DNA of 64,000 nucleotides from a virus. Positions 1-64,000 of this stretch are shown one piece after another; positions within the stretch are counted from its first letter, which is position 1, and every line of letters starts with the position of its first letter. The notes under the pieces are model-generated. The model did not search any database and was not told the origin of the DNA. It was given only the letters and a program-made list of their open reading frames with translations. The position numbers and the translations under genes were made by a program. Where the stretch lies: IMG/VR virus record IMGVR_UViG_3300045250_000071. One strand, given 5' to 3'.

Positions 1-353
1 GGGAATGGCACCCCGGGCACCGGGAACTGGCTCAGCCCGGCGGCGTAGCCGTTCGTGACGGCCATCGTGCGTGGCAGCGCGAGGACTCCGGCGTTGTTGG
101 TAAATCCGTTTTGCACGGGCGCCGCTGCAAGACCCGTCGAGAACACGAACGACCGGCGTGCGATGAAGAAGCCGATGGGAAGCTGCACGACGTTGTCACT
201 CGTCGCGGCAGACCCGTCGAGAGATTGCGACTCGACGAGGACGATGTCGCCGTCGCGCTTCACGCGCAGACTCGCTGCCACCCACCCGTTCAGGAGCTGT
301 GTCGTGAGATCGATCCACACGGTGGCGCGCTGGCGCCGTAGCGACCAAGGCAT
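1..353 (-). CDS. RBP-head-like cassette C6 (3' end cut by window edge; complete copy at 40947..41315)
   Basis: Starts MPWSLRR at TGATG overlap at 353; identical to 40947..41315. Confidence 0.75.
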   Translation of the reverse strand, partial: MPWSLRRQRATVWIDLTTQLLNGWVAASLRVKRDGDIVLVESQSLDGSAATSDNVVQLPIGFFIARRSFVFSTGLAAAPVQNGFTNNAGVLALPRTMAVTNGYAAGLSQFPVPGVPF

Positions 354-739
354 CAGACCTTCACCCCCGGGTAGCTCGTCGGAAAATCACCCGAGACCGG
401 TACCGACACCGTGAAATGCAGCACGTCGTTTGGCGCAGCGAAATAGAGCGGCACCCAGCCGGCCGGCGAGACCGCGAGCCGGCGTAACTGGCCGGCGCTG
501 TTGAACAGGTTTGTCCAGCAGCTGCGCCCGCTCGGGCGGAGCCCACTCGGGAGCGTGCCAGACGGCAGCAGGTCAAACGTTCCCGAAACCTCGCCGAGGC
601 GCAGCGCGTCGGCGAGCAGCCACAGTGTTTCGCCGGTGCGTTGCACGTAGAGGTTGCCGGAGGTGACGGGTGCGCCGATGAGCGACGTGACGTTCCACAG
701 CCCGGAGTCGCGCACGGAACGGGTTTTCAGAGCCCACAT
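353..739 (-). CDS. Small receptor-binding-head-like protein, cassette C5
   Basis: MWALK start; DSGLWNVT...QRTGETL...LPSGLRP...FPTSYPG pattern of tail-fibre C-terminal head domains. Confidence 0.75.
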   Translation of the reverse strand: MWALKTRSVRDSGLWNVTSLIGAPVTSGNLYVQRTGETLWLLADALRLGEVSGTFDLLPSGTLPSGLRPSGRSCWTNLFNSAGQLRRLAVSPAGWVPLYFAAPNDVLHFTVSVPVSGDFPTSYPGVKV

Positions 740-741
740 AG

Positions 742-1110
742 CTATGCCTCCGGGATCGGGTTGTCGCAGCGGTATGTTCCGGTGCCGCGGATCGCGAGGC
801 CTGCCTTCACCTGGTAGAGGTAGACAGCGCCAGTGCGGTCGATGCGGATCGACCCGCCAGGGTCGGCCGCGAGCCGTCGGCCGAGACCGATGTCGGTGTT
901 CGAGTAATGCGGCCGGAATTGTTCGTCGAGGATGACGCCGAGGTTGAGGAACGGCGCATCATCGGCGAAGACGAGCCCGTCAGCCATGAGCGTGACGGTG
1001 CGCCCCTCGCGCGCGACGCGCATCACCCCGCTCTCGGGGAGGACTGCGAATCGGCTGGTGATGTCGATCCAGTCGGTCAGCTGCCGGTGTCGGCGTTGCC
1101 AAAGCGCCAT
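742..1110 (-). CDS. Small receptor-binding-head-like protein, cassette C4
   Basis: True start MALWQRR at TGATG overlap (1110), not the ORF-track start at 1347; TDWIDIT...REGRTVTL...LDEQFRP. Confidence 0.75.
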   Translation of the reverse strand: MALWQRRHRQLTDWIDITSRFAVLPESGVMRVAREGRTVTLMADGLVFADDAPFLNLGVILDEQFRPHYSNTDIGLGRRLAADPGGSIRIDRTGAVYLYQVKAGLAIRGTGTYRCDNPIPEA

Positions 1111-1502
1111 CAGATCCCAACCCCCGGGTATGCCGTCGGGAACGCGTCGCGCGCCCGAATCTGGTGGTTGATGTTGATGAGCGTCGGCGCCCCGTTCGCG
1201 GCGACGAGCTGCAGGCGGTTGTTGTAGTGGTTGATGCGGTACATCGAGATGGGTCCACCACCCGCGCTGGACGCGAGCCCCGACCCGTACTCGTAGCGGC
1301 CACCGGAGGTGATGATTCCGGGCCGGAACCCCGAGGGCAGGAGCCACGGGATATCGCTGGTTGCGGCGGCGCCGTCGAGCTGGCCGCGGAACCAGACGAC
1401 GTCACCGACGCGTTCGACGGTGAGCACACCGGCCCAGCCGTCGCGGAGCTCGGCAGAGATGTCGCGCAGGCCGGTTCGGCGTGGTTTCAGGCTCCAGGCC
1501 AT
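1110..1502 (-). CDS. Small receptor-binding-head-like protein, cassette C3
   Basis: MAWSLK start at TAATG; TGLRDIS...ERVGDVV...LPSGFRP...FPTAYPG. Confidence 0.75.
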   Translation of the reverse strand: MAWSLKPRRTGLRDISAELRDGWAGVLTVERVGDVVWFRGQLDGAAATSDIPWLLPSGFRPGIITSGGRYEYGSGLASSAGGGPISMYRINHYNNRLQLVAANGAPTLININHQIRARDAFPTAYPGVGI

Positions 1503-1834
1503 TACGCGACCGCCTTTGTGCTGTAGGTGAGGCGTCCGAAAATCGGGCCGATGGTTAGCCCGTAGGCCTGGAGGTTGCCGGTGTTGGTGATCTGGACGCG
1601 GTTCGTGACGCCCGGCAGGTACTCGGCCTCGGTGAACGCTGGGCGGCCGAGTTCTGACGGGATGACGGCGATATTGCCGCCGGTTGTGTCGCCGAGCACG
1701 AGCACGTCGAACGCGATCACACGATCGCCGTCAGCCTTCTGCTGAAACAGAAGCCGCCCCGAGGTAACGGGGCGGCTGATGAGGTGCGTGATGTCGGTCC
1801 AGTCCGACGTCGCGGAGCGCTTGAGCCAGGGCAT
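1502..1834 (-). CDS. Small receptor-binding-head-like protein, cassette C2
   Basis: MPWLKR start at TGATG; SDWTDIT...PVTSGRLL...IPSELGRP. Confidence 0.75.
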   Translation of the reverse strand: MPWLKRSATSDWTDITHLISRPVTSGRLLFQQKADGDRVIAFDVLVLGDTTGGNIAVIPSELGRPAFTEAEYLPGVTNRVQITNTGNLQAYGLTIGPIFGRLTYSTKAVA

Positions 1835-2208
1835 CAGCCGCTCACCCCCATGAGGTTCGATGGGAACGCGCCGGCAGCCTCGACCTCGGCGTAGAACGAG
1901 ATCGGCTGGCCAGCGACGACCGAGTAGATGTTCGAGTAGCCGGCCGGTGTGACCGAGAACGTGCCGCCGGCGGTGTAGCCGGTGGAGGGGTACCAGGTCT
2001 CGCGCAGTCGCCAGCGTGGCCGGTAGCCGTCGGCGAGGCGCGGGAGCGGCACGTTGGTGCCGGCCTCAGCGAAGACGAGGTCGTCACCAACGACGATGAG
2101 CCGCGAGCGTTTCCGCTGCACGAGGAGCCGGCCCGACGTGACCGCTGCGGTGATGAGGCCGGTGATGTCGCGGACACCTGTGTCTGGATCACGTCGCATC
2201 CATGCCAT
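1834..2208 (-). CDS. Small receptor-binding-head-like protein, cassette C1
   Basis: MAWMRR start with GGAGG SD; DTGVRDIT...VTSGRLLVQR...LADGYRP...FPSNLMG. Confidence 0.75.
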   Translation of the reverse strand: MAWMRRDPDTGVRDITGLITAAVTSGRLLVQRKRSRLIVVGDDLVFAEAGTNVPLPRLADGYRPRWRLRETWYPSTGYTAGGTFSVTPAGYSNIYSVVAGQPISFYAEVEAAGAFPSNLMGVSG

Positions 2209-2210
2209 GG

Positions 2211-2594
2211 TTAGGCCTCCATTCGGTAGATGTCGCCGGTGAGCACGTCGTAGTGCCAGAACCCGACCGGTGCGCCGCCGACTGGTGCGCCCTCGCCGAA
2301 TTTCGCGTTGGCGAGCGATGTGCCGCCCTGCGACGCCTCGACGCTGGTGAGCCGCGTCTCTGCCGACGACATACGTCCCTCGAGCGGGGCCAGGTCGTCG
2401 GCGTCGAGCGTGGCGTCGAGTCGGCCCTCAGCTGCGGTGAGTCGGCCCTCGGCAGCGGTGACTCGCCCCTCGAGCGGGGCGAGGTCTTCCGCAACAAGCG
2501 CGGTGTCCAGTCGGCCCTCGGCGGCGGTCAGCCGGTATTCGACTGCGTTGATGTCCTCGGCGACGAGTACTGCGAAGGTTTGCAGGTCACCCAT
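2211..2594 (-). CDS. Short coiled-coil tail-fibre stem / putative adaptor
   Basis: Start MGDLQTF at 2594 overlapping upstream stop; repeated RLTAAEG heptads; C-terminus GEGAPVGGAPVGFWHYDVLTGDIYRMEA. Confidence 0.7.
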   Translation of the reverse strand: MGDLQTFAVLVAEDINAVEYRLTAAEGRLDTALVAEDLAPLEGRVTAAEGRLTAAEGRLDATLDADDLAPLEGRMSSAETRLTSVEASQGGTSLANAKFGEGAPVGGAPVGFWHYDVLTGDIYRMEA

Positions 2595-3144
2595 TTCGCG
2601 CTCCTGTGTAGGCGTTGAGGATGGCGGTCTCGTCGAGTGCGCTCTCGGGCTGGACCCACGCGATGCCGCCGTTTTCGTAGCCGAGCACGGCGCCGGCCCA
2701 GCCGCCCGCCGGCACGTTGACGGTGACGATCGTGACGCCCTCCCCCGGCGTCGGTGGTGCGGCGTGAACGAGGTCGAGCGGCGCCTCCGAGGTGTGCGCC
2801 GCGGTGACCTCGAACCGGAACTCGGGGATCGCGGCGGCGACGAGGTTGAACCGCGCACGCCAAACGCCGGTGGTGAGCCACACACCCGGGGGCCGGGGAG
2901 TGTCGTCCACGTTGAGGAGGCATATGTTCCCGTTCGAGTCGAAACCGAACGGGATCTCTTCCTTCACGACGAGCGCGGAGTATTGCTCTGTGCGGTCGAG
3001 CGTGGCGACCGGCGTGAACACTCCAGTGCCGCGCGGCGCGAGCGTGTCGGGGTAGTCGTCCTCGTCATCGCCGTCGGCGACGGAACGGATGACGCGTCCG
3101 ACGACGAGGCCGTACGCGAGGTCAGTAGGGGCAGGAATCGACAC
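2587..3144 (-). CDS. Minor tail / fibre-anchoring protein
   Basis: N-terminus YGLVVGRVIRSVADGDDEDDYPD resembles actinophage post-lysis minor tail proteins; heads the fibre operon. Confidence 0.6.
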   Translation of the reverse strand: MSIPAPTDLAYGLVVGRVIRSVADGDDEDDYPDTLAPRGTGVFTPVATLDRTEQYSALVVKEEIPFGFDSNGNICLLNVDDTPRPPGVWLTTGVWRARFNLVAAAIPEFRFEVTAAHTSEAPLDLVHAAPPTPGEGVTIVTVNVPAGGWAGAVLGYENGGIAWVQPESALDETAILNAYTGARNG

Positions 3145-3159
3145 CGGTCGCCTCCGTCG

Positions 3160-3474
3160 CTATTTGTCGTTGCCGATGCGCTGCAGCTGCTCGCTCGCGC
3201 CGGTGGGCTTCCACATCGAGGCGTAGCTGCCTTGCGCGACGCCGAGCGCGAGAAGGGCGTTCAGGACGCCGACTCCGATGTCGTATGCCTCGCCCGTGGC
3301 GAGTGCCGCACCAAGCTCGGTGAGGACACCAGTCGCCAGCGAGAGCACAGCGAGCAGGATGCCCTTGAACGCGCCCGAGGTGACGCGAGTAGTGACGAGG
3401 CCAACGAGTGCCGGCAGGACGACGGCGACGACGAGCGAGATGACGAGCGACGGTGGCAGGGTGAATTCGATCAT
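3160..3474 (-). CDS. Holin-like membrane protein
   Basis: About 3 hydrophobic helices, basic/polar C-terminus WKPTG, in lysis cassette. Confidence 0.7.
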   Translation of the reverse strand: MIEFTLPPSLVISLVVAVVLPALVGLVTTRVTSGAFKGILLAVLSLATGVLTELGAALATGEAYDIGVGVLNALLALGVAQGSYASMWKPTGASEQLQRIGNDK

Positions 3475-3761
3475 TTGGAATCTCCTTGAGTTTCGATTGC
3501 CCCGGTGCCGCCAATAACTGGGCGCCGCGGGAGTTCGTCGGTGTCAATGCACGGTGCATTGACGGCAATTCGCCGGAGTTCGTTGTATGCGTCTTCCATT
3601 GCGAATAGGTCATTTCGAATCTTTCGCACGAGCCGCCACGCCTTCTGCTCGTCGGTATGCTTCTTGCCTCGCCGGTCGAGCAGCTTCTGCACGATGTAGA
3701 GGCCGACTCCGCCACTAGAGAAGAGCGCAATCCCAAGCCCGGTCAGCTGCTCCGGAGTCAT
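3471..3761 (-). CDS. Single-TM membrane protein of lysis cassette
   Basis: N-terminal hydrophobic segment then basic stretch and short coiled coil; ATGA-coupled to holin. Confidence 0.6.
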   Translation of the reverse strand: MTPEQLTGLGIALFSSGGVGLYIVQKLLDRRGKKHTDEQKAWRLVRKIRNDLFAMEDAYNELRRIAVNAPCIDTDELPRRPVIGGTGAIETQGDSK

Positions 3762-3766
3762 CGGCG

Positions 3767-4189
3767 CTACCCCCGGTCATCGAGAATTGGCGGGCGATAA
3801 TCCCACCCTCGGATATTGAGGATGCGAGAGAGGAAGAACAGCTCGGCAAAAATGAGACTGCACAGCTGCGGAACGCGATTGCCTTCGGCGGTGATGATGA
3901 GCCAGACGACTTGCGTGAGATAGATCATCAGGCCGGTCATGAGCAGGAGGATCGACGCTCGTTCGGCCCACCACCACCGCGAGTAGACGGTGAGGCAGCC
4001 GCCGAGCCCGCCGATGAGCATGATGAGGCCCCACACGAACGTCAGCGCGGTGCCGAGTTCGTTCTCGATCGTGCGCGGTGGCACGGTGAGACAAGCGATG
4101 CCCATGATGACGGCGACGATGTAGCCGACGAGGCCGACGGGTCGGTGCCGGGGCGGGTCGAGGAACACACGGACGAGAAATTGCCGCAT
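3767..4189 (-). CDS. 4-TM membrane protein (holin-like)
   Basis: Four hydrophobic segments immediately downstream of endolysin. Confidence 0.65.
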   Translation of the reverse strand: MRQFLVRVFLDPPRHRPVGLVGYIVAVIMGIACLTVPPRTIENELGTALTFVWGLIMLIGGLGGCLTVYSRWWWAERASILLLMTGLMIYLTQVVWLIITAEGNRVPQLCSLIFAELFFLSRILNIRGWDYRPPILDDRG

Positions 4190-4198
4190 GATCGGCCC

Positions 4199-5002
4199 CT
4201 AGTCGCTCGTGGTGAGTGTGATTTCGAGGCCGGCGAGCGCGTCCTTGAGCGCTCCGTCGATGCGTTTCAGGACGGCGTCCTGGTCGAGCCCGTTCGCTTT
4301 CGCGAGCGTCTCGACGGCGGCTCGCAGGGCCTTGATCTCGGCCTGGGTGTCGAGGGTGCGACCCATGAGCCCGTTCGTGGAGCGCCGGGCCTGGCGAAGT
4401 CGCTCACCTGCCGTCTCGGTGGGAATCTGCCCACCGGTCGGGAGTTTCTTCCCGCCCTCCATTTCGTAGCGCCAGACGGCCGCGGCCGCGGCCTCGGCGA
4501 TGCTTGCGATCTCTGCCTTCGTGACCACGTCATCCTCCTTTGGAGTGGGTTTTGCGGGCGAGGTGCCCGAGGTTTTCGAGACGAGCGAGGGTCGCCCGCC
4601 GGCGGAGCGGGTCCAGCCGAGGTACTTGTGCCCCTTGCGGCGCTGGTAATCGTTGAAATCGACGGTGCCGTAGTTGATCGACCCGCCCCGGTCGAGACGG
4701 CGCGACACGGCCTTCGAGTCGCCGGTCATGAAAATGAGCCCGTTGCCGAGCGACCAGCCGACGTGCCCGTCGGGGTACCACTCCCAGAAGTGCACGGCGC
4801 CGCGCGGGGCGGCGTACGGGTCGGTGCCGTCGATGCGGGAGGCGCGGTAGTCGAGCGTCGCCGAGGAGTAGGAGCGATGTGCCTGGCTGCCGGTGTGCGC
4901 CCAGATGCCATACCAAATTAGGCGTTCACATTCCTGATTCCAATTGAAATACGGTCGGCCTCGGTTCATTTGATCGATGACTTTATCGACGCTGAAACTC
5001 AT
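4199..5002 (-). CDS. Endolysin (CHAP/NlpC-P60-like Cys-His peptidase plus helical C-terminal domain)
   Basis: QECERLIW (Cys) ... PRGAVHFW...GHVGWSLGNG (His) ... YLGW; Pro/Lys linker; position before holins. Confidence 0.7.
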   Translation of the reverse strand: MSFSVDKVIDQMNRGRPYFNWNQECERLIWYGIWAHTGSQAHRSYSSATLDYRASRIDGTDPYAAPRGAVHFWEWYPDGHVGWSLGNGLIFMTGDSKAVSRRLDRGGSINYGTVDFNDYQRRKGHKYLGWTRSAGGRPSLVSKTSGTSPAKPTPKEDDVVTKAEIASIAEAAAAAVWRYEMEGGKKLPTGGQIPTETAGERLRQARRSTNGLMGRTLDTQAEIKALRAAVETLAKANGLDQDAVLKRIDGALKDALAGLEITLTTSD

Positions 5003-5018
5003 TGTGATTCCTTTGTGA

Positions 5019-5057
5019 AACGACGAATGCGCCCAGCTGGTGGGCGCATTCGTCGTT
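5019..5057 (-). terminator. Intrinsic terminator-like hairpin between tail fibre and endolysin
   Basis: 17-bp perfect inverted repeat aacgacgaatgcgccca/tgggcgcattcgtcgtt with 5-nt loop; only a short T run. Confidence 0.6.
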
Positions 5058-5065
5058 GCGATCGA

Positions 5066-7996
5066 TTACTTCGTGTAGGTGACGGTGATCTTCGTCGCGC
5101 CCTTATCGAAATAGCCGTAGGACGAGAGCGAGCCCGCGTATTTCGGCGTGACGGTGAGGCCACGTGCCGAGATGATAGCCGCGAAATAGCCCGACGGTAC
5201 CGTGTAGGTCTTCGTCTGACCGTTTGTGATCGCACCTTCGTTCGTGTTCGTGAACGACGGCATCGTCGCGGGCAGCCCGTTCGTCGGTGTCACTCCGACG
5301 TAGAACGAGATGTTCGTCTTCGAGGAGTAGACCTGCGTGCACCGAACCGTGATCTTTGCCGACTTGATCGTCGCGCCCTGCAGGTCGGAGTAGAACGCGT
5401 CCGGCATCGAGAACACGAGCCGCTCCGACATCGCTGCACCGAACGCGGAACCAGCGATGAGGATGCGCGGGTCACCTGCTTGCGAGCCGGAGGCCCGGTA
5501 GCCGCGCACGCCGCTGGCGGTGTACGTCTTGGTGTATTGCTTCTTCGTCGGTGGCGCCGGCGTGGTGTTCGCGGGCGTCGTCGCGGTTGCGACGTCGAAT
5601 GGGATGTCCGGGCCAGCGTCCTCGATGAGGAAGTAGGTGCCACTGAGTGCGTCGGTGGTGCCCGACCCTGCGTAGAGCGGTGTCGTGCCCGACTTGACGC
5701 GACCCGTGTAGCCGATCTCTGTCTCGCCGTCCGCGTTCGGGGTGAAATAGGAGCCCGGCACGTAGGCGATGAGCAGCTTTCCTTCGGTATCCGACCCGGT
5801 CGCGCCAAAACCTTCGTTGACCACGCTCGTGTTGTTCATCGAGACCGTCGACCCCGACGACTTGATGCCGAAGTAGCCGGCGTTGTTGCCGCCGAGCGAC
5901 AACCGCGCCGTGAACCGGTAGAGCCGGTCGGGCAGCGGTGAGAACTTGTCTCGAATCAGGATGCGTTCGGTCGTCGAGAGCGTCGTGTTTTCAGAGAGTG
6001 TGACGGCCGACATCGGGCCACGAGGGCCCTGGTGGTCGATGAACGGAACGCCGCCGACCTCGAGCTCGTCGAAGCTGCCGAACCCGCCCCACACGTCACC
6101 GGTCGACTGCATGCCGGCCGTGACTTCACCGTCCTGTGCGACGGCGATGGAGACGTCGCCGTTCGGGCTGATGACGATGATCGGCTGTCGGTTGGCCCAG
6201 TCGTCGACCTGTTGGCCGGGCACGACCGGCGCGTAGAAGACGAGGCCCTGTTCCGTCCAGCGGGCGTTTTCGCCGAGCTGGAACATTTCGACGCCGAGCT
6301 TGCCGGCGGCGAACTCGGAGGTGACGAGCTTGTCGAAGAACGCTTGCGAGGCGGTGATCTTCTCGGCGGTGACGGAGCCGGTCGCGAGCATGTCGCGCGT
6401 GATGATCGACGTCAGCGCTTGGAGCCGGTCGACGACCGCGAGACGCGCCCACACCTGGTTGATTGCCGCGACGTTGAGGTTCGCGACACCGGTCGAGGTG
6501 AGGTTCGTCATCATCGCGTCAACGAAAACACCGACCGCGGCCGCGACTTCCTGCGCGGCGACGTGGCGAGCCTTGATCGAGCCATCGACGATGAGCTCGC
6601 CCTGCGTGCGAGGCCGCAGACGCAGCCCGGCGACCGAGATGACCGCTTGCCGTTCCGTGCCGGCGGAGTGGTTGAAATACGTCGTTCCGAGCCGCAGGTG
6701 GGTCGTGGTCGAGAGCGGGTTGATGACGATCTGGTACTTCGTCCACTCGGTTGGCACGGGGTTGACGACGAGCGGGTACGAGCCGGTTGAGACGTTCTCG
6801 CTCGTTGCGCCGGGGAGAACGGTGTTGCTGCCGGTGCCGTGCGCCGCGGCCTGGTTGCGCAGCTCGAATACGATGCGGGAGCCGGGCTTGTCGGCCTTGA
6901 GCCACACCTCGAACAGCAGCTGGCCACCGTCGACGGGCTTGAGGGTGTCGGTGGTGGCCATGCTGCCCATGCCGGCAGCCGTGGTGAACGCGCCGGCCTC
7001 GCCGGCGGCGACGTCGGTCGTCTGCCATGTGAGCGAGGGGTGCGCCGCCCAGCCGCCCTTAGAGCCGAGCTCGCCGGCGCCGTTGTCGATGAGGTTCACG
7101 GGCTGCGCGGCGATGACGACGCGTTCGGCGTAGAGCCGGGTGAGGAACGCGTCGTCGGCGAGCAGCGTCGATATCACTGCGGCCTGGAACTTCGAGGTTC
7201 CGGATGCGGTGAGTTTGCCGACGTCGAGGTCGCCGATCTTGCCGTTCGTGACCGCGAGGTCACCGATCTGCGCGGTGCCGATGGCGGCGTCACCCATCTG
7301 TGCGCGCCCGATGGCTTTGTCACCGATGAAGTCTTGGCCGACCTTGACCTGGGTCCACGTTGTCGCGCCGGTGAGGACGTAGCGCCGCTGCGTAATGCTG
7401 CCCGAGCGGACTTCCCACACCGCGCCGAGCGGCTTACCGATCGCGTCGGCCGTGGTCGGGTTCGCCGTGGCAACGGTGTAGCGGCCGTCAGCGGTCGACG
7501 CGCGATCCGAAGCGTCGTTCGCCTTGTTGAGTGCCTCGAGAGCACTCGCCCCGGCGGCGTCAGCGTCGTCCTTCGCGGTATTGGCGGTGTTCGTTGCGGT
7601 CTGCGCGGCGTTCCATGCGTTCGTCGCGGCGGTGGCTGCGGCAGTGATGTCGGTGTCGAGGTCGGTGAGTTCCTGCTCCGCCGCGTCGAGCCGCTCCTGC
7701 GCCGCGGCGATCGCGGTCTCGTGTGCCTCGAATTGCTCAGTGAAGTCGCCGGTGGATGTCTCGAGCGCCTCCTCAGCGTCGGTGAGTCGCTGCCGGGCGG
7801 CGTCGAGTTCCTCGTCGAGCGTGTCGAGGTCCTCGAGGAGGTTGCGGGATGGGATATCGGAGATGCCCTCGGGCGCGTCGTGCGGGCTCTGCACCTCGAG
7901 CGACGTCGTCGCGCGGCCGAGACCCTGCAGGCTCGAGGCCTGCACGCCGGAGAGTATCGACGCGAGCGTCGGACGCACACGGTATTTCCGCACCAC
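5066..7996 (-). CDS. Large minor tail protein / central tail fibre (976 aa)
   Basis: N-terminal coiled coil, IG-x-A-Q-IG-D-x-A beta-helix-like repeats, NLIDNG carbohydrate-binding-like module; last gene of tail block. Confidence 0.8.
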   Translation of the reverse strand: MVRKYRVRPTLASILSGVQASSLQGLGRATTSLEVQSPHDAPEGISDIPSRNLLEDLDTLDEELDAARQRLTDAEEALETSTGDFTEQFEAHETAIAAAQERLDAAEQELTDLDTDITAAATAATNAWNAAQTATNTANTAKDDADAAGASALEALNKANDASDRASTADGRYTVATANPTTADAIGKPLGAVWEVRSGSITQRRYVLTGATTWTQVKVGQDFIGDKAIGRAQMGDAAIGTAQIGDLAVTNGKIGDLDVGKLTASGTSKFQAAVISTLLADDAFLTRLYAERVVIAAQPVNLIDNGAGELGSKGGWAAHPSLTWQTTDVAAGEAGAFTTAAGMGSMATTDTLKPVDGGQLLFEVWLKADKPGSRIVFELRNQAAAHGTGSNTVLPGATSENVSTGSYPLVVNPVPTEWTKYQIVINPLSTTTHLRLGTTYFNHSAGTERQAVISVAGLRLRPRTQGELIVDGSIKARHVAAQEVAAAVGVFVDAMMTNLTSTGVANLNVAAINQVWARLAVVDRLQALTSIITRDMLATGSVTAEKITASQAFFDKLVTSEFAAGKLGVEMFQLGENARWTEQGLVFYAPVVPGQQVDDWANRQPIIVISPNGDVSIAVAQDGEVTAGMQSTGDVWGGFGSFDELEVGGVPFIDHQGPRGPMSAVTLSENTTLSTTERILIRDKFSPLPDRLYRFTARLSLGGNNAGYFGIKSSGSTVSMNNTSVVNEGFGATGSDTEGKLLIAYVPGSYFTPNADGETEIGYTGRVKSGTTPLYAGSGTTDALSGTYFLIEDAGPDIPFDVATATTPANTTPAPPTKKQYTKTYTASGVRGYRASGSQAGDPRILIAGSAFGAAMSERLVFSMPDAFYSDLQGATIKSAKITVRCTQVYSSKTNISFYVGVTPTNGLPATMPSFTNTNEGAITNGQTKTYTVPSGYFAAIISARGLTVTPKYAGSLSSYGYFDKGATKITVTYTK

Positions 7997-8007
7997 GAGG
8001 GAACCTC

Positions 8008-9165
8008 CTACACGTTGTCGAGGATGAGAGGGTCAAACGTCAGCGTGAGCATGTCGCTCTCGGTGCCCGAGAACTCGAGGATGCGCAGGCGGTACGTGCC
8101 ATCCGCGAGCGCGGGGTGGTCGCGGACGGTGACGTTGGCGATTTCGCCGGGCCAGAATTTGCCGAGTGGGGTGACGCCGTCGGCTCGGACTTGGAGCGAG
8201 AGTTGCAGTACCGGGTAGGGGTTGAGCATGCCCTGGGCGAGGGCGGCGAGCCGGCCGGTTTTGTCGCCCTCTTTGGTGATTTGGCCGTCGGTGACGGTCG
8301 TTTCTCGGATGGGCCAGCCGGCGGGGACAGGGATGGACTGGAGAGTGAGGTACGTGCCGACGTCTTGGCCGTCGCCGATGCCGTACGCGCGGTGCACGAT
8401 CGGCGCGGCGGAGAGGTCGGCCGAGAGTTGGCCGACGCTCGGGGAGCCGAGTTCCCAGTCGTGGATGACGTCTTGCCCGATGTAGGGGTCTTCGTCGGTG
8501 CCGGTGAGCATCTGCCACTCGAAATACCGGTCATCGACGATGACGGGCCGGAAGTCGATATCGGGCCCGTTCTGCACGTTCGAGAGGTTCTCGAGGAGGT
8601 GGTGGGCGTCGAGGTTCGGGACGTTGAACGCCTGGTATGTGCGTTCGTGCGTTCCTTTGCGTTCGGGCAGAAACGTGATCGGGAGCGCACCGGAGGCTTT
8701 CTCGAGCACGGTCGAGACGATGCGGCGCGCGATCGTGCCGAGCGACAGCTTCGTCCAGCGGTACTGCTTCTTCGCGCTGAACCCATCCTCGGGCACGAGA
8801 TAGCGCTGTTTCAGCAGCTGCGTGTAGCCGACGACCTCGAGCTCGACCCCGACCGTGGTGATGCGGACAGTGTCACCGATCGGGCCACCGATGATCGGGA
8901 CGCCGTTGTAGAGCAGCATGATGCCGATACGGGAGGGCATGAGCAGGTCGCGGAGGCGGGCTTGCCAGTCGGGCCGGTCGCGTGCGATGAGGTGTGCGAG
9001 GGAGTCGACCGACCAGCGCAGGCCCGACGAGGACTGGTTCGCGAGGTTCTGCGGCGGTGCGAGAATCTTCCCGTCACGCACGGTACGGGTGAACGAGAAC
9101 GGCACCAGCGGGAGTTCGCCGAGCCGGAGCCCGTCGACCGTCTGAAACCGCTCCATCGTCCACAC
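8008..9165 (-). CDS. Minor tail protein (baseplate hub / Gp37-like)
   Basis: GPDIDFRP motif, size and position after Dit. Confidence 0.75.
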   Translation of the reverse strand: MWTMERFQTVDGLRLGELPLVPFSFTRTVRDGKILAPPQNLANQSSSGLRWSVDSLAHLIARDRPDWQARLRDLLMPSRIGIMLLYNGVPIIGGPIGDTVRITTVGVELEVVGYTQLLKQRYLVPEDGFSAKKQYRWTKLSLGTIARRIVSTVLEKASGALPITFLPERKGTHERTYQAFNVPNLDAHHLLENLSNVQNGPDIDFRPVIVDDRYFEWQMLTGTDEDPYIGQDVIHDWELGSPSVGQLSADLSAAPIVHRAYGIGDGQDVGTYLTLQSIPVPAGWPIRETTVTDGQITKEGDKTGRLAALAQGMLNPYPVLQLSLQVRADGVTPLGKFWPGEIANVTVRDHPALADGTYRLRILEFSGTESDMLTLTFDPLILDNV

Positions 9166-9167
9166 CG

Positions 9168-10061
9168 TTAATCAACTCCTCGGTCTTCGACGAGCAGCGT
9201 CGTGCCCGGGTACTGCCGGCCGCTGAACACGCCGTGGCGCTGGTACATCAAGTCGCCGGTGATGTGCTCGCGGGTGTAGGCGATGGTGGTGTTGCCGGCC
9301 GGGAGGTCGACGACATAGACCATGTAGCCGGTGCTATAGCGGCCCAGGTAGTGGTAGTGCGACGCGAACGCCTCGGCACCGTTCACGAGGATGCGGTAGA
9401 GCGCGACGCCGTCAGCGTCGACGTCGAGCGTGGCGACGGTCGGGGCGATCGAGATCGCGACCGTGCGCGGCGTCGGCAGCTTGATCGTGGCCGCGCCGAG
9501 CGTCACCCGCCCCTGAGTCACGAGCCCGGATTGGGTGTCGACGAACCGGTGCAGCACGCCGAGCGATGCACCGTACGGGATGGCGTAGTCGCCGCGGGCG
9601 ATGAGCGTGGCCTGCGAGGTGCGGGTGATGCCGGAGGGAATCTGGTAGACGGCGAGGATGACTGCGCCGGTCGGGATGGCCGGCTGCGAGGGCGATGCCG
9701 ATGCGCCGCCCTGCGTGACGCCGAGAACCGATTGGTTCGACGGGTCGCCCTTGTCGGGGTCGAGCTGGCGCGCCCAGACGACGTCGATGCGGGAGCCCGA
9801 CGAGGGCGCGGCGGTCGTCGTGACGGTGCCGGTCGGGACGACGAACTTCGTCGCGCCGTCAGCGCCGGAGCGGGAGCCGACGGCGACCGAGACCGGGTCG
9901 CTGCCGGGCCCGACCGAGAAGTTCATGACCGACGGCGACGTCGACACGACGGCACCCATGACGATGCCGAGGTTGTGGTAGTCGCTGCGGACGAGGAGGC
10001 GGTCGTCGAGCGGCGACCGGCCGACGTCGCCGATCTTCTTGATTCCAATACCAACCGACAC
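9168..10061 (-). CDS. Minor tail protein
   Basis: GTG start at 10061 after GAGGAG SD; APSSGSRIDVVW...QG...PAIPTGAVILA motif typical of actinophage minor tail proteins. Confidence 0.75.
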   Translation of the reverse strand: MSVGIGIKKIGDVGRSPLDDRLLVRSDYHNLGIVMGAVVSTSPSVMNFSVGPGSDPVSVAVGSRSGADGATKFVVPTGTVTTTAAPSSGSRIDVVWARQLDPDKGDPSNQSVLGVTQGGASASPSQPAIPTGAVILAVYQIPSGITRTSQATLIARGDYAIPYGASLGVLHRFVDTQSGLVTQGRVTLGAATIKLPTPRTVAISIAPTVATLDVDADGVALYRILVNGAEAFASHYHYLGRYSTGYMVYVVDLPAGNTTIAYTREHITGDLMYQRHGVFSGRQYPGTTLLVEDRGVD

Positions 10062-10072
10062 GTGGTTCTCCT

Positions 10073-10900
10073 CTAGATGTAGGCGTCGCGGGCGATGAGC
10101 GTCGCGAAGGTCTGTCCGACCGGGGTGTCGGTGCGGGGGTGCAGCGACACGGTGAGGCTGCCGCCGGCGGGGATGTCGAACCACGCTCGGCGCGTGGCGA
10201 GCTCGGTTCGGGGCACGCCGCCGACCATGATCGTGCGGTGCCGGCAATCGACGGTGACGGGTGCGCCGGGCCACACGTCGCCGGTGTAGTCGATGACGCG
10301 GCCGGCGCCGTCCTCGAGCATGAACCCGCCGGGGAGGGTGCCCTGTACCTCGATGACGGGCCACGAGGTGGTTGTGCCGCGGTTGGTCGCGATCGCGATT
10401 GCGCCGTCGTCGCTGCCGTAGTCGATCGGGTAGTCGATCGGGTAGTCGATGCCGCCACGGCGGGCTCCGGCGAGGACGGTGACGTTCTGCGCTTCGGTCG
10501 AGTAGCGGGTCGGGTCGGGCGCGGTCACCGTGACGGTGAACAGGCCCGTGCTCTCCCAGCGTGAGCCGAAGCTGGTTTCGATCCAGCCCTCGACGGAGGT
10601 GTCGTCGACGTCGTCGACGCGCACCTCCACGAGGCTGTGTCCGAGCGTGTTGAACCGGTTGTACACCTCGATGGCGCTCTCACGAGTGTCGCCGAGGTGC
10701 GCGAGGTTGAACGTTGCTGTGCGGGGCGAGTAGACGACCGAGCGGGGACGGAACGAGCCGTCCGCCCCCGCTCGGTCGTCGAGGCTGGTCTTCACTCCGG
10801 GGAGGTCGTACCAGCCGCTGATACCGCCGTCGGTGACGATGACGTCATCATTGGGGTCGGCGCCGCCGCCGATCTCGATGCCACCAATCCACACTCGCAT
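10073..10900 (-). CDS. Distal tail protein (Dit-like)
   Basis: First gene after tape measure; GW...R...DG, APDPTRYS, YPIDYP, NRG...WP motifs. Confidence 0.8.
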   Translation of the reverse strand: MRVWIGGIEIGGGADPNDDVIVTDGGISGWYDLPGVKTSLDDRAGADGSFRPRSVVYSPRTATFNLAHLGDTRESAIEVYNRFNTLGHSLVEVRVDDVDDTSVEGWIETSFGSRWESTGLFTVTVTAPDPTRYSTEAQNVTVLAGARRGGIDYPIDYPIDYGSDDGAIAIATNRGTTTSWPVIEVQGTLPGGFMLEDGAGRVIDYTGDVWPGAPVTVDCRHRTIMVGGVPRTELATRRAWFDIPAGGSLTVSLHPRTDTPVGQTFATLIARDAYI

Positions 10901-10913
10901 GCAGCTTCTCCGA

Positions 10914-13900
10914 TCACATCTCGCGGACGACAGCCGCTGCGAGCCGGTCGCCGATCACGTTCGGATCAGACGTCGGCATGTAGTTCTTCTGGTAGATGTT
11001 CACGTCGCCTCGGCGCATGTCATCCCACTGGTCAGACGTGAGCACCGGCTCGGGCTTGCCCGTCGCGTTGTACGCGAGCGTGAGCCCGGGTTGTAGCCAG
11101 CCACCCTCGTCGTACAGGTTCGGGATGACGCCACCGAATGCCGCGCGCCAGTCGAAGTGCGGCGGCAGCTTCTCCTCGTCGAGGTCACCGAACACGCCAC
11201 CGTCGCGAGCGACGTGGATGTGGTCGTAGTGGCCCGCGACTTGCCAGAGAATCTGACGCCAGCCGCCCATCGCGCGGATGGTGCTCGCAGCTGCGAACAT
11301 CGCCGACTGTGTACCTGCCATGTCGACGGCTGGGTTCATCCAGTCCGCGTGGTAGGTGTTTTTGCGTCGGCCAAGCGCGGCGTTGCGTGCAGGGGTATCC
11401 CACGTCGACGTGACGTAGAGGCCGTGCTTCTGGATCACCGGGATGAGGCGAGCGAGCGCGCGGCCACCGTGGAAGCCCTGGTAGGAGATTCCACCGCCGA
11501 CCCCAGGCACGAGGTCGTAGCCGCCGTCCTCGCCGCCGGGCGCGAACATCTCGTCGATCTTCTTCTTGAACCACTCGCCGATGCCCTTGACTGCGGCGAT
11601 GGGCCAGCCGACGATTGCCTCGCCGAGCATGCCACCACCGATGTTGTTGAGCATGTCCTTGACGGGCTCGAGCACGATGCGTTCGATCGCGCCGAGCGGG
11701 TCAGCGATGACGGCGCCGATGTTGTTGGCGACGTCGGACACGAACCCGGTGATGTTGTTCACCGCGTCCGCTGCCCAGTCCCAGATACCGCCATCGGCGA
11801 AGTGGGTCTGGCCGGCGTTCGAGCGTGCCGCGTTCACCCGGTCGAGCCAGGGCTTACCGCCGAGCGCGCGGAGCGCGTCCGGGCGGATGATGCCCTCACC
11901 GCCGGAGAGGTGGAGCATGCCGCCGGTTGGCGAGTAGAACTTGTGCACGTCACGGCCCGGTGTGTAGCCGGGCAGGACACCACCGGAGGCCAGCGCGATC
12001 GGTTCGATCGTGGGCATGCGCAGATCGAGCCCGACGCCCTTCGCGATGCCGTCGATCAGCGCCTTGATGCCGTCGTTGTATACGGTGTTGATCACGAAGT
12101 TGATCGGCGCGACCGCAGCTTTCTTGATCGCATCCCAAACGTCCTTGATGACGTCTCGCATCCCCTCGAACGCCGTACCGATGCCATCGGTAACGGTCGT
12201 GAAAATGGGGCTGAGCGTGTCGCGGAACCACGCGCCGACGACGTCGATCGCTCCCTTAATGCTCTCCCAGACCGGCGAGATGATGTTCTCGTAGAGCCAG
12301 GTGAAAATCGGGGCGAGGGTGTCTCGCACGACGGTGACGATCGCGGTGAAAATGATCTGCACCGCGGCCCAGTAGACGCCGATCACGGTCGAGATCGCGT
12401 TCCAAATCGGCTTGATGATGTTCTCGTACAGCCACGTGAAAATCGGCCCCAGAACGTCCGAGATGAACGCGACGATTCCTGAGAAGATGGCGCCGACGAC
12501 GGTGATCGCGCCCTGAATGACGGGTACGAGCGCCGCGAACACGGTGCTCACGACCTCGAGCAGCCACTGAATCACGGGGACGAGGGCCTCGAGGATGAGC
12601 GTCACGATCGGCATCAGCGCGTTGATGATCTGCGTCGCGATCGGTAGCACGACCGCGACGATCTGCGTGAACACGGGCAGGAACGTCGCCAGGAGTTGGA
12701 CGACGACCTGCGCGATCTGCTGTATCACCGGCACGAGCGCCGCCGCGAGCATCGTGATCAGCGGGGTTACGGCAGCGATCAGCTGCTGAAACACCGGCAT
12801 GAGCTGCGCGACGAACGTTTGGATCAGTGGTGCGACCGCGGCTGCGACCTCGCCGATCACCGTCGCGATCTCGCCGAACGCCGCGCCGAGCGAGCTTTGC
12901 AGCTCGGGCGACGACGCGATGAGCGCGCCGATGAGGCCGACGATGATGCCGACCGGCCCGAACGCTACCTTCATGATCGGGCCGAGCTTCGTGAACAGGC
13001 CGGTCAGCTTGCCGCCGGCGCCGAGGAGACCACCGAAGCCCGAGGCGAGCGCGCCGATACCGCCGACGGCGCCACCGACAATGCTCGTGATCTTGCCGAA
13101 CACGAGCAGCGCGGGCCCGATCGCTGCCGCGATGCCGGCGACCTTGAGGATGACGCCCTGCATCTCGGGGTTGAGGTTCTGCCACCACGTGACAGCGGTG
13201 CGAATCTTCTCGATCATCGTCGCGAATGCCGCGCCGACCTTCTCGCCGAGCTCGGCAGCCTTCGGGGTGATGTTGTCGAGCGCGCCCGTGAAATCGGCCA
13301 TGAGCGGCTTGAGCTGCGAGAAGAAGCCGCCGCCCTCGCCGCCGGCGTCGAGGAACGCGGCACCGACACGGCTGATGGCCGCTTTGACGTTGTCCCATGC
13401 GCCGACGAACGACGTTTGGCCCATGATCTGGGCGGCGCCGCCGAGGCCCGTCTCGAGGGCGTTCTGGAAGTCCGCGAAGCCGATCTCACCGGCCGAGGCA
13501 AGCTTGTAGACCTCTTCGGCGGTGACGCCGAGCTCCTGCGCGAGGAATTGCACGATCGGCACGCCGGCATCGCCGAGCTGCGCGAGCACGTCGCCCTGTG
13601 CCTTGCCGGAGGCCGCGACCTTGTTGAAGATCGAGCCCATCGATTGCATGTCGACGCCGGCGATGGCCGCAGCGTCACCGACGAGCGAGAGCGTGCGTTC
13701 GAGGTCGTTGCCGGGCTTCACGCCCGCGGCGACCGCCGCAGCGGCCACGTTCGCGGCGTCGCCGAGGCCGAACGCGGTGCCCTTCACCGCAGCAAGCGCC
13801 GAGTCCATGATCAGCTCGACCGACTCGGTCGAGTGGCCGAGCGCCTGCAGCTTGGACTGCGCGGTGTCGATGCCGACGAGGCGCTTGAAGCCGAGCGTCG

Positions 13901-14750
13901 CTGCGAGGGCCGATGCTGCGCCAGCAGCTGCGAGCAGCGGCGTGGCGAGCGTCATGAACTGCCCGCCGAGCGTGGACGCGCTATTCGCGAGCGACGACAG
14001 CTGGCCGGCCGCGGTGGTGAGTGCGCCACCGACTGCGCTCAGCGCGCCGCCAGCGACCGAGCGCACGGCGTTGAACGCCGATGCGACGGCGCTGGCGGAT
14101 GCCGAGAACACGCTGCTGATCGTCGAGCCGATCGGCGCCACGCGTGCGCTCAGCTTGCCGAACACGTCAGAGACGGATGTGACCGCCGAGCGGACAGCGG
14201 TCACGCCGCGAGCAGCTGCGCCGCCGAGCGAGCCGGCAATGCCGCTAAACGACGACGCGGCGACGCTCGAGTTCGCGAAGCCCTCGCGGAGGCGTGCGAC
14301 TACGTCGAGACCGGGCTGCACTGCGGTGCGTAGCCGGCCACCGATCGAGCCAGCGATGCCGCTGAACGTGGACGCGGCCACGCGGGAATCGTTGAAACCC
14401 TGCGTGAACCGGCCGGTGATGTTCTGAATCTGCTTCGCGATCGGGTCGAGCGCGCGGCGGGTCTGCCCGCCGAGGGTGCCGAAGCCGCCCGTGAACGCGG
14501 ACTGCGCTGCACGAGCATCACGGAAGCCGGCGACGAAGTCGCGCAGCGGCGCAGCGGCGTCGCTCACGTGCTTGCGCGCGGCCTTCATGCCGTCGCCGAG
14601 GGCGGCGGTGAAGTCGCCGCCGAGCGACTTGCCGACCTTCTTGACGTCGATGCCGGCGAGCTCCGCGGTGATGGCCTTGCTGGCTCCGCGGAGCGAGGGC
14701 ACGATCTGTACCCAGGCTGCGCCGAAATCGAAACCGTTCTGCGCAGCCAC
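10914..14750 (-). CDS. Tape measure protein with C-terminal peptidase-like domain
   Basis: About 1280 aa, Ala/Gly-rich; AWVQIVPS start; VKGTAFGLGDAA tape-measure motif; amphipathic repeats; GTG at 14750 has GGAGG SD. Confidence 0.92.
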   Translation of the reverse strand: MAAQNGFDFGAAWVQIVPSLRGASKAITAELAGIDVKKVGKSLGGDFTAALGDGMKAARKHVSDAAAPLRDFVAGFRDARAAQSAFTGGFGTLGGQTRRALDPIAKQIQNITGRFTQGFNDSRVAASTFSGIAGSIGGRLRTAVQPGLDVVARLREGFANSSVAASSFSGIAGSLGGAAARGVTAVRSAVTSVSDVFGKLSARVAPIGSTISSVFSASASAVASAFNAVRSVAGGALSAVGGALTTAAGQLSSLANSASTLGGQFMTLATPLLAAAGAASALAATLGFKRLVGIDTAQSKLQALGHSTESVELIMDSALAAVKGTAFGLGDAANVAAAAVAAGVKPGNDLERTLSLVGDAAAIAGVDMQSMGSIFNKVAASGKAQGDVLAQLGDAGVPIVQFLAQELGVTAEEVYKLASAGEIGFADFQNALETGLGGAAQIMGQTSFVGAWDNVKAAISRVGAAFLDAGGEGGGFFSQLKPLMADFTGALDNITPKAAELGEKVGAAFATMIEKIRTAVTWWQNLNPEMQGVILKVAGIAAAIGPALLVFGKITSIVGGAVGGIGALASGFGGLLGAGGKLTGLFTKLGPIMKVAFGPVGIIVGLIGALIASSPELQSSLGAAFGEIATVIGEVAAAVAPLIQTFVAQLMPVFQQLIAAVTPLITMLAAALVPVIQQIAQVVVQLLATFLPVFTQIVAVVLPIATQIINALMPIVTLILEALVPVIQWLLEVVSTVFAALVPVIQGAITVVGAIFSGIVAFISDVLGPIFTWLYENIIKPIWNAISTVIGVYWAAVQIIFTAIVTVVRDTLAPIFTWLYENIISPVWESIKGAIDVVGAWFRDTLSPIFTTVTDGIGTAFEGMRDVIKDVWDAIKKAAVAPINFVINTVYNDGIKALIDGIAKGVGLDLRMPTIEPIALASGGVLPGYTPGRDVHKFYSPTGGMLHLSGGEGIIRPDALRALGGKPWLDRVNAARSNAGQTHFADGGIWDWAADAVNNITGFVSDVANNIGAVIADPLGAIERIVLEPVKDMLNNIGGGMLGEAIVGWPIAAVKGIGEWFKKKIDEMFAPGGEDGGYDLVPGVGGGISYQGFHGGRALARLIPVIQKHGLYVTSTWDTPARNAALGRRKNTYHADWMNPAVDMAGTQSAMFAAASTIRAMGGWRQILWQVAGHYDHIHVARDGGVFGDLDEEKLPPHFDWRAAFGGVIPNLYDEGGWLQPGLTLAYNATGKPEPVLTSDQWDDMRRGDVNIYQKNYMPTSDPNVIGDRLAAAVVREM

Positions 14751-14761
14751 GGGCACCTCCG

Positions 14762-15483
14762 CTATTGAGTTGTTTTCTGCCTCGCGAGCCAGTTCGCGGC
14801 CTTGCGGCGGGAGCGCTCAGCGCGTGCCTCTGCCGCTTCACGCCACCCGGGCTCGGGCGCCGTGATCGGATCGGGGAGCTTGCTTTTCTTCACGCCGAGG
14901 GCCTGCATGATGCCGGTCATGATGCGGTAGCCCTCGTAGTGAATCGACGTGACCGCGTCGCTGAACGCGGCCGGCCCGCCGTGGGCCCGCCAGAGGCGAG
15001 CCCCTGGCGGGAGCTGCTTCACGAGCACCGCGGCTTTGCGCCACGAGATGCGGCCGCGGTAGAGGTCGAGCAGGTCGATGCCGTACTCGGATTGCAGGTC
15101 AGCTTCGATCTCCTCCGGGAACCGCCGCAGCAGGCTCCGGAGGATTAGGCGTTTCCCTCGCCCATCTCCTGCATGACTTCGGCGGCGAACTCGAGCACCG
15201 CTGAGCGCTTGAGCTTGCCGTCGACGCGCAGTGACTTCTTGATCTCCGCGAGCTGCTCCGGGCTGCTGATCTCGGTGAGGAGCGGGTCAGGGATGCCGCG
15301 CTCCATCGCGCTGAGAATGTCGTCGTCGTCGAGGAGTTCGGGGTTGAACTCGAAATCGAATCCGCGCACCGTGACGTGGATAAGGTCGTCGTTCGCTTCG
15401 GCCTTCGCTGCCCGGTCTTCGGGTAACTTGGCGCCGGCCGCAGCGGCAGCGGTACGGGTGGGGCTCTTTCGGGTGGTGGCCAT
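14762..15483 (-). CDS. Tail assembly chaperone, short form 15145..15483 and -1 frameshifted long form to 14762
   Basis: Slippery GGGAAAC (plus gtttccc 15151-15157) just before stop; -1 frame open (KRLILRSLLRRFPEEIEADLQSEYGIDL...) into ORF 14762..15028. Confidence 0.85.
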
Positions 15484-15558
15484 GATGCACTCTCCTAGTT
15501 CGGTGCACTCTCTGAGGAAGGACCTCGCGGCGCGGGAGAGTGCACCGCGCCGCGAGGT
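15484..15558 (-). promoter_or_regulatory. Hairpin with loop complementary to duplicated SD-region sequence upstream of tail chaperone
   Basis: 14-bp stem ACCTCGCGGCGCGG, loop TGCACTCTC, followed by GAGAGTGCA twice (second overlaps SD). Confidence 0.55.
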
Positions 15559-15566
15559 GGTCAGGG

Positions 15567-16151
15567 TTATACGCTCGGGATGAGCGCCGGAGTGTCGGTG
15601 AGGATGCGGAAGCCGCCGAGCACACCGAGCGAGTAGTTGTACGTCGTCAGCTCCTGCGACTTGAACGCGAGGCTTCCGCGCTGGCCGAGGGTGAGGTGGT
15701 CACAGATGAGGCGCCAGCGCGAGCCGGAGCCGCTGGTCTCGTACAGGTCGACGACGCCGACGAGGTTCTTGACCTTGCGCGACGACGGTGCCTTGATCTC
15801 GGCGTAGTCGCCGTCGACGCCGGTGACCTTCGAGACGGCGGCGTCGAGGTTCCACTTCACGATCTCGAGCTTCGACTCGAGCAGCGCCGCGGTGAGCGTC
15901 GTGTCCGACGAGGACATGAATTCCTTGACGACGGCGTTGCCCTGGTGGCCTCGAATCTTCTCGACCGAGTCCTCGAGGTCGAGCGCAAAGCCGTCCTCTG
16001 AGACCCAGCCGCAATCGATGAGGCCGGTGGGGATGTCGTCGTCGAACTCGAGTTCGGCGAGCGACGCTGCGAGCGATGTGGTGCGTTCGGCAAGGAAGAC
16101 GGAGTCGTCGTCCGAGCCGAACATCAGAGAGTTGGCGGTGTTGGTAGCCAT
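15567..16151 (-). CDS. Major tail protein
   Basis: GWVSEDG motif, IRGHQG, 194 aa, upstream of chaperone. Confidence 0.85.
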   Translation of the reverse strand: MATNTANSLMFGSDDDSVFLAERTTSLAASLAELEFDDDIPTGLIDCGWVSEDGFALDLEDSVEKIRGHQGNAVVKEFMSSSDTTLTAALLESKLEIVKWNLDAAVSKVTGVDGDYAEIKAPSSRKVKNLVGVVDLYETSGSGSRWRLICDHLTLGQRGSLAFKSQELTTYNYSLGVLGGFRILTDTPALIPSV

Positions 16152-16163
16152 TGGTGGTGCCTC

Positions 16164-16529
16164 CTAGCGGCATGTGGCGGTGAGCTGATAGGTCGCGACG
16201 TACCGGGATTGCCCGGTGTCGGGGTCGGGGTCGTCCATCGGTGTGGTTGCGGTGGGGATGGACGACACGGGCGAGGTGCGGTCGGCGGGGAGGGCGAGGA
16301 TGAGTGCCTCGACGTCGGACGCGAGGTCGGCCGCGCGGCCGGTGGACTCGGCGTAGCTCGAGATCGTCAGCTGCACGGTTTGGACGATGCGGTTCGAGCG
16401 GCCGGGCCCGCCCGTCGCGACGACGCGCACGAACCGCTTCGTGCCGTCGTCGAGACGCAGCGAAACGACCGGTACGTCGAGCGACTTGAGCGCCGCCATG
16501 ACGAGCGCTTTCACGTCTGGCGGCTTCAT
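16164..16529 (-). CDS. Tail terminator
   Basis: FVRV..TGG, PDPDTGQSRY motifs; position. Confidence 0.75.
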   Translation of the reverse strand: MKPPDVKALVMAALKSLDVPVVSLRLDDGTKRFVRVVATGGPGRSNRIVQTVQLTISSYAESTGRAADLASDVEALILALPADRTSPVSSIPTATTPMDDPDPDTGQSRYVATYQLTATCR

Positions 16530-16780
16530 AGGCCCTGCCCGATGGCGCGTTCGAGAACGTGATCGCGGGCCTGCCGGCGCTTCGCGTCAGCTGTTTCCGC
16601 CATCACCGTCGCTCGAGCACGGCCCGCACGCTTTCCGCCGTCTCCGACGTTCACCTGCGACCCGAACCCATCGCCGGCGCGCTGCGCGACCTTGTCGCCA
16701 ACGTCGCCGACGAACTTCTGCATCTGCGCCGACTTGAGGAACCGCTCCATCTCACGGAGATTCGGAGTGAACTTGACCAT
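16526..16780 (-). CDS. Neck / tail completion protein
   Basis: Start MVKFTPN; RARATV...EAR-like/LERA ending; position between stopper and terminator. Confidence 0.65.
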   Translation of the reverse strand: MVKFTPNLREMERFLKSAQMQKFVGDVGDKVAQRAGDGFGSQVNVGDGGKRAGRARATVMAETADAKRRQARDHVLERAIGQGL

Positions 16781-17102
16781 GCTGGTGCTCCTCTCCGACG
16801 AGGGTGACGGCGAGGCCGAGCGGCCACCGTTGCGGGCGACCGTCGACGCGCCACTGCTCACCTTCGATTTCGAGTAGGTCGCCGGCGCGCACGTCCGGCT
16901 GTTCGTCCGGCCAGTAGGCCGTTGGTTGCGTCGAGGTCGACGCAACGCCGGCATCGACCACGAGCGCGGTCGGCACCGGGGCGAACAGACACGGCGAGAG
17001 CTCAGCGCGTTCGAGTTCGCCCGCGATGACTTCGCCGTACTGGTCCTCGGTGCCCTCGACCGGCCGGAGCCGCGTCACCGGAGTGCGCGCCCAGCCGAAC
17101 AT
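16752..17102 (-). CDS. Head-to-tail stopper
   Basis: DQYG, D-x-L-EI-EG..W-V-G-P..W motifs. Confidence 0.7.
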   Translation of the reverse strand: MFGWARTPVTRLRPVEGTEDQYGEVIAGELERAELSPCLFAPVPTALVVDAGVASTSTQPTAYWPDEQPDVRAGDLLEIEGEQWRVDGRPQRWPLGLAVTLVGEEHQHGQVHSESP

Positions 17103-17488
17103 CAGGAGCCCCCGCCAGTTCGAATGGTGAACGCTCGCCGAGGAACTCGAGCAGCGAGCAGCCGGCGGTGACGAGCAGACAGGTACACGTCACCGCGAGG
17201 GTTCGTGAACTTCTGCGTCGTCTGGAACGGGCCCGCACCCTTCTGCACCGAGTCGACCCCGAATGCGTCGCCAACCGGCATGGCGGCGACGACGATCTCG
17301 CAGGCGATATCGGCGACGAGCTGCTCGTCGATCTCGCCGGCGAGAATTCGGGTGTCGATGTCCGTGAATTCACCGCGGATGAGCCGTGACGCTCGCCCGA
17401 GCAGTGCCGTGACGTCTTCCGCCGTGAGCTGCTTCATGGGGAAGCCGTTGGCCTGGTAGTAATTCAGGTCAGCGAGCAGCGCAGGCAT
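17102..17488 (-). CDS. Head-to-tail adaptor (Gp19/Gp15/Gp42-like)
   Basis: AGPF...F-NP-GDVYL...L motif. Confidence 0.75.
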   Translation of the reverse strand: MPALLADLNYYQANGFPMKQLTAEDVTALLGRASRLIRGEFTDIDTRILAGEIDEQLVADIACEIVVAAMPVGDAFGVDSVQKGAGPFQTTQKFTNPRGDVYLSARHRRLLAARVPRRAFTIRTGGGS

Positions 17489-17494
17489 GACAGC

Positions 17495-17827
17495 CTACTT
17501 TCGAGTGCGCGTCGACTTGGTCGACGCGTAGGGGCCCGACGCCTTGGTCTCGGCGGTCTCGGCGGGCTCGGCCTTCGCCGGGTCCTCAGCTTCGGCCTTC
17601 TCGGGCTCCGGCTCTTCAGCTGCGTCAGCCGTCGCGCCGGAATCAGGCTCGTCGCCAGAGGTGGTGGGCTCATCTGCGTCGGCTTCGACCGGCGCAGGAG
17701 CGAGCAGGTGATCGCCGACCGTCGCACCATCGGGCACGAGATCGCCGGCCTTGAGGTTGAGAGTCGTGAGGTCGTCAAGGTGCACGACGACGATGCCCTC
17801 GAGGTCGGTTCGAATGATTGCGCTCAT
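17495..17827 (-). CDS. Small acidic virion-associated protein
   Basis: LKAGDLVPDGATVGDHLL domain plus low-complexity tail; directly after capsid gene. Confidence 0.6.
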   Translation of the reverse strand: MSAIIRTDLEGIVVVHLDDLTTLNLKAGDLVPDGATVGDHLLAPAPVEADADEPTTSGDEPDSGATADAAEEPEPEKAEAEDPAKAEPAETAETKASGPYASTKSTRTRK

Positions 17828-17850
17828 GAGGAGTCTCCTTGCCTGGGCTC

Positions 17851-17886
17851 GTGGTGGGCACGACCGGTGAGGGTCGTGCCCACCAC
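17851..17886 (-). terminator. Hairpin downstream of major capsid gene (terminator/stabiliser)
   Basis: 15-bp perfect inverted repeat gtggtgggcacgacc/ggtcgtgcccaccac. Confidence 0.55.
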
Positions 17887-17899
17887 CTCCGAGGGGTTG

Positions 17900-18913
17900 C
17901 TAGGCCGCGACCGTCGCCTTGAAGCTCAGGTCAGCGTTGGCGAGCACGGGCAGCGAGATCGCGTCCGAGACGACCTCGGCGATCATCGGCGGCTTATGGC
18001 CGCGGTACACGCCCGCGACGATGCCGGGGAGGTCGCCCTCGAGCGCGAACTCGGGGCTCGACGAGGTGAGCGTCTGACCCCAGAACGTCGCGCCGAGCTC
18101 CGAGTCTTCCCACGCGTCAGGCTCGACGGGAGCGGGCAGCAGGAGCAGCTCGTTCGGGTTGAGCACTGCGCCGGCGGCGGTCTTGCGCGAGTACACCTCG
18201 ATCGGAGGCAGGCCGTGCGACTCGATCTGGCTGGTGACCTCCTCAACGGTGGCGGGACGCTCGCCGCCGCCGATGAGCGTGGTCTTGAACTCGTCGCCAG
18301 CGGCGAGGAGTCGCATGATCTTGCGCGAGATCACGATCGAGCCGGGCGTGACGCCGTTGGTGTCCTCGTAGATGTCCGCCCAGGCCTGCAGGTCGGCGAG
18401 GCGCGACACCGACGTGTCGGTCCACAGCGTGCTCGCGGTCGTGGTGTGCGACACACTGCGGCCGAAGTCGTCCGCGCCGCCGATCTCGGGGATCGTCGCG
18501 CGACCGGTCGAGAGCACGATGCCGCGGAGCCGCTCGATGCGGTCAGCCACGGCCTGCGCAACGCGACGGGTCGTCGAGAGCGCCTCGGGAAGCACCTGCT
18601 CGGTGGCGGCGTCGCGTACGACGAGCTGGTCGTACTCGGAGATGATTTCGGAGTGTCCGATCGGCGGGAGCTCGATCATGACGCGTCCGCCACCCTGGCC
18701 CTTGCCGATGCCGACCTCTGCGTCAAACGCGCGGAATTCGGCTTCGGCGACGAGGCCGGCCTGGCCCTTGCGGAATCGGACGGAGATGCTCGGCACATCA
18801 CGGTTCGGGAGGTACCGAGCGAGCGAGTTCTTGCGAGCCTCGATGTCGGCGAGCGCTTCGCGGATGTAACCGGTCAGCGTGGCGGGCTCGATGAGTTCAG
18901 TCCACAGTGGCAT
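17900..18913 (-). CDS. Major capsid protein (lambda gpE-like)
   Basis: Start MPLWTELIEPATLTGYIR at 18913; LARYLP, FRAFDAE, ELPP, LGATFWG, DAISLPVL motifs. Confidence 0.88.
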   Translation of the reverse strand: MPLWTELIEPATLTGYIREALADIEARKNSLARYLPNRDVPSISVRFRKGQAGLVAEAEFRAFDAEVGIGKGQGGGRVMIELPPIGHSEIISEYDQLVVRDAATEQVLPEALSTTRRVAQAVADRIERLRGIVLSTGRATIPEIGGADDFGRSVSHTTTASTLWTDTSVSRLADLQAWADIYEDTNGVTPGSIVISRKIMRLLAAGDEFKTTLIGGGERPATVEEVTSQIESHGLPPIEVYSRKTAAGAVLNPNELLLLPAPVEPDAWEDSELGATFWGQTLTSSSPEFALEGDLPGIVAGVYRGHKPPMIAEVVSDAISLPVLANADLSFKATVAA

Positions 18914-18927
18914 GAGTCCGGTCCTTC

Positions 18928-19311
18928 CTAGACGAAGACGATCGTGGTGTTGTTCTTCGCAGCGGCCGGCGCAGCGAAGTTGGCGTACGGCACGGCAGCG
19001 GTCTTGACGCGGCCGTGGTCGAGGACGGGGACGCCGAAGTCGTTGCTGCCAACGACGCGCTGGTCGGTGAGCAGGAAGCCGGCGAGGACGCCTGCGCCGT
19101 CGGTGGTGTCGGTGTCGACGTCGTAGGGGACGACGAGGCCGTCGACGATGGCGACGGGGGTGCCCGACTTGATGTAGCCGTCGGGGTAGTGGGTTGCGGC
19201 GGTGAATGCCGACACGTCGAGGACTTCGGTGCGCGCGTTGCGGAGGCCGTGCGCGGAACCGAGCCACGTCATGTCGCCGGCACCGTACGTTTCGGTGGTC
19301 ATGCGAGGCAT
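18928..19311 (-). CDS. Head decoration protein
   Basis: Start MPRMTTETYG; WLGSAHG, HYPDGYIKSG motifs; precedes capsid gene. Confidence 0.8.
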   Translation of the reverse strand: MPRMTTETYGAGDMTWLGSAHGLRNARTEVLDVSAFTAATHYPDGYIKSGTPVAIVDGLVVPYDVDTDTTDGAGVLAGFLLTDQRVVGSNDFGVPVLDHGRVKTAAVPYANFAAPAAAKNNTTIVFV

Positions 19312-19343
19312 GTGAATGCTCCTTTGAGAGTGGTTTTGCCTGG

Positions 19344-19835
19344 TCAGGCAGACTTCTTGCGGGTCTTGGAGTACAGGTCTCGGCCTTCGTCGACGGAGCC
19401 ACCGTTGCGGGGCGGGGTGCGGTCGCCCGAGCCGGGGACGACTTCGCTCGTCGTCTTGATCTCGGTCGAGTTCGCGTTTACCCACTCGGTGATTGCGTCG
19501 ACGTCGGCGCCGTCGGGGCCCTTCATGAACGCGGCTCGGTCGAAGTTGAGCAGCGCGTTCGCTGAGAGGGCTCGGCCAGCGAGTGCCTTGTCGAATGCGG
19601 CATTGACGCGCTCGGTCGCGAGGATGCTGCGCACCTCGGCGCGACCCTCTTCGCGTGCCTGCTCGAGTGCGTCGCCATCGGTTGTCTGCAGCTGGTCGAA
19701 CTGCTCGGCCTTGGCCTTGTAGTCGTCGAATCCCTCGTACCGCTTGTGCGTTCGAGCGACAGCTGCGTTGATGATTTGGTCGAGCGCTTCCTGCGAGGCA
19801 GGAGGAGTGAATTCGCCGCCGTTTTCGTCGGTCAT
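19344..19835 (-). CDS. Capsid scaffolding protein
   Basis: Start MTDENGG at 19835; FTPPASQEALD...YEGFDDYKAKA motif. Confidence 0.8.
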   Translation of the reverse strand: MTDENGGEFTPPASQEALDQIINAAVARTHKRYEGFDDYKAKAEQFDQLQTTDGDALEQAREEGRAEVRSILATERVNAAFDKALAGRALSANALLNFDRAAFMKGPDGADVDAITEWVNANSTEIKTTSEVVPGSGDRTPPRNGGSVDEGRDLYSKTRKKSA

Positions 19836-19931
19836 GAGACTTGTCCTTTCCGTTTTCCGCCCGTCGGCGATACCCCGAAACGCTCGGGTGAACGACCCCG
19901 CCAACCGGCGGGTAGCTTGAGAACCCCGCCG

Positions 19932-20669
19932 CTATGCGGCACGGGCGTAGTTGTCCGGAAACAGCAGTTCCATACGCGCAGCGACGGCAGCGTCGGTCAC
20001 CGGAGCTCCTTCGGCCTCGAGCTCGGCCCGCGCCGTCAGATAGCGGTCGTAGAGTTCGTCCGGGTCATAGCCATCGATATGGCTCGTATCGGCGTCCCAC
20101 TCGGGCACGATCGCGCAGTCACACGAGTCGTGGAACTCGTTGAACGCCTGCTCGCCGGCCGTTTCACGGGTGTGGTAGACCCAGCCGCGAGACGCGAGCA
20201 TGTCGCACCAGGCGCACGTCTCAGCGCCACGAGGGACGCGAGCGAATCGTGGCCGATTCGGGTCACGGTTCACGTTGCGGGCGACAGTGTCGCGCGAGGA
20301 GTAGAGCACGTGGCGCTTCATCGCCGCGGCGATCTGCTCGACCGCGTCGAGTGGCGCGTCTGTCCAGAGCCCGCCGGCCAGCGCGCGGACGCTCCCACGA
20401 ACTGCTTGCTCGTCGGACACATCACCGAGCACCGCGGTGTAGCCGGCGCCCGGTCGGATGCTCGCGTACCACTCGGACGCGGCGACCGCGGCGAGGTCGC
20501 CATACTCGGAGACGAGCTCCGGCACGATCTCGAGCAGCGCGTCACGCACGACCTCGGGGCTGGTGAGGTCGAGACGCGACACGAGCGCGAAGAGATCGCG
20601 GCGAGCCCAGTCGATGATGCGGTCGTGCGCGGAGCCGAGCCCCTCGACGTCGTCGCGATTCGTCATCAC
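19932..20669 (-). CDS. Head morphogenesis protein (MuF-like / annotated capsid maturation protease in actinophages)
   Basis: FARVP...TCAWC.MLASRG...FHDSCDC motif; between portal and scaffold. Confidence 0.75.
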   Translation of the reverse strand: MMTNRDDVEGLGSAHDRIIDWARRDLFALVSRLDLTSPEVVRDALLEIVPELVSEYGDLAAVAASEWYASIRPGAGYTAVLGDVSDEQAVRGSVRALAGGLWTDAPLDAVEQIAAAMKRHVLYSSRDTVARNVNRDPNRPRFARVPRGAETCAWCDMLASRGWVYHTRETAGEQAFNEFHDSCDCAIVPEWDADTSHIDGYDPDELYDRYLTARAELEAEGAPVTDAAVAARMELLFPDNYARAA

Positions 20670-20842
20670 TTCTCCTCGAGGTCACCGGCCTGTGTCTCGG
20701 GCAGTCGCAGCGACACCGGAACGGCGCCGGTGAACTTCACGCCCTCGAGTCCGACGCGGCGAGCGGCGGCCGCGGGGTCGACGCCCGCACGGACGGCGAC
20801 GCCGAGAGCGTCGAACTTCGCCTTCAGCTCGTCAGCGGGGGG
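20666..20842 (-). other. Out-of-frame (+1) C-terminal extension of portal
   Basis: PPADELKAKFDALGVAVRAGVDP...LEEK open in +1 frame, no own start, stop overlaps next ATG (TGATG at 20664-20668). Confidence 0.55.
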
Positions 20843-22256
20843 TAGTGACGGCGAAGGGCTCGGCTCCGGGCTGCTCGGTGCCGATGTTGGCGCGCAGCTG
20901 CTGCAGCACGCCGGAGGCGTTCTTCTTTCGCCGGTCGGCGAGCAGCTGCTTCGTGAGCTGCTCGCTGAACACCATGCGGAGCATGGTTTCGGACTCAGCG
21001 AGCCACGGGAACGCCTGGGTGATCTTGATCGCCCAATCGGCTTCTGCGGCCTTCGTCTGGGTTGCCGGGTCGCGGAAATCGGAGCGAATGCCCCGCAGGT
21101 CCTTGGCCATCGAGGTCGACCACTGGCCGTGGAGTACGGCGGCGACGTCGCGGGCGAGGTTCGCGCGCGAGTCGCGATACCAGTCAAGCTCGTCTCGGAC
21201 GATCTCGACGAGGTCGGCCTCGGCCGCGAGGATCGCTTCTGCCGATGGCGGGTTGTCCTGGACGACCCCGAGGTACGACAGCGGGAGCGACGTCTCCGAC
21301 GCGACCTGCGTCGCAACCGACTTCAGGTGATCGCTGTGAGGTTGCATCGACATTTGCGGGAACTGGCCGAGTTCGGCGCGCCGCATCTTCGTGTCTTGCT
21401 CTTCCTCGATCGGCACGTCCGGCAGTGCGAGGAAGCCGCCGATAATGCTCTCCCACGCGGTGAGCACTTTGCCGGCCTCGTCGGTGAAGTCCTGCTGGCG
21501 CGCGCCGAGGGCGTAGCGCTGCGGGAACGAATAGAACTCCGCCGAGACTTCCTGGCGCAGCAGGACGCGGACGCCGATGTCAGTGAGTCCGATGAGCGGG
21601 CGGGTCACGCGCGAGCGGCCGAACGGGCGATCGAGGGTGCGGCCCCACGAGTAGACAGTGCAGGTCACGCGCTGGTGGCCGCGCGTGATGACTTCGGTCG
21701 CGATGAACTCGTTGCGGCGCCGTTCGACGTGGATGGCTTTGCCGGGGACGTAGAGCCACCAGCCGCCATCGACGCGCTCGAGCGCAGCGCGCGTGGCGCC
21801 GGTGCGAGGGTCAAGGATGGCGGACGCGTCGAGCGCCGACGCTGCGGTGAGCAGCGCCGTCTTCTCGCCGGCGTCGTCAATGCCCTCCGAGGTGAAGATG
21901 AACGCACAGCTGTGTTTGAGCGACGACTGGATCGCGAGCTTCTCGATGGCGGCGGCGCGCGGCGAGGATAGTGCATCCTGCACCTCGGTGAGAAGCGTGG
22001 TCTCGTTGCCGATGGTGCTGAACCCGTCGGGGCGGATACGGCGTGCAGGGGTGTCGACGGCCTTCGCCGGCCAGCCGAGCACGGTCGCGAAGTCGCGCAT
22101 GTTCGGTGGCACGGAGATGCCGAGCTGCGTGACGTTCTGGTGCGCGTCGTAAAGGCGCGTGCGCAGGTGGTTCCGGCGGCGCTTCTCGGCAATGGTGTGG
22201 AGGAGACGTCGGAACGTCTTGAGCTCGTCGCCCGTGAGGGCATTCGCGAGCGCCAT
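20832..22256 (-). CDS. Portal protein
   Basis: LGISVPP, VLGWPAKAVD, RPFGRSR, EFYSFPQR, NPPSAEAI motifs of SPP1 gp6-like actinophage portals. Confidence 0.9.
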   Translation of the reverse strand: MALANALTGDELKTFRRLLHTIAEKRRRNHLRTRLYDAHQNVTQLGISVPPNMRDFATVLGWPAKAVDTPARRIRPDGFSTIGNETTLLTEVQDALSSPRAAAIEKLAIQSSLKHSCAFIFTSEGIDDAGEKTALLTAASALDASAILDPRTGATRAALERVDGGWWLYVPGKAIHVERRRNEFIATEVITRGHQRVTCTVYSWGRTLDRPFGRSRVTRPLIGLTDIGVRVLLRQEVSAEFYSFPQRYALGARQQDFTDEAGKVLTAWESIIGGFLALPDVPIEEEQDTKMRRAELGQFPQMSMQPHSDHLKSVATQVASETSLPLSYLGVVQDNPPSAEAILAAEADLVEIVRDELDWYRDSRANLARDVAAVLHGQWSTSMAKDLRGIRSDFRDPATQTKAAEADWAIKITQAFPWLAESETMLRMVFSEQLTKQLLADRRKKNASGVLQQLRANIGTEQPGAEPFAVTTPR

Positions 22257-22259
22257 CAG

Positions 22260-23777
22260 CTACCTCCTACTGGCGGATCGTCGTGATCTCGACTTGGCGC
22301 CAGGTACGCGGCGCGTTGTTTTGGCAGCCCAGTGGGCGAACGAAATTGCTTCGACGGGGGTTTCGTCACCGTCGGGAGTGGTGGAGTACCAGCCCCAGGA
22401 GCCGTTCTTGCCGCGGAACATGCGGTCGGTAATGGCGATGGATCGTTCGAGTTCGTCATCGTCGTCGGCGACGGGGTGCGTCGCCGTTTCCGAGGTGATC
22501 GCTTCGACGAGCAGTGGGCCCGAGGCGAAGTATTCGATCGAGTTCATCTCGTGGATGAACAGCTCGGGCACGCCTTCTTCGATGAGTGCTTGCTTGAGGG
22601 CAGCTGCGCCGGCTTTGCCGCAAATTGCGATCATCGCGGTGTTCTTCCACCGTTCGGCGAGCCAGCGCGCGAGCGGCCGCACGCCCTCGTCCATCGGCCC
22701 GGAGTACGTGCCGATGAGCTCGAGGTGGATACCGGCCGCGTGCTTGAGCGAGCCGGCGACCGATTGGCGCATGCCGTCGCGTGAGAACGCGACGCCGAAC
22801 GAGCGAACGCCCTCGGCGGCGACGTGGTCGACGGCCGTTGCCTGCCACCGCTCTTTGCTGATGTGGCGGGTGCCGGTGCCTTCTTCGTCCCAGATGCCGA
22901 GACCGTCTCTGCGGAACGCGGCCGGGTCGTTGAGTTGATCGCGCATGCGCAGAATCGACTCTTCTGGCGTGCGACCGGGGTACGAGGGGTTGGCCTTGCG
23001 CCACTGCGCACGATCGTCGAGGTCGGCGTTCGAGTCGGCGCCGATCTCGACGTAGAGGCCGTTGTAGACCGTCGAGGGGTCGTCGGCGCGTTCACGGGCA
23101 ATAGAGAGCGCTCGCTTGCGCCGTGCCTTGAACACCTCCGCTGGGTCTTCGGGCTGCGGCGGCGTGCCCATGTAGATGATGAGCGGGTTCTTGACCGTGT
23201 TCGCGGCCGGCACCATGTCGTTCACGGCGCGCTGTGAGAGAATCTGTGCCTCGTCGAACACGACGATCGCCACACCTGGGATACCGCGACCGAACCCATG
23301 CTCGCGGGCACCAAACAGGATGCGGCTGCCGTTGCGGAACTTGATCATCTGCTGGCCGTTGCCGAGGCGAACCTGCTCGATGTACGGCGCGATCTGCGGT
23401 CGGCGAGCCATGGACGCGAGCGAGTCGAACGTCTCATCGGTGGTCTTCGAGTGGTGCGCCGTCCACAGCACTTTCGTGCCGGCCGTGAGGATGCACAGCG
23501 CGAAAATAATCGTGCCGAACGTGAACGTCTTGCCGAGCTGGCGAGGCGTCGAGACGGTGATGCCGGTCACGCCGGCGGCGTAGAGGCCCGTCTTGCGCTT
23601 CGCGAGCGTCGCTTGGCCGAGGCTGGCCTGCCAGTCGTCGTGGACGACGCCCATGCGCTTGCACTGTGCTGCGACCGCCGGGTAGCCGGTCGAGGTGATG
23701 CCGGATGGCAGCACGAGGTGCTTCGCAACCTCAGAGAGACGACGCTTCGAGGGCTTCGTCTTCGACGTCGTCGGCAT
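22260..23777 (-). CDS. terL: Terminase large subunit
   Basis: Walker A PRQLGKT, Walker B VVFDEAQ, GTPP, W.KANPSYP. Confidence 0.92.
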   Translation of the reverse strand: MPTTSKTKPSKRRLSEVAKHLVLPSGITSTGYPAVAAQCKRMGVVHDDWQASLGQATLAKRKTGLYAAGVTGITVSTPRQLGKTFTFGTIIFALCILTAGTKVLWTAHHSKTTDETFDSLASMARRPQIAPYIEQVRLGNGQQMIKFRNGSRILFGAREHGFGRGIPGVAIVVFDEAQILSQRAVNDMVPAANTVKNPLIIYMGTPPQPEDPAEVFKARRKRALSIARERADDPSTVYNGLYVEIGADSNADLDDRAQWRKANPSYPGRTPEESILRMRDQLNDPAAFRRDGLGIWDEEGTGTRHISKERWQATAVDHVAAEGVRSFGVAFSRDGMRQSVAGSLKHAAGIHLELIGTYSGPMDEGVRPLARWLAERWKNTAMIAICGKAGAAALKQALIEEGVPELFIHEMNSIEYFASGPLLVEAITSETATHPVADDDDELERSIAITDRMFRGKNGSWGWYSTTPDGDETPVEAISFAHWAAKTTRRVPGAKSRSRRSASRR

Positions 23778-24141
23778 CGGCGAGCTCCTCCTTCAGACGC
23801 AGGCGCTCCGCCGAGATGCTCTTGCGGAGTTCCTCGAGGCGCTTCGAGAGCGCAGCGAGATCACGGCTCGAGCAGTTCGGGTCGGCGATCTGTGTCGCGA
23901 TGCGGTCGCGCAGCGCCATGAGCAGCTCGAGCTCGGTGCCCTCTTTCGCTGCGACGTCGACCGTCAGCTGACGAGGGTCGAGTGGGTTGCGGCGCTCGTT
24001 AGGTTCGACGGCCCGCAGGTGCCGGGGGCTCGCCCGCTTGACGCGCTTCTGCGACGCGTTCTTGCGGCACCGGTCGGAGCAGTACTTGCGACGTCGGTCG
24101 TTCTTCGGGAGGGGATCACCGCAGTCTGGGCAGCGGCGCAT
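23731..24141 (-). CDS. Putative terminase small subunit with N-terminal Zn finger
   Basis: CPDC...YCSDRC then LMALRDRIA...RDLAALSKRL helical domain; overlaps terL start. Confidence 0.65.
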   Translation of the reverse strand: MRRCPDCGDPLPKNDRRRKYCSDRCRKNASQKRVKRASPRHLRAVEPNERRNPLDPRQLTVDVAAKEGTELELLMALRDRIATQIADPNCSSRDLAALSKRLEELRKSISAERLRLKEELADADDVEDEALEASSL

Positions 24142-24145
24142 GGGA

Positions 24146-24673
24146 TCACCTCCGGAAGATTTCTCCCGTCATGGCGATGAATCGGGAATGGGTGTAGAAC
24201 TCGACGCCGGCCTTGACCTGCGCCGGCTGCTCGGGAGCTGAGACGAACACGTGGAGCCCCTCCCCCGATTGCGAGACCTCGGTGAACAGCGGATCGTGAA
24301 TCGCGTCGATGCGGTCGGCGATGGCGGGGTCGAGCACGCCGTCGATGAGGCAGTGGTCGAAGTCCCAGCAGCCGATTCCGTCGCCGAGGGCGAAGCCGAG
24401 GCCGGCGCCGATCTTCGAGCGGGCGGCGGCAGTGTAGCTCGTCCAGGTCGCGGGGTCGGTGGAGGAGGCGCAGCCGGCGCCGTCAGCGCGCAGCGGCACC
24501 TTCCGGCCGTCGCGTAGCTCCCAGCGGAGCCAGCGGTCGGCGCCGATGAGGTCGGCTGGGAAAACGCGACGTCGGGAAAGACGTTTGCGGCAACGTGGCG
24601 AGCAGCTGCGCGCGCCGGCGCGTTTAAGGTTCATCGGAACCCCGCAAGCCTCGCATCGTTGTGCTTTCCACAT
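24146..24673 (-). CDS. Zn-finger plus stand-alone primase-polymerase (AEP, NrS-1-like N-terminal) domain protein
   Basis: CEAC...CSPRC; W.RW...KVP, STDPATW, GLGFALG, DFD, EVSQSGEGLHVF, VEFY...RFIAMTG. Confidence 0.7.
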   Translation of the reverse strand: MWKAQRCEACGVPMNLKRAGARSCSPRCRKRLSRRRVFPADLIGADRWLRWELRDGRKVPLRADGAGCASSTDPATWTSYTAAARSKIGAGLGFALGDGIGCWDFDHCLIDGVLDPAIADRIDAIHDPLFTEVSQSGEGLHVFVSAPEQPAQVKAGVEFYTHSRFIAMTGEIFRR

Positions 24674-24679
24674 GCCTCA

Positions 24680-24690
24680 ATTCTAGCGCA
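24680..24690 (-). promoter_or_regulatory. Candidate -10 element for leaderless transcript
   Basis: TAGAAT 6 nt upstream of ATG at 24673, no SD. Confidence 0.4.
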
Positions 24691-24859
24691 TGTCACACTT
24701 AACCCGCCTATTTACTGGAAAGGCGAGGAATGCGGAAAACGCGACAACGATAGAGCCGCCCGAATCGGCAGACCCTCTACAGGCGAGGCGAGACCGCCGC
24801 TCGAGGCACTGACGGGCGCCCAGTGGCGAATACGAGACCCCCGGAAGTCTGTGGAGAAA

Positions 24860-24940
24860 AACGCGGGGAGAGAAAGGCCCTATGCCTCCGGGGGGGCCCC
24901 GCCGAGGGGCGGGGAGGGGGTACCCCCTGGGGGTATTCCA
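24860..24940 (-). other. Candidate cos / packaging site region
   Basis: Non-coding G/C-run-rich segment (CCCCCAGGGGGTACCCCCTCCCC...CCCCCCGGAGGCATAGGGCCTTTCTCTCCCC) between HNH and packaging genes. Confidence 0.5.
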
Positions 24941-24991
24941 CGGCATCGCCCGGCCTGGACGGTGTCCAGAATGCCGCCCGGGTGGGAATCG

Positions 24992-25384
24992 TCACCAGCT
25001 GACGAGGTTCGTCACACCACCCGCTGGCGGCGCCGCCGCTGCGGCCGAGAACCCGGCGAACACCGCGCGTGCCTCGGCCAGGGTCCGCGTACCCTTCCAT
25101 CCGTTGCACTGGCGATGCATCAAGCGAGTGTTGCTGCGCTCGATCGCTGAACCACCACGAGCACGCGGAACGTCTTCGTCAACCTCTGCACGCAACGGAT
25201 GTGGAACGCAACCGCGACACTCGACGTTCGTGCAGCGTGGACCATGCTGGCCAGCGAGGAATGTAAGGGTCTTGTCGACAGCCTGGTCGCACAACGCGCA
25301 GTGTGTCTCCTCCGCGAGGACACGCGCCCGTACCTGACGGCGCCGGTGCCCGTTCGCATTGGCTGGCCCAGTGTGTGCACTCAT
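24992..25384 (-). CDS. HNH endonuclease (packaging-associated)
   Basis: Start MSAHTG; CALC...EVDEDVPRARGGS...N..LMHRQCN..KG. Confidence 0.8.
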   Translation of the reverse strand: MSAHTGPANANGHRRRQVRARVLAEETHCALCDQAVDKTLTFLAGQHGPRCTNVECRGCVPHPLRAEVDEDVPRARGGSAIERSNTRLMHRQCNGWKGTRTLAEARAVFAGFSAAAAAPPAGGVTNLVSW

Positions 25385-25562
25385 GCTCTGGCCTATCCGG
25401 GGACGATGTGGGGCCCGGTATGCGTCCGCCGGGCACGGCGCGTATGTGCGCGGGGATGACGCCCCGGGCTTGTCAGCGGCGCAGATATGCCGCCGGGTGT
25501 GTGGTCTCGGCGCGTGCACACCACACGCTCCCGGGTAACGACTCCCTGCCAAGTCTGGAAAC

Positions 25563-25601
25563 GACACTGTCCCGGCACCAGAGCGGGGCCGGGGCAGTGT
25601 C
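25563..25601 (-). terminator. Terminator-like hairpin downstream of candidate late promoter
   Basis: GACACTGCCCCGGC...GCCGGGACAGTGTC followed by GTTT; TGCTATATT extended -10 at about 25640-25648. Confidence 0.45.
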
Positions 25602-25651
25602 TCAACGTGTTTTGGACACACGTGTACTGATCGAGGTCGAATATAGCACGG

Positions 25652-26278
25652 TTACTTCGAGCCGTCGACAACGTGCACCCGGAGTGTCGCAGCGACCGCA
25701 GCCGCGCCAGTCGCGAGCACCCCGCACCGCTGGCACTCGAGCGACGTCGTCGCGGCCGGTGAGTCCTCGGCATACGAGATCGTCAGCATCGATCGCCGCT
25801 CATCCTCGACGTACACCTCGGTGTACCCGCACATCGGGCACGGGTCGGAGACCTCGCGAACCTTGCGCGGCTCGACCACCGCGCGAATGGCAGTCTCCCA
25901 CCGGCCCAACTGCTCCATCCACACCGCGACCTCGCCACCGTTCGGGAACGAAGCCTCGAACACGCCGTGCCACTGGATCAGCTGCTGCGCCAGCGGAACG
26001 TACTTGAACGTGGTCACGCCCAGCCGCACCATGTCGCCTAGCAGGTCGCCCCGGATCGCCTCCTTGAGCCGGTGCACCGCCACATCGAACGGCACCGGCG
26101 ACGCCCAAGCACGACTCCCCCGATGCGTCGGCGTCGCTGCCGACGTGTCCTCGAGGTCATCGAGCAGCGGCCGACGAAGCAGCGACACCGAGTGCGGCAT
26201 CCCGGTGACTCGATCGGTGACCTTGTGCGTTTCACGGTGCGGGCGCGCGAGCGTGGTGACCAGCGAGGCGAGCGACAT
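25652..26278 (-). CDS. Hypothetical protein with C-terminal Zn ribbon (possible late transcription regulator)
   Basis: CPMCG...CQRCG; last early gene before HNH; start MSLASL with AAAGG SD (alternative start 26380). Confidence 0.6.
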   Translation of the reverse strand: MSLASLVTTLARPHRETHKVTDRVTGMPHSVSLLRRPLLDDLEDTSAATPTHRGSRAWASPVPFDVAVHRLKEAIRGDLLGDMVRLGVTTFKYVPLAQQLIQWHGVFEASFPNGGEVAVWMEQLGRWETAIRAVVEPRKVREVSDPCPMCGYTEVYVEDERRSMLTISYAEDSPAATTSLECQRCGVLATGAAAVAATLRVHVVDGSK

Positions 26279-26376
26279 TGTGAGGCCTTTCAAGACTTCC
26301 GCGAGCGCGGTGGTGGTGTGTGGGTGGGTGTCGTGGTGGGTGGCTGCTGGTGCGGTGAGTGTGGTCGCCTGGGTGG

Positions 26377-26748
26377 TCATCGTGGTTCTCGCTCGATGAG
26401 GTGGCTGTTTGAGCCGGCGAGCCACGGTGGGGTGTTGGCGGGGAATGGTGGGAGCGGGTCGCCTTCGAGGCGGGCCCGCATTCGTTCGCAGAGCACGGCC
26501 ATGACGTCGGCTGCGGCGTCGTGTGCCTGTGCCCATTCCTCGAGCTGCTCGGGGGTGGGGTTCTTGTACGTGGTGACGGCTTCGCCATTGCGCAGCTGCT
26601 CGGCGCGCTGCTTGTGCTCGCCTCGACCCGCCCAGGCTGCACGCACCATGTACGCGGCTTCCTCTGACGAGATCACGAACGAGCGGCCTTCCCACGCGCC
26701 GGGCTGTGCGAGTTCGCCGGCATCGTCGAACTCGAACATCGCGGTCAT
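26377..26748 (-). CDS. Hypothetical protein
   Basis: ATGA-coupled early gene, phage-like codon usage. Confidence 0.6.
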   Translation of the reverse strand: MTAMFEFDDAGELAQPGAWEGRSFVISSEEAAYMVRAAWAGRGEHKQRAEQLRNGEAVTTYKNPTPEQLEEWAQAHDAAADVMAVLCERMRARLEGDPLPPFPANTPPWLAGSNSHLIEREPR

Positions 26749-26987
26749 GCTTCCTCCTCGTCGTCGGTGAGTTCGATGAAGCCGCGCAGGAGTTCGACGA
26801 TGCCGATCTGTGCGTGGCGTGGTGACTTTGAGAACACGGTGAGGTAGTCGCCCTCGTCACCGTCTTCGGTGCCGAGGGTGGACGCGATGAACGCGAAGTC
26901 GCCGAGCAAATGCTTGCGGTCGTCGAGGAGGACTTCGCCGACGGCGGTGGCGATCGCGTCACGGAGCCGGTCGATGATGTCGCTCAT
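26745..26987 (-). CDS. Hypothetical protein
   Basis: Start MSDIIDRL, ATGA-coupled on both sides. Confidence 0.6.
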   Translation of the reverse strand: MSDIIDRLRDAIATAVGEVLLDDRKHLLGDFAFIASTLGTEDGDEGDYLTVFSKSPRHAQIGIVELLRGFIELTDDEEEA

Positions 26988-27217
26988 CGTGCCGTTCCGA
27001 TCTGCCGAGCGAGCTCCGACGCGAGGCGGTTGAACGCGTTCTCCATCGTTTCGAAGGCGACGCCCGTGGTACTCGCTGCGATCGCGATCTGGCGGTAGTA
27101 CTCCGCCGACTGCACCAGCGCGCGCCGCTGACGTGCACGCCGCGCGCGACGGCCAGCTGCACGGTCCTTCATGCGCGGGAAGAACGCGCGGGTGCGGGGC
27201 TTCTGGCCGCTGCTCAT
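26984..27217 (-). CDS. Hypothetical protein
   Basis: Start MSSGQKPR, ATGA-coupled. Confidence 0.55.
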   Translation of the reverse strand: MSSGQKPRTRAFFPRMKDRAAGRRARRARQRRALVQSAEYYRQIAIAASTTGVAFETMENAFNRLASELARQIGTAR

Positions 27218-27477
27218 CGTCCCTCCTCCAGGATGCGGCGTACCTCGAGCACGTCGGACTTCCAGCCACACGTCACCGGGTCATCGTCGTCATGCACGTC
27301 GCACACCGGGGCATCATCGAGCGCCATGCGGATACGGGCGAGCGTGACGTTCGCTGCGGCCTGCGCGAAGATCAGGTTCAGCCGTTCACGACGGAGCATG
27401 CGCACCGACACCAGCCACAAGATGATCGAGACCGCATTCAGCGCAGCCGCCGCGTAGTACCAGCCTTGCGCGTTCAT
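27214..27477 (-). CDS. Hypothetical membrane protein
   Basis: N-terminal TM; ATGA-coupled. Confidence 0.55.
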   Translation of the reverse strand: MNAQGWYYAAAALNAVSIILWLVSVRMLRRERLNLIFAQAAANVTLARIRMALDDAPVCDVHDDDDPVTCGWKSDVLEVRRILEEGR

Positions 27478-28202
27478 GCGTTCTCACCACCGTCGATGAT
27501 GTCGAGGAGACGCTTCGCCGATACGAAGCCCACCGGCGACCCGTCCGGCATGGTCTTGCCGGCGAGGTCGCGAATCTGGGCCAGCTTGCCCTCAGCCCGT
27601 AGCGCACGCGCCCGCTGCTGCTCTTCCGCATCGTCGTCTCCCTCCGGCCAAATGCGACGAGCCGACTTGAGGGCTTCGGAGCCGAGCGGGATAGTGACCC
27701 TGCTGGCCGGGTGCTCTTTAGCCCAGAGGAACGCCACGCCCGGCCCGTACGGCACCACGACTGCGCAGTGCTCGCAGTCGCCCTTGAGGTCGATCAACCA
27801 CACTTCGCCCAACTTCGCGTCTTGCCACGGCATCCGCTCCGGGTGCGCGTCAAAGTAGCGGTTCGCCGCCGCTGTCACCTCGGGGTGCTCGTCGTTGGTG
27901 CCGTTGATTCGCCCGTCGTTCTCCCAGCGGTAATACGCGACGCCGGTCGCTTCGTTGAGCACGGTGACGTAGCGCCCCGCGCCCTCGGGCTCCTTGGGAT
28001 ACACGACGAGGTGGGTGAGCACCGTGTCACGCCAGCGGCCGAGCGCCTCGTCGCGGGCGGCCTCGGAGTATTCGCCCAGCGCACCGAAGATGTCGATGTC
28101 AATCGACTCATCGACCCAAGCTGTTCGGTGGCCGATGTTCAGATAACGGCCATCACCCTTGGAGACGACGAAACCGTTCGAGGCATCGAAAACGTCATTC
28201 AT
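27474..28202 (-). CDS. Hypothetical protein
   Basis: 242-aa ORF coupled to neighbours. Confidence 0.65.
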   Translation of the reverse strand: MNDVFDASNGFVVSKGDGRYLNIGHRTAWVDESIDIDIFGALGEYSEAARDEALGRWRDTVLTHLVVYPKEPEGAGRYVTVLNEATGVAYYRWENDGRINGTNDEHPEVTAAANRYFDAHPERMPWQDAKLGEVWLIDLKGDCEHCAVVVPYGPGVAFLWAKEHPASRVTIPLGSEALKSARRIWPEGDDDAEEQQRARALRAEGKLAQIRDLAGKTMPDGSPVGFVSAKRLLDIIDGGENA

Positions 28203-28515
28203 CGCCTGTCACCGCCTCGTACCTCGCCGCGAAACTGGCCGGCGAGCGGCGTGTCACTATGCCGCTGGGATCGATGATGATCCAGTCGTTAGGGGCCGCT
28301 CGGAACTCAAGCGTGAGTGGTTCGCGTCCGTAGATCTCGATCGACAGCTCCGGGTGCTCGCGGTGATCGGTCTCGTTCGTCTCCAGGTAGCTGACCGTCA
28401 AACCGCGCCGCCCGTATACCCACTCGATGACATCGATCGCAGCCGAAGCACTGCCATCCCACTGCATCGCCTCGACAACGACCGGCCGGGTCCAGTACTT
28501 CATCGCGTTACTCAT
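28195..28515 (-). CDS. Hypothetical phage protein
   Basis: KY..RPVVVEAMQWDG...DWII...F..RYE motif common in phage early genes. Confidence 0.7.
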   Translation of the reverse strand: MSNAMKYWTRPVVVEAMQWDGSASAAIDVIEWVYGRRGLTVSYLETNETDHREHPELSIEIYGREPLTLEFRAAPNDWIIIDPSGIVTRRSPASFAARYEAVTGDE

Positions 28516-28858
28516 CGTCGGCCTCCTCCGCTGATGCCGGCACGTGGATGCCGAGCAGACGCGCGACGTGGGCGGTCAGCTGGTGCCAGCCACCGATGTC
28601 AGGGTTGGTGTGCTCGAGATAGTCGGTGAGCGCGACCGCGGCGTCAGTCGCGACCTGCTGCGACAGCATCAGGTGGCTCGAGTTCGCCAGCGCGATGATG
28701 TTCGTGAGGCGCAGCTGCTCGGCTACCGCGATCGTCGCGGCAGCGTTCGCGAGCATCGCAGCCGCCGGGTCGCCCTCCATGAGCGAGACGCGCTGCGCCG
28801 TGAGCCCCTTCTCAAGCAGCTCGGCCGCAATCTCTATCGAGGTCTTGTACTTACTCAT
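28508..28858 (-). CDS. Hypothetical protein
   Basis: Start MSKYKTS at 28858; AVAEQLRLTNIIAL motif. Confidence 0.6.
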   Translation of the reverse strand: MSKYKTSIEIAAELLEKGLTAQRVSLMEGDPAAAMLANAAATIAVAEQLRLTNIIALANSSHLMLSQQVATDAAVALTDYLEHTNPDIGGWHQLTAHVARLLGIHVPASAEEADDE

Positions 28859-28983
28859 TGCACTCTCTTTTCCCTGGTCACGCCGCGAGCGCGGTGCTGG
28901 TTTTGGTGTTGGTGTTCGGTTGGTGGTTGTTGGGTTTGTTCGATAGAGCCCGGGTTTTGGGCGGTGATTTTCGAATGTTGGGG

Positions 28984-29460
28984 CTAGAAGGGGGGTTCTT
29001 CGTCCCAGCCGCTGCCGGGGCCGTCGGAGGCGGGCTGATGTGCCCGTTGGGCGGGTTCGGTTGGCTGGGGTGCGCGTTGTGCCGGCGGCTGTTGGTTCGT
29101 GATGCGCGTGACTTGTGCGGTCGCGTAGCGGAGTGCGGGCCCGATCTCGTCGACATCGAGTTCGACGGTGGTGCGTTTCTCGCCGTCGCGGGTCTCGTAG
29201 GAGCGCTGGTTGAGTTTGCCTTGGGCGATGACGCGCATGCCCTTGGTGAGGCTGGAGGCGACGTGTTCGGCGTAGTCGCGCCAGATGGATGCGCGGAGGA
29301 AGAGGGCTTCGCCGTCGCGCCACTCGTTCGCGCGGCGGTCGAATGTGCGTGGGGTGCTCGCGATCGTGAAGTTTGCGACTGCAACGTCCTGCGGGGTGTG
29401 GCGGAGTTCGGGGTCGGCGGTGAGGTTGCCGATGATCGTGATGATGGTGTCGCCAGCCAT
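28984..29460 (-). CDS. ssb: Single-stranded DNA-binding protein
   Basis: [19 protein letters not shown]...[11 protein letters not shown]...DEEPPF. Confidence 0.95.
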
Positions 29461-29463
29461 GGG

Positions 29464-29691
29464 TTATGCCTTTCGGAGCTGCTCGAGGCGGTTCGGGTCG
29501 AAACCGCCGAAGATCGTGTCGCCGTGCGCGACGATCGGTGCCGCAGTGATGCCGAGGGAGCGGGCCGCTGCGGCGTCGTCGTCGGTGATGGGGCGGGTCA
29601 CGTAGTCGAGGCCGGCACGGTCGAGCCAGCGCTGCACCGCGACACACTGCTGGCATGCCGGCTTCGTGTACACCACGACCGGGGCGCTCAT
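29464..29691 (-). CDS. nrdH: NrdH-like glutaredoxin
   Basis: VYTKPACQQC...APIV...GFDP. Confidence 0.88.
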   Translation of the reverse strand: MSAPVVVYTKPACQQCVAVQRWLDRAGLDYVTRPITDDDAAAARSLGITAAPIVAHGDTIFGGFDPNRLEQLRKA

Positions 29692-29885
29692 GCGCGGGCT
29701 CCTGCCGTGAGATGCTGCAGCGCAGCCGCCGTCAACAGCTCGCCGAGGAGTTGCCGGGCACGAGCGATATCCGAGGCGACGACGGCCGCATGCTCGCGGT
29801 CCTCGTACGCCTCGAGCTGGTCATACGCGTGATCGAGATGCGCAGCCAGCTGGCCGGCGATCTCCACATACGTCGGGTGAATCAT
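29688..29885 (-). CDS. Hypothetical protein
   Basis: ATGA-coupled small ORF. Confidence 0.5.
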   Translation of the reverse strand: MIHPTYVEIAGQLAAHLDHAYDQLEAYEDREHAAVVASDIARARQLLGELLTAAALQHLTAGARA

Positions 29886-30121
29886 TTCGGGAGCCTCCTA
29901 AAGCTCAAAGTCAGTAGCGCGTGGGCGTCGCGCAGGGCCTGATCGGACGGGGACGGCGTGAGGTTCCGCTCGGCCTGCCGGTACAGGTCAGCGAGCACCT
30001 CGTAGAAGTGGCGCCGGCCCGGATGCTCCGACCGGGCGCCCTCGCGGGCCACCCAGCGGCCGCGGCGACGCAACTCCGCCGCGAGCGCGACGACATGATG
30101 CTGAGGGCGGCGTTCATTCAC
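29882..30121 (-). CDS. Hypothetical protein
   Basis: Coupled small ORF. Confidence 0.5.
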   Translation of the reverse strand: MNERRPQHHVVALAAELRRRGRWVAREGARSEHPGRRHFYEVLADLYRQAERNLTPSPSDQALRDAHALLTLSFRRLPK

Positions 30122-30320
30122 TGGCGTCCTGCCCTGGGAACGGGTGCGTCATCAGGAGCCGTACTTGGCGGAGTTTCAGCGAGATTTCCTCGAGGCGGAG
30201 CGCTTCGGCGTCGGCGCGCTTGAAGAGTTCGCGGTGCTTGTTCGCGATCTCCGAGTTTTTCGTGATCAGTGCCTCGACTTGTTCGATCTGCCGGTCGAGG
30301 GCTTCCACCGGGCTACTCAT
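30114..30320 (-). CDS. Hypothetical coiled-coil protein
   Basis: Heptad pattern; overlapping neighbours. Confidence 0.55.
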   Translation of the reverse strand: MSSPVEALDRQIEQVEALITKNSEIANKHRELFKRADAEALRLEEISLKLRQVRLLMTHPFPGQDASE

Positions 30321-30501
30321 CGAACGGGCCCTGCGTGATGACCGTCGTCGGACGCGGTTCCTCGAAGGTCGGCTTGGGCTTGCCCTTCACGATGTCGTGC
30401 GTCGCACGAGCGACAACGACGATCACGAGGATGGCTGCGCCGAGCGCGACCACAGCCAGCAGGGCTGTGCCGGCCCAAGCGAGGAGATTCATGGGGGTCA
30501 T
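30313..30501 (-). CDS. Small membrane protein
   Basis: MTPMNLLAW..., one long hydrophobic helix. Confidence 0.5.
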   Translation of the reverse strand: MTPMNLLAWAGTALLAVVALGAAILVIVVVARATHDIVKGKPKPTFEEPRPTTVITQGPFDE

Positions 30502-30620
30502 CGGGGGTCCTTTCGATGGCAGGGGCACGAAGGTGTCGCGCACCAGAACGGGGTTTTGCAGCGGGCGCAGCAGCGCGGCCGCGGAGCGGGCTTGGTGGAC
30601 GGGTCCGGGGCGAAATTCAT
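30498..30620 (-). CDS. Small Cys-rich protein
   Basis: MNFAPDP...CCARCKTPFWCATPSCPCH; ATGA-coupled to DnaB. Confidence 0.4.
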   Translation of the reverse strand: MNFAPDPSTKPAPRPRCCARCKTPFWCATPSCPCHRKDPR

Positions 30621-31912
30621 GAGCGCGGTCCCAACGTCCAAGGCTCCGAGCGAGCCCAGCGGGTGAGTACGCGCGAGTGGTGGCCCTCCCAATCGAGGGT
30701 CAGCCGGCCGAGACGGCCGTTGCGCGACTTGCCGACCTCGACGTGCAGAATCGACGGCTGATCGTCCTCGCGCCACATCAAGACCACGAGGTCGGCGTCC
30801 TGCTCGAGCGCGCCCGACTCACGCAGGTCAGACACCGCCGGCGGGCCCGCGAGCTCGCGGCGCCGCAGCTGCGACAACGCGATGATCGGGGTGTTCAGCT
30901 GGCCGGCCGCGAGCTTGAGCGCGCGCGAGAAGCCCGCGACCTCGACCTGACGGTTCTCGCCACGCTCCCCCGACGTCAGCAGCTGCAGGTAATCCACGAC
31001 CGCGAGCGCGAGCGTGCCGTGCTCGCGGGTGATGCGGCGGAGGTACGCGACGACGTCCTGCGCGGTCGTGACGTCGTGGCTCGTCGCGATGTAGATCGGC
31101 AGCTGGCGCACTTGCTCGGCGGCGGTACGGACGGCGGCGAGCTCGTCGGGGTGCAGCTGGTGGCGGATCGTGCGGCCGACGTCGACGCCCGCGACCTGTG
31201 CGTGGATGCGGGCGAGCACGTCGTGCGTGCTCATCTCGAGACTGATAACCGCGACGGGGCCCGTGTGCGCCGCGTGCACGGCAGCCTGGAGCCCGACGAT
31301 GGACTTACCGCCGCCAGGGCGCGCAGCGACGATGTGGAGCCCGCCAGCCGTCCAGCCACCCGTAAGCTCGTCCAGGTCAGCCCACGGCGACGCGATCAGC
31401 CGTGCGGGCTCGGTCAGGCCGGCAAGCCACTCGTCGATGTGCTCGCCGACATCCTGCGGATCGTGCGCGCCACGGTCATCGACGTCAGCGAGAGCGGCGT
31501 GAGCGTCGGCGAGCAGCTGCTCGGGCGTGAGCGTCGGGTCGTCCGAGGCGGCGTGGAGGCGTTCGCCGGCGGCGCGGATGCTGCGACGGGTGGCGTCGTC
31601 GCGCACCTGCTGCGCGTACGACGGTGCCGCGCCGGCCGAGAACGCCCAGTCCGTGAGCTCGTGCAGGAGCGCCGGCGTGAGCGATTCCGTGAGCGCGCCA
31701 CGGCGCTGCAGCTCGTCGCCGACGGTGAGCGGGTCGACCGAGACGCCAGACTCGACGAGCGCGGTGATCGCCGAGGCGATGACGCCGTGGTCGTAGCTGC
31801 CGAAGTCGCTCGGGCGGACGTCGGAAGCGACGACGCGGGCCGACGACGCGAACGACAGCGCAGCGCCGAGCAGGGCGCGTTCGGCGTCGAGCGTTGCGGT
31901 CGTGTCGGTCAT
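30617..31912 (-). CDS. dnaB: Replicative DNA helicase, DnaB family
   Basis: AERALLG, AARPGGGKS, SLEM, VVDYLQL, LSQL, DLRESGALEQDAD. Confidence 0.95.
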   Translation of the reverse strand: MTDTTATLDAERALLGAALSFASSARVVASDVRPSDFGSYDHGVIASAITALVESGVSVDPLTVGDELQRRGALTESLTPALLHELTDWAFSAGAAPSYAQQVRDDATRRSIRAAGERLHAASDDPTLTPEQLLADAHAALADVDDRGAHDPQDVGEHIDEWLAGLTEPARLIASPWADLDELTGGWTAGGLHIVAARPGGGKSIVGLQAAVHAAHTGPVAVISLEMSTHDVLARIHAQVAGVDVGRTIRHQLHPDELAAVRTAAEQVRQLPIYIATSHDVTTAQDVVAYLRRITREHGTLALAVVDYLQLLTSGERGENRQVEVAGFSRALKLAAGQLNTPIIALSQLRRRELAGPPAVSDLRESGALEQDADLVVLMWREDDQPSILHVEVGKSRNGRLGRLTLDWEGHHSRVLTRWARSEPWTLGPRS

Positions 31913-32196
31913 GCTTCGAGCTCCCCCGCGAGTCGGGCCGCGGTGACGTCCTGCACCATCGAGCGGCGGCGAGCGTCACGCACGAGCTGGAGCAGGTTCG
32001 CGGGGCGCACGTACGTCGAGTGAGACTCGTACCAGCGGCGCACCGCAGTGTGGAGCTCGACCGCGGACGGGCGCAGCTGCGACTCGGCAAACAGCTCCAG
32101 CCATGCGATGACGTCAGGCGTCGTGACCGCGCGGCCGTCGTAGGACGCGATGCGCTGAAGCAGCGAGCCGACGTCGGCACTCGTCAGGGCGCTCAT
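31909..32196 (-). CDS. Putative helicase loader
   Basis: LL..IASYDGR...V.AW...AVRRWY...P motif; between initiator and DnaB. Confidence 0.6.
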   Translation of the reverse strand: MSALTSADVGSLLQRIASYDGRAVTTPDVIAWLELFAESQLRPSAVELHTAVRRWYESHSTYVRPANLLQLVRDARRRSMVQDVTAARLAGELEA

Positions 32197-33194
32197 GACT
32201 GCCACCCCAACTGCTGGCGCTGCTGGCGGAAGCCGGCCGCGAACTCGTCTTGGCCGAAGTTCGCAGGGCGATCCATCGTGATCTGCGGGCCACCAACGAT
32301 CCCGCCCGACGCGAAGTCGATCTGCTCGCCAGCGGCGATACGCCGGTCGAGTTCGTGCAGGAACTCGAAGTCCATGCCGCCACGAGCGAGCTGCGGAGCA
32401 GCGACCGGGGCCACGTCTTCGGCGACGTCATCCCAGCGGCCTTGGTTGAGCCACGTCGTGGGGTGCGCGGTGTATTTCGGCTCGAGGTTCGGGTTCGCGG
32501 CGTACCGCTGTGCCGCGGCGATGATCGTCTCCGGGTCGGCGTCGCGGATAGCTTTCTCCCACGCCTTGAGCGCTGCTTTCTTGCCGACCTTGCGCGGGTA
32601 CGCCGACCAGAAGCGATCGAACTCGGAAACCGGCTCGTGCTCGTCATCGACAATCTCGACGTCAACGATCTCGCCATCGATGATTTCCGGATCTACGACA
32701 TCAGCATCAATCTCCGCGCGCGCATCGCGCGTTATCTGATGGTTCATATCTAGTGGTTCATCTAGTGGTTCTATTGCCCGGCACGTGGTGCCGGTTGTAA
32801 CCGGAACGTGGTGCCGGTTGTCACCGGCACGTGGTGCCGGTTGGCTCGGTATGTTCCTACCGGCACCAGGCGCCGGTAGGTCGATCGGTTTGAGGTCGAG
32901 ATTGATCGTGAAATGGTCCGATTTCCGGTAGCCGTTCGAGTGGCTCCGACGGGTGCGAGTGATGAGGCCGGTGTGCTCGAGCACCTTCATCGCGGCACGC
33001 GTCGCACGCTCGCTGCAGCGGGCGCGGGTGGACACGGTGGTCTGCCCGGGCCAGCACGATGCGGTCTCGTGGTTCGCGAAGTCGGCGAGCACGAAGAGCA
33101 CGGCGCCCTCGACCGTTGTCATGCGGCGGATAGTGCCGTCGAGGTCGATGACGTTGAGGTGTGTGAATGACCATTTGGTGGCGGTGGTGCTCAT
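32193..33194 (-). CDS. Replication initiator (N-terminal HTH_36-like, C-terminal FDRFWSAYPRKVGK domain)
   Basis: VLFVLADFAN...CWPGQ..V..RARCSER; FWSAYPRK...HPTTWLNQGRW; internal iterons. Confidence 0.8.
   Translation of the reverse strand: MSTTATKWSFTHLNVIDLDGTIRRMTTVEGAVLFVLADFANHETASCWPGQTTVSTRARCSERATRAAMKVLEHTGLITRTRRSHSNGYRKSDHFTINLDLKPIDLPAPGAGRNIPSQPAPRAGDNRHHVPVTTGTTCRAIEPLDEPLDMNHQITRDARAEIDADVVDPEIIDGEIVDVEIVDDEHEPVSEFDRFWSAYPRKVGKKAALKAWEKAIRDADPETIIAAAQRYAANPNLEPKYTAHPTTWLNQGRWDDVAEDVAPVAAPQLARGGMDFEFLHELDRRIAAGEQIDFASGGIVGGPQITMDRPANFGQDEFAAGFRQQRQQLGWQS
32778..32877. repeat. Iteron-like palindromic repeats (putative origin) inside initiator gene
   Basis: CCGG(C/A)AC-GTG-GTGCCGG at 32778, 32801, 32824 (23-bp period) and a variant at 32860; next to tctagtggttc x2. 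Confidence 0.7.
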
Positions 33195-33475
33195 GCCGCG
33201 GCCTCCCACCATGCGGGCGTGATCTGCAGTTGCAGGCGCTTTTCGCCGTCCTCGTCGAGGACGAGCTTGACGAGGCCGTCAGCGCGGAGGCCGGCGAGCA
33301 GGTGGTCCGCGAACTCGGGGTTCGACAGCGGCGATACGCGCTTGAGGTAGCGGTGTGGCTCTGCGTCGACGCAGTGGTTGACGTCAGCGCAGTCGCCCAT
33401 GGCGATCAACAGCAGCTGCTCGCACGGGTGCTGGCGCCGTTGCTCCATCGCCCAAGAGAGAGCATCAGAACTCAT
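33191..33475 (-). CDS. Small HTH protein resembling the initiator N-terminus
   Basis: MSSDALSWA...LLLIAMGDCAD...LRADGLV. Confidence 0.55.
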   Translation of the reverse strand: MSSDALSWAMEQRRQHPCEQLLLIAMGDCADVNHCVDAEPHRYLKRVSPLSNPEFADHLLAGLRADGLVKLVLDEDGEKRLQLQITPAWWEAAA

Positions 33476-33926
33476 GAGTGCACATCCAATCGAGGGGGTA
33501 GTCGCGACCGTCGCTCCACAGAGCGCGGAGTCGGTCGAGGTAGGTCGGGTGGTAGTCGAGGTCGGCCGCGTAGGCCTCGTCGTGGAGACGTTCAGCGGTT
33601 TTGTCGCTGAGCACGTGGCGGTTGAGGTCGTCGTCGAGCCGCACCCACATGCGGTGCTGAGCGAGCCAGACCGGCACCGCAGCTGCGTCGATCGAGCGCG
33701 GCACTTTCCAGCCGCAGAGGATGCCGAGCTGCTGCAGGTCGCTCTCGAGGCGCGCGTTCGTCGTCGAGCAGAGCGTCACGAGGTTCGCGGGAGAGTCGCG
33801 GCGACGTCGCGGGTCCCCGCCCATGCCTCGCCCTTGCCGGTGCTGCATTGAGACACCAGCAAGCCGGCCGCAGGCGACGCAGCCGTGGTCACGAGACCGG
33901 ACGAGGTCACTGAGCGAGGACTCCAC
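33465..33926 (-). CDS. HNH-like endonuclease
   Basis: RDHGCVACG...QHRQGRGMGG...NLVTLC...N. Confidence 0.7.
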   Translation of the reverse strand: MESSLSDLVRSRDHGCVACGRLAGVSMQHRQGRGMGGDPRRRRDSPANLVTLCSTTNARLESDLQQLGILCGWKVPRSIDAAAVPVWLAQHRMWVRLDDDLNRHVLSDKTAERLHDEAYAADLDYHPTYLDRLRALWSDGRDYPLDWMCTHEF

Positions 33927-33935
33927 GACGGCCTA

Positions 33936-34814
33936 CTACGGGAGGCCGATGAAAACGGGCGACGTCGCGCGCGAACGCACTTCCTCGACGATCTTTGCCC
34001 AGAACGTTTCGATGATGCGGTCGAGGCCGATCAGCTTCACACCGAGGCGGAGGTCACCGTCGTTGATGCGGTAGCGGAACCGAGCCGTGACCGGCACGCG
34101 CGTGACCTTGCCCTGGAGCTCATTCACGCCCTCGAAGGGCTGCAGCGCGAGCGTCAGCTCCTTCGGGATCGTGAGGTCGCCGCGCTGGCCGGCACGGGCC
34201 TTGATCGTCTCGGTGTAGCCGAACTGGACCTCACCCGAGTCGAGCCGTCGCGACGACGAGAACTCAACACCGGATGAGGCCTGGAGCGACTGCGCGATCT
34301 CGAGGACCGTCGCCGAGTCCGGTGCGTGCACGTCGTCGGCCCAGTCCTCGATGAACTCGGCGAACTCAGACTGGGCGAGGAACTTGCCCGAGATGCCAGT
34401 CCATGCCTTCCAAGACTCGGTGGCGCGCAGCGAGAACACGGCGTTAAACGCCTCGCGACCGAACCGCTCGTCTTCTGCCTCCATGTTGGACGCGGCACCG
34501 TCGATGACGGCGTGGAAACGCAGACTCTGCTTCGATGCGTACACCTCGGTGAACTCCGACTCGTGACGCTCGAGGAAGCTGATGAACGTGTCGAGGTCCT
34601 CGAGGAGGCGGGAAGCCTTGAGGCGGGGGCTGCGGAGCGGCAGCGCTTCGGTGCGGAATCGTTCGTGTGTGCCGTCGGGGTTCGCGACGAGGAACTCCGC
34701 GTCAGGGGTGAGCTGGACCGGGTCGGCGGCGATGCGTGCGAGCTCGACGAGAGTCGCGATGCTGCTGTCGACGATGTTGTCGGGCAGGTCGAATTCGGGA
34801 GTGATGGCGGTCAT
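33936..34814 (-). CDS. DUF2303 (YfdQ-like) family protein
   Basis: SWKAW...Q.EFAEFIED...LEIAQSL...F.S..RL.SGEVQF.Y...PFEG...ARFRYRI. Confidence 0.85.
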   Translation of the reverse strand: MTAITPEFDLPDNIVDSSIATLVELARIAADPVQLTPDAEFLVANPDGTHERFRTEALPLRSPRLKASRLLEDLDTFISFLERHESEFTEVYASKQSLRFHAVIDGAASNMEAEDERFGREAFNAVFSLRATESWKAWTGISGKFLAQSEFAEFIEDWADDVHAPDSATVLEIAQSLQASSGVEFSSSRRLDSGEVQFGYTETIKARAGQRGDLTIPKELTLALQPFEGVNELQGKVTRVPVTARFRYRINDGDLRLGVKLIGLDRIIETFWAKIVEEVRSRATSPVFIGLP

Positions 34815-34823
34815 TGTGGGCTC

Positions 34824-35165
34824 CTACTTCTCGGTCTTGCTGTCGTCGAGGTCCATCAGCTGGAACTCGAGCTGGTTCGGGTCGTTGCGGGTCAGGTCGC
34901 CGCTCTTTGTCGGGAAGAGCACCGTGGGCTTGCGCTGCGCGCGGGGCTTCGCGAGCTTGATCTCGTCGTTCATGAGCAGCTGCTCGGTCGAGCCGTCGAG
35001 CGGACCGAGCGTCAGCTTGAGCGTGAGCGTGCCCTTCTTGCCGGTCTCGATGACGGCGTTCGTGAGCTCCACGAGGTTCTCGTCGAGCTCGTGGAACATC
35101 AGCGGGCGGTTAGCGAGGAGCGACGAGAACGGCGTCGGCTCCTCGCGCTTCTGGTCCTCAGACAT
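34824..35165 (-). CDS. Hypothetical protein, usual partner of DUF2303
   Basis: L.ELT.AV.ETGKKG.LTLKL...L.RNDPNQ motif. Confidence 0.75.
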   Translation of the reverse strand: MSEDQKREEPTPFSSLLANRPLMFHELDENLVELTNAVIETGKKGTLTLKLTLGPLDGSTEQLLMNDEIKLAKPRAQRKPTVLFPTKSGDLTRNDPNQLEFQLMDLDDSKTEK

Positions 35166-35751
35166 GTGCGGTCTCCTGGTCGGTGTCGGTGTCGGTGGCG
35201 GTGGCGGTGGCGGTGGCGGTGGCGGTGGCGAGTGGTATAAGAACGGGCACGGAGTGAATGGCGTCGGCGTAGCCGGCCGAGATCGCCATGTCGTCGCCGC
35301 GCAGCAGACGCGCGAGCACCTCGAGCGGAACGCCAGTGAGTAGCTCGAGCTCGCGCATGGTCGCGCCGACCTCGACGAGATCGTGCAGGTGCTGAGCAGC
35401 GCGACGAGTGCGGCCGCTGCTCGGGTCGACGGCGAGCACGCGCCGAGTCTCGGCACGATCGAGCGACGCGACACCGCGTGCGACTTCGCGCAGCTCCGGA
35501 GCGTCGATGCCGGCCTGCTCGGCGACCTCCGCGATCGTCATGCCGTCGCGGCGGCAATGCGCGAGGTGCGCGGTCACCGCTGCGGCGTGCTGCTGCGCGA
35601 GCGACGCGCGTGGCTGGCCCGCCGCGCCGTACATGAGATCGTGATCGAACGGAGCCCGGGCGAGGTACTCAGCGACCGTGAGACCGACGCGCTGCGCGCG
35701 GGCACGCCACTCGGCGTAGGCCTTATCAGAGAGCTCGACGCGGTACGTCAT
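35158..35751 (-). CDS. Putative DNA-binding protein (RHH/HTH-like)
   Basis: Start MTYRVELSD; GMTIAEVAEQAGI HTH-like; C-terminal (AT)n(DT)n. Confidence 0.55.
   Translation of the reverse strand: MTYRVELSDKAYAEWRARAQRVGLTVAEYLARAPFDHDLMYGAAGQPRASLAQQHAAAVTAHLAHCRRDGMTIAEVAEQAGIDAPELREVARGVASLDRAETRRVLAVDPSSGRTRRAAQHLHDLVEVGATMRELELLTGVPLEVLARLLRGDDMAISAGYADAIHSVPVLIPLATATATATATATDTDTDQETAHV
35181..35228. repeat. Hexamer tandem repeat (CGGTG[G/T])8
   Basis: cggtgt x2 + cggtgg x6, in frame. Confidence 0.85.
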
Positions 35752-35939
35752 GACTCTGCCTCGGTCTCGTCCTGCTCGAGTGAGCGGTCGTGCTCGGACG
35801 AGATCATCGCCCAGATCACGATCGAGAAGCACATGCCGGCGCCGACGAGGTTCGTGGGCACCTGCCACACGGTGATGATGCCGATGATGGTGCCGAGCAG
35901 CGCGAGGATGGTGCCGGTCCAGTACACGGTCGGGGTCAT
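35748..35939 (-). CDS. Small 2-TM membrane protein
   Basis: MTPTVYWTG..., two hydrophobic helices, ATGA-coupled. Confidence 0.6.
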   Translation of the reverse strand: MTPTVYWTGTILALLGTIIGIITVWQVPTNLVGAGMCFSIVIWAMISSEHDRSLEQDETEAES

Positions 35940-36289
35940 GCCGTAGCTCCTGAGATTCGGGCCGCGACGTCGGCTGCGGTGAGCGCGCGATTGAGGTAGA
36001 GGCAGCGGTGCTCGTAGTCGAGCGAGTCGGGCGCGCCGGCGATCTGCGCGAACTTCGCGAATCCCTCGCACACCGACGCGACGATGCCGCGCTCGTCGCC
36101 CTTGATGGGCAGTTGGCCGTGGTGAATGCCGAGGTCGGAGATGCGATCGCAGATCGTCATCACGCACTCGACGCAGTGCGGGCAGAGACCGAGACGCCGC
36201 TCACGGCGAAGCAGGTCGGCGAAGTCGGTCGCCCACCAGCGGAGCGCGTACACGATCGCGTCCTTATCGCTGTCGGTGAAGGTGTTCAC
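35936..36289 (-). CDS. Hypothetical protein
   Basis: Coupled ORF with CPHC motif. Confidence 0.55.
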   Translation of the reverse strand: MNTFTDSDKDAIVYALRWWATDFADLLRRERRLGLCPHCVECVMTICDRISDLGIHHGQLPIKGDERGIVASVCEGFAKFAQIAGAPDSLDYEHRCLYLNRALTAADVAARISGATA

Positions 36290-36441
36290 GCTTCGTCTCG
36301 CTTCAACTCGTAGTAGATCGGGGTGTCAAGGCCGTCCTCGAGCGCGTCGTCGCGCCGCTCGGCGAGGGTGGTCGCGGTATCCGCGATCGGCGCGAATGCC
36401 TGGCGTAGCCACGCGAAGGGCTTAGATGAGAGAATTGGCAC
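36286..36441 (-). CDS. Hypothetical 51-aa protein (not in ORF track)
   Basis: GTG start after AGGAGG SD; MPILSSKPFAW...KRDEA; GTGA-coupled to next gene. Confidence 0.55.
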   Translation of the reverse strand: MPILSSKPFAWLRQAFAPIADTATTLAERRDDALEDGLDTPIYYELKRDEA

Positions 36442-36545
36442 GTTGACCTCCTGTTAGGTCTTCCATGCCCTCGGCCGGCCCCACCGGCGCGAGGGCGTTT
36501 ACTTGGGGTCGAGAGCGGCGACGTCGACGAGTGCGCGGGCTTCCA

Positions 36546-36806
36546 TCAGCTGGCCACCTTGAGTTCGGCACGCGAATTGCTCGCGACCTCACCAAAGAAC
36601 GCCCCGACAGCGACGTCCATCGCTGCCGCGAGCGCGATGAGTTCGTCGGCGGTGAAGACGACGTCGCCGCGTAGGCGTCGCACGATGGCTTGTCGTGAGA
36701 GACCGAGGATCGCGGCGAGGTCGATTTGTCGGAGTCCGCGTTCGGCTGCGATGCCGCGTACCTTGTTGGGTACGGTTGCGGTGTTTTGGTTCACCATGCG
36801 GTTCAT
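36546..36806 (-). CDS. Cro-like HTH protein
   Basis: GLRQIDLAAILGLSRQAIVRRLRG..F..DEL Xre HTH, divergent from repressor. Confidence 0.8.
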   Translation of the reverse strand: MNRMVNQNTATVPNKVRGIAAERGLRQIDLAAILGLSRQAIVRRLRGDVVFTADELIALAAAMDVAVGAFFGEVASNSRAELKVAS

Positions 36807-36809
36807 TCT

Positions 36810-36918
36810 GTCACGCTTTGCGGTACACGGCAAGGTTGTGAACCGCTTTGCGTGCCAGGTTGAATCGTTTCCTGAGAATGTGCCCCGTAGAATGACACGA
36901 AGTAACGGAAAGCGTTAC
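36810..36918. promoter_or_regulatory. Three 17-bp operator-like sites in the divergent cro/repressor intergenic region
   Basis: GTCACGCTTTGCGGTAC (36810), GAACCGCTTTGCGTGCC (36840), and inverted GTAACGCTTTCCGTTAC (36902-36918). Confidence 0.65.
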
Positions 36919-36928
36919 TATCAGTGCT

Positions 36929-37360
36929 ATGAATACCGCATCCCCAACCACGACCGAGGCCGTCGACGTCAACATGGTCGTCGCATCCAACGTTCGTGCC
37001 GAATTCTCGCGAACGCGCTGGTCGGGCCGGAAAGCTGCGGCGGCGCTCGGCCTGTCTCCCATGTACGTCAATCGTCGCCTCGCCGGCGAGACCCCGCTCG
37101 ATCCGTCGGACCTCGTGATGTTCGCAGAGCTTATCGGCGTGCCCGTCGCGAAGTTCTTCGCAGACACAACAAAGCCCCTCACCGAAACCGATGAGGGGCG
37201 TGCTGCGCGCCTGGAGGGACTCGAACCCCCAACCTTCTGTACGGGGGTCTACGACCAGCACGCCGACGTCGTTAGCATCGATGACTTCCGCGCGAGAATG
37301 CGGAACTCCGCAGAATTCGCGCCGGAATTCGATACGCCGAGTGCATGCGTGGTCATTTAA
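36929..37360 (+). CDS. Immunity repressor (Xre HTH) containing attP
   Basis: NVRAE...WSGRKAAAALGLS..YVNRRLAGETP; divergent from Cro; upstream of integrase. Confidence 0.85.
   Translation: MNTASPTTTEAVDVNMVVASNVRAEFSRTRWSGRKAAAALGLSPMYVNRRLAGETPLDPSDLVMFAELIGVPVAKFFADTTKPLTETDEGRAARLEGLEPPTFCTGVYDQHADVVSIDDFRARMRNSAEFAPEFDTPSACVVI
37174..37199 (-). terminator. Terminator for the tRNA gene rebuilt on integration
   Basis: GCCCCTCATCG-GTTT-CGGTGAGGGGC then TTTGTTGT, immediately 3' of the tRNA fragment. Confidence 0.65.
37204..37239 (-). other. attP: attP common core = 3' half of a tRNA (Arg-like)
   Basis: Minus strand CAGAAGGTTGGGGGTTCGAGTCCCTCCAGGCGCGCA: T-arm GGTTCGAGTCC plus acceptor stem 3' strand; 5' half of tRNA absent. 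Confidence 0.85.
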
Positions 37361-37382
37361 ACACGATCTAAATATATTGGTT

Positions 37383-38216
37383 ATGGCCCTGAAACCGACA
37401 CCTGTACCGGACGAGTGGGAGACTCCCCTCGCCGACTACTTCATCGAGCAGACTGCTGCCGGCACGCCAGCGACCACACAGTACACGCGGCGTCAGCATC
37501 TCTCGAATCTGGCGCGCGGGCTCGGCGGCAGCCCGTGGACGGTGACGCCCGAGCAGCTGCTCGGGTGGTTCGCCGAGCGCGATTGGCTGCAGGAGACTCG
37601 CCGGAGCCGGCGCACGACTTTCCGGCATTTCTGGGCGTGGGGCGTTGCGACCGGCCGCACCGAGCAGAACACCGCCGCGATCCTGCCGGTCGTGAAGGCG
37701 AGCGCGCCGAAGCCGCGCCCCATCCCCGCGCCGTACCTGCACGAGGGCATGGAAGCCGCCGACCAGCGAACCGAACTCATTCTGCGCCTCGCGGCCGAAG
37801 CCGGCATGCGCCGCGGCGAGATCGCGCAAGCCCACTCACGTGACCTGCTGCCCGACCTCGACGGCTACTCGATCATCGCGCACGGCAAAGGCGGCAAAGA
37901 CCGCGTCATCCCGCTGAACACCGACCTCGCGGCCGCGCTGCTCAAACTCGGAAGCGGCTACTTCTTCCCCGGCCGAGTGAGTGGCCACCTGTCGGCCAAG
38001 TACGTCGGGAAACTCGCGACCCGCGTGCTGCCCGGTGAATGGACTCTGCACACTGGCCGGCACCGATTCGCCGTGCTCTCACACCGCGAATCGAAGGACC
38101 TCCTCATCGTGCAAGACCTGCTCGGCCACGCCTCCCCCGCCACCACGCGCGCGTACGTCGGCCCCGACCCGCAGCGAGCAAGACTCGTCGTCCAAGCGCT
38201 TCCCCGCGCCGCATAG
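37383..38216 (+). CDS. int: Tyrosine integrase (short, 277 aa, no arm-binding domain)
   Basis: GMRRGE, GKGGK, HTGRH, LLGH, TRAY catalytic motifs; ends ...PRAA. Confidence 0.92.
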   Translation: MALKPTPVPDEWETPLADYFIEQTAAGTPATTQYTRRQHLSNLARGLGGSPWTVTPEQLLGWFAERDWLQETRRSRRTTFRHFWAWGVATGRTEQNTAAILPVVKASAPKPRPIPAPYLHEGMEAADQRTELILRLAAEAGMRRGEIAQAHSRDLLPDLDGYSIIAHGKGGKDRVIPLNTDLAAALLKLGSGYFFPGRVSGHLSAKYVGKLATRVLPGEWTLHTGRHRFAVLSHRESKDLLIVQDLLGHASPATTRAYVGPDPQRARLVVQALPRAA

Positions 38217-38250
38217 ACTCCCCAACAACCCCGCAGGAAGGACTCCCGTC

Positions 38251-38820
38251 ATGACCACTAGACCCCTCATGGCCGTCGCCGCACTCCTCACGCTCGGACT
38301 CACCGGATGCGCGAGCCAGACCGACGACGCACCCACCGAACCCGACGCCGGCCAAGAGCAAGCCACTGACGTCGCCACCAGCGAGCGCGGGCACCAGCTC
38401 GTGGAACTCGGCGAACCCGTCACCCTGTACGACGGCGACGCCGAGGTCGGTGAACTCACGATCGAAGACATGGCGGAAGTCGACACGTCCGACTCGGCGT
38501 TCGCGTTCGACCAGGACCGCACGTACTTCCTCGTGACGGTGAGCGCGTCCGCGACGCCCGACCTCGCCGAACCGCTGCAATTCGTGTGGCTCGGCGTCGA
38601 CTCCGAGGGCTACAACATCAGCGACGGGATCGAGCACTCGATCGCCGACATCAGCGACGAAGAGGGGTTCGAGGGCACGATCTCGGGCGGCGAGAAGACC
38701 CGCGGCGTGCTCCTCGTGTCGTTCCCTGACGAGCACGGCTCGATCATCCTCAAAGTCTCCGGCGGCTCCACGGGCATGGTGGCAATGGAGGGCTCGACCG
38801 GATACGAGCTCGAGTTCTGA
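38251..38820 (+). CDS. Lipoprotein (possible superinfection exclusion)
   Basis: Signal peptide with lipobox LTGC, acidic Ig-like body; co-oriented with repressor/int. Confidence 0.75.
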   Translation: MTTRPLMAVAALLTLGLTGCASQTDDAPTEPDAGQEQATDVATSERGHQLVELGEPVTLYDGDAEVGELTIEDMAEVDTSDSAFAFDQDRTYFLVTVSASATPDLAEPLQFVWLGVDSEGYNISDGIEHSIADISDEEGFEGTISGGEKTRGVLLVSFPDEHGSIILKVSGGSTGMVAMEGSTGYELEF

Positions 38821-38993
38821 TGAGTCTCGACGAAGCTGTCGATGTGCTCGTCGCGCACCTCGAGCGCGTGCCCGAGGATGACCGACTCGAAGCCGTGAAC
38901 CGGTGCGTCGGAGTGCTGCAGCCGCTCGAGGTTCCCGACCTCGCAGAACAACGTGAGGCTCGTGCCGATTTCCCCGACGACATATTGGACTAG
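38820..38993 (+). CDS. Hypothetical 57-aa acidic protein (not in ORF track)
   Basis: TGATG-coupled to lipoprotein; MSLDEAVDVLVAHLERV...DDILD. Confidence 0.45.
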   Translation: MSLDEAVDVLVAHLERVPEDDRLEAVNRCVGVLQPLEVPDLAEQREARADFPDDILD

Positions 38994-39127
38994 CAATTCA
39001 TGACAGGGTGCCCGTCTGAACCGCTGCCGCGCGGCTGGTACCTCGCGCTCGGCGCGCGCGTTCTCGACCGCGAGCCCGACGCGATGCTCGAGTGGGGAGA
39101 CTTCCACTAGCCCGGAAAACGAAAATC

Positions 39128-39165
39128 GCCCCTCCCTCCACGCCCGTAGGCATAGAGGGAGGGGC
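39128..39165 (-). terminator. Intrinsic terminator ending the late operon
   Basis: Minus strand GCCCCTCCCTCTATGCC-TACG-GGCGTGGAGGGAGGGGC (UNCG loop) then ATTTTCGTTTT; at convergence of operons. Confidence 0.75.
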
Positions 39166-39179
39166 ATTCGTTGTGCAGT

Positions 39180-39425
39180 TCAGACGACGCGAGAAGCTCG
39201 CGCGGCGTCGCGTCGCTCGAGCGCACGCTTCACCGTCATCGGCGCGTACTGCCAGGCAGCCGGCAGCTCGATGAGCGCGCCGAGCACGGCGTAGTAGCGG
39301 GTCGCTGTCCAGCCGAACGCGCGCCGGATTGCGTCGACCTTGCGGCCACCGTGCAGCGGCCACTCGGCCTCGAAATCGAGGAGCTGCCGGTCAACGTCAT
39401 CGAGCTCGATCGCCATGACGCTCAC
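39180..39425 (-). CDS. DUF3263-family protein
   Basis: LLDFE..W...G.K..AIR..FG..ATRYY.VL..LI..P.A....P..V.R. Confidence 0.8.
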   Translation of the reverse strand: MSVMAIELDDVDRQLLDFEAEWPLHGGRKVDAIRRAFGWTATRYYAVLGALIELPAAWQYAPMTVKRALERRDAARASRVV

Positions 39426-39862
39426 TCAGCCTCGACGAGTTCCCAGCCGCCCGGGTACTCGCTCGGGCGGGAGCCGTGGACGTCGGCGAGGGCACGCCAG
39501 ACTCGGCCGGCGTCGCGGGCGAGGTCGCCGGCCTGGAACGGGCCCGGCTGCCAGAACGGCACAAGCGGGCCGGTGGCGGGCTCCCAGCCGTCGCCCGGGG
39601 GCTCGGTCGTGACACCGAGCTGAGTGGCGTCGTAGTGGGCGCCAGCGTGCTCGACGCGCCACCCGCGGGGGTACGCGCCGATGATGCCGACCGGTGCCTG
39701 CCAGGCGGCGCCGTTCTCGCGCCCTTCGGCGACGAGGTAGTCGAGCAGCATCGCGTCGGTTCGGCGCGCCGCGTCCGCGAGTTTCTGTCGGCGCTCGAGT
39801 TCGGCCTGCGCGGATGCGGCCGCGTCGGCGAGCTCGCTGTCGCTCATCGTGTCGATGTCCAA
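39422..39862 (-). CDS. Coiled-coil plus tandem CBM5/12-like carbohydrate-binding domains
   Basis: TTG start after GGAGG; AWQAP.G...AYP.G..V.H.G..Y...EP...GW and WQPG..Q.GD.....GRVW....PS..PGGW. Confidence 0.65.
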   Translation of the reverse strand: MDIDTMSDSELADAAASAQAELERRQKLADAARRTDAMLLDYLVAEGRENGAAWQAPVGIIGAYPRGWRVEHAGAHYDATQLGVTTEPPGDGWEPATGPLVPFWQPGPFQAGDLARDAGRVWRALADVHGSRPSEYPGGWELVEAE

Positions 39863-39864
39863 TG

Positions 39865-40263
39865 TCAGACCTCCAGGTGCTTCGGGAACGACGCAAGGGT
39901 GGTGAATTCGAAGCCGCCGCGTAGCGTCTCCGGTCGGGTGATCGCCAGCAATCCTTTGACGACCTGCTGGTTCCAGTAGATGGTTTTGCCGTAGTAGAGC
40001 GAGCACAGCGAAGGGTGGAGCGATGTCGCGGAGTCGTTCACCCAGTGGTATTGGTGCGGCAGCGGCGCCCCGCACGCCCAATCTGGGAGGTGACCGAGGT
40101 TGGCGAGCCCTGGCTTCGTCGTGTCGAGCCGCAGCCCCGACAGGTCGACAATCACGGTGTGGTCAACCCGCAGCACGCGGAAAAACTGGATCGGGTCGTT
40201 CGGGCCCTGCGGTGCGAGGCCGGCAGCGGACGTATGGACGACTTGCCAATCGGTACGCGTCAC
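39865..40263 (-). CDS. RBP-head-like cassette C9 (lacks N-terminal hook)
   Basis: TDWQ...RVDHTVIV.LSGL...LPDWA...FPKHL; GTGA-coupled. Confidence 0.65.
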   Translation of the reverse strand: MTRTDWQVVHTSAAGLAPQGPNDPIQFFRVLRVDHTVIVDLSGLRLDTTKPGLANLGHLPDWACGAPLPHQYHWVNDSATSLHPSLCSLYYGKTIYWNQQVVKGLLAITRPETLRGGFEFTTLASFPKHLEV

Positions 40264-40328
40264 AGCTTCACCCCCGCGATCGGCCCGGTTTCGTATGTGC
40301 CGGGCGTGATTCTGCGTTGCCAGACCAT
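40260..40328 (-). CDS. 22-aa mini-ORF (hook peptide plus cassette C-terminus only)
   Basis: MVWQRRITPGTYETGPIAGVKL; TAATG start, GTGA stop overlap, GGGGGTG SD upstream. Confidence 0.5.
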   Translation of the reverse strand: MVWQRRITPGTYETGPIAGVKL

Positions 40329-40612
40329 TAAATCGTCACCCCCATTAGGTCGCGCCAAGGACGCCAAACGCCTGACAGGCAGCTCCGCTTCACGACCGCG
40401 TATCCGCCGTCCCAGGGAATGAATACCTGCAACGGCTGGCCATCACGCCACTGCAACACCTCGAGGAACCCCGGCACCTCGTCATACGGGTAGCCGTTCG
40501 CTGCGGTCGCGTACGCACCAAACTGCACCACGTACCGGTTGGGCGACGTGATGGTGTCGAGGTGCTCGTTCGTGAGTACTACCGCCGCTCGTGGACGTTT
40601 TGCCCAGACCAT
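40328..40612 (-). CDS. Cassette C8, pyocin-knob-like tail-fibre domain
   Basis: MVWAKR start at TGATG; LDTITSP..Y.......ANGYP....GFLEV.......LQ.F........KR....VWRPW. Confidence 0.7.
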   Translation of the reverse strand: MVWAKRPRAAVVLTNEHLDTITSPNRYVVQFGAYATAANGYPYDEVPGFLEVLQWRDGQPLQVFIPWDGGYAVVKRSCLSGVWRPWRDLMGVTI

Positions 40613-40950
40613 CAGTTCCCTGCTCTCCATGTGACGGTGCCGGCGTAGGTTGCGCCGGCGGTGGCTCCGAGGATGCGGAGGTTGCCAGCGAACACCGACA
40701 CGAGGCGGACCTCACCGGATGCGGTGACGAGAACTCCCTGGCGACCGTTCATGCCGACGGGGTCGGGCACGGGCAGGTAGTTCGATGTGAGGCTTGCGAT
40801 GTTGACGTTGCCCGCGTTCCCAACCGTGAGCCCGCTCGTGAGGAACGTGACGGTGTCGTCGTCGCGGCGAATCGCTGCTGATCCAGTCACTCCCGCGAGG
40901 AGGGTGAGGTTCTCCCACGTACCGCGGCCGCGGCGCTTTACCCAGCTCAT
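40612..40950 (-). CDS. Small receptor-binding-head-like protein, cassette C7
   Basis: MSWVKRR start at ATGA; GTWENLT...RRDDDTVT...L.SNYLP. Confidence 0.75.
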   Translation of the reverse strand: MSWVKRRGRGTWENLTLLAGVTGSAAIRRDDDTVTFLTSGLTVGNAGNVNIASLTSNYLPVPDPVGMNGRQGVLVTASGEVRLVSVFAGNLRILGATAGATYAGTVTWRAGN

Positions 40951-41315
40951 GATGCTCCCTTCGGGAATGGCACCCCGGGCACCGGGAACTGGCTCAGCCC
41001 GGCGGCGTAGCCGTTCGTGACGGCCATCGTGCGTGGCAGCGCGAGGACTCCGGCGTTGTTGGTAAATCCGTTTTGCACGGGCGCCGCTGCAAGACCCGTC
41101 GAGAACACGAACGACCGGCGTGCGATGAAGAAGCCGATGGGAAGCTGCACGACGTTGTCACTCGTCGCGGCAGACCCGTCGAGAGATTGCGACTCGACGA
41201 GGACGATGTCGCCGTCGCGCTTCACGCGCAGACTCGCTGCCACCCACCCGTTCAGGAGCTGTGTCGTGAGATCGATCCACACGGTGGCGCGCTGGCGCCG
41301 TAGCGACCAAGGCAT
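40947..41315 (-). CDS. Small receptor-binding-head-like protein, cassette C6
   Basis: MPWSLRR; WIDLTTQLLNGW...KRDGDIV...LPIGF. Confidence 0.75.
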   Translation of the reverse strand: MPWSLRRQRATVWIDLTTQLLNGWVAASLRVKRDGDIVLVESQSLDGSAATSDNVVQLPIGFFIARRSFVFSTGLAAAPVQNGFTNNAGVLALPRTMAVTNGYAAGLSQFPVPGVPFPKGAS

Positions 41316-41701
41316 CAGACCTTCACCCCCGGGTAGCTCGTCGGAAAATCACCCGAGACCGGTACCGACACCGTGAAATGCAGCACGTCGTTTGGCGCAG
41401 CGAAATAGAGCGGCACCCAGCCGGCCGGCGAGACCGCGAGCCGGCGTAACTGGCCGGCGCTGTTGAACAGGTTTGTCCAGCAGCTGCGCCCGCTCGGGCG
41501 GAGCCCACTCGGGAGCGTGCCAGACGGCAGCAGGTCAAACGTTCCCGAAACCTCGCCGAGGCGCAGCGCGTCGGCGAGCAGCCACAGTGTTTCGCCGGTG
41601 CGTTGCACGTAGAGGTTGCCGGAGGTGACGGGTGCGCCGATGAGCGACGTGACGTTCCACAGCCCGGAGTCGCGCACGGAACGGGTTTTCAGAGCCCACA
41701 T
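41315..41701 (-). CDS. Cassette C5 (copy 2)
   Basis: Identical to 353..739. Confidence 0.75.
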   Translation of the reverse strand: MWALKTRSVRDSGLWNVTSLIGAPVTSGNLYVQRTGETLWLLADALRLGEVSGTFDLLPSGTLPSGLRPSGRSCWTNLFNSAGQLRRLAVSPAGWVPLYFAAPNDVLHFTVSVPVSGDFPTSYPGVKV

Positions 41702-41703
41702 AG

Positions 41704-42072
41704 CTATGCCTCCGGGATCGGGTTGTCGCAGCGGTATGTTCCGGTGCCGCGGATCGCGAGGCCTGCCTTCACCTGGTAGAGGTAGACAGCGCCAGTGCGG
41801 TCGATGCGGATCGACCCGCCAGGGTCGGCCGCGAGCCGTCGGCCGAGACCGATGTCGGTGTTCGAGTAATGCGGCCGGAATTGTTCGTCGAGGATGACGC
41901 CGAGGTTGAGGAACGGCGCATCATCGGCGAAGACGAGCCCGTCAGCCATGAGCGTGACGGTGCGCCCCTCGCGCGCGACGCGCATCACCCCGCTCTCGGG
42001 GAGGACTGCGAATCGGCTGGTGATGTCGATCCAGTCGGTCAGCTGCCGGTGTCGGCGTTGCCAAAGCGCCAT
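41704..42072 (-). CDS. Cassette C4 (copy 2)
   Basis: Identical to 742..1110. Confidence 0.75.
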   Translation of the reverse strand: MALWQRRHRQLTDWIDITSRFAVLPESGVMRVAREGRTVTLMADGLVFADDAPFLNLGVILDEQFRPHYSNTDIGLGRRLAADPGGSIRIDRTGAVYLYQVKAGLAIRGTGTYRCDNPIPEA

Positions 42073-42464
42073 CAGATCCCAACCCCCGGGTATGCCGTCG
42101 GGAACGCGTCGCGCGCCCGAATCTGGTGGTTGATGTTGATGAGCGTCGGCGCCCCGTTCGCGGCGACGAGCTGCAGGCGGTTGTTGTAGTGGTTGATGCG
42201 GTACATCGAGATGGGTCCACCACCCGCGCTGGACGCGAGCCCCGACCCGTACTCGTAGCGGCCACCGGAGGTGATGATTCCGGGCCGGAACCCCGAGGGC
42301 AGGAGCCACGGGATATCGCTGGTTGCGGCGGCGCCGTCGAGCTGGCCGCGGAACCAGACGACGTCACCGACGCGTTCGACGGTGAGCACACCGGCCCAGC
42401 CGTCGCGGAGCTCGGCAGAGATGTCGCGCAGGCCGGTTCGGCGTGGTTTCAGGCTCCAGGCCAT
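42072..42464 (-). CDS. Cassette C3 (copy 2)
   Basis: Identical to 1110..1502. Confidence 0.75.
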   Translation of the reverse strand: MAWSLKPRRTGLRDISAELRDGWAGVLTVERVGDVVWFRGQLDGAAATSDIPWLLPSGFRPGIITSGGRYEYGSGLASSAGGGPISMYRINHYNNRLQLVAANGAPTLININHQIRARDAFPTAYPGVGI

Positions 42465-42796
42465 TACGCGACCGCCTTTGTGCTGTAGGTGAGGCGTCCG
42501 AAAATCGGGCCGATGGTTAGCCCGTAGGCCTGGAGGTTGCCGGTGTTGGTGATCTGGACGCGGTTCGTGACGCCCGGCAGGTACTCGGCCTCGGTGAACG
42601 CTGGGCGGCCGAGTTCTGACGGGATGACGGCGATATTGCCGCCGGTTGTGTCGCCGAGCACGAGCACGTCGAACGCGATCACACGATCGCCGTCAGCCTT
42701 CTGCTGAAACAGAAGCCGCCCCGAGGTAACGGGGCGGCTGATGAGGTGCGTGATGTCGGTCCAGTCCGACGTCGCGGAGCGCTTGAGCCAGGGCAT
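42464..42796 (-). CDS. Cassette C2 (copy 2)
   Basis: Identical to 1502..1834. Confidence 0.75.
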   Translation of the reverse strand: MPWLKRSATSDWTDITHLISRPVTSGRLLFQQKADGDRVIAFDVLVLGDTTGGNIAVIPSELGRPAFTEAEYLPGVTNRVQITNTGNLQAYGLTIGPIFGRLTYSTKAVA

Positions 42797-43170
42797 CAGC
42801 CGCTCACCCCCATGAGGTTCGATGGGAACGCGCCGGCAGCCTCGACCTCGGCGTAGAACGAGATCGGCTGGCCAGCGACGACCGAGTAGATGTTCGAGTA
42901 GCCGGCCGGTGTGACCGAGAACGTGCCGCCGGCGGTGTAGCCGGTGGAGGGGTACCAGGTCTCGCGCAGTCGCCAGCGTGGCCGGTAGCCGTCGGCGAGG
43001 CGCGGGAGCGGCACGTTGGTGCCGGCCTCAGCGAAGACGAGGTCGTCACCAACGACGATGAGCCGCGAGCGTTTCCGCTGCACGAGGAGCCGGCCCGACG
43101 TGACCGCTGCGGTGATGAGGCCGGTGATGTCGCGGACACCTGTGTCTGGATCACGTCGCATCCATGCCAT
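42796..43170 (-). CDS. Cassette C1 (copy 2)
   Basis: Identical to 1834..2208. Confidence 0.75.
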   Translation of the reverse strand: MAWMRRDPDTGVRDITGLITAAVTSGRLLVQRKRSRLIVVGDDLVFAEAGTNVPLPRLADGYRPRWRLRETWYPSTGYTAGGTFSVTPAGYSNIYSVVAGQPISFYAEVEAAGAFPSNLMGVSG

Positions 43171-43172
43171 GG

Positions 43173-43556
43173 TTAGGCCTCCATTCGGTAGATGTCGCCG
43201 GTGAGCACGTCGTAGTGCCAGAACCCGACCGGTGCGCCGCCGACTGGTGCGCCCTCGCCGAATTTCGCGTTGGCGAGCGATGTGCCGCCCTGCGACGCCT
43301 CGACGCTGGTGAGCCGCGTCTCTGCCGACGACATACGTCCCTCGAGCGGGGCCAGGTCGTCGGCGTCGAGCGTGGCGTCGAGTCGGCCCTCAGCTGCGGT
43401 GAGTCGGCCCTCGGCAGCGGTGACTCGCCCCTCGAGCGGGGCGAGGTCTTCCGCAACAAGCGCGGTGTCCAGTCGGCCCTCGGCGGCGGTCAGCCGGTAT
43501 TCGACTGCGTTGATGTCCTCGGCGACGAGTACTGCGAAGGTTTGCAGGTCACCCAT
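43173..43556 (-). CDS. Coiled-coil fibre stem / adaptor (copy 2)
   Basis: Identical to 2211..2594. Confidence 0.7.
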   Translation of the reverse strand: MGDLQTFAVLVAEDINAVEYRLTAAEGRLDTALVAEDLAPLEGRVTAAEGRLTAAEGRLDATLDADDLAPLEGRMSSAETRLTSVEASQGGTSLANAKFGEGAPVGGAPVGFWHYDVLTGDIYRMEA

Positions 43557-44106
43557 TTCGCGCTCCTGTGTAGGCGTTGAGGATGGCGGTCTCGTCGAGT
43601 GCGCTCTCGGGCTGGACCCACGCGATGCCGCCGTTTTCGTAGCCGAGCACGGCGCCGGCCCAGCCGCCCGCCGGCACGTTGACGGTGACGATCGTGACGC
43701 CCTCCCCCGGCGTCGGTGGTGCGGCGTGAACGAGGTCGAGCGGCGCCTCCGAGGTGTGCGCCGCGGTGACCTCGAACCGGAACTCGGGGATCGCGGCGGC
43801 GACGAGGTTGAACCGCGCACGCCAAACGCCGGTGGTGAGCCACACACCCGGGGGCCGGGGAGTGTCGTCCACGTTGAGGAGGCATATGTTCCCGTTCGAG
43901 TCGAAACCGAACGGGATCTCTTCCTTCACGACGAGCGCGGAGTATTGCTCTGTGCGGTCGAGCGTGGCGACCGGCGTGAACACTCCAGTGCCGCGCGGCG
44001 CGAGCGTGTCGGGGTAGTCGTCCTCGTCATCGCCGTCGGCGACGGAACGGATGACGCGTCCGACGACGAGGCCGTACGCGAGGTCAGTAGGGGCAGGAAT
44101 CGACAC
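43549..44106 (-). CDS. Minor tail / fibre anchor (copy 2)
   Basis: Identical to 2587..3144. Confidence 0.6.
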   Translation of the reverse strand: MSIPAPTDLAYGLVVGRVIRSVADGDDEDDYPDTLAPRGTGVFTPVATLDRTEQYSALVVKEEIPFGFDSNGNICLLNVDDTPRPPGVWLTTGVWRARFNLVAAAIPEFRFEVTAAHTSEAPLDLVHAAPPTPGEGVTIVTVNVPAGGWAGAVLGYENGGIAWVQPESALDETAILNAYTGARNG

Positions 44107-44121
44107 CGGTCGCCTCCGTCG

Positions 44122-44436
44122 CTATTTGTCGTTGCCGATGCGCTGCAGCTGCTCGCTCGCGCCGGTGGGCTTCCACATCGAGGCGTAGCTGCCTTGCGCG
44201 ACGCCGAGCGCGAGAAGGGCGTTCAGGACGCCGACTCCGATGTCGTATGCCTCGCCCGTGGCGAGTGCCGCACCAAGCTCGGTGAGGACACCAGTCGCCA
44301 GCGAGAGCACAGCGAGCAGGATGCCCTTGAACGCGCCCGAGGTGACGCGAGTAGTGACGAGGCCAACGAGTGCCGGCAGGACGACGGCGACGACGAGCGA
44401 GATGACGAGCGACGGTGGCAGGGTGAATTCGATCAT
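44122..44436 (-). CDS. Holin-like protein (copy 2)
   Basis: Identical to 3160..3474. Confidence 0.7.
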   Translation of the reverse strand: MIEFTLPPSLVISLVVAVVLPALVGLVTTRVTSGAFKGILLAVLSLATGVLTELGAALATGEAYDIGVGVLNALLALGVAQGSYASMWKPTGASEQLQRIGNDK

Positions 44437-44723
44437 TTGGAATCTCCTTGAGTTTCGATTGCCCCGGTGCCGCCAATAACTGGGCGCCGCGGGAGTTCGT
44501 CGGTGTCAATGCACGGTGCATTGACGGCAATTCGCCGGAGTTCGTTGTATGCGTCTTCCATTGCGAATAGGTCATTTCGAATCTTTCGCACGAGCCGCCA
44601 CGCCTTCTGCTCGTCGGTATGCTTCTTGCCTCGCCGGTCGAGCAGCTTCTGCACGATGTAGAGGCCGACTCCGCCACTAGAGAAGAGCGCAATCCCAAGC
44701 CCGGTCAGCTGCTCCGGAGTCAT
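44433..44723 (-). CDS. Single-TM protein (copy 2)
   Basis: Identical to 3471..3761. Confidence 0.6.
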   Translation of the reverse strand: MTPEQLTGLGIALFSSGGVGLYIVQKLLDRRGKKHTDEQKAWRLVRKIRNDLFAMEDAYNELRRIAVNAPCIDTDELPRRPVIGGTGAIETQGDSK

Positions 44724-44728
44724 CGGCG

Positions 44729-45151
44729 CTACCCCCGGTCATCGAGAATTGGCGGGCGATAATCCCACCCTCGGATATTGAGGATGCGAGAGAGGAAGAA
44801 CAGCTCGGCAAAAATGAGACTGCACAGCTGCGGAACGCGATTGCCTTCGGCGGTGATGATGAGCCAGACGACTTGCGTGAGATAGATCATCAGGCCGGTC
44901 ATGAGCAGGAGGATCGACGCTCGTTCGGCCCACCACCACCGCGAGTAGACGGTGAGGCAGCCGCCGAGCCCGCCGATGAGCATGATGAGGCCCCACACGA
45001 ACGTCAGCGCGGTGCCGAGTTCGTTCTCGATCGTGCGCGGTGGCACGGTGAGACAAGCGATGCCCATGATGACGGCGACGATGTAGCCGACGAGGCCGAC
45101 GGGTCGGTGCCGGGGCGGGTCGAGGAACACACGGACGAGAAATTGCCGCAT
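44729..45151 (-). CDS. 4-TM membrane protein (copy 2)
   Basis: Identical to 3767..4189. Confidence 0.65.
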   Translation of the reverse strand: MRQFLVRVFLDPPRHRPVGLVGYIVAVIMGIACLTVPPRTIENELGTALTFVWGLIMLIGGLGGCLTVYSRWWWAERASILLLMTGLMIYLTQVVWLIITAEGNRVPQLCSLIFAELFFLSRILNIRGWDYRPPILDDRG

Positions 45152-45160
45152 GATCGGCCC

Positions 45161-45964
45161 CTAGTCGCTCGTGGTGAGTGTGATTTCGAGGCCGGCGAGC
45201 GCGTCCTTGAGCGCTCCGTCGATGCGTTTCAGGACGGCGTCCTGGTCGAGCCCGTTCGCTTTCGCGAGCGTCTCGACGGCGGCTCGCAGGGCCTTGATCT
45301 CGGCCTGGGTGTCGAGGGTGCGACCCATGAGCCCGTTCGTGGAGCGCCGGGCCTGGCGAAGTCGCTCACCTGCCGTCTCGGTGGGAATCTGCCCACCGGT
45401 CGGGAGTTTCTTCCCGCCCTCCATTTCGTAGCGCCAGACGGCCGCGGCCGCGGCCTCGGCGATGCTTGCGATCTCTGCCTTCGTGACCACGTCATCCTCC
45501 TTTGGAGTGGGTTTTGCGGGCGAGGTGCCCGAGGTTTTCGAGACGAGCGAGGGTCGCCCGCCGGCGGAGCGGGTCCAGCCGAGGTACTTGTGCCCCTTGC
45601 GGCGCTGGTAATCGTTGAAATCGACGGTGCCGTAGTTGATCGACCCGCCCCGGTCGAGACGGCGCGACACGGCCTTCGAGTCGCCGGTCATGAAAATGAG
45701 CCCGTTGCCGAGCGACCAGCCGACGTGCCCGTCGGGGTACCACTCCCAGAAGTGCACGGCGCCGCGCGGGGCGGCGTACGGGTCGGTGCCGTCGATGCGG
45801 GAGGCGCGGTAGTCGAGCGTCGCCGAGGAGTAGGAGCGATGTGCCTGGCTGCCGGTGTGCGCCCAGATGCCATACCAAATTAGGCGTTCACATTCCTGAT
45901 TCCAATTGAAATACGGTCGGCCTCGGTTCATTTGATCGATGACTTTATCGACGCTGAAACTCAT
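45161..45964 (-). CDS. Endolysin (copy 2)
   Basis: Identical to 4199..5002. Confidence 0.7.
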   Translation of the reverse strand: MSFSVDKVIDQMNRGRPYFNWNQECERLIWYGIWAHTGSQAHRSYSSATLDYRASRIDGTDPYAAPRGAVHFWEWYPDGHVGWSLGNGLIFMTGDSKAVSRRLDRGGSINYGTVDFNDYQRRKGHKYLGWTRSAGGRPSLVSKTSGTSPAKPTPKEDDVVTKAEIASIAEAAAAAVWRYEMEGGKKLPTGGQIPTETAGERLRQARRSTNGLMGRTLDTQAEIKALRAAVETLAKANGLDQDAVLKRIDGALKDALAGLEITLTTSD

Positions 45965-46027
45965 TGTGATTCCTTTGTGAAACGACGAATGCGCCCAGCT
46001 GGTGGGCGCATTCGTCGTTGCGATCGA

Positions 46028-48958
46028 TTACTTCGTGTAGGTGACGGTGATCTTCGTCGCGCCCTTATCGAAATAGCCGTAGGACGAGAGCGAGCCCGCG
46101 TATTTCGGCGTGACGGTGAGGCCACGTGCCGAGATGATAGCCGCGAAATAGCCCGACGGTACCGTGTAGGTCTTCGTCTGACCGTTTGTGATCGCACCTT
46201 CGTTCGTGTTCGTGAACGACGGCATCGTCGCGGGCAGCCCGTTCGTCGGTGTCACTCCGACGTAGAACGAGATGTTCGTCTTCGAGGAGTAGACCTGCGT
46301 GCACCGAACCGTGATCTTTGCCGACTTGATCGTCGCGCCCTGCAGGTCGGAGTAGAACGCGTCCGGCATCGAGAACACGAGCCGCTCCGACATCGCTGCA
46401 CCGAACGCGGAACCAGCGATGAGGATGCGCGGGTCACCTGCTTGCGAGCCGGAGGCCCGGTAGCCGCGCACGCCGCTGGCGGTGTACGTCTTGGTGTATT
46501 GCTTCTTCGTCGGTGGCGCCGGCGTGGTGTTCGCGGGCGTCGTCGCGGTTGCGACGTCGAATGGGATGTCCGGGCCAGCGTCCTCGATGAGGAAGTAGGT
46601 GCCACTGAGTGCGTCGGTGGTGCCCGACCCTGCGTAGAGCGGTGTCGTGCCCGACTTGACGCGACCCGTGTAGCCGATCTCTGTCTCGCCGTCCGCGTTC
46701 GGGGTGAAATAGGAGCCCGGCACGTAGGCGATGAGCAGCTTTCCTTCGGTATCCGACCCGGTCGCGCCAAAACCTTCGTTGACCACGCTCGTGTTGTTCA
46801 TCGAGACCGTCGACCCCGACGACTTGATGCCGAAGTAGCCGGCGTTGTTGCCGCCGAGCGACAACCGCGCCGTGAACCGGTAGAGCCGGTCGGGCAGCGG
46901 TGAGAACTTGTCTCGAATCAGGATGCGTTCGGTCGTCGAGAGCGTCGTGTTTTCAGAGAGTGTGACGGCCGACATCGGGCCACGAGGGCCCTGGTGGTCG
47001 ATGAACGGAACGCCGCCGACCTCGAGCTCGTCGAAGCTGCCGAACCCGCCCCACACGTCACCGGTCGACTGCATGCCGGCCGTGACTTCACCGTCCTGTG
47101 CGACGGCGATGGAGACGTCGCCGTTCGGGCTGATGACGATGATCGGCTGTCGGTTGGCCCAGTCGTCGACCTGTTGGCCGGGCACGACCGGCGCGTAGAA
47201 GACGAGGCCCTGTTCCGTCCAGCGGGCGTTTTCGCCGAGCTGGAACATTTCGACGCCGAGCTTGCCGGCGGCGAACTCGGAGGTGACGAGCTTGTCGAAG
47301 AACGCTTGCGAGGCGGTGATCTTCTCGGCGGTGACGGAGCCGGTCGCGAGCATGTCGCGCGTGATGATCGACGTCAGCGCTTGGAGCCGGTCGACGACCG
47401 CGAGACGCGCCCACACCTGGTTGATTGCCGCGACGTTGAGGTTCGCGACACCGGTCGAGGTGAGGTTCGTCATCATCGCGTCAACGAAAACACCGACCGC
47501 GGCCGCGACTTCCTGCGCGGCGACGTGGCGAGCCTTGATCGAGCCATCGACGATGAGCTCGCCCTGCGTGCGAGGCCGCAGACGCAGCCCGGCGACCGAG
47601 ATGACCGCTTGCCGTTCCGTGCCGGCGGAGTGGTTGAAATACGTCGTTCCGAGCCGCAGGTGGGTCGTGGTCGAGAGCGGGTTGATGACGATCTGGTACT
47701 TCGTCCACTCGGTTGGCACGGGGTTGACGACGAGCGGGTACGAGCCGGTTGAGACGTTCTCGCTCGTTGCGCCGGGGAGAACGGTGTTGCTGCCGGTGCC
47801 GTGCGCCGCGGCCTGGTTGCGCAGCTCGAATACGATGCGGGAGCCGGGCTTGTCGGCCTTGAGCCACACCTCGAACAGCAGCTGGCCACCGTCGACGGGC
47901 TTGAGGGTGTCGGTGGTGGCCATGCTGCCCATGCCGGCAGCCGTGGTGAACGCGCCGGCCTCGCCGGCGGCGACGTCGGTCGTCTGCCATGTGAGCGAGG
48001 GGTGCGCCGCCCAGCCGCCCTTAGAGCCGAGCTCGCCGGCGCCGTTGTCGATGAGGTTCACGGGCTGCGCGGCGATGACGACGCGTTCGGCGTAGAGCCG
48101 GGTGAGGAACGCGTCGTCGGCGAGCAGCGTCGATATCACTGCGGCCTGGAACTTCGAGGTTCCGGATGCGGTGAGTTTGCCGACGTCGAGGTCGCCGATC
48201 TTGCCGTTCGTGACCGCGAGGTCACCGATCTGCGCGGTGCCGATGGCGGCGTCACCCATCTGTGCGCGCCCGATGGCTTTGTCACCGATGAAGTCTTGGC
48301 CGACCTTGACCTGGGTCCACGTTGTCGCGCCGGTGAGGACGTAGCGCCGCTGCGTAATGCTGCCCGAGCGGACTTCCCACACCGCGCCGAGCGGCTTACC
48401 GATCGCGTCGGCCGTGGTCGGGTTCGCCGTGGCAACGGTGTAGCGGCCGTCAGCGGTCGACGCGCGATCCGAAGCGTCGTTCGCCTTGTTGAGTGCCTCG
48501 AGAGCACTCGCCCCGGCGGCGTCAGCGTCGTCCTTCGCGGTATTGGCGGTGTTCGTTGCGGTCTGCGCGGCGTTCCATGCGTTCGTCGCGGCGGTGGCTG
48601 CGGCAGTGATGTCGGTGTCGAGGTCGGTGAGTTCCTGCTCCGCCGCGTCGAGCCGCTCCTGCGCCGCGGCGATCGCGGTCTCGTGTGCCTCGAATTGCTC
48701 AGTGAAGTCGCCGGTGGATGTCTCGAGCGCCTCCTCAGCGTCGGTGAGTCGCTGCCGGGCGGCGTCGAGTTCCTCGTCGAGCGTGTCGAGGTCCTCGAGG
48801 AGGTTGCGGGATGGGATATCGGAGATGCCCTCGGGCGCGTCGTGCGGGCTCTGCACCTCGAGCGACGTCGTCGCGCGGCCGAGACCCTGCAGGCTCGAGG
48901 CCTGCACGCCGGAGAGTATCGACGCGAGCGTCGGACGCACACGGTATTTCCGCACCAC
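46028..48958 (-). CDS. Large minor tail protein / fibre (copy 2)
   Basis: Identical to 5066..7996. Confidence 0.8.
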   Translation of the reverse strand: MVRKYRVRPTLASILSGVQASSLQGLGRATTSLEVQSPHDAPEGISDIPSRNLLEDLDTLDEELDAARQRLTDAEEALETSTGDFTEQFEAHETAIAAAQERLDAAEQELTDLDTDITAAATAATNAWNAAQTATNTANTAKDDADAAGASALEALNKANDASDRASTADGRYTVATANPTTADAIGKPLGAVWEVRSGSITQRRYVLTGATTWTQVKVGQDFIGDKAIGRAQMGDAAIGTAQIGDLAVTNGKIGDLDVGKLTASGTSKFQAAVISTLLADDAFLTRLYAERVVIAAQPVNLIDNGAGELGSKGGWAAHPSLTWQTTDVAAGEAGAFTTAAGMGSMATTDTLKPVDGGQLLFEVWLKADKPGSRIVFELRNQAAAHGTGSNTVLPGATSENVSTGSYPLVVNPVPTEWTKYQIVINPLSTTTHLRLGTTYFNHSAGTERQAVISVAGLRLRPRTQGELIVDGSIKARHVAAQEVAAAVGVFVDAMMTNLTSTGVANLNVAAINQVWARLAVVDRLQALTSIITRDMLATGSVTAEKITASQAFFDKLVTSEFAAGKLGVEMFQLGENARWTEQGLVFYAPVVPGQQVDDWANRQPIIVISPNGDVSIAVAQDGEVTAGMQSTGDVWGGFGSFDELEVGGVPFIDHQGPRGPMSAVTLSENTTLSTTERILIRDKFSPLPDRLYRFTARLSLGGNNAGYFGIKSSGSTVSMNNTSVVNEGFGATGSDTEGKLLIAYVPGSYFTPNADGETEIGYTGRVKSGTTPLYAGSGTTDALSGTYFLIEDAGPDIPFDVATATTPANTTPAPPTKKQYTKTYTASGVRGYRASGSQAGDPRILIAGSAFGAAMSERLVFSMPDAFYSDLQGATIKSAKITVRCTQVYSSKTNISFYVGVTPTNGLPATMPSFTNTNEGAITNGQTKTYTVPSGYFAAIISARGLTVTPKYAGSLSSYGYFDKGATKITVTYTK

Positions 48959-48969
48959 GAGGGAACCTC

Positions 48970-50127
48970 CTACACGTTGTCGAGGATGAGAGGGTCAAAC
49001 GTCAGCGTGAGCATGTCGCTCTCGGTGCCCGAGAACTCGAGGATGCGCAGGCGGTACGTGCCATCCGCGAGCGCGGGGTGGTCGCGGACGGTGACGTTGG
49101 CGATTTCGCCGGGCCAGAATTTGCCGAGTGGGGTGACGCCGTCGGCTCGGACTTGGAGCGAGAGTTGCAGTACCGGGTAGGGGTTGAGCATGCCCTGGGC
49201 GAGGGCGGCGAGCCGGCCGGTTTTGTCGCCCTCTTTGGTGATTTGGCCGTCGGTGACGGTCGTTTCTCGGATGGGCCAGCCGGCGGGGACAGGGATGGAC
49301 TGGAGAGTGAGGTACGTGCCGACGTCTTGGCCGTCGCCGATGCCGTACGCGCGGTGCACGATCGGCGCGGCGGAGAGGTCGGCCGAGAGTTGGCCGACGC
49401 TCGGGGAGCCGAGTTCCCAGTCGTGGATGACGTCTTGCCCGATGTAGGGGTCTTCGTCGGTGCCGGTGAGCATCTGCCACTCGAAATACCGGTCATCGAC
49501 GATGACGGGCCGGAAGTCGATATCGGGCCCGTTCTGCACGTTCGAGAGGTTCTCGAGGAGGTGGTGGGCGTCGAGGTTCGGGACGTTGAACGCCTGGTAT
49601 GTGCGTTCGTGCGTTCCTTTGCGTTCGGGCAGAAACGTGATCGGGAGCGCACCGGAGGCTTTCTCGAGCACGGTCGAGACGATGCGGCGCGCGATCGTGC
49701 CGAGCGACAGCTTCGTCCAGCGGTACTGCTTCTTCGCGCTGAACCCATCCTCGGGCACGAGATAGCGCTGTTTCAGCAGCTGCGTGTAGCCGACGACCTC
49801 GAGCTCGACCCCGACCGTGGTGATGCGGACAGTGTCACCGATCGGGCCACCGATGATCGGGACGCCGTTGTAGAGCAGCATGATGCCGATACGGGAGGGC
49901 ATGAGCAGGTCGCGGAGGCGGGCTTGCCAGTCGGGCCGGTCGCGTGCGATGAGGTGTGCGAGGGAGTCGACCGACCAGCGCAGGCCCGACGAGGACTGGT
50001 TCGCGAGGTTCTGCGGCGGTGCGAGAATCTTCCCGTCACGCACGGTACGGGTGAACGAGAACGGCACCAGCGGGAGTTCGCCGAGCCGGAGCCCGTCGAC
50101 CGTCTGAAACCGCTCCATCGTCCACAC
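48970..50127 (-). CDS. Minor tail protein (copy 2)
   Basis: Identical to 8008..9165. Confidence 0.75.
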   Translation of the reverse strand: MWTMERFQTVDGLRLGELPLVPFSFTRTVRDGKILAPPQNLANQSSSGLRWSVDSLAHLIARDRPDWQARLRDLLMPSRIGIMLLYNGVPIIGGPIGDTVRITTVGVELEVVGYTQLLKQRYLVPEDGFSAKKQYRWTKLSLGTIARRIVSTVLEKASGALPITFLPERKGTHERTYQAFNVPNLDAHHLLENLSNVQNGPDIDFRPVIVDDRYFEWQMLTGTDEDPYIGQDVIHDWELGSPSVGQLSADLSAAPIVHRAYGIGDGQDVGTYLTLQSIPVPAGWPIRETTVTDGQITKEGDKTGRLAALAQGMLNPYPVLQLSLQVRADGVTPLGKFWPGEIANVTVRDHPALADGTYRLRILEFSGTESDMLTLTFDPLILDNV

Positions 50128-50129
50128 CG

Positions 50130-51023
50130 TTAATCAACTCCTCGGTCTTCGACGAGCAGCGTCGTGCCCGGGTACTGCCGGCCGCTGAACACGCCGTGGC
50201 GCTGGTACATCAAGTCGCCGGTGATGTGCTCGCGGGTGTAGGCGATGGTGGTGTTGCCGGCCGGGAGGTCGACGACATAGACCATGTAGCCGGTGCTATA
50301 GCGGCCCAGGTAGTGGTAGTGCGACGCGAACGCCTCGGCACCGTTCACGAGGATGCGGTAGAGCGCGACGCCGTCAGCGTCGACGTCGAGCGTGGCGACG
50401 GTCGGGGCGATCGAGATCGCGACCGTGCGCGGCGTCGGCAGCTTGATCGTGGCCGCGCCGAGCGTCACCCGCCCCTGAGTCACGAGCCCGGATTGGGTGT
50501 CGACGAACCGGTGCAGCACGCCGAGCGATGCACCGTACGGGATGGCGTAGTCGCCGCGGGCGATGAGCGTGGCCTGCGAGGTGCGGGTGATGCCGGAGGG
50601 AATCTGGTAGACGGCGAGGATGACTGCGCCGGTCGGGATGGCCGGCTGCGAGGGCGATGCCGATGCGCCGCCCTGCGTGACGCCGAGAACCGATTGGTTC
50701 GACGGGTCGCCCTTGTCGGGGTCGAGCTGGCGCGCCCAGACGACGTCGATGCGGGAGCCCGACGAGGGCGCGGCGGTCGTCGTGACGGTGCCGGTCGGGA
50801 CGACGAACTTCGTCGCGCCGTCAGCGCCGGAGCGGGAGCCGACGGCGACCGAGACCGGGTCGCTGCCGGGCCCGACCGAGAAGTTCATGACCGACGGCGA
50901 CGTCGACACGACGGCACCCATGACGATGCCGAGGTTGTGGTAGTCGCTGCGGACGAGGAGGCGGTCGTCGAGCGGCGACCGGCCGACGTCGCCGATCTTC
51001 TTGATTCCAATACCAACCGACAC
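50130..51023 (-). CDS. Minor tail protein (copy 2)
   Basis: Identical to 9168..10061. Confidence 0.75.
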   Translation of the reverse strand: MSVGIGIKKIGDVGRSPLDDRLLVRSDYHNLGIVMGAVVSTSPSVMNFSVGPGSDPVSVAVGSRSGADGATKFVVPTGTVTTTAAPSSGSRIDVVWARQLDPDKGDPSNQSVLGVTQGGASASPSQPAIPTGAVILAVYQIPSGITRTSQATLIARGDYAIPYGASLGVLHRFVDTQSGLVTQGRVTLGAATIKLPTPRTVAISIAPTVATLDVDADGVALYRILVNGAEAFASHYHYLGRYSTGYMVYVVDLPAGNTTIAYTREHITGDLMYQRHGVFSGRQYPGTTLLVEDRGVD

Positions 51024-51034
51024 GTGGTTCTCCT

Positions 51035-51862
51035 CTAGATGTAGGCGTCGCGGGCGATGAGCGTCGCGAAGGTCTGTCCGACCGGGGTGTCGGTGCGGGG
51101 GTGCAGCGACACGGTGAGGCTGCCGCCGGCGGGGATGTCGAACCACGCTCGGCGCGTGGCGAGCTCGGTTCGGGGCACGCCGCCGACCATGATCGTGCGG
51201 TGCCGGCAATCGACGGTGACGGGTGCGCCGGGCCACACGTCGCCGGTGTAGTCGATGACGCGGCCGGCGCCGTCCTCGAGCATGAACCCGCCGGGGAGGG
51301 TGCCCTGTACCTCGATGACGGGCCACGAGGTGGTTGTGCCGCGGTTGGTCGCGATCGCGATTGCGCCGTCGTCGCTGCCGTAGTCGATCGGGTAGTCGAT
51401 CGGGTAGTCGATGCCGCCACGGCGGGCTCCGGCGAGGACGGTGACGTTCTGCGCTTCGGTCGAGTAGCGGGTCGGGTCGGGCGCGGTCACCGTGACGGTG
51501 AACAGGCCCGTGCTCTCCCAGCGTGAGCCGAAGCTGGTTTCGATCCAGCCCTCGACGGAGGTGTCGTCGACGTCGTCGACGCGCACCTCCACGAGGCTGT
51601 GTCCGAGCGTGTTGAACCGGTTGTACACCTCGATGGCGCTCTCACGAGTGTCGCCGAGGTGCGCGAGGTTGAACGTTGCTGTGCGGGGCGAGTAGACGAC
51701 CGAGCGGGGACGGAACGAGCCGTCCGCCCCCGCTCGGTCGTCGAGGCTGGTCTTCACTCCGGGGAGGTCGTACCAGCCGCTGATACCGCCGTCGGTGACG
51801 ATGACGTCATCATTGGGGTCGGCGCCGCCGCCGATCTCGATGCCACCAATCCACACTCGCAT
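51035..51862 (-). CDS. Distal tail protein (copy 2)
   Basis: Identical to 10073..10900. Confidence 0.8.
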   Translation of the reverse strand: MRVWIGGIEIGGGADPNDDVIVTDGGISGWYDLPGVKTSLDDRAGADGSFRPRSVVYSPRTATFNLAHLGDTRESAIEVYNRFNTLGHSLVEVRVDDVDDTSVEGWIETSFGSRWESTGLFTVTVTAPDPTRYSTEAQNVTVLAGARRGGIDYPIDYPIDYGSDDGAIAIATNRGTTTSWPVIEVQGTLPGGFMLEDGAGRVIDYTGDVWPGAPVTVDCRHRTIMVGGVPRTELATRRAWFDIPAGGSLTVSLHPRTDTPVGQTFATLIARDAYI

Positions 51863-51875
51863 GCAGCTTCTCCGA

Positions 51876-54800
51876 TCACATCTCGCGGACGACAGCCGCT
51901 GCGAGCCGGTCGCCGATCACGTTCGGATCAGACGTCGGCATGTAGTTCTTCTGGTAGATGTTCACGTCGCCTCGGCGCATGTCATCCCACTGGTCAGACG
52001 TGAGCACCGGCTCGGGCTTGCCCGTCGCGTTGTACGCGAGCGTGAGCCCGGGTTGTAGCCAGCCACCCTCGTCGTACAGGTTCGGGATGACGCCACCGAA
52101 TGCCGCGCGCCAGTCGAAGTGCGGCGGCAGCTTCTCCTCGTCGAGGTCACCGAACACGCCACCGTCGCGAGCGACGTGGATGTGGTCGTAGTGGCCCGCG
52201 ACTTGCCAGAGAATCTGACGCCAGCCGCCCATCGCGCGGATGGTGCTCGCAGCTGCGAACATCGCCGACTGTGTACCTGCCATGTCGACGGCTGGGTTCA
52301 TCCAGTCCGCGTGGTAGGTGTTTTTGCGTCGGCCAAGCGCGGCGTTGCGTGCAGGGGTATCCCACGTCGACGTGACGTAGAGGCCGTGCTTCTGGATCAC
52401 CGGGATGAGGCGAGCGAGCGCGCGGCCACCGTGGAAGCCCTGGTAGGAGATTCCACCGCCGACCCCAGGCACGAGGTCGTAGCCGCCGTCCTCGCCGCCG
52501 GGCGCGAACATCTCGTCGATCTTCTTCTTGAACCACTCGCCGATGCCCTTGACTGCGGCGATGGGCCAGCCGACGATTGCCTCGCCGAGCATGCCACCAC
52601 CGATGTTGTTGAGCATGTCCTTGACGGGCTCGAGCACGATGCGTTCGATCGCGCCGAGCGGGTCAGCGATGACGGCGCCGATGTTGTTGGCGACGTCGGA
52701 CACGAACCCGGTGATGTTGTTCACCGCGTCCGCTGCCCAGTCCCAGATACCGCCATCGGCGAAGTGGGTCTGGCCGGCGTTCGAGCGTGCCGCGTTCACC
52801 CGGTCGAGCCAGGGCTTACCGCCGAGCGCGCGGAGCGCGTCCGGGCGGATGATGCCCTCACCGCCGGAGAGGTGGAGCATGCCGCCGGTTGGCGAGTAGA
52901 ACTTGTGCACGTCACGGCCCGGTGTGTAGCCGGGCAGGACACCACCGGAGGCCAGCGCGATCGGTTCGATCGTGGGCATGCGCAGATCGAGCCCGACGCC
53001 CTTCGCGATGCCGTCGATCAGCGCCTTGATGCCGTCGTTGTATACGGTGTTGATCACGAAGTTGATCGGCGCGACCGCAGCTTTCTTGATCGCATCCCAA
53101 ACGTCCTTGATGACGTCTCGCATCCCCTCGAACGCCGTACCGATGCCATCGGTAACGGTCGTGAAAATGGGGCTGAGCGTGTCGCGGAACCACGCGCCGA
53201 CGACGTCGATCGCTCCCTTAATGCTCTCCCAGACCGGCGAGATGATGTTCTCGTAGAGCCAGGTGAAAATCGGGGCGAGGGTGTCTCGCACGACGGTGAC
53301 GATCGCGGTGAAAATGATCTGCACCGCGGCCCAGTAGACGCCGATCACGGTCGAGATCGCGTTCCAAATCGGCTTGATGATGTTCTCGTACAGCCACGTG
53401 AAAATCGGCCCCAGAACGTCCGAGATGAACGCGACGATTCCTGAGAAGATGGCGCCGACGACGGTGATCGCGCCCTGAATGACGGGTACGAGCGCCGCGA
53501 ACACGGTGCTCACGACCTCGAGCAGCCACTGAATCACGGGGACGAGGGCCTCGAGGATGAGCGTCACGATCGGCATCAGCGCGTTGATGATCTGCGTCGC
53601 GATCGGTAGCACGACCGCGACGATCTGCGTGAACACGGGCAGGAACGTCGCCAGGAGTTGGACGACGACCTGCGCGATCTGCTGTATCACCGGCACGAGC
53701 GCCGCCGCGAGCATCGTGATCAGCGGGGTTACGGCAGCGATCAGCTGCTGAAACACCGGCATGAGCTGCGCGACGAACGTTTGGATCAGTGGTGCGACCG
53801 CGGCTGCGACCTCGCCGATCACCGTCGCGATCTCGCCGAACGCCGCGCCGAGCGAGCTTTGCAGCTCGGGCGACGACGCGATGAGCGCGCCGATGAGGCC
53901 GACGATGATGCCGACCGGCCCGAACGCTACCTTCATGATCGGGCCGAGCTTCGTGAACAGGCCGGTCAGCTTGCCGCCGGCGCCGAGGAGACCACCGAAG
54001 CCCGAGGCGAGCGCGCCGATACCGCCGACGGCGCCACCGACAATGCTCGTGATCTTGCCGAACACGAGCAGCGCGGGCCCGATCGCTGCCGCGATGCCGG
54101 CGACCTTGAGGATGACGCCCTGCATCTCGGGGTTGAGGTTCTGCCACCACGTGACAGCGGTGCGAATCTTCTCGATCATCGTCGCGAATGCCGCGCCGAC
54201 CTTCTCGCCGAGCTCGGCAGCCTTCGGGGTGATGTTGTCGAGCGCGCCCGTGAAATCGGCCATGAGCGGCTTGAGCTGCGAGAAGAAGCCGCCGCCCTCG
54301 CCGCCGGCGTCGAGGAACGCGGCACCGACACGGCTGATGGCCGCTTTGACGTTGTCCCATGCGCCGACGAACGACGTTTGGCCCATGATCTGGGCGGCGC
54401 CGCCGAGGCCCGTCTCGAGGGCGTTCTGGAAGTCCGCGAAGCCGATCTCACCGGCCGAGGCAAGCTTGTAGACCTCTTCGGCGGTGACGCCGAGCTCCTG
54501 CGCGAGGAATTGCACGATCGGCACGCCGGCATCGCCGAGCTGCGCGAGCACGTCGCCCTGTGCCTTGCCGGAGGCCGCGACCTTGTTGAAGATCGAGCCC
54601 ATCGATTGCATGTCGACGCCGGCGATGGCCGCAGCGTCACCGACGAGCGAGAGCGTGCGTTCGAGGTCGTTGCCGGGCTTCACGCCCGCGGCGACCGCCG
54701 CAGCGGCCACGTTCGCGGCGTCGCCGAGGCCGAACGCGGTGCCCTTCACCGCAGCAAGCGCCGAGTCCATGATCAGCTCGACCGACTCGGTCGAGTGGCC

Positions 54801-55712
54801 GAGCGCCTGCAGCTTGGACTGCGCGGTGTCGATGCCGACGAGGCGCTTGAAGCCGAGCGTCGCTGCGAGGGCCGATGCTGCGCCAGCAGCTGCGAGCAGC
54901 GGCGTGGCGAGCGTCATGAACTGCCCGCCGAGCGTGGACGCGCTATTCGCGAGCGACGACAGCTGGCCGGCCGCGGTGGTGAGTGCGCCACCGACTGCGC
55001 TCAGCGCGCCGCCAGCGACCGAGCGCACGGCGTTGAACGCCGATGCGACGGCGCTGGCGGATGCCGAGAACACGCTGCTGATCGTCGAGCCGATCGGCGC
55101 CACGCGTGCGCTCAGCTTGCCGAACACGTCAGAGACGGATGTGACCGCCGAGCGGACAGCGGTCACGCCGCGAGCAGCTGCGCCGCCGAGCGAGCCGGCA
55201 ATGCCGCTAAACGACGACGCGGCGACGCTCGAGTTCGCGAAGCCCTCGCGGAGGCGTGCGACTACGTCGAGACCGGGCTGCACTGCGGTGCGTAGCCGGC
55301 CACCGATCGAGCCAGCGATGCCGCTGAACGTGGACGCGGCCACGCGGGAATCGTTGAAACCCTGCGTGAACCGGCCGGTGATGTTCTGAATCTGCTTCGC
55401 GATCGGGTCGAGCGCGCGGCGGGTCTGCCCGCCGAGGGTGCCGAAGCCGCCCGTGAACGCGGACTGCGCTGCACGAGCATCACGGAAGCCGGCGACGAAG
55501 TCGCGCAGCGGCGCAGCGGCGTCGCTCACGTGCTTGCGCGCGGCCTTCATGCCGTCGCCGAGGGCGGCGGTGAAGTCGCCGCCGAGCGACTTGCCGACCT
55601 TCTTGACGTCGATGCCGGCGAGCTCCGCGGTGATGGCCTTGCTGGCTCCGCGGAGCGAGGGCACGATCTGTACCCAGGCTGCGCCGAAATCGAAACCGTT
55701 CTGCGCAGCCAC
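51876..55712 (-). CDS. Tape measure protein (copy 2)
   Basis: Identical to 10914..14750. Confidence 0.92.
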   Translation of the reverse strand: MAAQNGFDFGAAWVQIVPSLRGASKAITAELAGIDVKKVGKSLGGDFTAALGDGMKAARKHVSDAAAPLRDFVAGFRDARAAQSAFTGGFGTLGGQTRRALDPIAKQIQNITGRFTQGFNDSRVAASTFSGIAGSIGGRLRTAVQPGLDVVARLREGFANSSVAASSFSGIAGSLGGAAARGVTAVRSAVTSVSDVFGKLSARVAPIGSTISSVFSASASAVASAFNAVRSVAGGALSAVGGALTTAAGQLSSLANSASTLGGQFMTLATPLLAAAGAASALAATLGFKRLVGIDTAQSKLQALGHSTESVELIMDSALAAVKGTAFGLGDAANVAAAAVAAGVKPGNDLERTLSLVGDAAAIAGVDMQSMGSIFNKVAASGKAQGDVLAQLGDAGVPIVQFLAQELGVTAEEVYKLASAGEIGFADFQNALETGLGGAAQIMGQTSFVGAWDNVKAAISRVGAAFLDAGGEGGGFFSQLKPLMADFTGALDNITPKAAELGEKVGAAFATMIEKIRTAVTWWQNLNPEMQGVILKVAGIAAAIGPALLVFGKITSIVGGAVGGIGALASGFGGLLGAGGKLTGLFTKLGPIMKVAFGPVGIIVGLIGALIASSPELQSSLGAAFGEIATVIGEVAAAVAPLIQTFVAQLMPVFQQLIAAVTPLITMLAAALVPVIQQIAQVVVQLLATFLPVFTQIVAVVLPIATQIINALMPIVTLILEALVPVIQWLLEVVSTVFAALVPVIQGAITVVGAIFSGIVAFISDVLGPIFTWLYENIIKPIWNAISTVIGVYWAAVQIIFTAIVTVVRDTLAPIFTWLYENIISPVWESIKGAIDVVGAWFRDTLSPIFTTVTDGIGTAFEGMRDVIKDVWDAIKKAAVAPINFVINTVYNDGIKALIDGIAKGVGLDLRMPTIEPIALASGGVLPGYTPGRDVHKFYSPTGGMLHLSGGEGIIRPDALRALGGKPWLDRVNAARSNAGQTHFADGGIWDWAADAVNNITGFVSDVANNIGAVIADPLGAIERIVLEPVKDMLNNIGGGMLGEAIVGWPIAAVKGIGEWFKKKIDEMFAPGGEDGGYDLVPGVGGGISYQGFHGGRALARLIPVIQKHGLYVTSTWDTPARNAALGRRKNTYHADWMNPAVDMAGTQSAMFAAASTIRAMGGWRQILWQVAGHYDHIHVARDGGVFGDLDEEKLPPHFDWRAAFGGVIPNLYDEGGWLQPGLTLAYNATGKPEPVLTSDQWDDMRRGDVNIYQKNYMPTSDPNVIGDRLAAAVVREM

Positions 55713-55723
55713 GGGCACCTCCG

Positions 55724-56445
55724 CTATTGAGTTGTTTTCTGCCTCGCGAGCCAGTTCGCGGCCTTGCGGCGGGAGCGCTCAGCGCGTGCCTCTGCCGCTT
55801 CACGCCACCCGGGCTCGGGCGCCGTGATCGGATCGGGGAGCTTGCTTTTCTTCACGCCGAGGGCCTGCATGATGCCGGTCATGATGCGGTAGCCCTCGTA
55901 GTGAATCGACGTGACCGCGTCGCTGAACGCGGCCGGCCCGCCGTGGGCCCGCCAGAGGCGAGCCCCTGGCGGGAGCTGCTTCACGAGCACCGCGGCTTTG
56001 CGCCACGAGATGCGGCCGCGGTAGAGGTCGAGCAGGTCGATGCCGTACTCGGATTGCAGGTCAGCTTCGATCTCCTCCGGGAACCGCCGCAGCAGGCTCC
56101 GGAGGATTAGGCGTTTCCCTCGCCCATCTCCTGCATGACTTCGGCGGCGAACTCGAGCACCGCTGAGCGCTTGAGCTTGCCGTCGACGCGCAGTGACTTC
56201 TTGATCTCCGCGAGCTGCTCCGGGCTGCTGATCTCGGTGAGGAGCGGGTCAGGGATGCCGCGCTCCATCGCGCTGAGAATGTCGTCGTCGTCGAGGAGTT
56301 CGGGGTTGAACTCGAAATCGAATCCGCGCACCGTGACGTGGATAAGGTCGTCGTTCGCTTCGGCCTTCGCTGCCCGGTCTTCGGGTAACTTGGCGCCGGC
56401 CGCAGCGGCAGCGGTACGGGTGGGGCTCTTTCGGGTGGTGGCCAT
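55724..56445 (-). CDS. Tail assembly chaperone with -1 frameshift (copy 2)
   Basis: Identical to 14762..15483. Confidence 0.85.
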
Positions 56446-56528
56446 GATGCACTCTCCTAGTTCGGTGCACTCTCTGAGGAAGGACCTCGCGGCGCGGGAG
56501 AGTGCACCGCGCCGCGAGGTGGTCAGGG

Positions 56529-57113
56529 TTATACGCTCGGGATGAGCGCCGGAGTGTCGGTGAGGATGCGGAAGCCGCCGAGCACACCGAGCGAGTAGTT
56601 GTACGTCGTCAGCTCCTGCGACTTGAACGCGAGGCTTCCGCGCTGGCCGAGGGTGAGGTGGTCACAGATGAGGCGCCAGCGCGAGCCGGAGCCGCTGGTC
56701 TCGTACAGGTCGACGACGCCGACGAGGTTCTTGACCTTGCGCGACGACGGTGCCTTGATCTCGGCGTAGTCGCCGTCGACGCCGGTGACCTTCGAGACGG
56801 CGGCGTCGAGGTTCCACTTCACGATCTCGAGCTTCGACTCGAGCAGCGCCGCGGTGAGCGTCGTGTCCGACGAGGACATGAATTCCTTGACGACGGCGTT
56901 GCCCTGGTGGCCTCGAATCTTCTCGACCGAGTCCTCGAGGTCGAGCGCAAAGCCGTCCTCTGAGACCCAGCCGCAATCGATGAGGCCGGTGGGGATGTCG
57001 TCGTCGAACTCGAGTTCGGCGAGCGACGCTGCGAGCGATGTGGTGCGTTCGGCAAGGAAGACGGAGTCGTCGTCCGAGCCGAACATCAGAGAGTTGGCGG
57101 TGTTGGTAGCCAT
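56529..57113 (-). CDS. Major tail protein (copy 2)
   Basis: Identical to 15567..16151. Confidence 0.85.
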   Translation of the reverse strand: MATNTANSLMFGSDDDSVFLAERTTSLAASLAELEFDDDIPTGLIDCGWVSEDGFALDLEDSVEKIRGHQGNAVVKEFMSSSDTTLTAALLESKLEIVKWNLDAAVSKVTGVDGDYAEIKAPSSRKVKNLVGVVDLYETSGSGSRWRLICDHLTLGQRGSLAFKSQELTTYNYSLGVLGGFRILTDTPALIPSV

Positions 57114-57125
57114 TGGTGGTGCCTC

Positions 57126-57491
57126 CTAGCGGCATGTGGCGGTGAGCTGATAGGTCGCGACGTACCGGGATTGCCCGGTGTCGGGGTCGGGGTCGTCCAT
57201 CGGTGTGGTTGCGGTGGGGATGGACGACACGGGCGAGGTGCGGTCGGCGGGGAGGGCGAGGATGAGTGCCTCGACGTCGGACGCGAGGTCGGCCGCGCGG
57301 CCGGTGGACTCGGCGTAGCTCGAGATCGTCAGCTGCACGGTTTGGACGATGCGGTTCGAGCGGCCGGGCCCGCCCGTCGCGACGACGCGCACGAACCGCT
57401 TCGTGCCGTCGTCGAGACGCAGCGAAACGACCGGTACGTCGAGCGACTTGAGCGCCGCCATGACGAGCGCTTTCACGTCTGGCGGCTTCAT
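57126..57491 (-). CDS. Tail terminator (copy 2)
   Basis: Identical to 16164..16529. Confidence 0.75.
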   Translation of the reverse strand: MKPPDVKALVMAALKSLDVPVVSLRLDDGTKRFVRVVATGGPGRSNRIVQTVQLTISSYAESTGRAADLASDVEALILALPADRTSPVSSIPTATTPMDDPDPDTGQSRYVATYQLTATCR

Positions 57492-57742
57492 AGGCCCTGC
57501 CCGATGGCGCGTTCGAGAACGTGATCGCGGGCCTGCCGGCGCTTCGCGTCAGCTGTTTCCGCCATCACCGTCGCTCGAGCACGGCCCGCACGCTTTCCGC
57601 CGTCTCCGACGTTCACCTGCGACCCGAACCCATCGCCGGCGCGCTGCGCGACCTTGTCGCCAACGTCGCCGACGAACTTCTGCATCTGCGCCGACTTGAG
57701 GAACCGCTCCATCTCACGGAGATTCGGAGTGAACTTGACCAT
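57488..57742 (-). CDS. Neck protein (copy 2)
   Basis: Identical to 16526..16780. Confidence 0.65.
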   Translation of the reverse strand: MVKFTPNLREMERFLKSAQMQKFVGDVGDKVAQRAGDGFGSQVNVGDGGKRAGRARATVMAETADAKRRQARDHVLERAIGQGL

Positions 57743-58064
57743 GCTGGTGCTCCTCTCCGACGAGGGTGACGGCGAGGCCGAGCGGCCACCGTTGCGGGCG
57801 ACCGTCGACGCGCCACTGCTCACCTTCGATTTCGAGTAGGTCGCCGGCGCGCACGTCCGGCTGTTCGTCCGGCCAGTAGGCCGTTGGTTGCGTCGAGGTC
57901 GACGCAACGCCGGCATCGACCACGAGCGCGGTCGGCACCGGGGCGAACAGACACGGCGAGAGCTCAGCGCGTTCGAGTTCGCCCGCGATGACTTCGCCGT
58001 ACTGGTCCTCGGTGCCCTCGACCGGCCGGAGCCGCGTCACCGGAGTGCGCGCCCAGCCGAACAT
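57714..58064 (-). CDS. Head-to-tail stopper (copy 2)
   Basis: Identical to 16752..17102. Confidence 0.7.
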   Translation of the reverse strand: MFGWARTPVTRLRPVEGTEDQYGEVIAGELERAELSPCLFAPVPTALVVDAGVASTSTQPTAYWPDEQPDVRAGDLLEIEGEQWRVDGRPQRWPLGLAVTLVGEEHQHGQVHSESP

Positions 58065-58450
58065 CAGGAGCCCCCGCCAGTTCGAATGGTGAACGCTCGC
58101 CGAGGAACTCGAGCAGCGAGCAGCCGGCGGTGACGAGCAGACAGGTACACGTCACCGCGAGGGTTCGTGAACTTCTGCGTCGTCTGGAACGGGCCCGCAC
58201 CCTTCTGCACCGAGTCGACCCCGAATGCGTCGCCAACCGGCATGGCGGCGACGACGATCTCGCAGGCGATATCGGCGACGAGCTGCTCGTCGATCTCGCC
58301 GGCGAGAATTCGGGTGTCGATGTCCGTGAATTCACCGCGGATGAGCCGTGACGCTCGCCCGAGCAGTGCCGTGACGTCTTCCGCCGTGAGCTGCTTCATG
58401 GGGAAGCCGTTGGCCTGGTAGTAATTCAGGTCAGCGAGCAGCGCAGGCAT
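58064..58450 (-). CDS. Head-to-tail adaptor (copy 2)
   Basis: Identical to 17102..17488. Confidence 0.75.
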   Translation of the reverse strand: MPALLADLNYYQANGFPMKQLTAEDVTALLGRASRLIRGEFTDIDTRILAGEIDEQLVADIACEIVVAAMPVGDAFGVDSVQKGAGPFQTTQKFTNPRGDVYLSARHRRLLAARVPRRAFTIRTGGGS

Positions 58451-58456
58451 GACAGC

Positions 58457-58789
58457 CTACTTTCGAGTGCGCGTCGACTTGGTCGACGCGTAGGGGCCCG
58501 ACGCCTTGGTCTCGGCGGTCTCGGCGGGCTCGGCCTTCGCCGGGTCCTCAGCTTCGGCCTTCTCGGGCTCCGGCTCTTCAGCTGCGTCAGCCGTCGCGCC
58601 GGAATCAGGCTCGTCGCCAGAGGTGGTGGGCTCATCTGCGTCGGCTTCGACCGGCGCAGGAGCGAGCAGGTGATCGCCGACCGTCGCACCATCGGGCACG
58701 AGATCGCCGGCCTTGAGGTTGAGAGTCGTGAGGTCGTCAAGGTGCACGACGACGATGCCCTCGAGGTCGGTTCGAATGATTGCGCTCAT
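58457..58789 (-). CDS. Small acidic virion protein (copy 2)
   Basis: Identical to 17495..17827. Confidence 0.6.
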   Translation of the reverse strand: MSAIIRTDLEGIVVVHLDDLTTLNLKAGDLVPDGATVGDHLLAPAPVEADADEPTTSGDEPDSGATADAAEEPEPEKAEAEDPAKAEPAETAETKASGPYASTKSTRTRK

Positions 58790-58861
58790 GAGGAGTCTCC
58801 TTGCCTGGGCTCGTGGTGGGCACGACCGGTGAGGGTCGTGCCCACCACCTCCGAGGGGTTG

Positions 58862-59875
58862 CTAGGCCGCGACCGTCGCCTTGAAGCTCAGGTCAGCGTT
58901 GGCGAGCACGGGCAGCGAGATCGCGTCCGAGACGACCTCGGCGATCATCGGCGGCTTATGGCCGCGGTACACGCCCGCGACGATGCCGGGGAGGTCGCCC
59001 TCGAGCGCGAACTCGGGGCTCGACGAGGTGAGCGTCTGACCCCAGAACGTCGCGCCGAGCTCCGAGTCTTCCCACGCGTCAGGCTCGACGGGAGCGGGCA
59101 GCAGGAGCAGCTCGTTCGGGTTGAGCACTGCGCCGGCGGCGGTCTTGCGCGAGTACACCTCGATCGGAGGCAGGCCGTGCGACTCGATCTGGCTGGTGAC
59201 CTCCTCAACGGTGGCGGGACGCTCGCCGCCGCCGATGAGCGTGGTCTTGAACTCGTCGCCAGCGGCGAGGAGTCGCATGATCTTGCGCGAGATCACGATC
59301 GAGCCGGGCGTGACGCCGTTGGTGTCCTCGTAGATGTCCGCCCAGGCCTGCAGGTCGGCGAGGCGCGACACCGACGTGTCGGTCCACAGCGTGCTCGCGG
59401 TCGTGGTGTGCGACACACTGCGGCCGAAGTCGTCCGCGCCGCCGATCTCGGGGATCGTCGCGCGACCGGTCGAGAGCACGATGCCGCGGAGCCGCTCGAT
59501 GCGGTCAGCCACGGCCTGCGCAACGCGACGGGTCGTCGAGAGCGCCTCGGGAAGCACCTGCTCGGTGGCGGCGTCGCGTACGACGAGCTGGTCGTACTCG
59601 GAGATGATTTCGGAGTGTCCGATCGGCGGGAGCTCGATCATGACGCGTCCGCCACCCTGGCCCTTGCCGATGCCGACCTCTGCGTCAAACGCGCGGAATT
59701 CGGCTTCGGCGACGAGGCCGGCCTGGCCCTTGCGGAATCGGACGGAGATGCTCGGCACATCACGGTTCGGGAGGTACCGAGCGAGCGAGTTCTTGCGAGC
59801 CTCGATGTCGGCGAGCGCTTCGCGGATGTAACCGGTCAGCGTGGCGGGCTCGATGAGTTCAGTCCACAGTGGCAT
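58862..59875 (-). CDS. Major capsid protein (copy 2)
   Basis: Identical to 17900..18913. Confidence 0.88.
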   Translation of the reverse strand: MPLWTELIEPATLTGYIREALADIEARKNSLARYLPNRDVPSISVRFRKGQAGLVAEAEFRAFDAEVGIGKGQGGGRVMIELPPIGHSEIISEYDQLVVRDAATEQVLPEALSTTRRVAQAVADRIERLRGIVLSTGRATIPEIGGADDFGRSVSHTTTASTLWTDTSVSRLADLQAWADIYEDTNGVTPGSIVISRKIMRLLAAGDEFKTTLIGGGERPATVEEVTSQIESHGLPPIEVYSRKTAAGAVLNPNELLLLPAPVEPDAWEDSELGATFWGQTLTSSSPEFALEGDLPGIVAGVYRGHKPPMIAEVVSDAISLPVLANADLSFKATVAA

Positions 59876-59889
59876 GAGTCCGGTCCTTC

Positions 59890-60273
59890 CTAGACGAAGA
59901 CGATCGTGGTGTTGTTCTTCGCAGCGGCCGGCGCAGCGAAGTTGGCGTACGGCACGGCAGCGGTCTTGACGCGGCCGTGGTCGAGGACGGGGACGCCGAA
60001 GTCGTTGCTGCCAACGACGCGCTGGTCGGTGAGCAGGAAGCCGGCGAGGACGCCTGCGCCGTCGGTGGTGTCGGTGTCGACGTCGTAGGGGACGACGAGG
60101 CCGTCGACGATGGCGACGGGGGTGCCCGACTTGATGTAGCCGTCGGGGTAGTGGGTTGCGGCGGTGAATGCCGACACGTCGAGGACTTCGGTGCGCGCGT
60201 TGCGGAGGCCGTGCGCGGAACCGAGCCACGTCATGTCGCCGGCACCGTACGTTTCGGTGGTCATGCGAGGCAT
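59890..60273 (-). CDS. Head decoration protein (copy 2)
   Basis: Identical to 18928..19311. Confidence 0.8.
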   Translation of the reverse strand: MPRMTTETYGAGDMTWLGSAHGLRNARTEVLDVSAFTAATHYPDGYIKSGTPVAIVDGLVVPYDVDTDTTDGAGVLAGFLLTDQRVVGSNDFGVPVLDHGRVKTAAVPYANFAAPAAAKNNTTIVFV

Positions 60274-60305
60274 GTGAATGCTCCTTTGAGAGTGGTTTTG
60301 CCTGG

Positions 60306-60797
60306 TCAGGCAGACTTCTTGCGGGTCTTGGAGTACAGGTCTCGGCCTTCGTCGACGGAGCCACCGTTGCGGGGCGGGGTGCGGTCGCCCGAGCCGGGGA
60401 CGACTTCGCTCGTCGTCTTGATCTCGGTCGAGTTCGCGTTTACCCACTCGGTGATTGCGTCGACGTCGGCGCCGTCGGGGCCCTTCATGAACGCGGCTCG
60501 GTCGAAGTTGAGCAGCGCGTTCGCTGAGAGGGCTCGGCCAGCGAGTGCCTTGTCGAATGCGGCATTGACGCGCTCGGTCGCGAGGATGCTGCGCACCTCG
60601 GCGCGACCCTCTTCGCGTGCCTGCTCGAGTGCGTCGCCATCGGTTGTCTGCAGCTGGTCGAACTGCTCGGCCTTGGCCTTGTAGTCGTCGAATCCCTCGT
60701 ACCGCTTGTGCGTTCGAGCGACAGCTGCGTTGATGATTTGGTCGAGCGCTTCCTGCGAGGCAGGAGGAGTGAATTCGCCGCCGTTTTCGTCGGTCAT
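60306..60797 (-). CDS. Scaffolding protein (copy 2)
   Basis: Identical to 19344..19835. Confidence 0.8.
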   Translation of the reverse strand: MTDENGGEFTPPASQEALDQIINAAVARTHKRYEGFDDYKAKAEQFDQLQTTDGDALEQAREEGRAEVRSILATERVNAAFDKALAGRALSANALLNFDRAAFMKGPDGADVDAITEWVNANSTEIKTTSEVVPGSGDRTPPRNGGSVDEGRDLYSKTRKKSA

Positions 60798-60893
60798 GAG
60801 ACTTGTCCTTTCCGTTTTCCGCCCGTCGGCGATACCCCGAAACGCTCGGGTGAACGACCCCGCCAACCGGCGGGTAGCTTGAGAACCCCGCCG

Positions 60894-61631
60894 CTATGCG
60901 GCACGGGCGTAGTTGTCCGGAAACAGCAGTTCCATACGCGCAGCGACGGCAGCGTCGGTCACCGGAGCTCCTTCGGCCTCGAGCTCGGCCCGCGCCGTCA
61001 GATAGCGGTCGTAGAGTTCGTCCGGGTCATAGCCATCGATATGGCTCGTATCGGCGTCCCACTCGGGCACGATCGCGCAGTCACACGAGTCGTGGAACTC
61101 GTTGAACGCCTGCTCGCCGGCCGTTTCACGGGTGTGGTAGACCCAGCCGCGAGACGCGAGCATGTCGCACCAGGCGCACGTCTCAGCGCCACGAGGGACG
61201 CGAGCGAATCGTGGCCGATTCGGGTCACGGTTCACGTTGCGGGCGACAGTGTCGCGCGAGGAGTAGAGCACGTGGCGCTTCATCGCCGCGGCGATCTGCT
61301 CGACCGCGTCGAGTGGCGCGTCTGTCCAGAGCCCGCCGGCCAGCGCGCGGACGCTCCCACGAACTGCTTGCTCGTCGGACACATCACCGAGCACCGCGGT
61401 GTAGCCGGCGCCCGGTCGGATGCTCGCGTACCACTCGGACGCGGCGACCGCGGCGAGGTCGCCATACTCGGAGACGAGCTCCGGCACGATCTCGAGCAGC
61501 GCGTCACGCACGACCTCGGGGCTGGTGAGGTCGAGACGCGACACGAGCGCGAAGAGATCGCGGCGAGCCCAGTCGATGATGCGGTCGTGCGCGGAGCCGA
61601 GCCCCTCGACGTCGTCGCGATTCGTCATCAC
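60894..61631 (-). CDS. Head morphogenesis protein (copy 2)
   Basis: Identical to 19932..20669. Confidence 0.75.
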   Translation of the reverse strand: MMTNRDDVEGLGSAHDRIIDWARRDLFALVSRLDLTSPEVVRDALLEIVPELVSEYGDLAAVAASEWYASIRPGAGYTAVLGDVSDEQAVRGSVRALAGGLWTDAPLDAVEQIAAAMKRHVLYSSRDTVARNVNRDPNRPRFARVPRGAETCAWCDMLASRGWVYHTRETAGEQAFNEFHDSCDCAIVPEWDADTSHIDGYDPDELYDRYLTARAELEAEGAPVTDAAVAARMELLFPDNYARAA

Positions 61632-61793
61632 TTCTCCTCGAGGTCACCGGCCTGTGTCTCGGGCAGTCGCAGCGACACCGGAACGGCGCCGGTGAACTTC
61701 ACGCCCTCGAGTCCGACGCGGCGAGCGGCGGCCGCGGGGTCGACGCCCGCACGGACGGCGACGCCGAGAGCGTCGAACTTCGCCTTCAGCTCG

Positions 61794-63218
61794 TCAGCGG
61801 GGGGTAGTGACGGCGAAGGGCTCGGCTCCGGGCTGCTCGGTGCCGATGTTGGCGCGCAGCTGCTGCAGCACGCCGGAGGCGTTCTTCTTTCGCCGGTCGG
61901 CGAGCAGCTGCTTCGTGAGCTGCTCGCTGAACACCATGCGGAGCATGGTTTCGGACTCAGCGAGCCACGGGAACGCCTGGGTGATCTTGATCGCCCAATC
62001 GGCTTCTGCGGCCTTCGTCTGGGTTGCCGGGTCGCGGAAATCGGAGCGAATGCCCCGCAGGTCCTTGGCCATCGAGGTCGACCACTGGCCGTGGAGTACG
62101 GCGGCGACGTCGCGGGCGAGGTTCGCGCGCGAGTCGCGATACCAGTCAAGCTCGTCTCGGACGATCTCGACGAGGTCGGCCTCGGCCGCGAGGATCGCTT
62201 CTGCCGATGGCGGGTTGTCCTGGACGACCCCGAGGTACGACAGCGGGAGCGACGTCTCCGACGCGACCTGCGTCGCAACCGACTTCAGGTGATCGCTGTG
62301 AGGTTGCATCGACATTTGCGGGAACTGGCCGAGTTCGGCGCGCCGCATCTTCGTGTCTTGCTCTTCCTCGATCGGCACGTCCGGCAGTGCGAGGAAGCCG
62401 CCGATAATGCTCTCCCACGCGGTGAGCACTTTGCCGGCCTCGTCGGTGAAGTCCTGCTGGCGCGCGCCGAGGGCGTAGCGCTGCGGGAACGAATAGAACT
62501 CCGCCGAGACTTCCTGGCGCAGCAGGACGCGGACGCCGATGTCAGTGAGTCCGATGAGCGGGCGGGTCACGCGCGAGCGGCCGAACGGGCGATCGAGGGT
62601 GCGGCCCCACGAGTAGACAGTGCAGGTCACGCGCTGGTGGCCGCGCGTGATGACTTCGGTCGCGATGAACTCGTTGCGGCGCCGTTCGACGTGGATGGCT
62701 TTGCCGGGGACGTAGAGCCACCAGCCGCCATCGACGCGCTCGAGCGCAGCGCGCGTGGCGCCGGTGCGAGGGTCAAGGATGGCGGACGCGTCGAGCGCCG
62801 ACGCTGCGGTGAGCAGCGCCGTCTTCTCGCCGGCGTCGTCAATGCCCTCCGAGGTGAAGATGAACGCACAGCTGTGTTTGAGCGACGACTGGATCGCGAG
62901 CTTCTCGATGGCGGCGGCGCGCGGCGAGGATAGTGCATCCTGCACCTCGGTGAGAAGCGTGGTCTCGTTGCCGATGGTGCTGAACCCGTCGGGGCGGATA
63001 CGGCGTGCAGGGGTGTCGACGGCCTTCGCCGGCCAGCCGAGCACGGTCGCGAAGTCGCGCATGTTCGGTGGCACGGAGATGCCGAGCTGCGTGACGTTCT
63101 GGTGCGCGTCGTAAAGGCGCGTGCGCAGGTGGTTCCGGCGGCGCTTCTCGGCAATGGTGTGGAGGAGACGTCGGAACGTCTTGAGCTCGTCGCCCGTGAG
63201 GGCATTCGCGAGCGCCAT
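61794..63218 (-). CDS. Portal protein (copy 2)
   Basis: Identical to 20832..22256. Confidence 0.9.
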   Translation of the reverse strand: MALANALTGDELKTFRRLLHTIAEKRRRNHLRTRLYDAHQNVTQLGISVPPNMRDFATVLGWPAKAVDTPARRIRPDGFSTIGNETTLLTEVQDALSSPRAAAIEKLAIQSSLKHSCAFIFTSEGIDDAGEKTALLTAASALDASAILDPRTGATRAALERVDGGWWLYVPGKAIHVERRRNEFIATEVITRGHQRVTCTVYSWGRTLDRPFGRSRVTRPLIGLTDIGVRVLLRQEVSAEFYSFPQRYALGARQQDFTDEAGKVLTAWESIIGGFLALPDVPIEEEQDTKMRRAELGQFPQMSMQPHSDHLKSVATQVASETSLPLSYLGVVQDNPPSAEAILAAEADLVEIVRDELDWYRDSRANLARDVAAVLHGQWSTSMAKDLRGIRSDFRDPATQTKAAEADWAIKITQAFPWLAESETMLRMVFSEQLTKQLLADRRKKNASGVLQQLRANIGTEQPGAEPFAVTTPR

Positions 63219-63221
63219 CAG

Positions 63222-64000
63222 CTACCTCCTACTGGCGGATCGTCGTGATCTCGACTTGGCGCCAGGTACGCGGCGCGTTGTTTTGGCAGCCCAGTGGGCG
63301 AACGAAATTGCTTCGACGGGGGTTTCGTCACCGTCGGGAGTGGTGGAGTACCAGCCCCAGGAGCCGTTCTTGCCGCGGAACATGCGGTCGGTAATGGCGA
63401 TGGATCGTTCGAGTTCGTCATCGTCGTCGGCGACGGGGTGCGTCGCCGTTTCCGAGGTGATCGCTTCGACGAGCAGTGGGCCCGAGGCGAAGTATTCGAT
63501 CGAGTTCATCTCGTGGATGAACAGCTCGGGCACGCCTTCTTCGATGAGTGCTTGCTTGAGGGCAGCTGCGCCGGCTTTGCCGCAAATTGCGATCATCGCG
63601 GTGTTCTTCCACCGTTCGGCGAGCCAGCGCGCGAGCGGCCGCACGCCCTCGTCCATCGGCCCGGAGTACGTGCCGATGAGCTCGAGGTGGATACCGGCCG
63701 CGTGCTTGAGCGAGCCGGCGACCGATTGGCGCATGCCGTCGCGTGAGAACGCGACGCCGAACGAGCGAACGCCCTCGGCGGCGACGTGGTCGACGGCCGT
63801 TGCCTGCCACCGCTCTTTGCTGATGTGGCGGGTGCCGGTGCCTTCTTCGTCCCAGATGCCGAGACCGTCTCTGCGGAACGCGGCCGGGTCGTTGAGTTGA
63901 TCGCGCATGCGCAGAATCGACTCTTCTGGCGTGCGACCGGGGTACGAGGGGTTGGCCTTGCGCCACTGCGCACGATCGTCGAGGTCGGCGTTCGAGTCGG
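63222..64000 (-). CDS. terL: Terminase large subunit, 3' part (copy 2, cut by window edge)
   Basis: Identical to 3' part of 22260..23777. Confidence 0.9.
   Translation of the reverse strand, partial: DSNADLDDRAQWRKANPSYPGRTPEESILRMRDQLNDPAAFRRDGLGIWDEEGTGTRHISKERWQATAVDHVAAEGVRSFGVAFSRDGMRQSVAGSLKHAAGIHLELIGTYSGPMDEGVRPLARWLAERWKNTAMIAICGKAGAAALKQALIEEGVPELFIHEMNSIEYFASGPLLVEAITSETATHPVADDDDELERSIAITDRMFRGKNGSWGWYSTTPDGDETPVEAISFAHWAAKTTRRVPGAKSRSRRSASRR

Follow-up and report, generated by a model that had tools for sequence, protein, structure and literature searches.

Most described systems for diversifying phage receptor-binding proteins (RBPs) alter the DNA, by inversion, retrohoming or slippage of a tract, or rely on several complete fibres in one genome. 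In the Rin shufflon of Bifidobacterium prophages, as described in PMC6109161, inversion between rix sites of 11 bp, with the invertase adjacent, fuses one head to a constant part, and the heads are several very divergent C-termini of 95-100 aa, mostly of the TP901-1 type. For T2/T6-type phages the account in PMC3157838 places gp38 as a separate small gene after the fibre gene gp37, with a single adhesin gene per genome that codes for about 260 aa and glycine-rich motifs; its conserved N-terminal part attaches to the tip of the fibre, the remainder sets the specificity, and the tip and attachment subtypes are matched. Phage phiKZ is described as carrying gp131 and gp132-135, tandem paralogues with similar N-termini that co-assemble at the fibre base (PMC13250141), and Fletchervirus genomes as carrying several RBPs (RBP1-4) with phase-variable poly-G tracts, resulting in phenotypically diverse progeny (PMC8713573).

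Here we analyze a locus in a 64,000-nucleotide stretch of viral DNA (IMGVR_UViG_3300045250_000071, hereafter the window), where a row of stand-alone head genes, which we call cassettes c1 to c9, lies behind a fibre stem that has no head. As in the Rin system, a constant stem is encoded along with divergent heads in a temperate phage of an actinobacterium (a probable host in the present case), but unlike the Rin and Min/Cin/Gin systems as described, the cassettes are co-oriented complete genes that are not fused, and neither a shared crossover word nor an adjacent recombinase was found. The separate small tip genes after a fibre gene, with an N-terminal part that would serve for attachment, resemble gp38; by its description gp38 differs from the present arrays, which hold 6-9 heads of 91-145 aa with at least two folds and a common tag, about five residues long, by which a split domain is likely made complete. 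Lactococcal RBP heads and the R-pyocin knob are domains of one fibre chain, whereas c5 and c8 are separate genes. The phiKZ gp131 group is described with a propeller fold and a proposed fixed hetero-hexamer, in contrast to the variable row of head genes behind the headless stem here, and the tract slippage described for Fletchervirus switches full RBPs, while no run longer than 6 is present in six arrays of the present type. A literature search did not find this proposed split-neck plug-in head array, and its tips would be diversified post-translation, unlike those of most described RBP diversifiers.

By self-comparison the window consists of one unit of 40,962 bp, the first 23,038 bases of which are exactly repeated. 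The second copy of the array at 1-3144, as the original prediction had it, belongs to this assembly duplicate and ends inside c6, with c7, c8, the mini-ORF and c9 missing. The gene set, lengths, orientation and junction types of that prediction were reproduced when re-measured. All array genes lie on the minus strand, in the order anchor-like gene (185 aa, 43549..44106), stem (127 aa, 43173..43556) and nine cassettes of 124, 110, 130, 122, 128, 122, 112, 94 and 132 aa, with a mini-ORF of 22 aa before c9, and the junctions are TGATG, TAATG, ATGA or GTGA overlaps or 2-nt gaps. GC3 of the array genes is 0.76-0.86, and 10 of 11 starts have a purine-rich SD-like word within 4-12 nt. Pairwise identity among the nine cassettes is just 16-36% (36 pairs). 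The mini-ORF (40260..40328, minus strand) consists of a Trp tag and a cassette-like C-terminus and is likely a cassette with an internal deletion that still couples translation to c9. The anchor-like gene, which has Atlas feature matches to phage proteins, is the stem's likely partner on the virion-proximal side; Phage_tail_C is found on 35% of one Atlas cluster matching it, which is a lead only. Two genes below the array, a terminator-like hairpin of 18 pairs (39127..39166, minus strand, from a consensus scan only) likely marks the end of the late operon. The phage is temperate and its host probably an actinobacterium. In two RNA-labelled runs (six runs contain the stretch) the whole 14 kb is found in long contigs, the same as in the DNA runs; since these two runs resemble DNA runs in coverage, they give no evidence of transcription.

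The proposed RBP-head fold is borne out by the predicted structure of c5 (41315..41701, minus strand; pLDDT 92), for which the best five Foldseek matches are all lactococcal RBPs rather than unrelated folds. Compared with lactococcal-type heads (p2, TP901-1, bIL170 and Listeria PSA gp15) the c5 model gave VIA Z values of 9.5-10.1, with 9.7 for TP901-1 (rmsd 3.2, 107 residues) and 10.1 for PSA gp15 (rmsd 2.5, 104 residues), and by this model c5 has the beta-barrel head fold of lactococcal-type RBPs. As c5 is the sole head with a predicted structure, the other seven heads were placed by profile or alignment: c1 (42796..43170), whose family is also present in arrays L002 and L005, c2 (42464..42796) and c4 (41704..42072) by alignment, c3 (42072..42464), c6 (40947..41315), c7 (40612..40950), with 71% identity to cassette 2 of array L010, and c9 (39865..40263), which belongs to the best-conserved cassette family; all are on the minus strand. 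The resemblance of c8 (40328..40612, minus strand) to the pyocin knob was likewise recovered, as the three-sequence profile of c8 and its relatives matches the R2 pyocin fibre knob (6ct8, E 3.9e-5; 6cl6, E 7e-5), so that the c8 family belongs with the R-pyocin knob by profile. A Pfam scan gave no family for any cassette in the window. Cassette c3 matches the C-terminal heads of Arthrobacter phage proteins from cassette residue 10 onwards, which is where the match begins in 33 records of cultured Arthrobacter phages; in the one record inspected it lies within a 277-aa minor tail protein. In Corynebacterium phage Darwin, which came up as a structural match, a long gene is followed by one gene of 130 aa and there is no array. 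Longer homologues were not found by a word-index search, but a full HMMER search gave many. The heads would presumably bind different cell-wall glycans.

Eight of the nine cassettes in the window, across different folds, open with M-x(0-2)-W-x-K/R. This Trp tag was present on 34 of 38 non-redundant cassettes against 10 of 308 other ATG-started phage ORFs, the pattern having been set after the cassettes were seen; six L005 cassettes more than 95% identical to L002 had been removed before this count of 38, and ten of 54 cassettes from the window and the retrieved contigs were left uncounted as redundant, the identical copies in L006-L009 and L011 being omitted. The tag is found on RBP-head cassettes, on knob cassettes in three arrays and on one H-lectin-like cassette (Pfam E 0.2, i.e. 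below cut-off), and 36 of 44 other short homologues from the full HMMER search are additional tagged stand-alone heads. The same short tag on eight of nine heads suggests that they likely plug onto one stem. It is absent from c9 and from the relatives of c9 that end two other arrays; in the c9 family as a whole it is missing in three of six arrays and in many homologues and present in some relatives. The best-conserved family is thus often retained without the proposed plug, and the number of tips interchangeable by the proposed route is at most eight rather than the nine first envisaged, leaving the interpretation as a library of interchangeable tips partly supported.

The stem has a fibre-type N-terminus, a coiled coil and a C-terminal half-neck, G-x-G-x-P..APVG..D..TGDxYxM(E), with the stop directly after; all five aligned stems finish with this motif of 32 residues and then a stop. 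At the other end, the N-terminus of the L003 stem is 66% identical to a complete fused fibre over 41 aa (E 2.6e-14). The stem C-terminus resembles a four-stranded neck with one strand missing. In five fused relatives a single ORF contains both G-x-G-x-P..G..D..W..W..GDT and a head, and alignment of the head profile with them begins at profile column 7 (98.7%). An AlphaFold2 model of one fused relative has strands at residues 10-13, 28-31, 38-43 and 52-58, the last bearing a Trp just N-terminal to the head (pLDDT 74-85 for residues 11-60); the model is poor as a whole (mean pLDDT 57), and fold searches with it turned up nothing clear (Foldseek E 0.36 and VIA Z 4.3 at best). Alignment of stem and neck by hhalign was weak (probability 16.9%, E 0.0015, 19 columns), and all Atlas matches of the stem end were below 0.9. 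When 95 longer proteins were searched with an HMM of the stem end, four matched (E 2e-4, 8e-4, 0.015 and 0.02; best reversed control 0.17). Because just 6 of these 95 proteins have the G-x-G-x-P neck and 7 a Trp 4-8 residues ahead of DTGW, the neck is a minority form. From these motifs and the model we infer that the stem end and the Trp tag together correspond to the split neck of fused fibres. The spacing from stem to first cassette varies by array (+2, +3, -4, and +1 after a double stop), which speaks against a single conserved readthrough. Neither the shared Trp tag nor the half-neck of the stem was part of the original prediction.

Prophages of Gulosibacter and Brachybacterium also have the layout, as do metagenomic contigs (6-9 cassettes); content and order differ among the five array lineages. 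Complete arrays hold 9, 7, 8, 7 and 6 cassettes, and 44 cassettes fall into 28 families at 40% identity, so that number and order both vary among relatives and an invariant array was not found. The c9 family is the most conserved, being present in six of seven arrays or fragments; it is final in four of the six that contain it and next to last in L010. Two near-identical arrays, L002 and L005, differ in that two cassettes stand in place of one; the breakpoints lie at the tag junctions, the divergence starting 11 nt into cassette 2 and the sequences rejoining near the next junction. For 20 of 21 diverged cassette pairs dN/dS is 0.12-0.44, showing that the cassettes are under purifying selection. 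The position after the lysis cassette behind an anchor-like gene holds in the window and is not conserved in the relatives: L002, L005 and L010 have lysin or holin matches downstream of the array, L003 has its array directly after Dit and minor-tail matches, the gene upstream of the stem varies, and the anchor-like gene is not kept, save for similar last ~15 residues in L002 and L010 (by eye). Viral contigs searched with one protein at a time (c5, the anchor, P0076 and P0062) yielded no loci, and in cultured phages tblastn found no match to c5, to an L005 cassette or to the stem end. A search for the junction DNA pattern returned 36 stretches, with heads solely in those from five contigs already known. 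These comparisons confirm that a headless stem with a conserved row of stand-alone cassettes is a real and conserved arrangement.

It had been proposed that the array is neither a shufflon nor a DGR, and no such parts appeared among the 75 ORFs, junction words and repeats tested. The single recombinase among the 75 ORFs is the integrase (37191-38216) beside attP, and no recombinase domain was found in the genes flanking the array. Cassettes are all co-oriented in the window, L002, L003, L005, L010 and L095; no head is fused in frame to a stem, a stop ending five of five stems. No shared crossover site was seen: words common to five or more of ten junctions reach 6 nt at most, and the longest is SD-like and does not occur at the end of the stem. 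Pfam found no reverse transcriptase family among the 75 ORFs, and self-BLAST no template or variable repeats in the cassettes, the longest exact repeat being 14 nt in the window array and 13-17 nt per array. Long poly-G tracts are likewise missing (longest G run 5 in five arrays, 6 in one). Across the array, contigs from four runs are free of differences and of joints at cassette boundaries, although contigs drop rare variants. The joints that these contigs do show were set aside; they have 21-24 letters on their short side and none lies at a cassette boundary.

Based on the conservation of the tag and on the fused relatives, we consider it reasonably probable that co-expressed heads dock on the stem through a donated N-terminal strand and give mixed-tip virions. 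All cassettes would be translated within the late operon. The stem stops before any binding head, and its C-terminus would supply the neck's other strands, while each head would donate its N-terminal Trp strand to complete the neck. Mixed homotrimers or heterotrimers of heads would load onto stem trimers, and one unchanged genome would produce particles with mixed tips without DNA rearrangement, the repertoire being renewed over evolutionary time by recombination at similar junction sequences. One strand might be too small a plug to keep a tip in place, though three per trimer would sum. More tentatively, the array may be a protein-level diversifier of host range in which the fibre neck is divided and any domain with the five-residue Trp tag snaps onto the stem through strand complementation, giving combinatorial tips per burst and cassettes traded among phages at junctions as in integrons.

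Alternatively, the array might be a reservoir at the DNA level, where one cassette, the first or best translated, is in use at any time and the others are spares awaiting recombination or deletion. Junction exchange is seen between arrays, the mini-ORF resembles a deletion remnant, and Trp tags are more similar within arrays than between them (permutation p 0.0002, relatedness not controlled), which would also follow from homogenising recombination. Against such a reservoir, which we regard as unlikely, each cassette has kept its own start and overlap, mostly with the SD-like word, and the short junction words and repeats and the contigs without differences described above also count against it. 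Another possibility is that the heads are virion parts in a set stoichiometry, e.g. three chains per tip, and not interchangeable. RBP heads of the lactococcal-type fold are trimers, the window has nine cassettes and the c9 family is usually last, all of which would fit a fixed hetero-oligomer or chain, as would the candidate hetero-hexamer described for the phiKZ paralogues (PMC13250141). Three of the five complete-array counts are, however, not multiples of three, and the many families, the variable order and the exchange of one cassette for two in near-identical arrays also make a fixed assembly an improbable reading.

The lysis genes ahead of the window array and the frequent lack of a tag on the best-conserved head could be explained if the heads are soluble lectin-like proteins from lysis or from the lysogen, acting in receptor masking, as decoys or in superinfection block, with the tag intended for another partner. 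We find such a role outside the virion doubtful, since the arrays of relatives sit among or directly behind tail genes, the stems share their N-termini with complete fibres, the cassettes have short, basic N-termini without a hydrophobic signal stretch, and no promoter-like site was found in 38800-46200 by a scan that may not cover this host. Finally, a ribosomal hop or frameshift from the stem end to a cassette start would give covalent stem-head fusions. A Met two or three residues ahead of the stem stop is invariant in five of five stems, and G5 runs precede 5 of the 11 window starts. Such recoding is nevertheless very improbable, as the frame relation between stem and first cassette varies among arrays, distal cassettes are as far as 3 kb off, the longest G runs of 5-6 are located at SD distance, and a Met-to-Met join leaves 3 residues from the last stem aromatic to the tag Trp, compared to 6-10 in fused necks.

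Should the tag dock on the stem as we infer, the array would provide an example of bet-hedging in host recognition that is non-genetic and directly testable, a source of dozens of natural binders for probing the poorly known receptors in Micrococcales cell walls, and a minimal pair of tag and socket to display domains on phage fibres. The proposal is open to direct testing because two of the arrays are present in culture-collection strains, Gulosibacter faecalis ATCC 13722 and Brachybacterium rhamnosum JCM 11650.

The array was found to be composed as described in the original prediction, with nine small cassette genes, c1-c9, of 94-132 aa (39865..43170, minus strand), a 22-aa mini-ORF between c8 and c9, the preceding 127-aa headless tail-fibre gene, here called the stem (43173..43556, minus strand), and all junctions in agreement. 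Contigs of four sequencing runs, two of which are possible sources of the window DNA, cross the array with zero differing letters. The proposed second occurrence of the block at 1-3144, "copy 1", had to be abandoned: since the window consists of a single phage genome of 40,962 bp, of which 23,038 bases are present twice and exact, copy 1 is an assembly duplicate, and it stops inside c6.

Pairwise identity between the nine cassettes is 16-36%, and a fold was assigned to c5 by model and to the other seven head-type cassettes by alignment. The AlphaFold2 model of c5 (pLDDT 92) bears out the expected receptor-binding protein (RBP) head, with lactococcal RBP heads at Foldseek ranks 1-5, VIA Z values of 11.2 for the Pa223 tail needle, 10.1 for PSA gp15 and 9.7 for TP901-1, and a resemblance to Arthrobacter phage minor tail proteins (TM 0.77). 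Cassettes c1, c3, c5, and c6 match the C-terminal approximately 120 positions of PHROG 3971, and c8 (40328..40612) matches upstream positions of PHROGs 6614, 26622, and 3971. The likeness of c8 to the pyocin knob was likewise recovered: when c8 was combined with two relatives, the resulting profile matched the fibre knob of R2 pyocin (E 3.9e-5).

A clue absent from the original prediction is an N-terminal tag, M-x(0-2)-W followed by K/R, which starts 34 of 38 non-redundant cassettes compared with 10 of 308 other ATG-started ORFs of the genome. It is carried by heads, by knobs (in three arrays) and by one H-lectin-like cassette (weak Pfam match), while three of the four untagged exceptions are members of the c9 family at array ends. 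In the public gene calls P0002, P0039, P0059, and P0072 the start is placed 3' of the tag, which hides it from annotation.

All five stems end in a common motif and a stop regardless of their N-terminus, which is of two kinds, each also present on a complete fused fibre; the match is strong between L003 and the fused fibre of L097 (66% over 41 aa) and weak between the window and that of L106 (E 0.007). Five fused relatives carry a neck, G-x-G-x-P..G..D..W..W..GDT, directly before the head, and in a model of one of them the neck has four strands, the last beginning with Trp. The stem end aligns weakly with the start of the fused neck (hhalign 16.9%), and a stem-end HMM gave E values of 2e-4 to 0.02 on four proteins against 0.17 for the reversed control. 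Read from the sequences, the distance from the last stem aromatic to the tag Trp, counted over the split, is 5-6 residues, a spacing that fits the 6-10 of fused necks. Of the 95 longer proteins among the best 150 of 2,698 HMMER matches, no more than about 6 have the G-x-G-x-P neck form. At three loci (L003 6670-7862, L095 2096-2820, and L097 4200-5510) the gene 5' of the stem or fibre ends half-neck-like before its stop and the following gene begins with an aromatic-containing peptide; therefore split necks may join several fibre segments serially.

Prophages of Gulosibacter faecalis (L002, seven cassettes) and Brachybacterium rhamnosum (L003, seven) hold related arrays, as do two viral contigs (L005, eight; L010, six) and L095 (five cassettes, the first frameshifted, and a sixth that begins but is cut off by the contig end); L078 has a fragment of two genes. 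As anticipated, stem and cassettes recur while cassette number and order vary; the 44 cassettes form 28 families at 40% identity, and common families shift position between arrays. Either side of one exchanged block, a single cassette in L002 versus two in L005, these two arrays match at 92-95% identity; identity stops 11 nt into cassette 2, within the tag codons, and returns near the end of that cassette. dN/dS was 0.12-0.44 in 20 of 21 diverged, non-independent pairs, with one saturated and the window represented by c1, c5, c7, and c9 only. The array is real, conserved, and variable as expected of a library.

We consider it reasonably probable that tagged heads dock on one stem through a split neck and are co-expressed to give mixed caps. 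An ancestral fibre would have been cut in the last loop of the neck, the stem retaining virion attachment and three neck strands and every cassette supplying the fourth. Stop-start overlaps between genes of the array, together with SD-like words before 10 of 11 starts, suggest that all cassettes would be translated from the late transcript, and different heads could therefore cap stems in one cell. Whole cassettes may be gained or swapped via similar junction sequences. At cassette 3' ends in the window, L002, and L003, conserved C-terminal Pro/Met-Gly-Val codons also supply the next gene with its SD-like word, GGGGGTG.

That the heads instead form a fixed hetero-oligomer appears unlikely, and that the cassettes serve as a DNA reservoir equally so. 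A non-virion role of the heads is slightly less likely still, and recoding is improbable. The split-neck model does not account for the mini-ORF or for the retention of an untagged c9 family; c9 may enter mixed trimers by contacts between heads, or it may function away from the virion.

In line with the original prediction, no sign of a shufflon or a diversity-generating retroelement (DGR) was found: none of the shufflon features tested was seen in the window or related arrays, and neither of two DGR features in the window, where 75 ORFs were scanned for domains. The Rin shufflon (PMC6109161) works toward the same end; T2/T6 gp38 (PMC3157838) is likewise a tip with a gene of its own that attaches through its N-terminal part, but the array has many tips, of other folds. 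Further analogues are the phiKZ gp131 paralogues (PMC13250141), the Fletchervirus poly-G RBPs (via PMC8713573) and tailocins, which carry up to three fibre genes (PMC6629978). In the open-access literature, covered mostly as titles and abstract openings, no account was found of a stem that lacks a head and is followed by tagged head genes. The docking hypothesis is specific and testable and, if confirmed, would make the array a categorically new RBP diversification.

The system is rare: an array was seen in 2 of the 401 genomes sampled from the order, for each of which only 10 candidates were scored, in 2 of 68 genomes from the family of G002, and in 1 of 401 from that of G001, which also yielded one differently tagged tandem. 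A full HMMER search returned 2,698 proteins; 55 of the best 150 are at most 145 aa, and 11 of these are array cassettes already found or near them. By protein records alone, 36 of the remaining 44 are tagged and match a head-only profile, in a ranking that favours tagged proteins because the query profile included the tag. Within two sets of stand-alone heads (P0018, P0065, P0105, and P0171; P0044, P0078, and P0085) the largest contig has the same size (15,310 and 8,079, respectively), which hints at further arrays. L098 1-1426 (G720:C3) holds three tandem head genes, two with a common, different N-terminal peptide and one with a complete neck, and may represent an independent array that uses another tag.

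Pfam and PHROG matches to terminase, capsid, tape measure, Dit, minor tails, holin, integrase, and repressor identify the phage, by sequence, as a temperate siphophage. It was found in runs labelled "ant metagenome", and from named relatives we infer a Micrococcales actinobacterium as host. In the region 36929-38216, a tRNA-3'-end-like attP core at about 37203-37239, where contigs of four runs break, lies inside an HTH repressor ORF, and the short integrase has an Ala-Ala C-terminal end, an arrangement that we take to resemble integration-dependent immunity systems. The gene directly 3' of c9 (39422-39868, PHROG 18593) may encode a fibre chaperone; a relative (54% identity) lies behind the Brachybacterium array (L003 10450-10875), and in L098 a short relative of its N-terminus sits 3' of fused fibres. 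A 39-bp near-palindrome (45981-46019) separates the 976-aa tail gene from the lysin.

Follow-up and report, generated by a model that had tools for sequence, protein, structure and literature searches.

In the 64,000-nucleotide stretch of virus DNA analysed here (IMG/VR record IMGVR_UViG_3300045250_000071; hereafter, the window), a 127-aa stem gene on the minus strand is followed by nine translationally coupled ORFs, all nine of which open with a short peptide, the hook, made of a Trp at residue 2–4 and basic residues. We consider it probable that the stem and the small genes behind it, as separate coupled cistrons, encode a receptor-binding fibre in split form, with the hook docking the heads in trans on the C-terminal end of the stem. 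The phage carrying the stem and the head array is temperate and has an actinobacterial host. The features are as follows.

43549..44106, minus strand: 185-aa gene preceding the stem gene, with whose start its own stop overlaps (ATGGGTGA)
43173..43556, minus strand: stem, 127 aa; coiled-coil repeats (AEGRL...) followed by a C-terminal half-neck rich in Gly and Pro
43173..43265, minus strand: C-terminal module of the stem, KFGEGAPVGGAPVGFWHYDVLTGDIYRMEA plus stop; likely docking site, putatively the first two strands of a split neck
42796..43170, minus strand: C1, 124 aa; hook MAWMRR; RBP-head domain; phrog_3971, 1.3e-5
42464..42796, minus strand: C2, 110 aa; hook MPWLKR; RBP-head domain; database relative P0010
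42072..42464, minus strand: C3, 130 aa; hook MAWSLK; RBP-head domain; phrog_3971, 9.5e-9
41704..42072, minus strand: C4, 122 aa; hook MALWQRR (Trp at residue 4); RBP-head domain
41315..41701, minus strand: C5, 128 aa; hook MWALK (Trp at residue 2); RBP-head domain; phrog_3971, 1.6e-7
40947..41315, minus strand: C6, 122 aa; hook MPWSLRR; RBP-head domain; phrog_3971, 2e-7
40612..40950, minus strand: C7, 112 aa; hook MSWVKRR; RBP-head domain; phrog_3971, 0.017
40328..40612, minus strand: C8, 94 aa; hook MVWAKR; a different (first-knob type) domain; phrog_6614 positions 307–390, 2.5e-5
40260..40328, minus strand: C9, 22-aa mini-ORF; hook MVWQRR and a tail ...PIAGVKL resembling a cassette C-terminus
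39865..40263, minus strand: C9b, 132 aa; begins with a GTG that overlaps the stop of C9; hookless
39422..39823, minus strand: 133-aa gene (...SRPSEYPGGW...) after the array; phrog_18593, 4e-7

The stem, the hooked cassettes and their recurrence

The stem ends in ...APVGFWHYDVLTGDIYRMEA before its stop. Its profile matches are to coiled coils only (Sugarporin_N, 5.5e-6; DUF7310; both Pfam), and comparison with tail needles gave 0.017 for the PHROG family and E 0.075 for P22 gp26. Among 383,562 six-frame residues from the window and related loci, the strict regular expression G.P.G.{0,5}[AL][PS][VI]G.{4}D had 10 matches, all in stem ORFs, and within this genome the stem module is the sole match to the looser G.W..D..TG..Y. 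The 185-aa gene upstream has no Pfam or PHROG match; its C-terminus (...AYTGARNG) resembles that (...AYVETRNG) of a 113-aa gene which stands before the stem of another array, L003, with the same overlap.

All nine hooked starts listed by the first-pass annotation are present, from C1 at 43170 to C9 at 40328, and so is the junction it had described between stem and C1, TAA-CC-ATG with a GGAGG Shine–Dalgarno sequence, located 7 nt before the ATG. Stop and start overlap (TGATG, TAATG or ATGA) at seven of the eight junctions after C1, and a 2-nt spacer separates C4 from C5 (TAG-CT-ATG). Every cassette has its own start codon, and all are co-oriented. phrog_3971 did not match C2 or C4; the L003 homologue of C7 is 71% identical. 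C9, which had been counted among the nine cassettes, has the hooked start but only 22 codons, and the hookless C9b behind it had gone unlisted. C9 is probably the remnant of a deleted cassette; its 3' end repeats the C5/C6 junction at 85% (repeat family D17). C9b represents the cassette type best conserved between arrays, with 71–76% DNA identity to hookless homologues that terminate the arrays of L004, L005, L008, L010, and G481, and in L003 the hook is fused in frame to a C9b-type body. Since a hookless cassette is kept at the array end in four of five array types, a head can evidently persist without the hook.

Four other arrays have a stem ending at the same motif and then 6–7 hooked heads: six in L003, six in L004 (identical to L011), seven in the L005 type, and six in G481. 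Stem homologues occur in L003, L004–L010/L011, and G481, and in all five array types the array stands directly behind a stem ending in APVG[FW][WY]..D..TGD.Y.M.. plus stop. The distance from stem stop to first start is −1, 2, 3, or 4 nt and differs in all four types; hence no reading-frame link is conserved. The G481 array is likewise trailed by a 153-aa homologue of the post-array 133-aa gene. A search of 1.84 billion proteins returned 1977 representatives at E ≤ 1e-3; among the best 150 of these, 57 proteins are no longer than 145 aa, and 43 of the 57 start with M(M)[AGPSTVD]?W. At least three of the 12 "other" short relatives (P0005, P0017, P0129) are hooked proteins whose start had been called internally.

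When 23 cassettes from three genomes and four database proteins (18–55% identity to C1) are aligned, only two columns are invariant, Met1 and the hook Trp; this conservation is not due to chance. The hook is retained on three domain types (C8 and LC4; LC6; the remainder), and about 5 to 13 residues link its Trp to the head. By hand count, the residue after this Trp is Leu or Ile in 1 of 15 hooks behind stems ending in ...D[IV]YRMEA and in 12 of 14 behind stems ending in ...DYY[EQ]M.; as the stems form two related groups and the cassettes include paralogues, this covariation is not independent evidence.

Head fold and single-chain relatives

The seven full-size cassettes have the RBP head fold of lactococcal phages. 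The model used for comparison (AF2; cassette 1 of L004 in a stem-linked read-through form) has head blocks at pLDDT 73–90, and its nine Foldseek matches at E ≤ 1e-3 comprise eight p2/TP901-1 RBP chains and the Pa223 tail needle. By their titles, PDB entries 3d8m and 3da0 are chimeric TP901-1/p2 RBPs. E-values for lactococcal/PSA-type RBP heads range from 4e-4 to 2e-3 at 8–14% sequence identity. Alignment by VIA to the heads of Listeria phage PSA gp15, TP901-1, and p2 gave Z 9.3–10.0 and rmsd 2.2–3.2 Å over 90–96 residues. The weaker model of C3 recovered the same families (E 0.03–0.1). As the VIA-aligned range starts at about cassette residue 7, the hook lies outside the head; the cassettes (94–130 aa) begin 6–8 residues before the head, the stem being a separate ORF. 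On sequence, family profile A6 aligns to residues 459–574 of Laroye gp28 (hhalign probability 98.3%). That one hooked head has a different fold, as proposed earlier, is borne out by C8, which matches gp28 at about residues 340–428 (39% identity to this internal domain), in contrast to 459–574 for the other cassettes.

Five of the 159 other proteins (P0038, P0090, P0098, P0112, and P0116; "class B") carry a stem-like module, a Gly-rich loop, a G-W-x-V strand, and the head in one chain, with the consensus G.P.G..APVG..Y.D.....GA..W.K..G.G..GW.V..GDTGWRDI before the head. The strict stem expression matches all five, each at a fixed distance before the head; looser single-chain forms are P0095, P0051, and P0134. 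HMMER places the hook Trp on the in-cis Trp (verified by counting: W50 of P0038 and W54 of P0090), and MAFFT aligns the stem end ...GEGAPVGGAPVGFWHYD with GSPEGKVAAPVGSVYTD and the hook M-A-W with S-G-W; the spacing from Trp to DTG in C1 equals that in the cis forms. With the hook Trp on the in-cis Trp, stem and heads look like one neck split in its loop, and if the hook is the neck strand that the single-chain relatives have in cis, then stem and heads must rejoin in trans.

The first-pass annotation had taken the hook for the missing W-x-K strand of the stem module. The single-chain relatives with their in-cis Trp strand and the HMMER alignment favour the idea of a missing strand but not the register: in the cis relatives, W-x-K belongs to the second strand, kept in the stem as Y-R-M-E, and the hook corresponds instead to the third strand, after the Gly-rich loop. 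Natural fusions of a stem-like module with a head, for which a search had been suggested, do exist (the five class B proteins), with the Gly loop and the G-W-x-V strand in between. The stretch quoted from the 976-aa fibre of this genome as an in-cis comparator is present, but it is only loosely comparable, and the class B proteins serve better.

The similarity between stem and cis neck is at the level of a motif: hhalign aligned the stem to the P0090 neck over 18 columns (50% identity, E 0.33) and did not find the similarity with P0098. In the read-through model, the hook strand (57–61) comes right after the second strand of the stem (49–54), in a neck of pLDDT 62–66 where the covalent link itself forces proximity. 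In the commoner fused relatives of the Laroye/Argan type, profile homology begins at cassette residue 9, and the profile alignment contains no equivalent of the hook.

A docking model and its alternatives

Under the preferred reading, the stem would be a trimeric coiled coil whose last ~30 residues form two neck strands. Each head would trimerise as well, and its hook strand would pair with the last strand of the stem by donor-strand complementation, the basic residues of the hook lying near the acidic C-terminus of the stem. All heads would then compete for one stem end, giving virions with mixed heads and several binding specificities, and recombination within the conserved coding ends, for the hook and for the C-terminus, might add, remove, and exchange heads. 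A more far-reaching version, which we offer tentatively, is a plug-and-play fibre: a trimeric stem on which each of up to nine separately made heads, from at least three domain types, may be mounted by trans strand complementation through a six-residue Trp-basic tag derived from a neck split in its Gly loop, with mosaic virions and with tag codons acting as recombination joints for head swaps between phages.

It seems unlikely that the hook docks on some other virion component (Dit, Tal, the 185-aa protein, or the 976-aa fibre) and that the stem is an independent fibre. The N-terminus of TP901-1-type RBPs docks on the baseplate protein BppU, and the ESM-Atlas structural neighbours include a BppU_N-containing cluster; the weak significance of the stem-to-cis-neck similarity points the same way. 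On the other hand, heads stand directly behind a stem with the same motif in all five array types, the motif is absent elsewhere in this genome, and the cis relatives set it immediately before the Trp strand and head.

Somewhat less credible again is a role of the hook within its own cassette, for instance as a clamp for the trimer, as a tag for folding or for a chaperone, or as the initiation context of coupled translation. Such a role would fit the constant position of the hook at a coupled start, and monomer models, which leave it unstructured (residues 1–4 of C3 at pLDDT <50), make a role within the trimer possible. However, homologous heads fold in cis without a hook, the hookless C9b type is conserved, and in the cis relatives the equivalent Trp strand is internal and non-initiating.

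Covalent or genetic joining of the heads to the stem, whether the ribosome reads through or shifts frame at the stem stop, or DNA rearrangement brings silent cassettes up to the stem as in shufflons and the Mu G segment, we regard as improbable. L004 and the L005 type do have the stop in frame with cassette 1 (TAA CCA ATG), but the varying stop–start spacing does not keep this relation. The cassettes have start codons of their own, with mostly overlapping junctions and GGAGG at C1. Although L004 and L005 differ by a cassette swap whose breakpoints fall within the hook codons and ~47 nt short of the cassette end, all cassettes point in the same direction, inter-cassette repeats are only 60–85% identical, and no invertase lies nearby. 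A search for features of invertible cassettes found all cassettes on one strand and a longest inverted repeat of 28 nt at 71%; the sole recombinase seen is the integrase (37191–38216). Four runs gave an identical arrangement with no inter-cassette joints, contigs being unable to reveal rare forms.

The position of the window array, behind the lysis genes and close to the integrase end of the genome, a common site of morons, would suit free lectins or superinfection-exclusion factors of the prophage acting outside the virion, but this is very improbable given that the cassettes are co-oriented and coupled with stem and tail genes, that fold and PHROG matches point to tail proteins, and that in L003, L004, and L005 the stem/head module directly follows Tal within the tail operon.

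Comparison with known systems

Systems in which several RBPs dock on one phage are already known, and the layout of one stem plus hooked heads is a new variation on them; the snap-on hook, if true, would give one phage several binding specificities. With TP901-1 BppL/ORF49, p2 ORF18, and Listeria phage PSA gp15, the present proteins share the head fold and a neck before what would be a trimeric head. In those RBPs, however, a single chain contains the shoulder or stem, the neck, and the head, and each phage has one RBP gene, whereas in the present arrays the chain appears to be interrupted within the neck, and 6–9 head genes follow one stem. The minor tail proteins Laroye gp28 and Argan gp19 of Arthrobacter phages (phrog_6614/phrog_3971) have a homologous head domain, and the class B proteins additionally have the stem-like G.P.G..APVG..Y.D module and the G-W-x-V strand in cis. 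Unlike the hooked cassettes, all of these are single polypeptides without an N-terminal hook or an array, and the hairpin of Laroye and Argan differs (AGRxIYxWDxxNxREQLIYGDTGWRDI).

Very short N-terminal peptides common to several RBPs of one phage are also found in phages of the K1-5/SP6/KP34 type, and the combination of divergent bodies with a common peptide is seen in all nine hooked ORFs of the window. We know of no description of those peptides as homologous to an in-cis neck strand. According to Latka et al. (2019; PMC6872550), RBPs of K1E/K1-5/SP6 and of Klebsiella KP34-type phages share a 7- or 11-residue peptide, e.g., MALxxLV, modelled as the attachment to an adaptor or anchor protein. 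These RBPs differ from ours in being beta-helical tailspikes, usually two, of podoviruses and myoviruses with Gram-negative hosts; the peptides are not positively charged, their docking partners are adaptor or T4gp10-like domains, and the motif MALxxLV is distinct from M-x-W-basic. For the hook, synteny (5/5 array types) and colinearity with the cis relatives make the stem a candidate adaptor.

The adhesin gp38 is a small protein with a gene of its own; held non-covalently at the distal fibre end, it sets the host range. In T2-type phages (Trojet et al., 2011; PMC3157838), it tips the long tail fibre gp37. The present heads are similarly encoded apart from their fibre; gp38, in contrast, is the product of one adhesin gene, with an unrelated fold, its own attachment domain, and no array. 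In chaperone-usher pili, the N-terminal extension of one subunit completes the beta-structure of its neighbour by donor-strand complementation. The hook would act in a comparable way, but pili are built from Ig-like pilins, with a periplasmic chaperone and polymerisation. Finally, the Mu G segment, the P1 C segment, and shufflons also encode alternative receptor-binding ends behind one constant part. There, the parts are joined at the DNA level by a recombinase acting with inverted repeats, whereas the cassettes described here, for which a search revealed no such repeats, share one orientation and are translated separately.

Layout of the array and its genomic setting

The stem, a 127-aa coiled-coil protein, is followed by nine small cassette genes (C1–C9), each opening with the N-terminal hook, i.e., a Trp and then basic residues. 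Translation of the ORFs confirmed all nine hooked starts listed in the first-pass annotation, as well as the stem terminus ...GAPVGGAPVGFWHYDVLTGDIYRMEA, followed by TAA-CC-ATG, and a Shine-Dalgarno sequence of C1's own, GGAGG, which is made by Met-Glu codons 7 nt ahead of the C1 start. Seven of the eight later junctions are stop/start overlaps, while C4 and C5 are separated by a 2-nt spacer. C9 is a mini-ORF of 22 aa, consisting of the hook and a tail that resembles the cassette C-terminus (repeat family D17); the first-pass annotation missed its short length and did not include the tenth, hookless cassette C9b.

Features of the array and of its surroundings
43173–43556, minus strand: stem, 127 aa, ends in ...GAPVGGAPVGFWHYDVLTGDIYRMEA
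39865–40263, minus strand: C9b, tenth cassette, hookless, GTG start, behind C9
51876–55718, minus strand: 1280-aa ORF, likely tape-measure gene, judged by size and position
Tail module, minus strand: minor tail protein (phrog_1885, 2e-44)
Tail module, minus strand: 976-aa fibre
37191–38216, plus strand: tyrosine integrase

The sequence of the window recurs exactly every 40,962 bp, with no mismatches across the 23,038 overlapping bases; hence the phage genome is circular or circularly permuted and was read 1.56 times. A second copy of the array accordingly falls at 1–2594 (offset 40,962). The GC content of the window is about 0.67. The 1280-aa ORF, the minor tail protein, and the 976-aa fibre constitute a siphovirus tail module on the minus strand. 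Behind the fibre gene come lysis-type genes, then a gene for a 185-aa protein and, after it, the stem with its cassettes. The lysis-type genes (44122–45964) encode a 267-aa protein matching phrog_19265 and three small membrane-like ORFs; the 185-aa protein had no match in genome contigs. In L003 and L004, two related loci, the stem/cassette module lies directly behind Tal and is followed by an ORF of 703–712 aa, a putative glycosidase as read off the sequence. Translations around the integrase start (37191–37360) read ...RAWRDSNPQPSV / ...LEGLEPPTF, which resembles a tRNA 3' half, typical of an attP core; no complete tRNA was found in the window by ARAGORN.

The closest sequenced phages, at protein identities of 24–35%, have Arthrobacter, Rothia, Glutamicibacter, and Microbacterium as hosts. 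Proteins of the window phage are present on about 231–238 contigs, the longest of 742,528 bp; thus, the phage exists as a prophage too. Of the runs labelled ant metagenome, all 4 compared contain the array without a single difference, in contigs only (Logan), which are possibly the window's own source; such assembled contigs are mute on expression and rare rearrangements. A second contig in all four runs matches C9b only at 40034–40059 and 40174–40194, with 111 other letters between, which points to another, diverged gene of the C9b type in these samples.

Searches with the stem yielded coiled-coil matches only (Sugarporin_N, DUF7310, a tail-needle PHROG, and P22 gp26 with E 0.075), as did a word-index protein search, whose sole match was of this kind. 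No homologues of the stem or of its last 48 aa were found by tblastn against phages, and the stem profile had no match in metagenome contigs. Among 301 genomes of one family, the C-terminal module of this profile was matched in a single genome, G001. Interpretation of the hook as a Tat signal was dropped, as no hydrophobic region lies behind the basic residues.

Recurrence of the arrays and exchange of cassettes

Related arrays were retrieved with the C7-family alignment and stem alignments, and one more, G481, via an order-level genome search. Each of them has a stem ending in APVG[FW][WY]..D..TGD.Y.M.. and a stop, directly followed by six or seven hooked cassettes.

Related arrays and their hooks
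L003, IMG/VR contig: MAWLRR, MSWLKRR, MAWLKK, MAWNLK, (TTG)AWLKK, MAWRKQ
L004, 100% identical to L011 of [Zimmermannella] faecalis ATCC 13722: MGWLRTRR, MAWLKK, MAWLRR, (GTG)AWLKR, MAWIRRR, MSWLRR
L005 type: L005, L006, L008, and L010, with L007 broken in its second cassette
G481 (locus L040): MVWNLK, MAWSKKK, MAWKKK, MVWSKKR, MGWMKKP, MPWNKKPR

Met1 and the Trp are the only invariant columns in the alignment of 23 cassettes, and the hook is retained both on the knob-type cassette LC4 of L003 and on LC6, a third, 91-aa domain. A hookless C9b-type cassette terminates four of the five array types (the window, L004 at 10692–11087, the L005 type, and G481 at 5821–6258 of L040). This type is conserved between arrays better than any other cassette, with 71–76% DNA identity, and could serve as a chaperone, a cap, or a constant binder. 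The C9b-type cassette of L003 does bear a hook (one copy is TTG-started), and in the window (39865–40328) the hookless C9b is preceded by the 22-aa hook-only C9.

Among reference genomes the arrays are rare, occurring in 1 of 301 genomes sampled from the family and 2 of 401 from the order; in metagenomes they are not rare. The head family is large: hmmsearch over 1.84 billion representatives retrieved 1977 at E ≤ 1e-3, of which 210 reach E ≤ 1e-10. Among the best 150 of the 1977, 57 proteins are no longer than 145 aa, comprising 43 hooked stand-alone clusters, two with Phe in place of the Trp, and 12 others. At least three of the latter (P0005, P0017, P0129) belong to the hooked proteins too, their gene calls beginning at an internal start. 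Thus, public gene calls begin C1 (42796–43170) at Met4 and C5 (41315–41701) at an internal Val (P0005, P0017), while P0129 is a G481 cassette (L040 5076–5447) begun at Met4. Gene callers that begin after the hook therefore cut it off from database entries. The family is unannotated, the database clusters examined bearing no names. A degenerate DNA pattern of the hook had 0 matches in metagenome contigs and recovered only the known ones in viral contigs. The database proteins P0025 and P0117 gave no locus in viral contigs, hence the genomic context comes from the five array types only.

The distance between the stem stop and the first start is 2 nt in the window, 4 nt in L003, and 3 nt in frame in L004 and L005, with a 1-nt overlap in G481, so that the arrays conserve neither a frameshift nor a read-through relation. 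This bears out the first-pass claim that the stem and C1 are separate polypeptides. Programmed -1 frameshifting was dropped on the same grounds, and no slippery heptamer was seen before the stem stop.

All cassettes have the same orientation, and the repeats between them are short and 60–85% identical; no long or near-identical inter-cassette repeats that could be recombination substrates were found, and no invertase is present near the array. A diversity-generating retroelement was dismissed, as reverse transcriptase is absent from the window's ORF list. Comparison of L004 (8762–9145) with L005 (2826–3592) revealed an exchange of a single cassette for two, identity being lost 11 nt into the cassette, past the hook codons, and regained 47 nt before the cassette end. 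The location of these breakpoints suggests that the conserved cassette ends serve as recombination joints, with cassette-level swapping over evolutionary time.

Predicted function of the cassettes

No Pfam family was found for any cassette. Using PHROG profiles, C1, C3, C5, C6, and C7 were mapped to the C-terminal ~120 positions of phrog_3971 and phrog_6614 (minor tail protein), and C8 to a domain that lies before these positions in both families, in agreement with the first-pass observation that one head of another domain type is nevertheless hooked. Both domains occur in series within gp28 of the Arthrobacter phage Laroye and gp19 of Argan (tblastn), and the profile of 23 cassettes matches residues 459–574 of Laroye gp28 with a probability of 98.3%. 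No matches were obtained for C3 among longer proteins, for C5 among phages, or for C3 and the alignment A4 among viral contigs. PDB sequence searches with Laroye gp28, the stem profile, and the database protein P0098 gave nothing relevant beyond a weak gp26 coiled coil.

The first structural model (C3, seven sequences) was weak, with pLDDT 61 and phage receptor-binding protein (RBP) heads as the nearest structures (E 0.03–0.1). The second model, built for an L004 cassette from an alignment of 23 rows, reaches pLDDT 73–90 in the head blocks. At E ≤ 1e-3, Foldseek produced nine matches, eight of them chains of p2/TP901-1 lactococcal RBPs and one the Pa223 tail needle. VIA aligned this model with Listeria PSA gp15, the Pa223 needle knob, TP901-1, and p2 (Z 9.3–10.0, rmsd 2.2–3.2 Å, 90–96 residues), the aligned part of the cassette beginning at residue ~7. 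Given these fold matches and the aligned range, the cassettes are predicted to be receptor-binding heads, with the hook outside the head domain. Structural neighbours in the ESM-Atlas, namely phage baseplate and RBP clusters, agree with this assignment. As to LC6 (L003 11435–11710), this hooked 91-aa cassette of another sequence type has a sub-threshold match to H_lectin (H-type lectin; E 0.2).

The hook as a candidate neck strand

Most fused relatives are matched by the profile from position 8–9 onward, so the hook has no counterpart in them, and the segment preceding the head is a hairpin, AGRxVxxWDxxNxREQLIYGDTGWRDI. Natural single-chain homologues joining a stem-like module to a head, whose search had been proposed in the first-pass annotation, were found in five proteins (class B: P0038, P0090, P0098, P0112, P0116; more loosely P0095, P0051, P0134). 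Their neck, located before the head, follows the pattern G-[SF]-P-x-G-x(3)-A-P-V-G-x-x-Y-x-D-x(5)-G-A-x-x-W-x-K-x-x-G-x-G-x-x-G-W-x-V-x-x-G-D-T-G-W-R-D-I. Across the window and related loci (383,562 residues in six frames), the regular expression G.P.G.{0,5}[AL][PS][VI]G.{4}D matches stems alone, and of 159 other proteins only these five, at a constant distance ahead of the head. L018 (G289:C3, 1–1426) contains another tandem head array, in which two of three successive head genes start with MSAPTL(Q/R)A, not the Trp hook, and the third has a class B neck in cis (GSPEG..APPG..Y.D...W.W.K..G.G..GW).

The HMMER match begins at profile position 2–3 in 12 longer proteins, and the hook Trp aligns to W50 of P0038 and W54 of P0090, i.e., to the G-W-x-V strand, as checked by counting. 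Independently, MAFFT placed GEGAPVGGAPVGFWHYD of the stem on GSPEGKVAAPVGSVYTD and M-A-W of the hook on S-G-W; the Trp-to-DTG spacing of C1 is that of the cis forms. Alignment of the stem with the cis neck by hhalign (18 columns, 50% identity, E 0.33) is not significant alone, and was missed against P0098. In the simplest reading, an ancestral neck would have been split in its Gly-rich loop, strands 1 and 2 staying with the stem and strand 3 opening each cassette. The first-pass annotation had proposed the hook as the missing strand of the truncated C-terminal module of the stem, supplied in trans by donor-strand complementation. The alignment of the Trp with the in-cis G-W-x-V strand lends this idea partial support. 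The suggested register, Y-x(4-6)-W-x-K, is slightly off: W-x-K of the cis forms belongs to strand 2, a place taken by Y-R-M-E in the stem.

The in-frame L004 read-through, folded with TAA as Gln, forms strands WAID (40–43), YYQMEQ (49–54), GWLRT (57–61, the hook), and GVRD (67–70). The neck has pLDDT 62–66 and the covalent link itself forces the hook close to the stem end; hence the model is compatible with the docking mechanism and is no evidence of binding. By hand count, L or I follows the Trp in 12 of 14 hooks that accompany ...DYY[EQ]M. stems, against 1 of 15 with ...D[IV]YRMEA stems; coming from two related groups with paralogues, this difference is only a hint of covariation. Taken together, we consider docking of the heads on the stem through the hook a somewhat favored possibility. 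If a six-residue tag suffices for this, it would offer a minimal and portable means of putting new heads on a fibre, useful in host-range studies with laboratory phage-host pairs, and the phage would have a library of specificities that takes up little coding sequence, about 350 bp per head.

Phages with multiple RBPs and docking by short N-terminal peptides are already known, mostly as paired large tailspikes in phages of Gram-negative bacteria. Unlike most of these cases, the host of the siphophage studied here is a Gram-positive actinobacterium. No description of such head arrays was found in full-text literature searches. The system appears to be a TP901-1/p2-type RBP cut in the neck, its head gene multiplied 6–9 times behind one stem. 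The cassettes have the head fold in common with the RBPs of p2, TP901-1, and PSA, but are not members of those single-chain families. The proposed docking follows the principle of RBPs of the K1-5/SP6/KP34 type, held on short N-terminal peptides (PMC6872550); another parallel is gp38, the adhesin at the tip of the gp37 fibre. From both, the array differs in host group, head fold, number of heads (6–9), and the apparent origin of the hook as a strand of a split neck.
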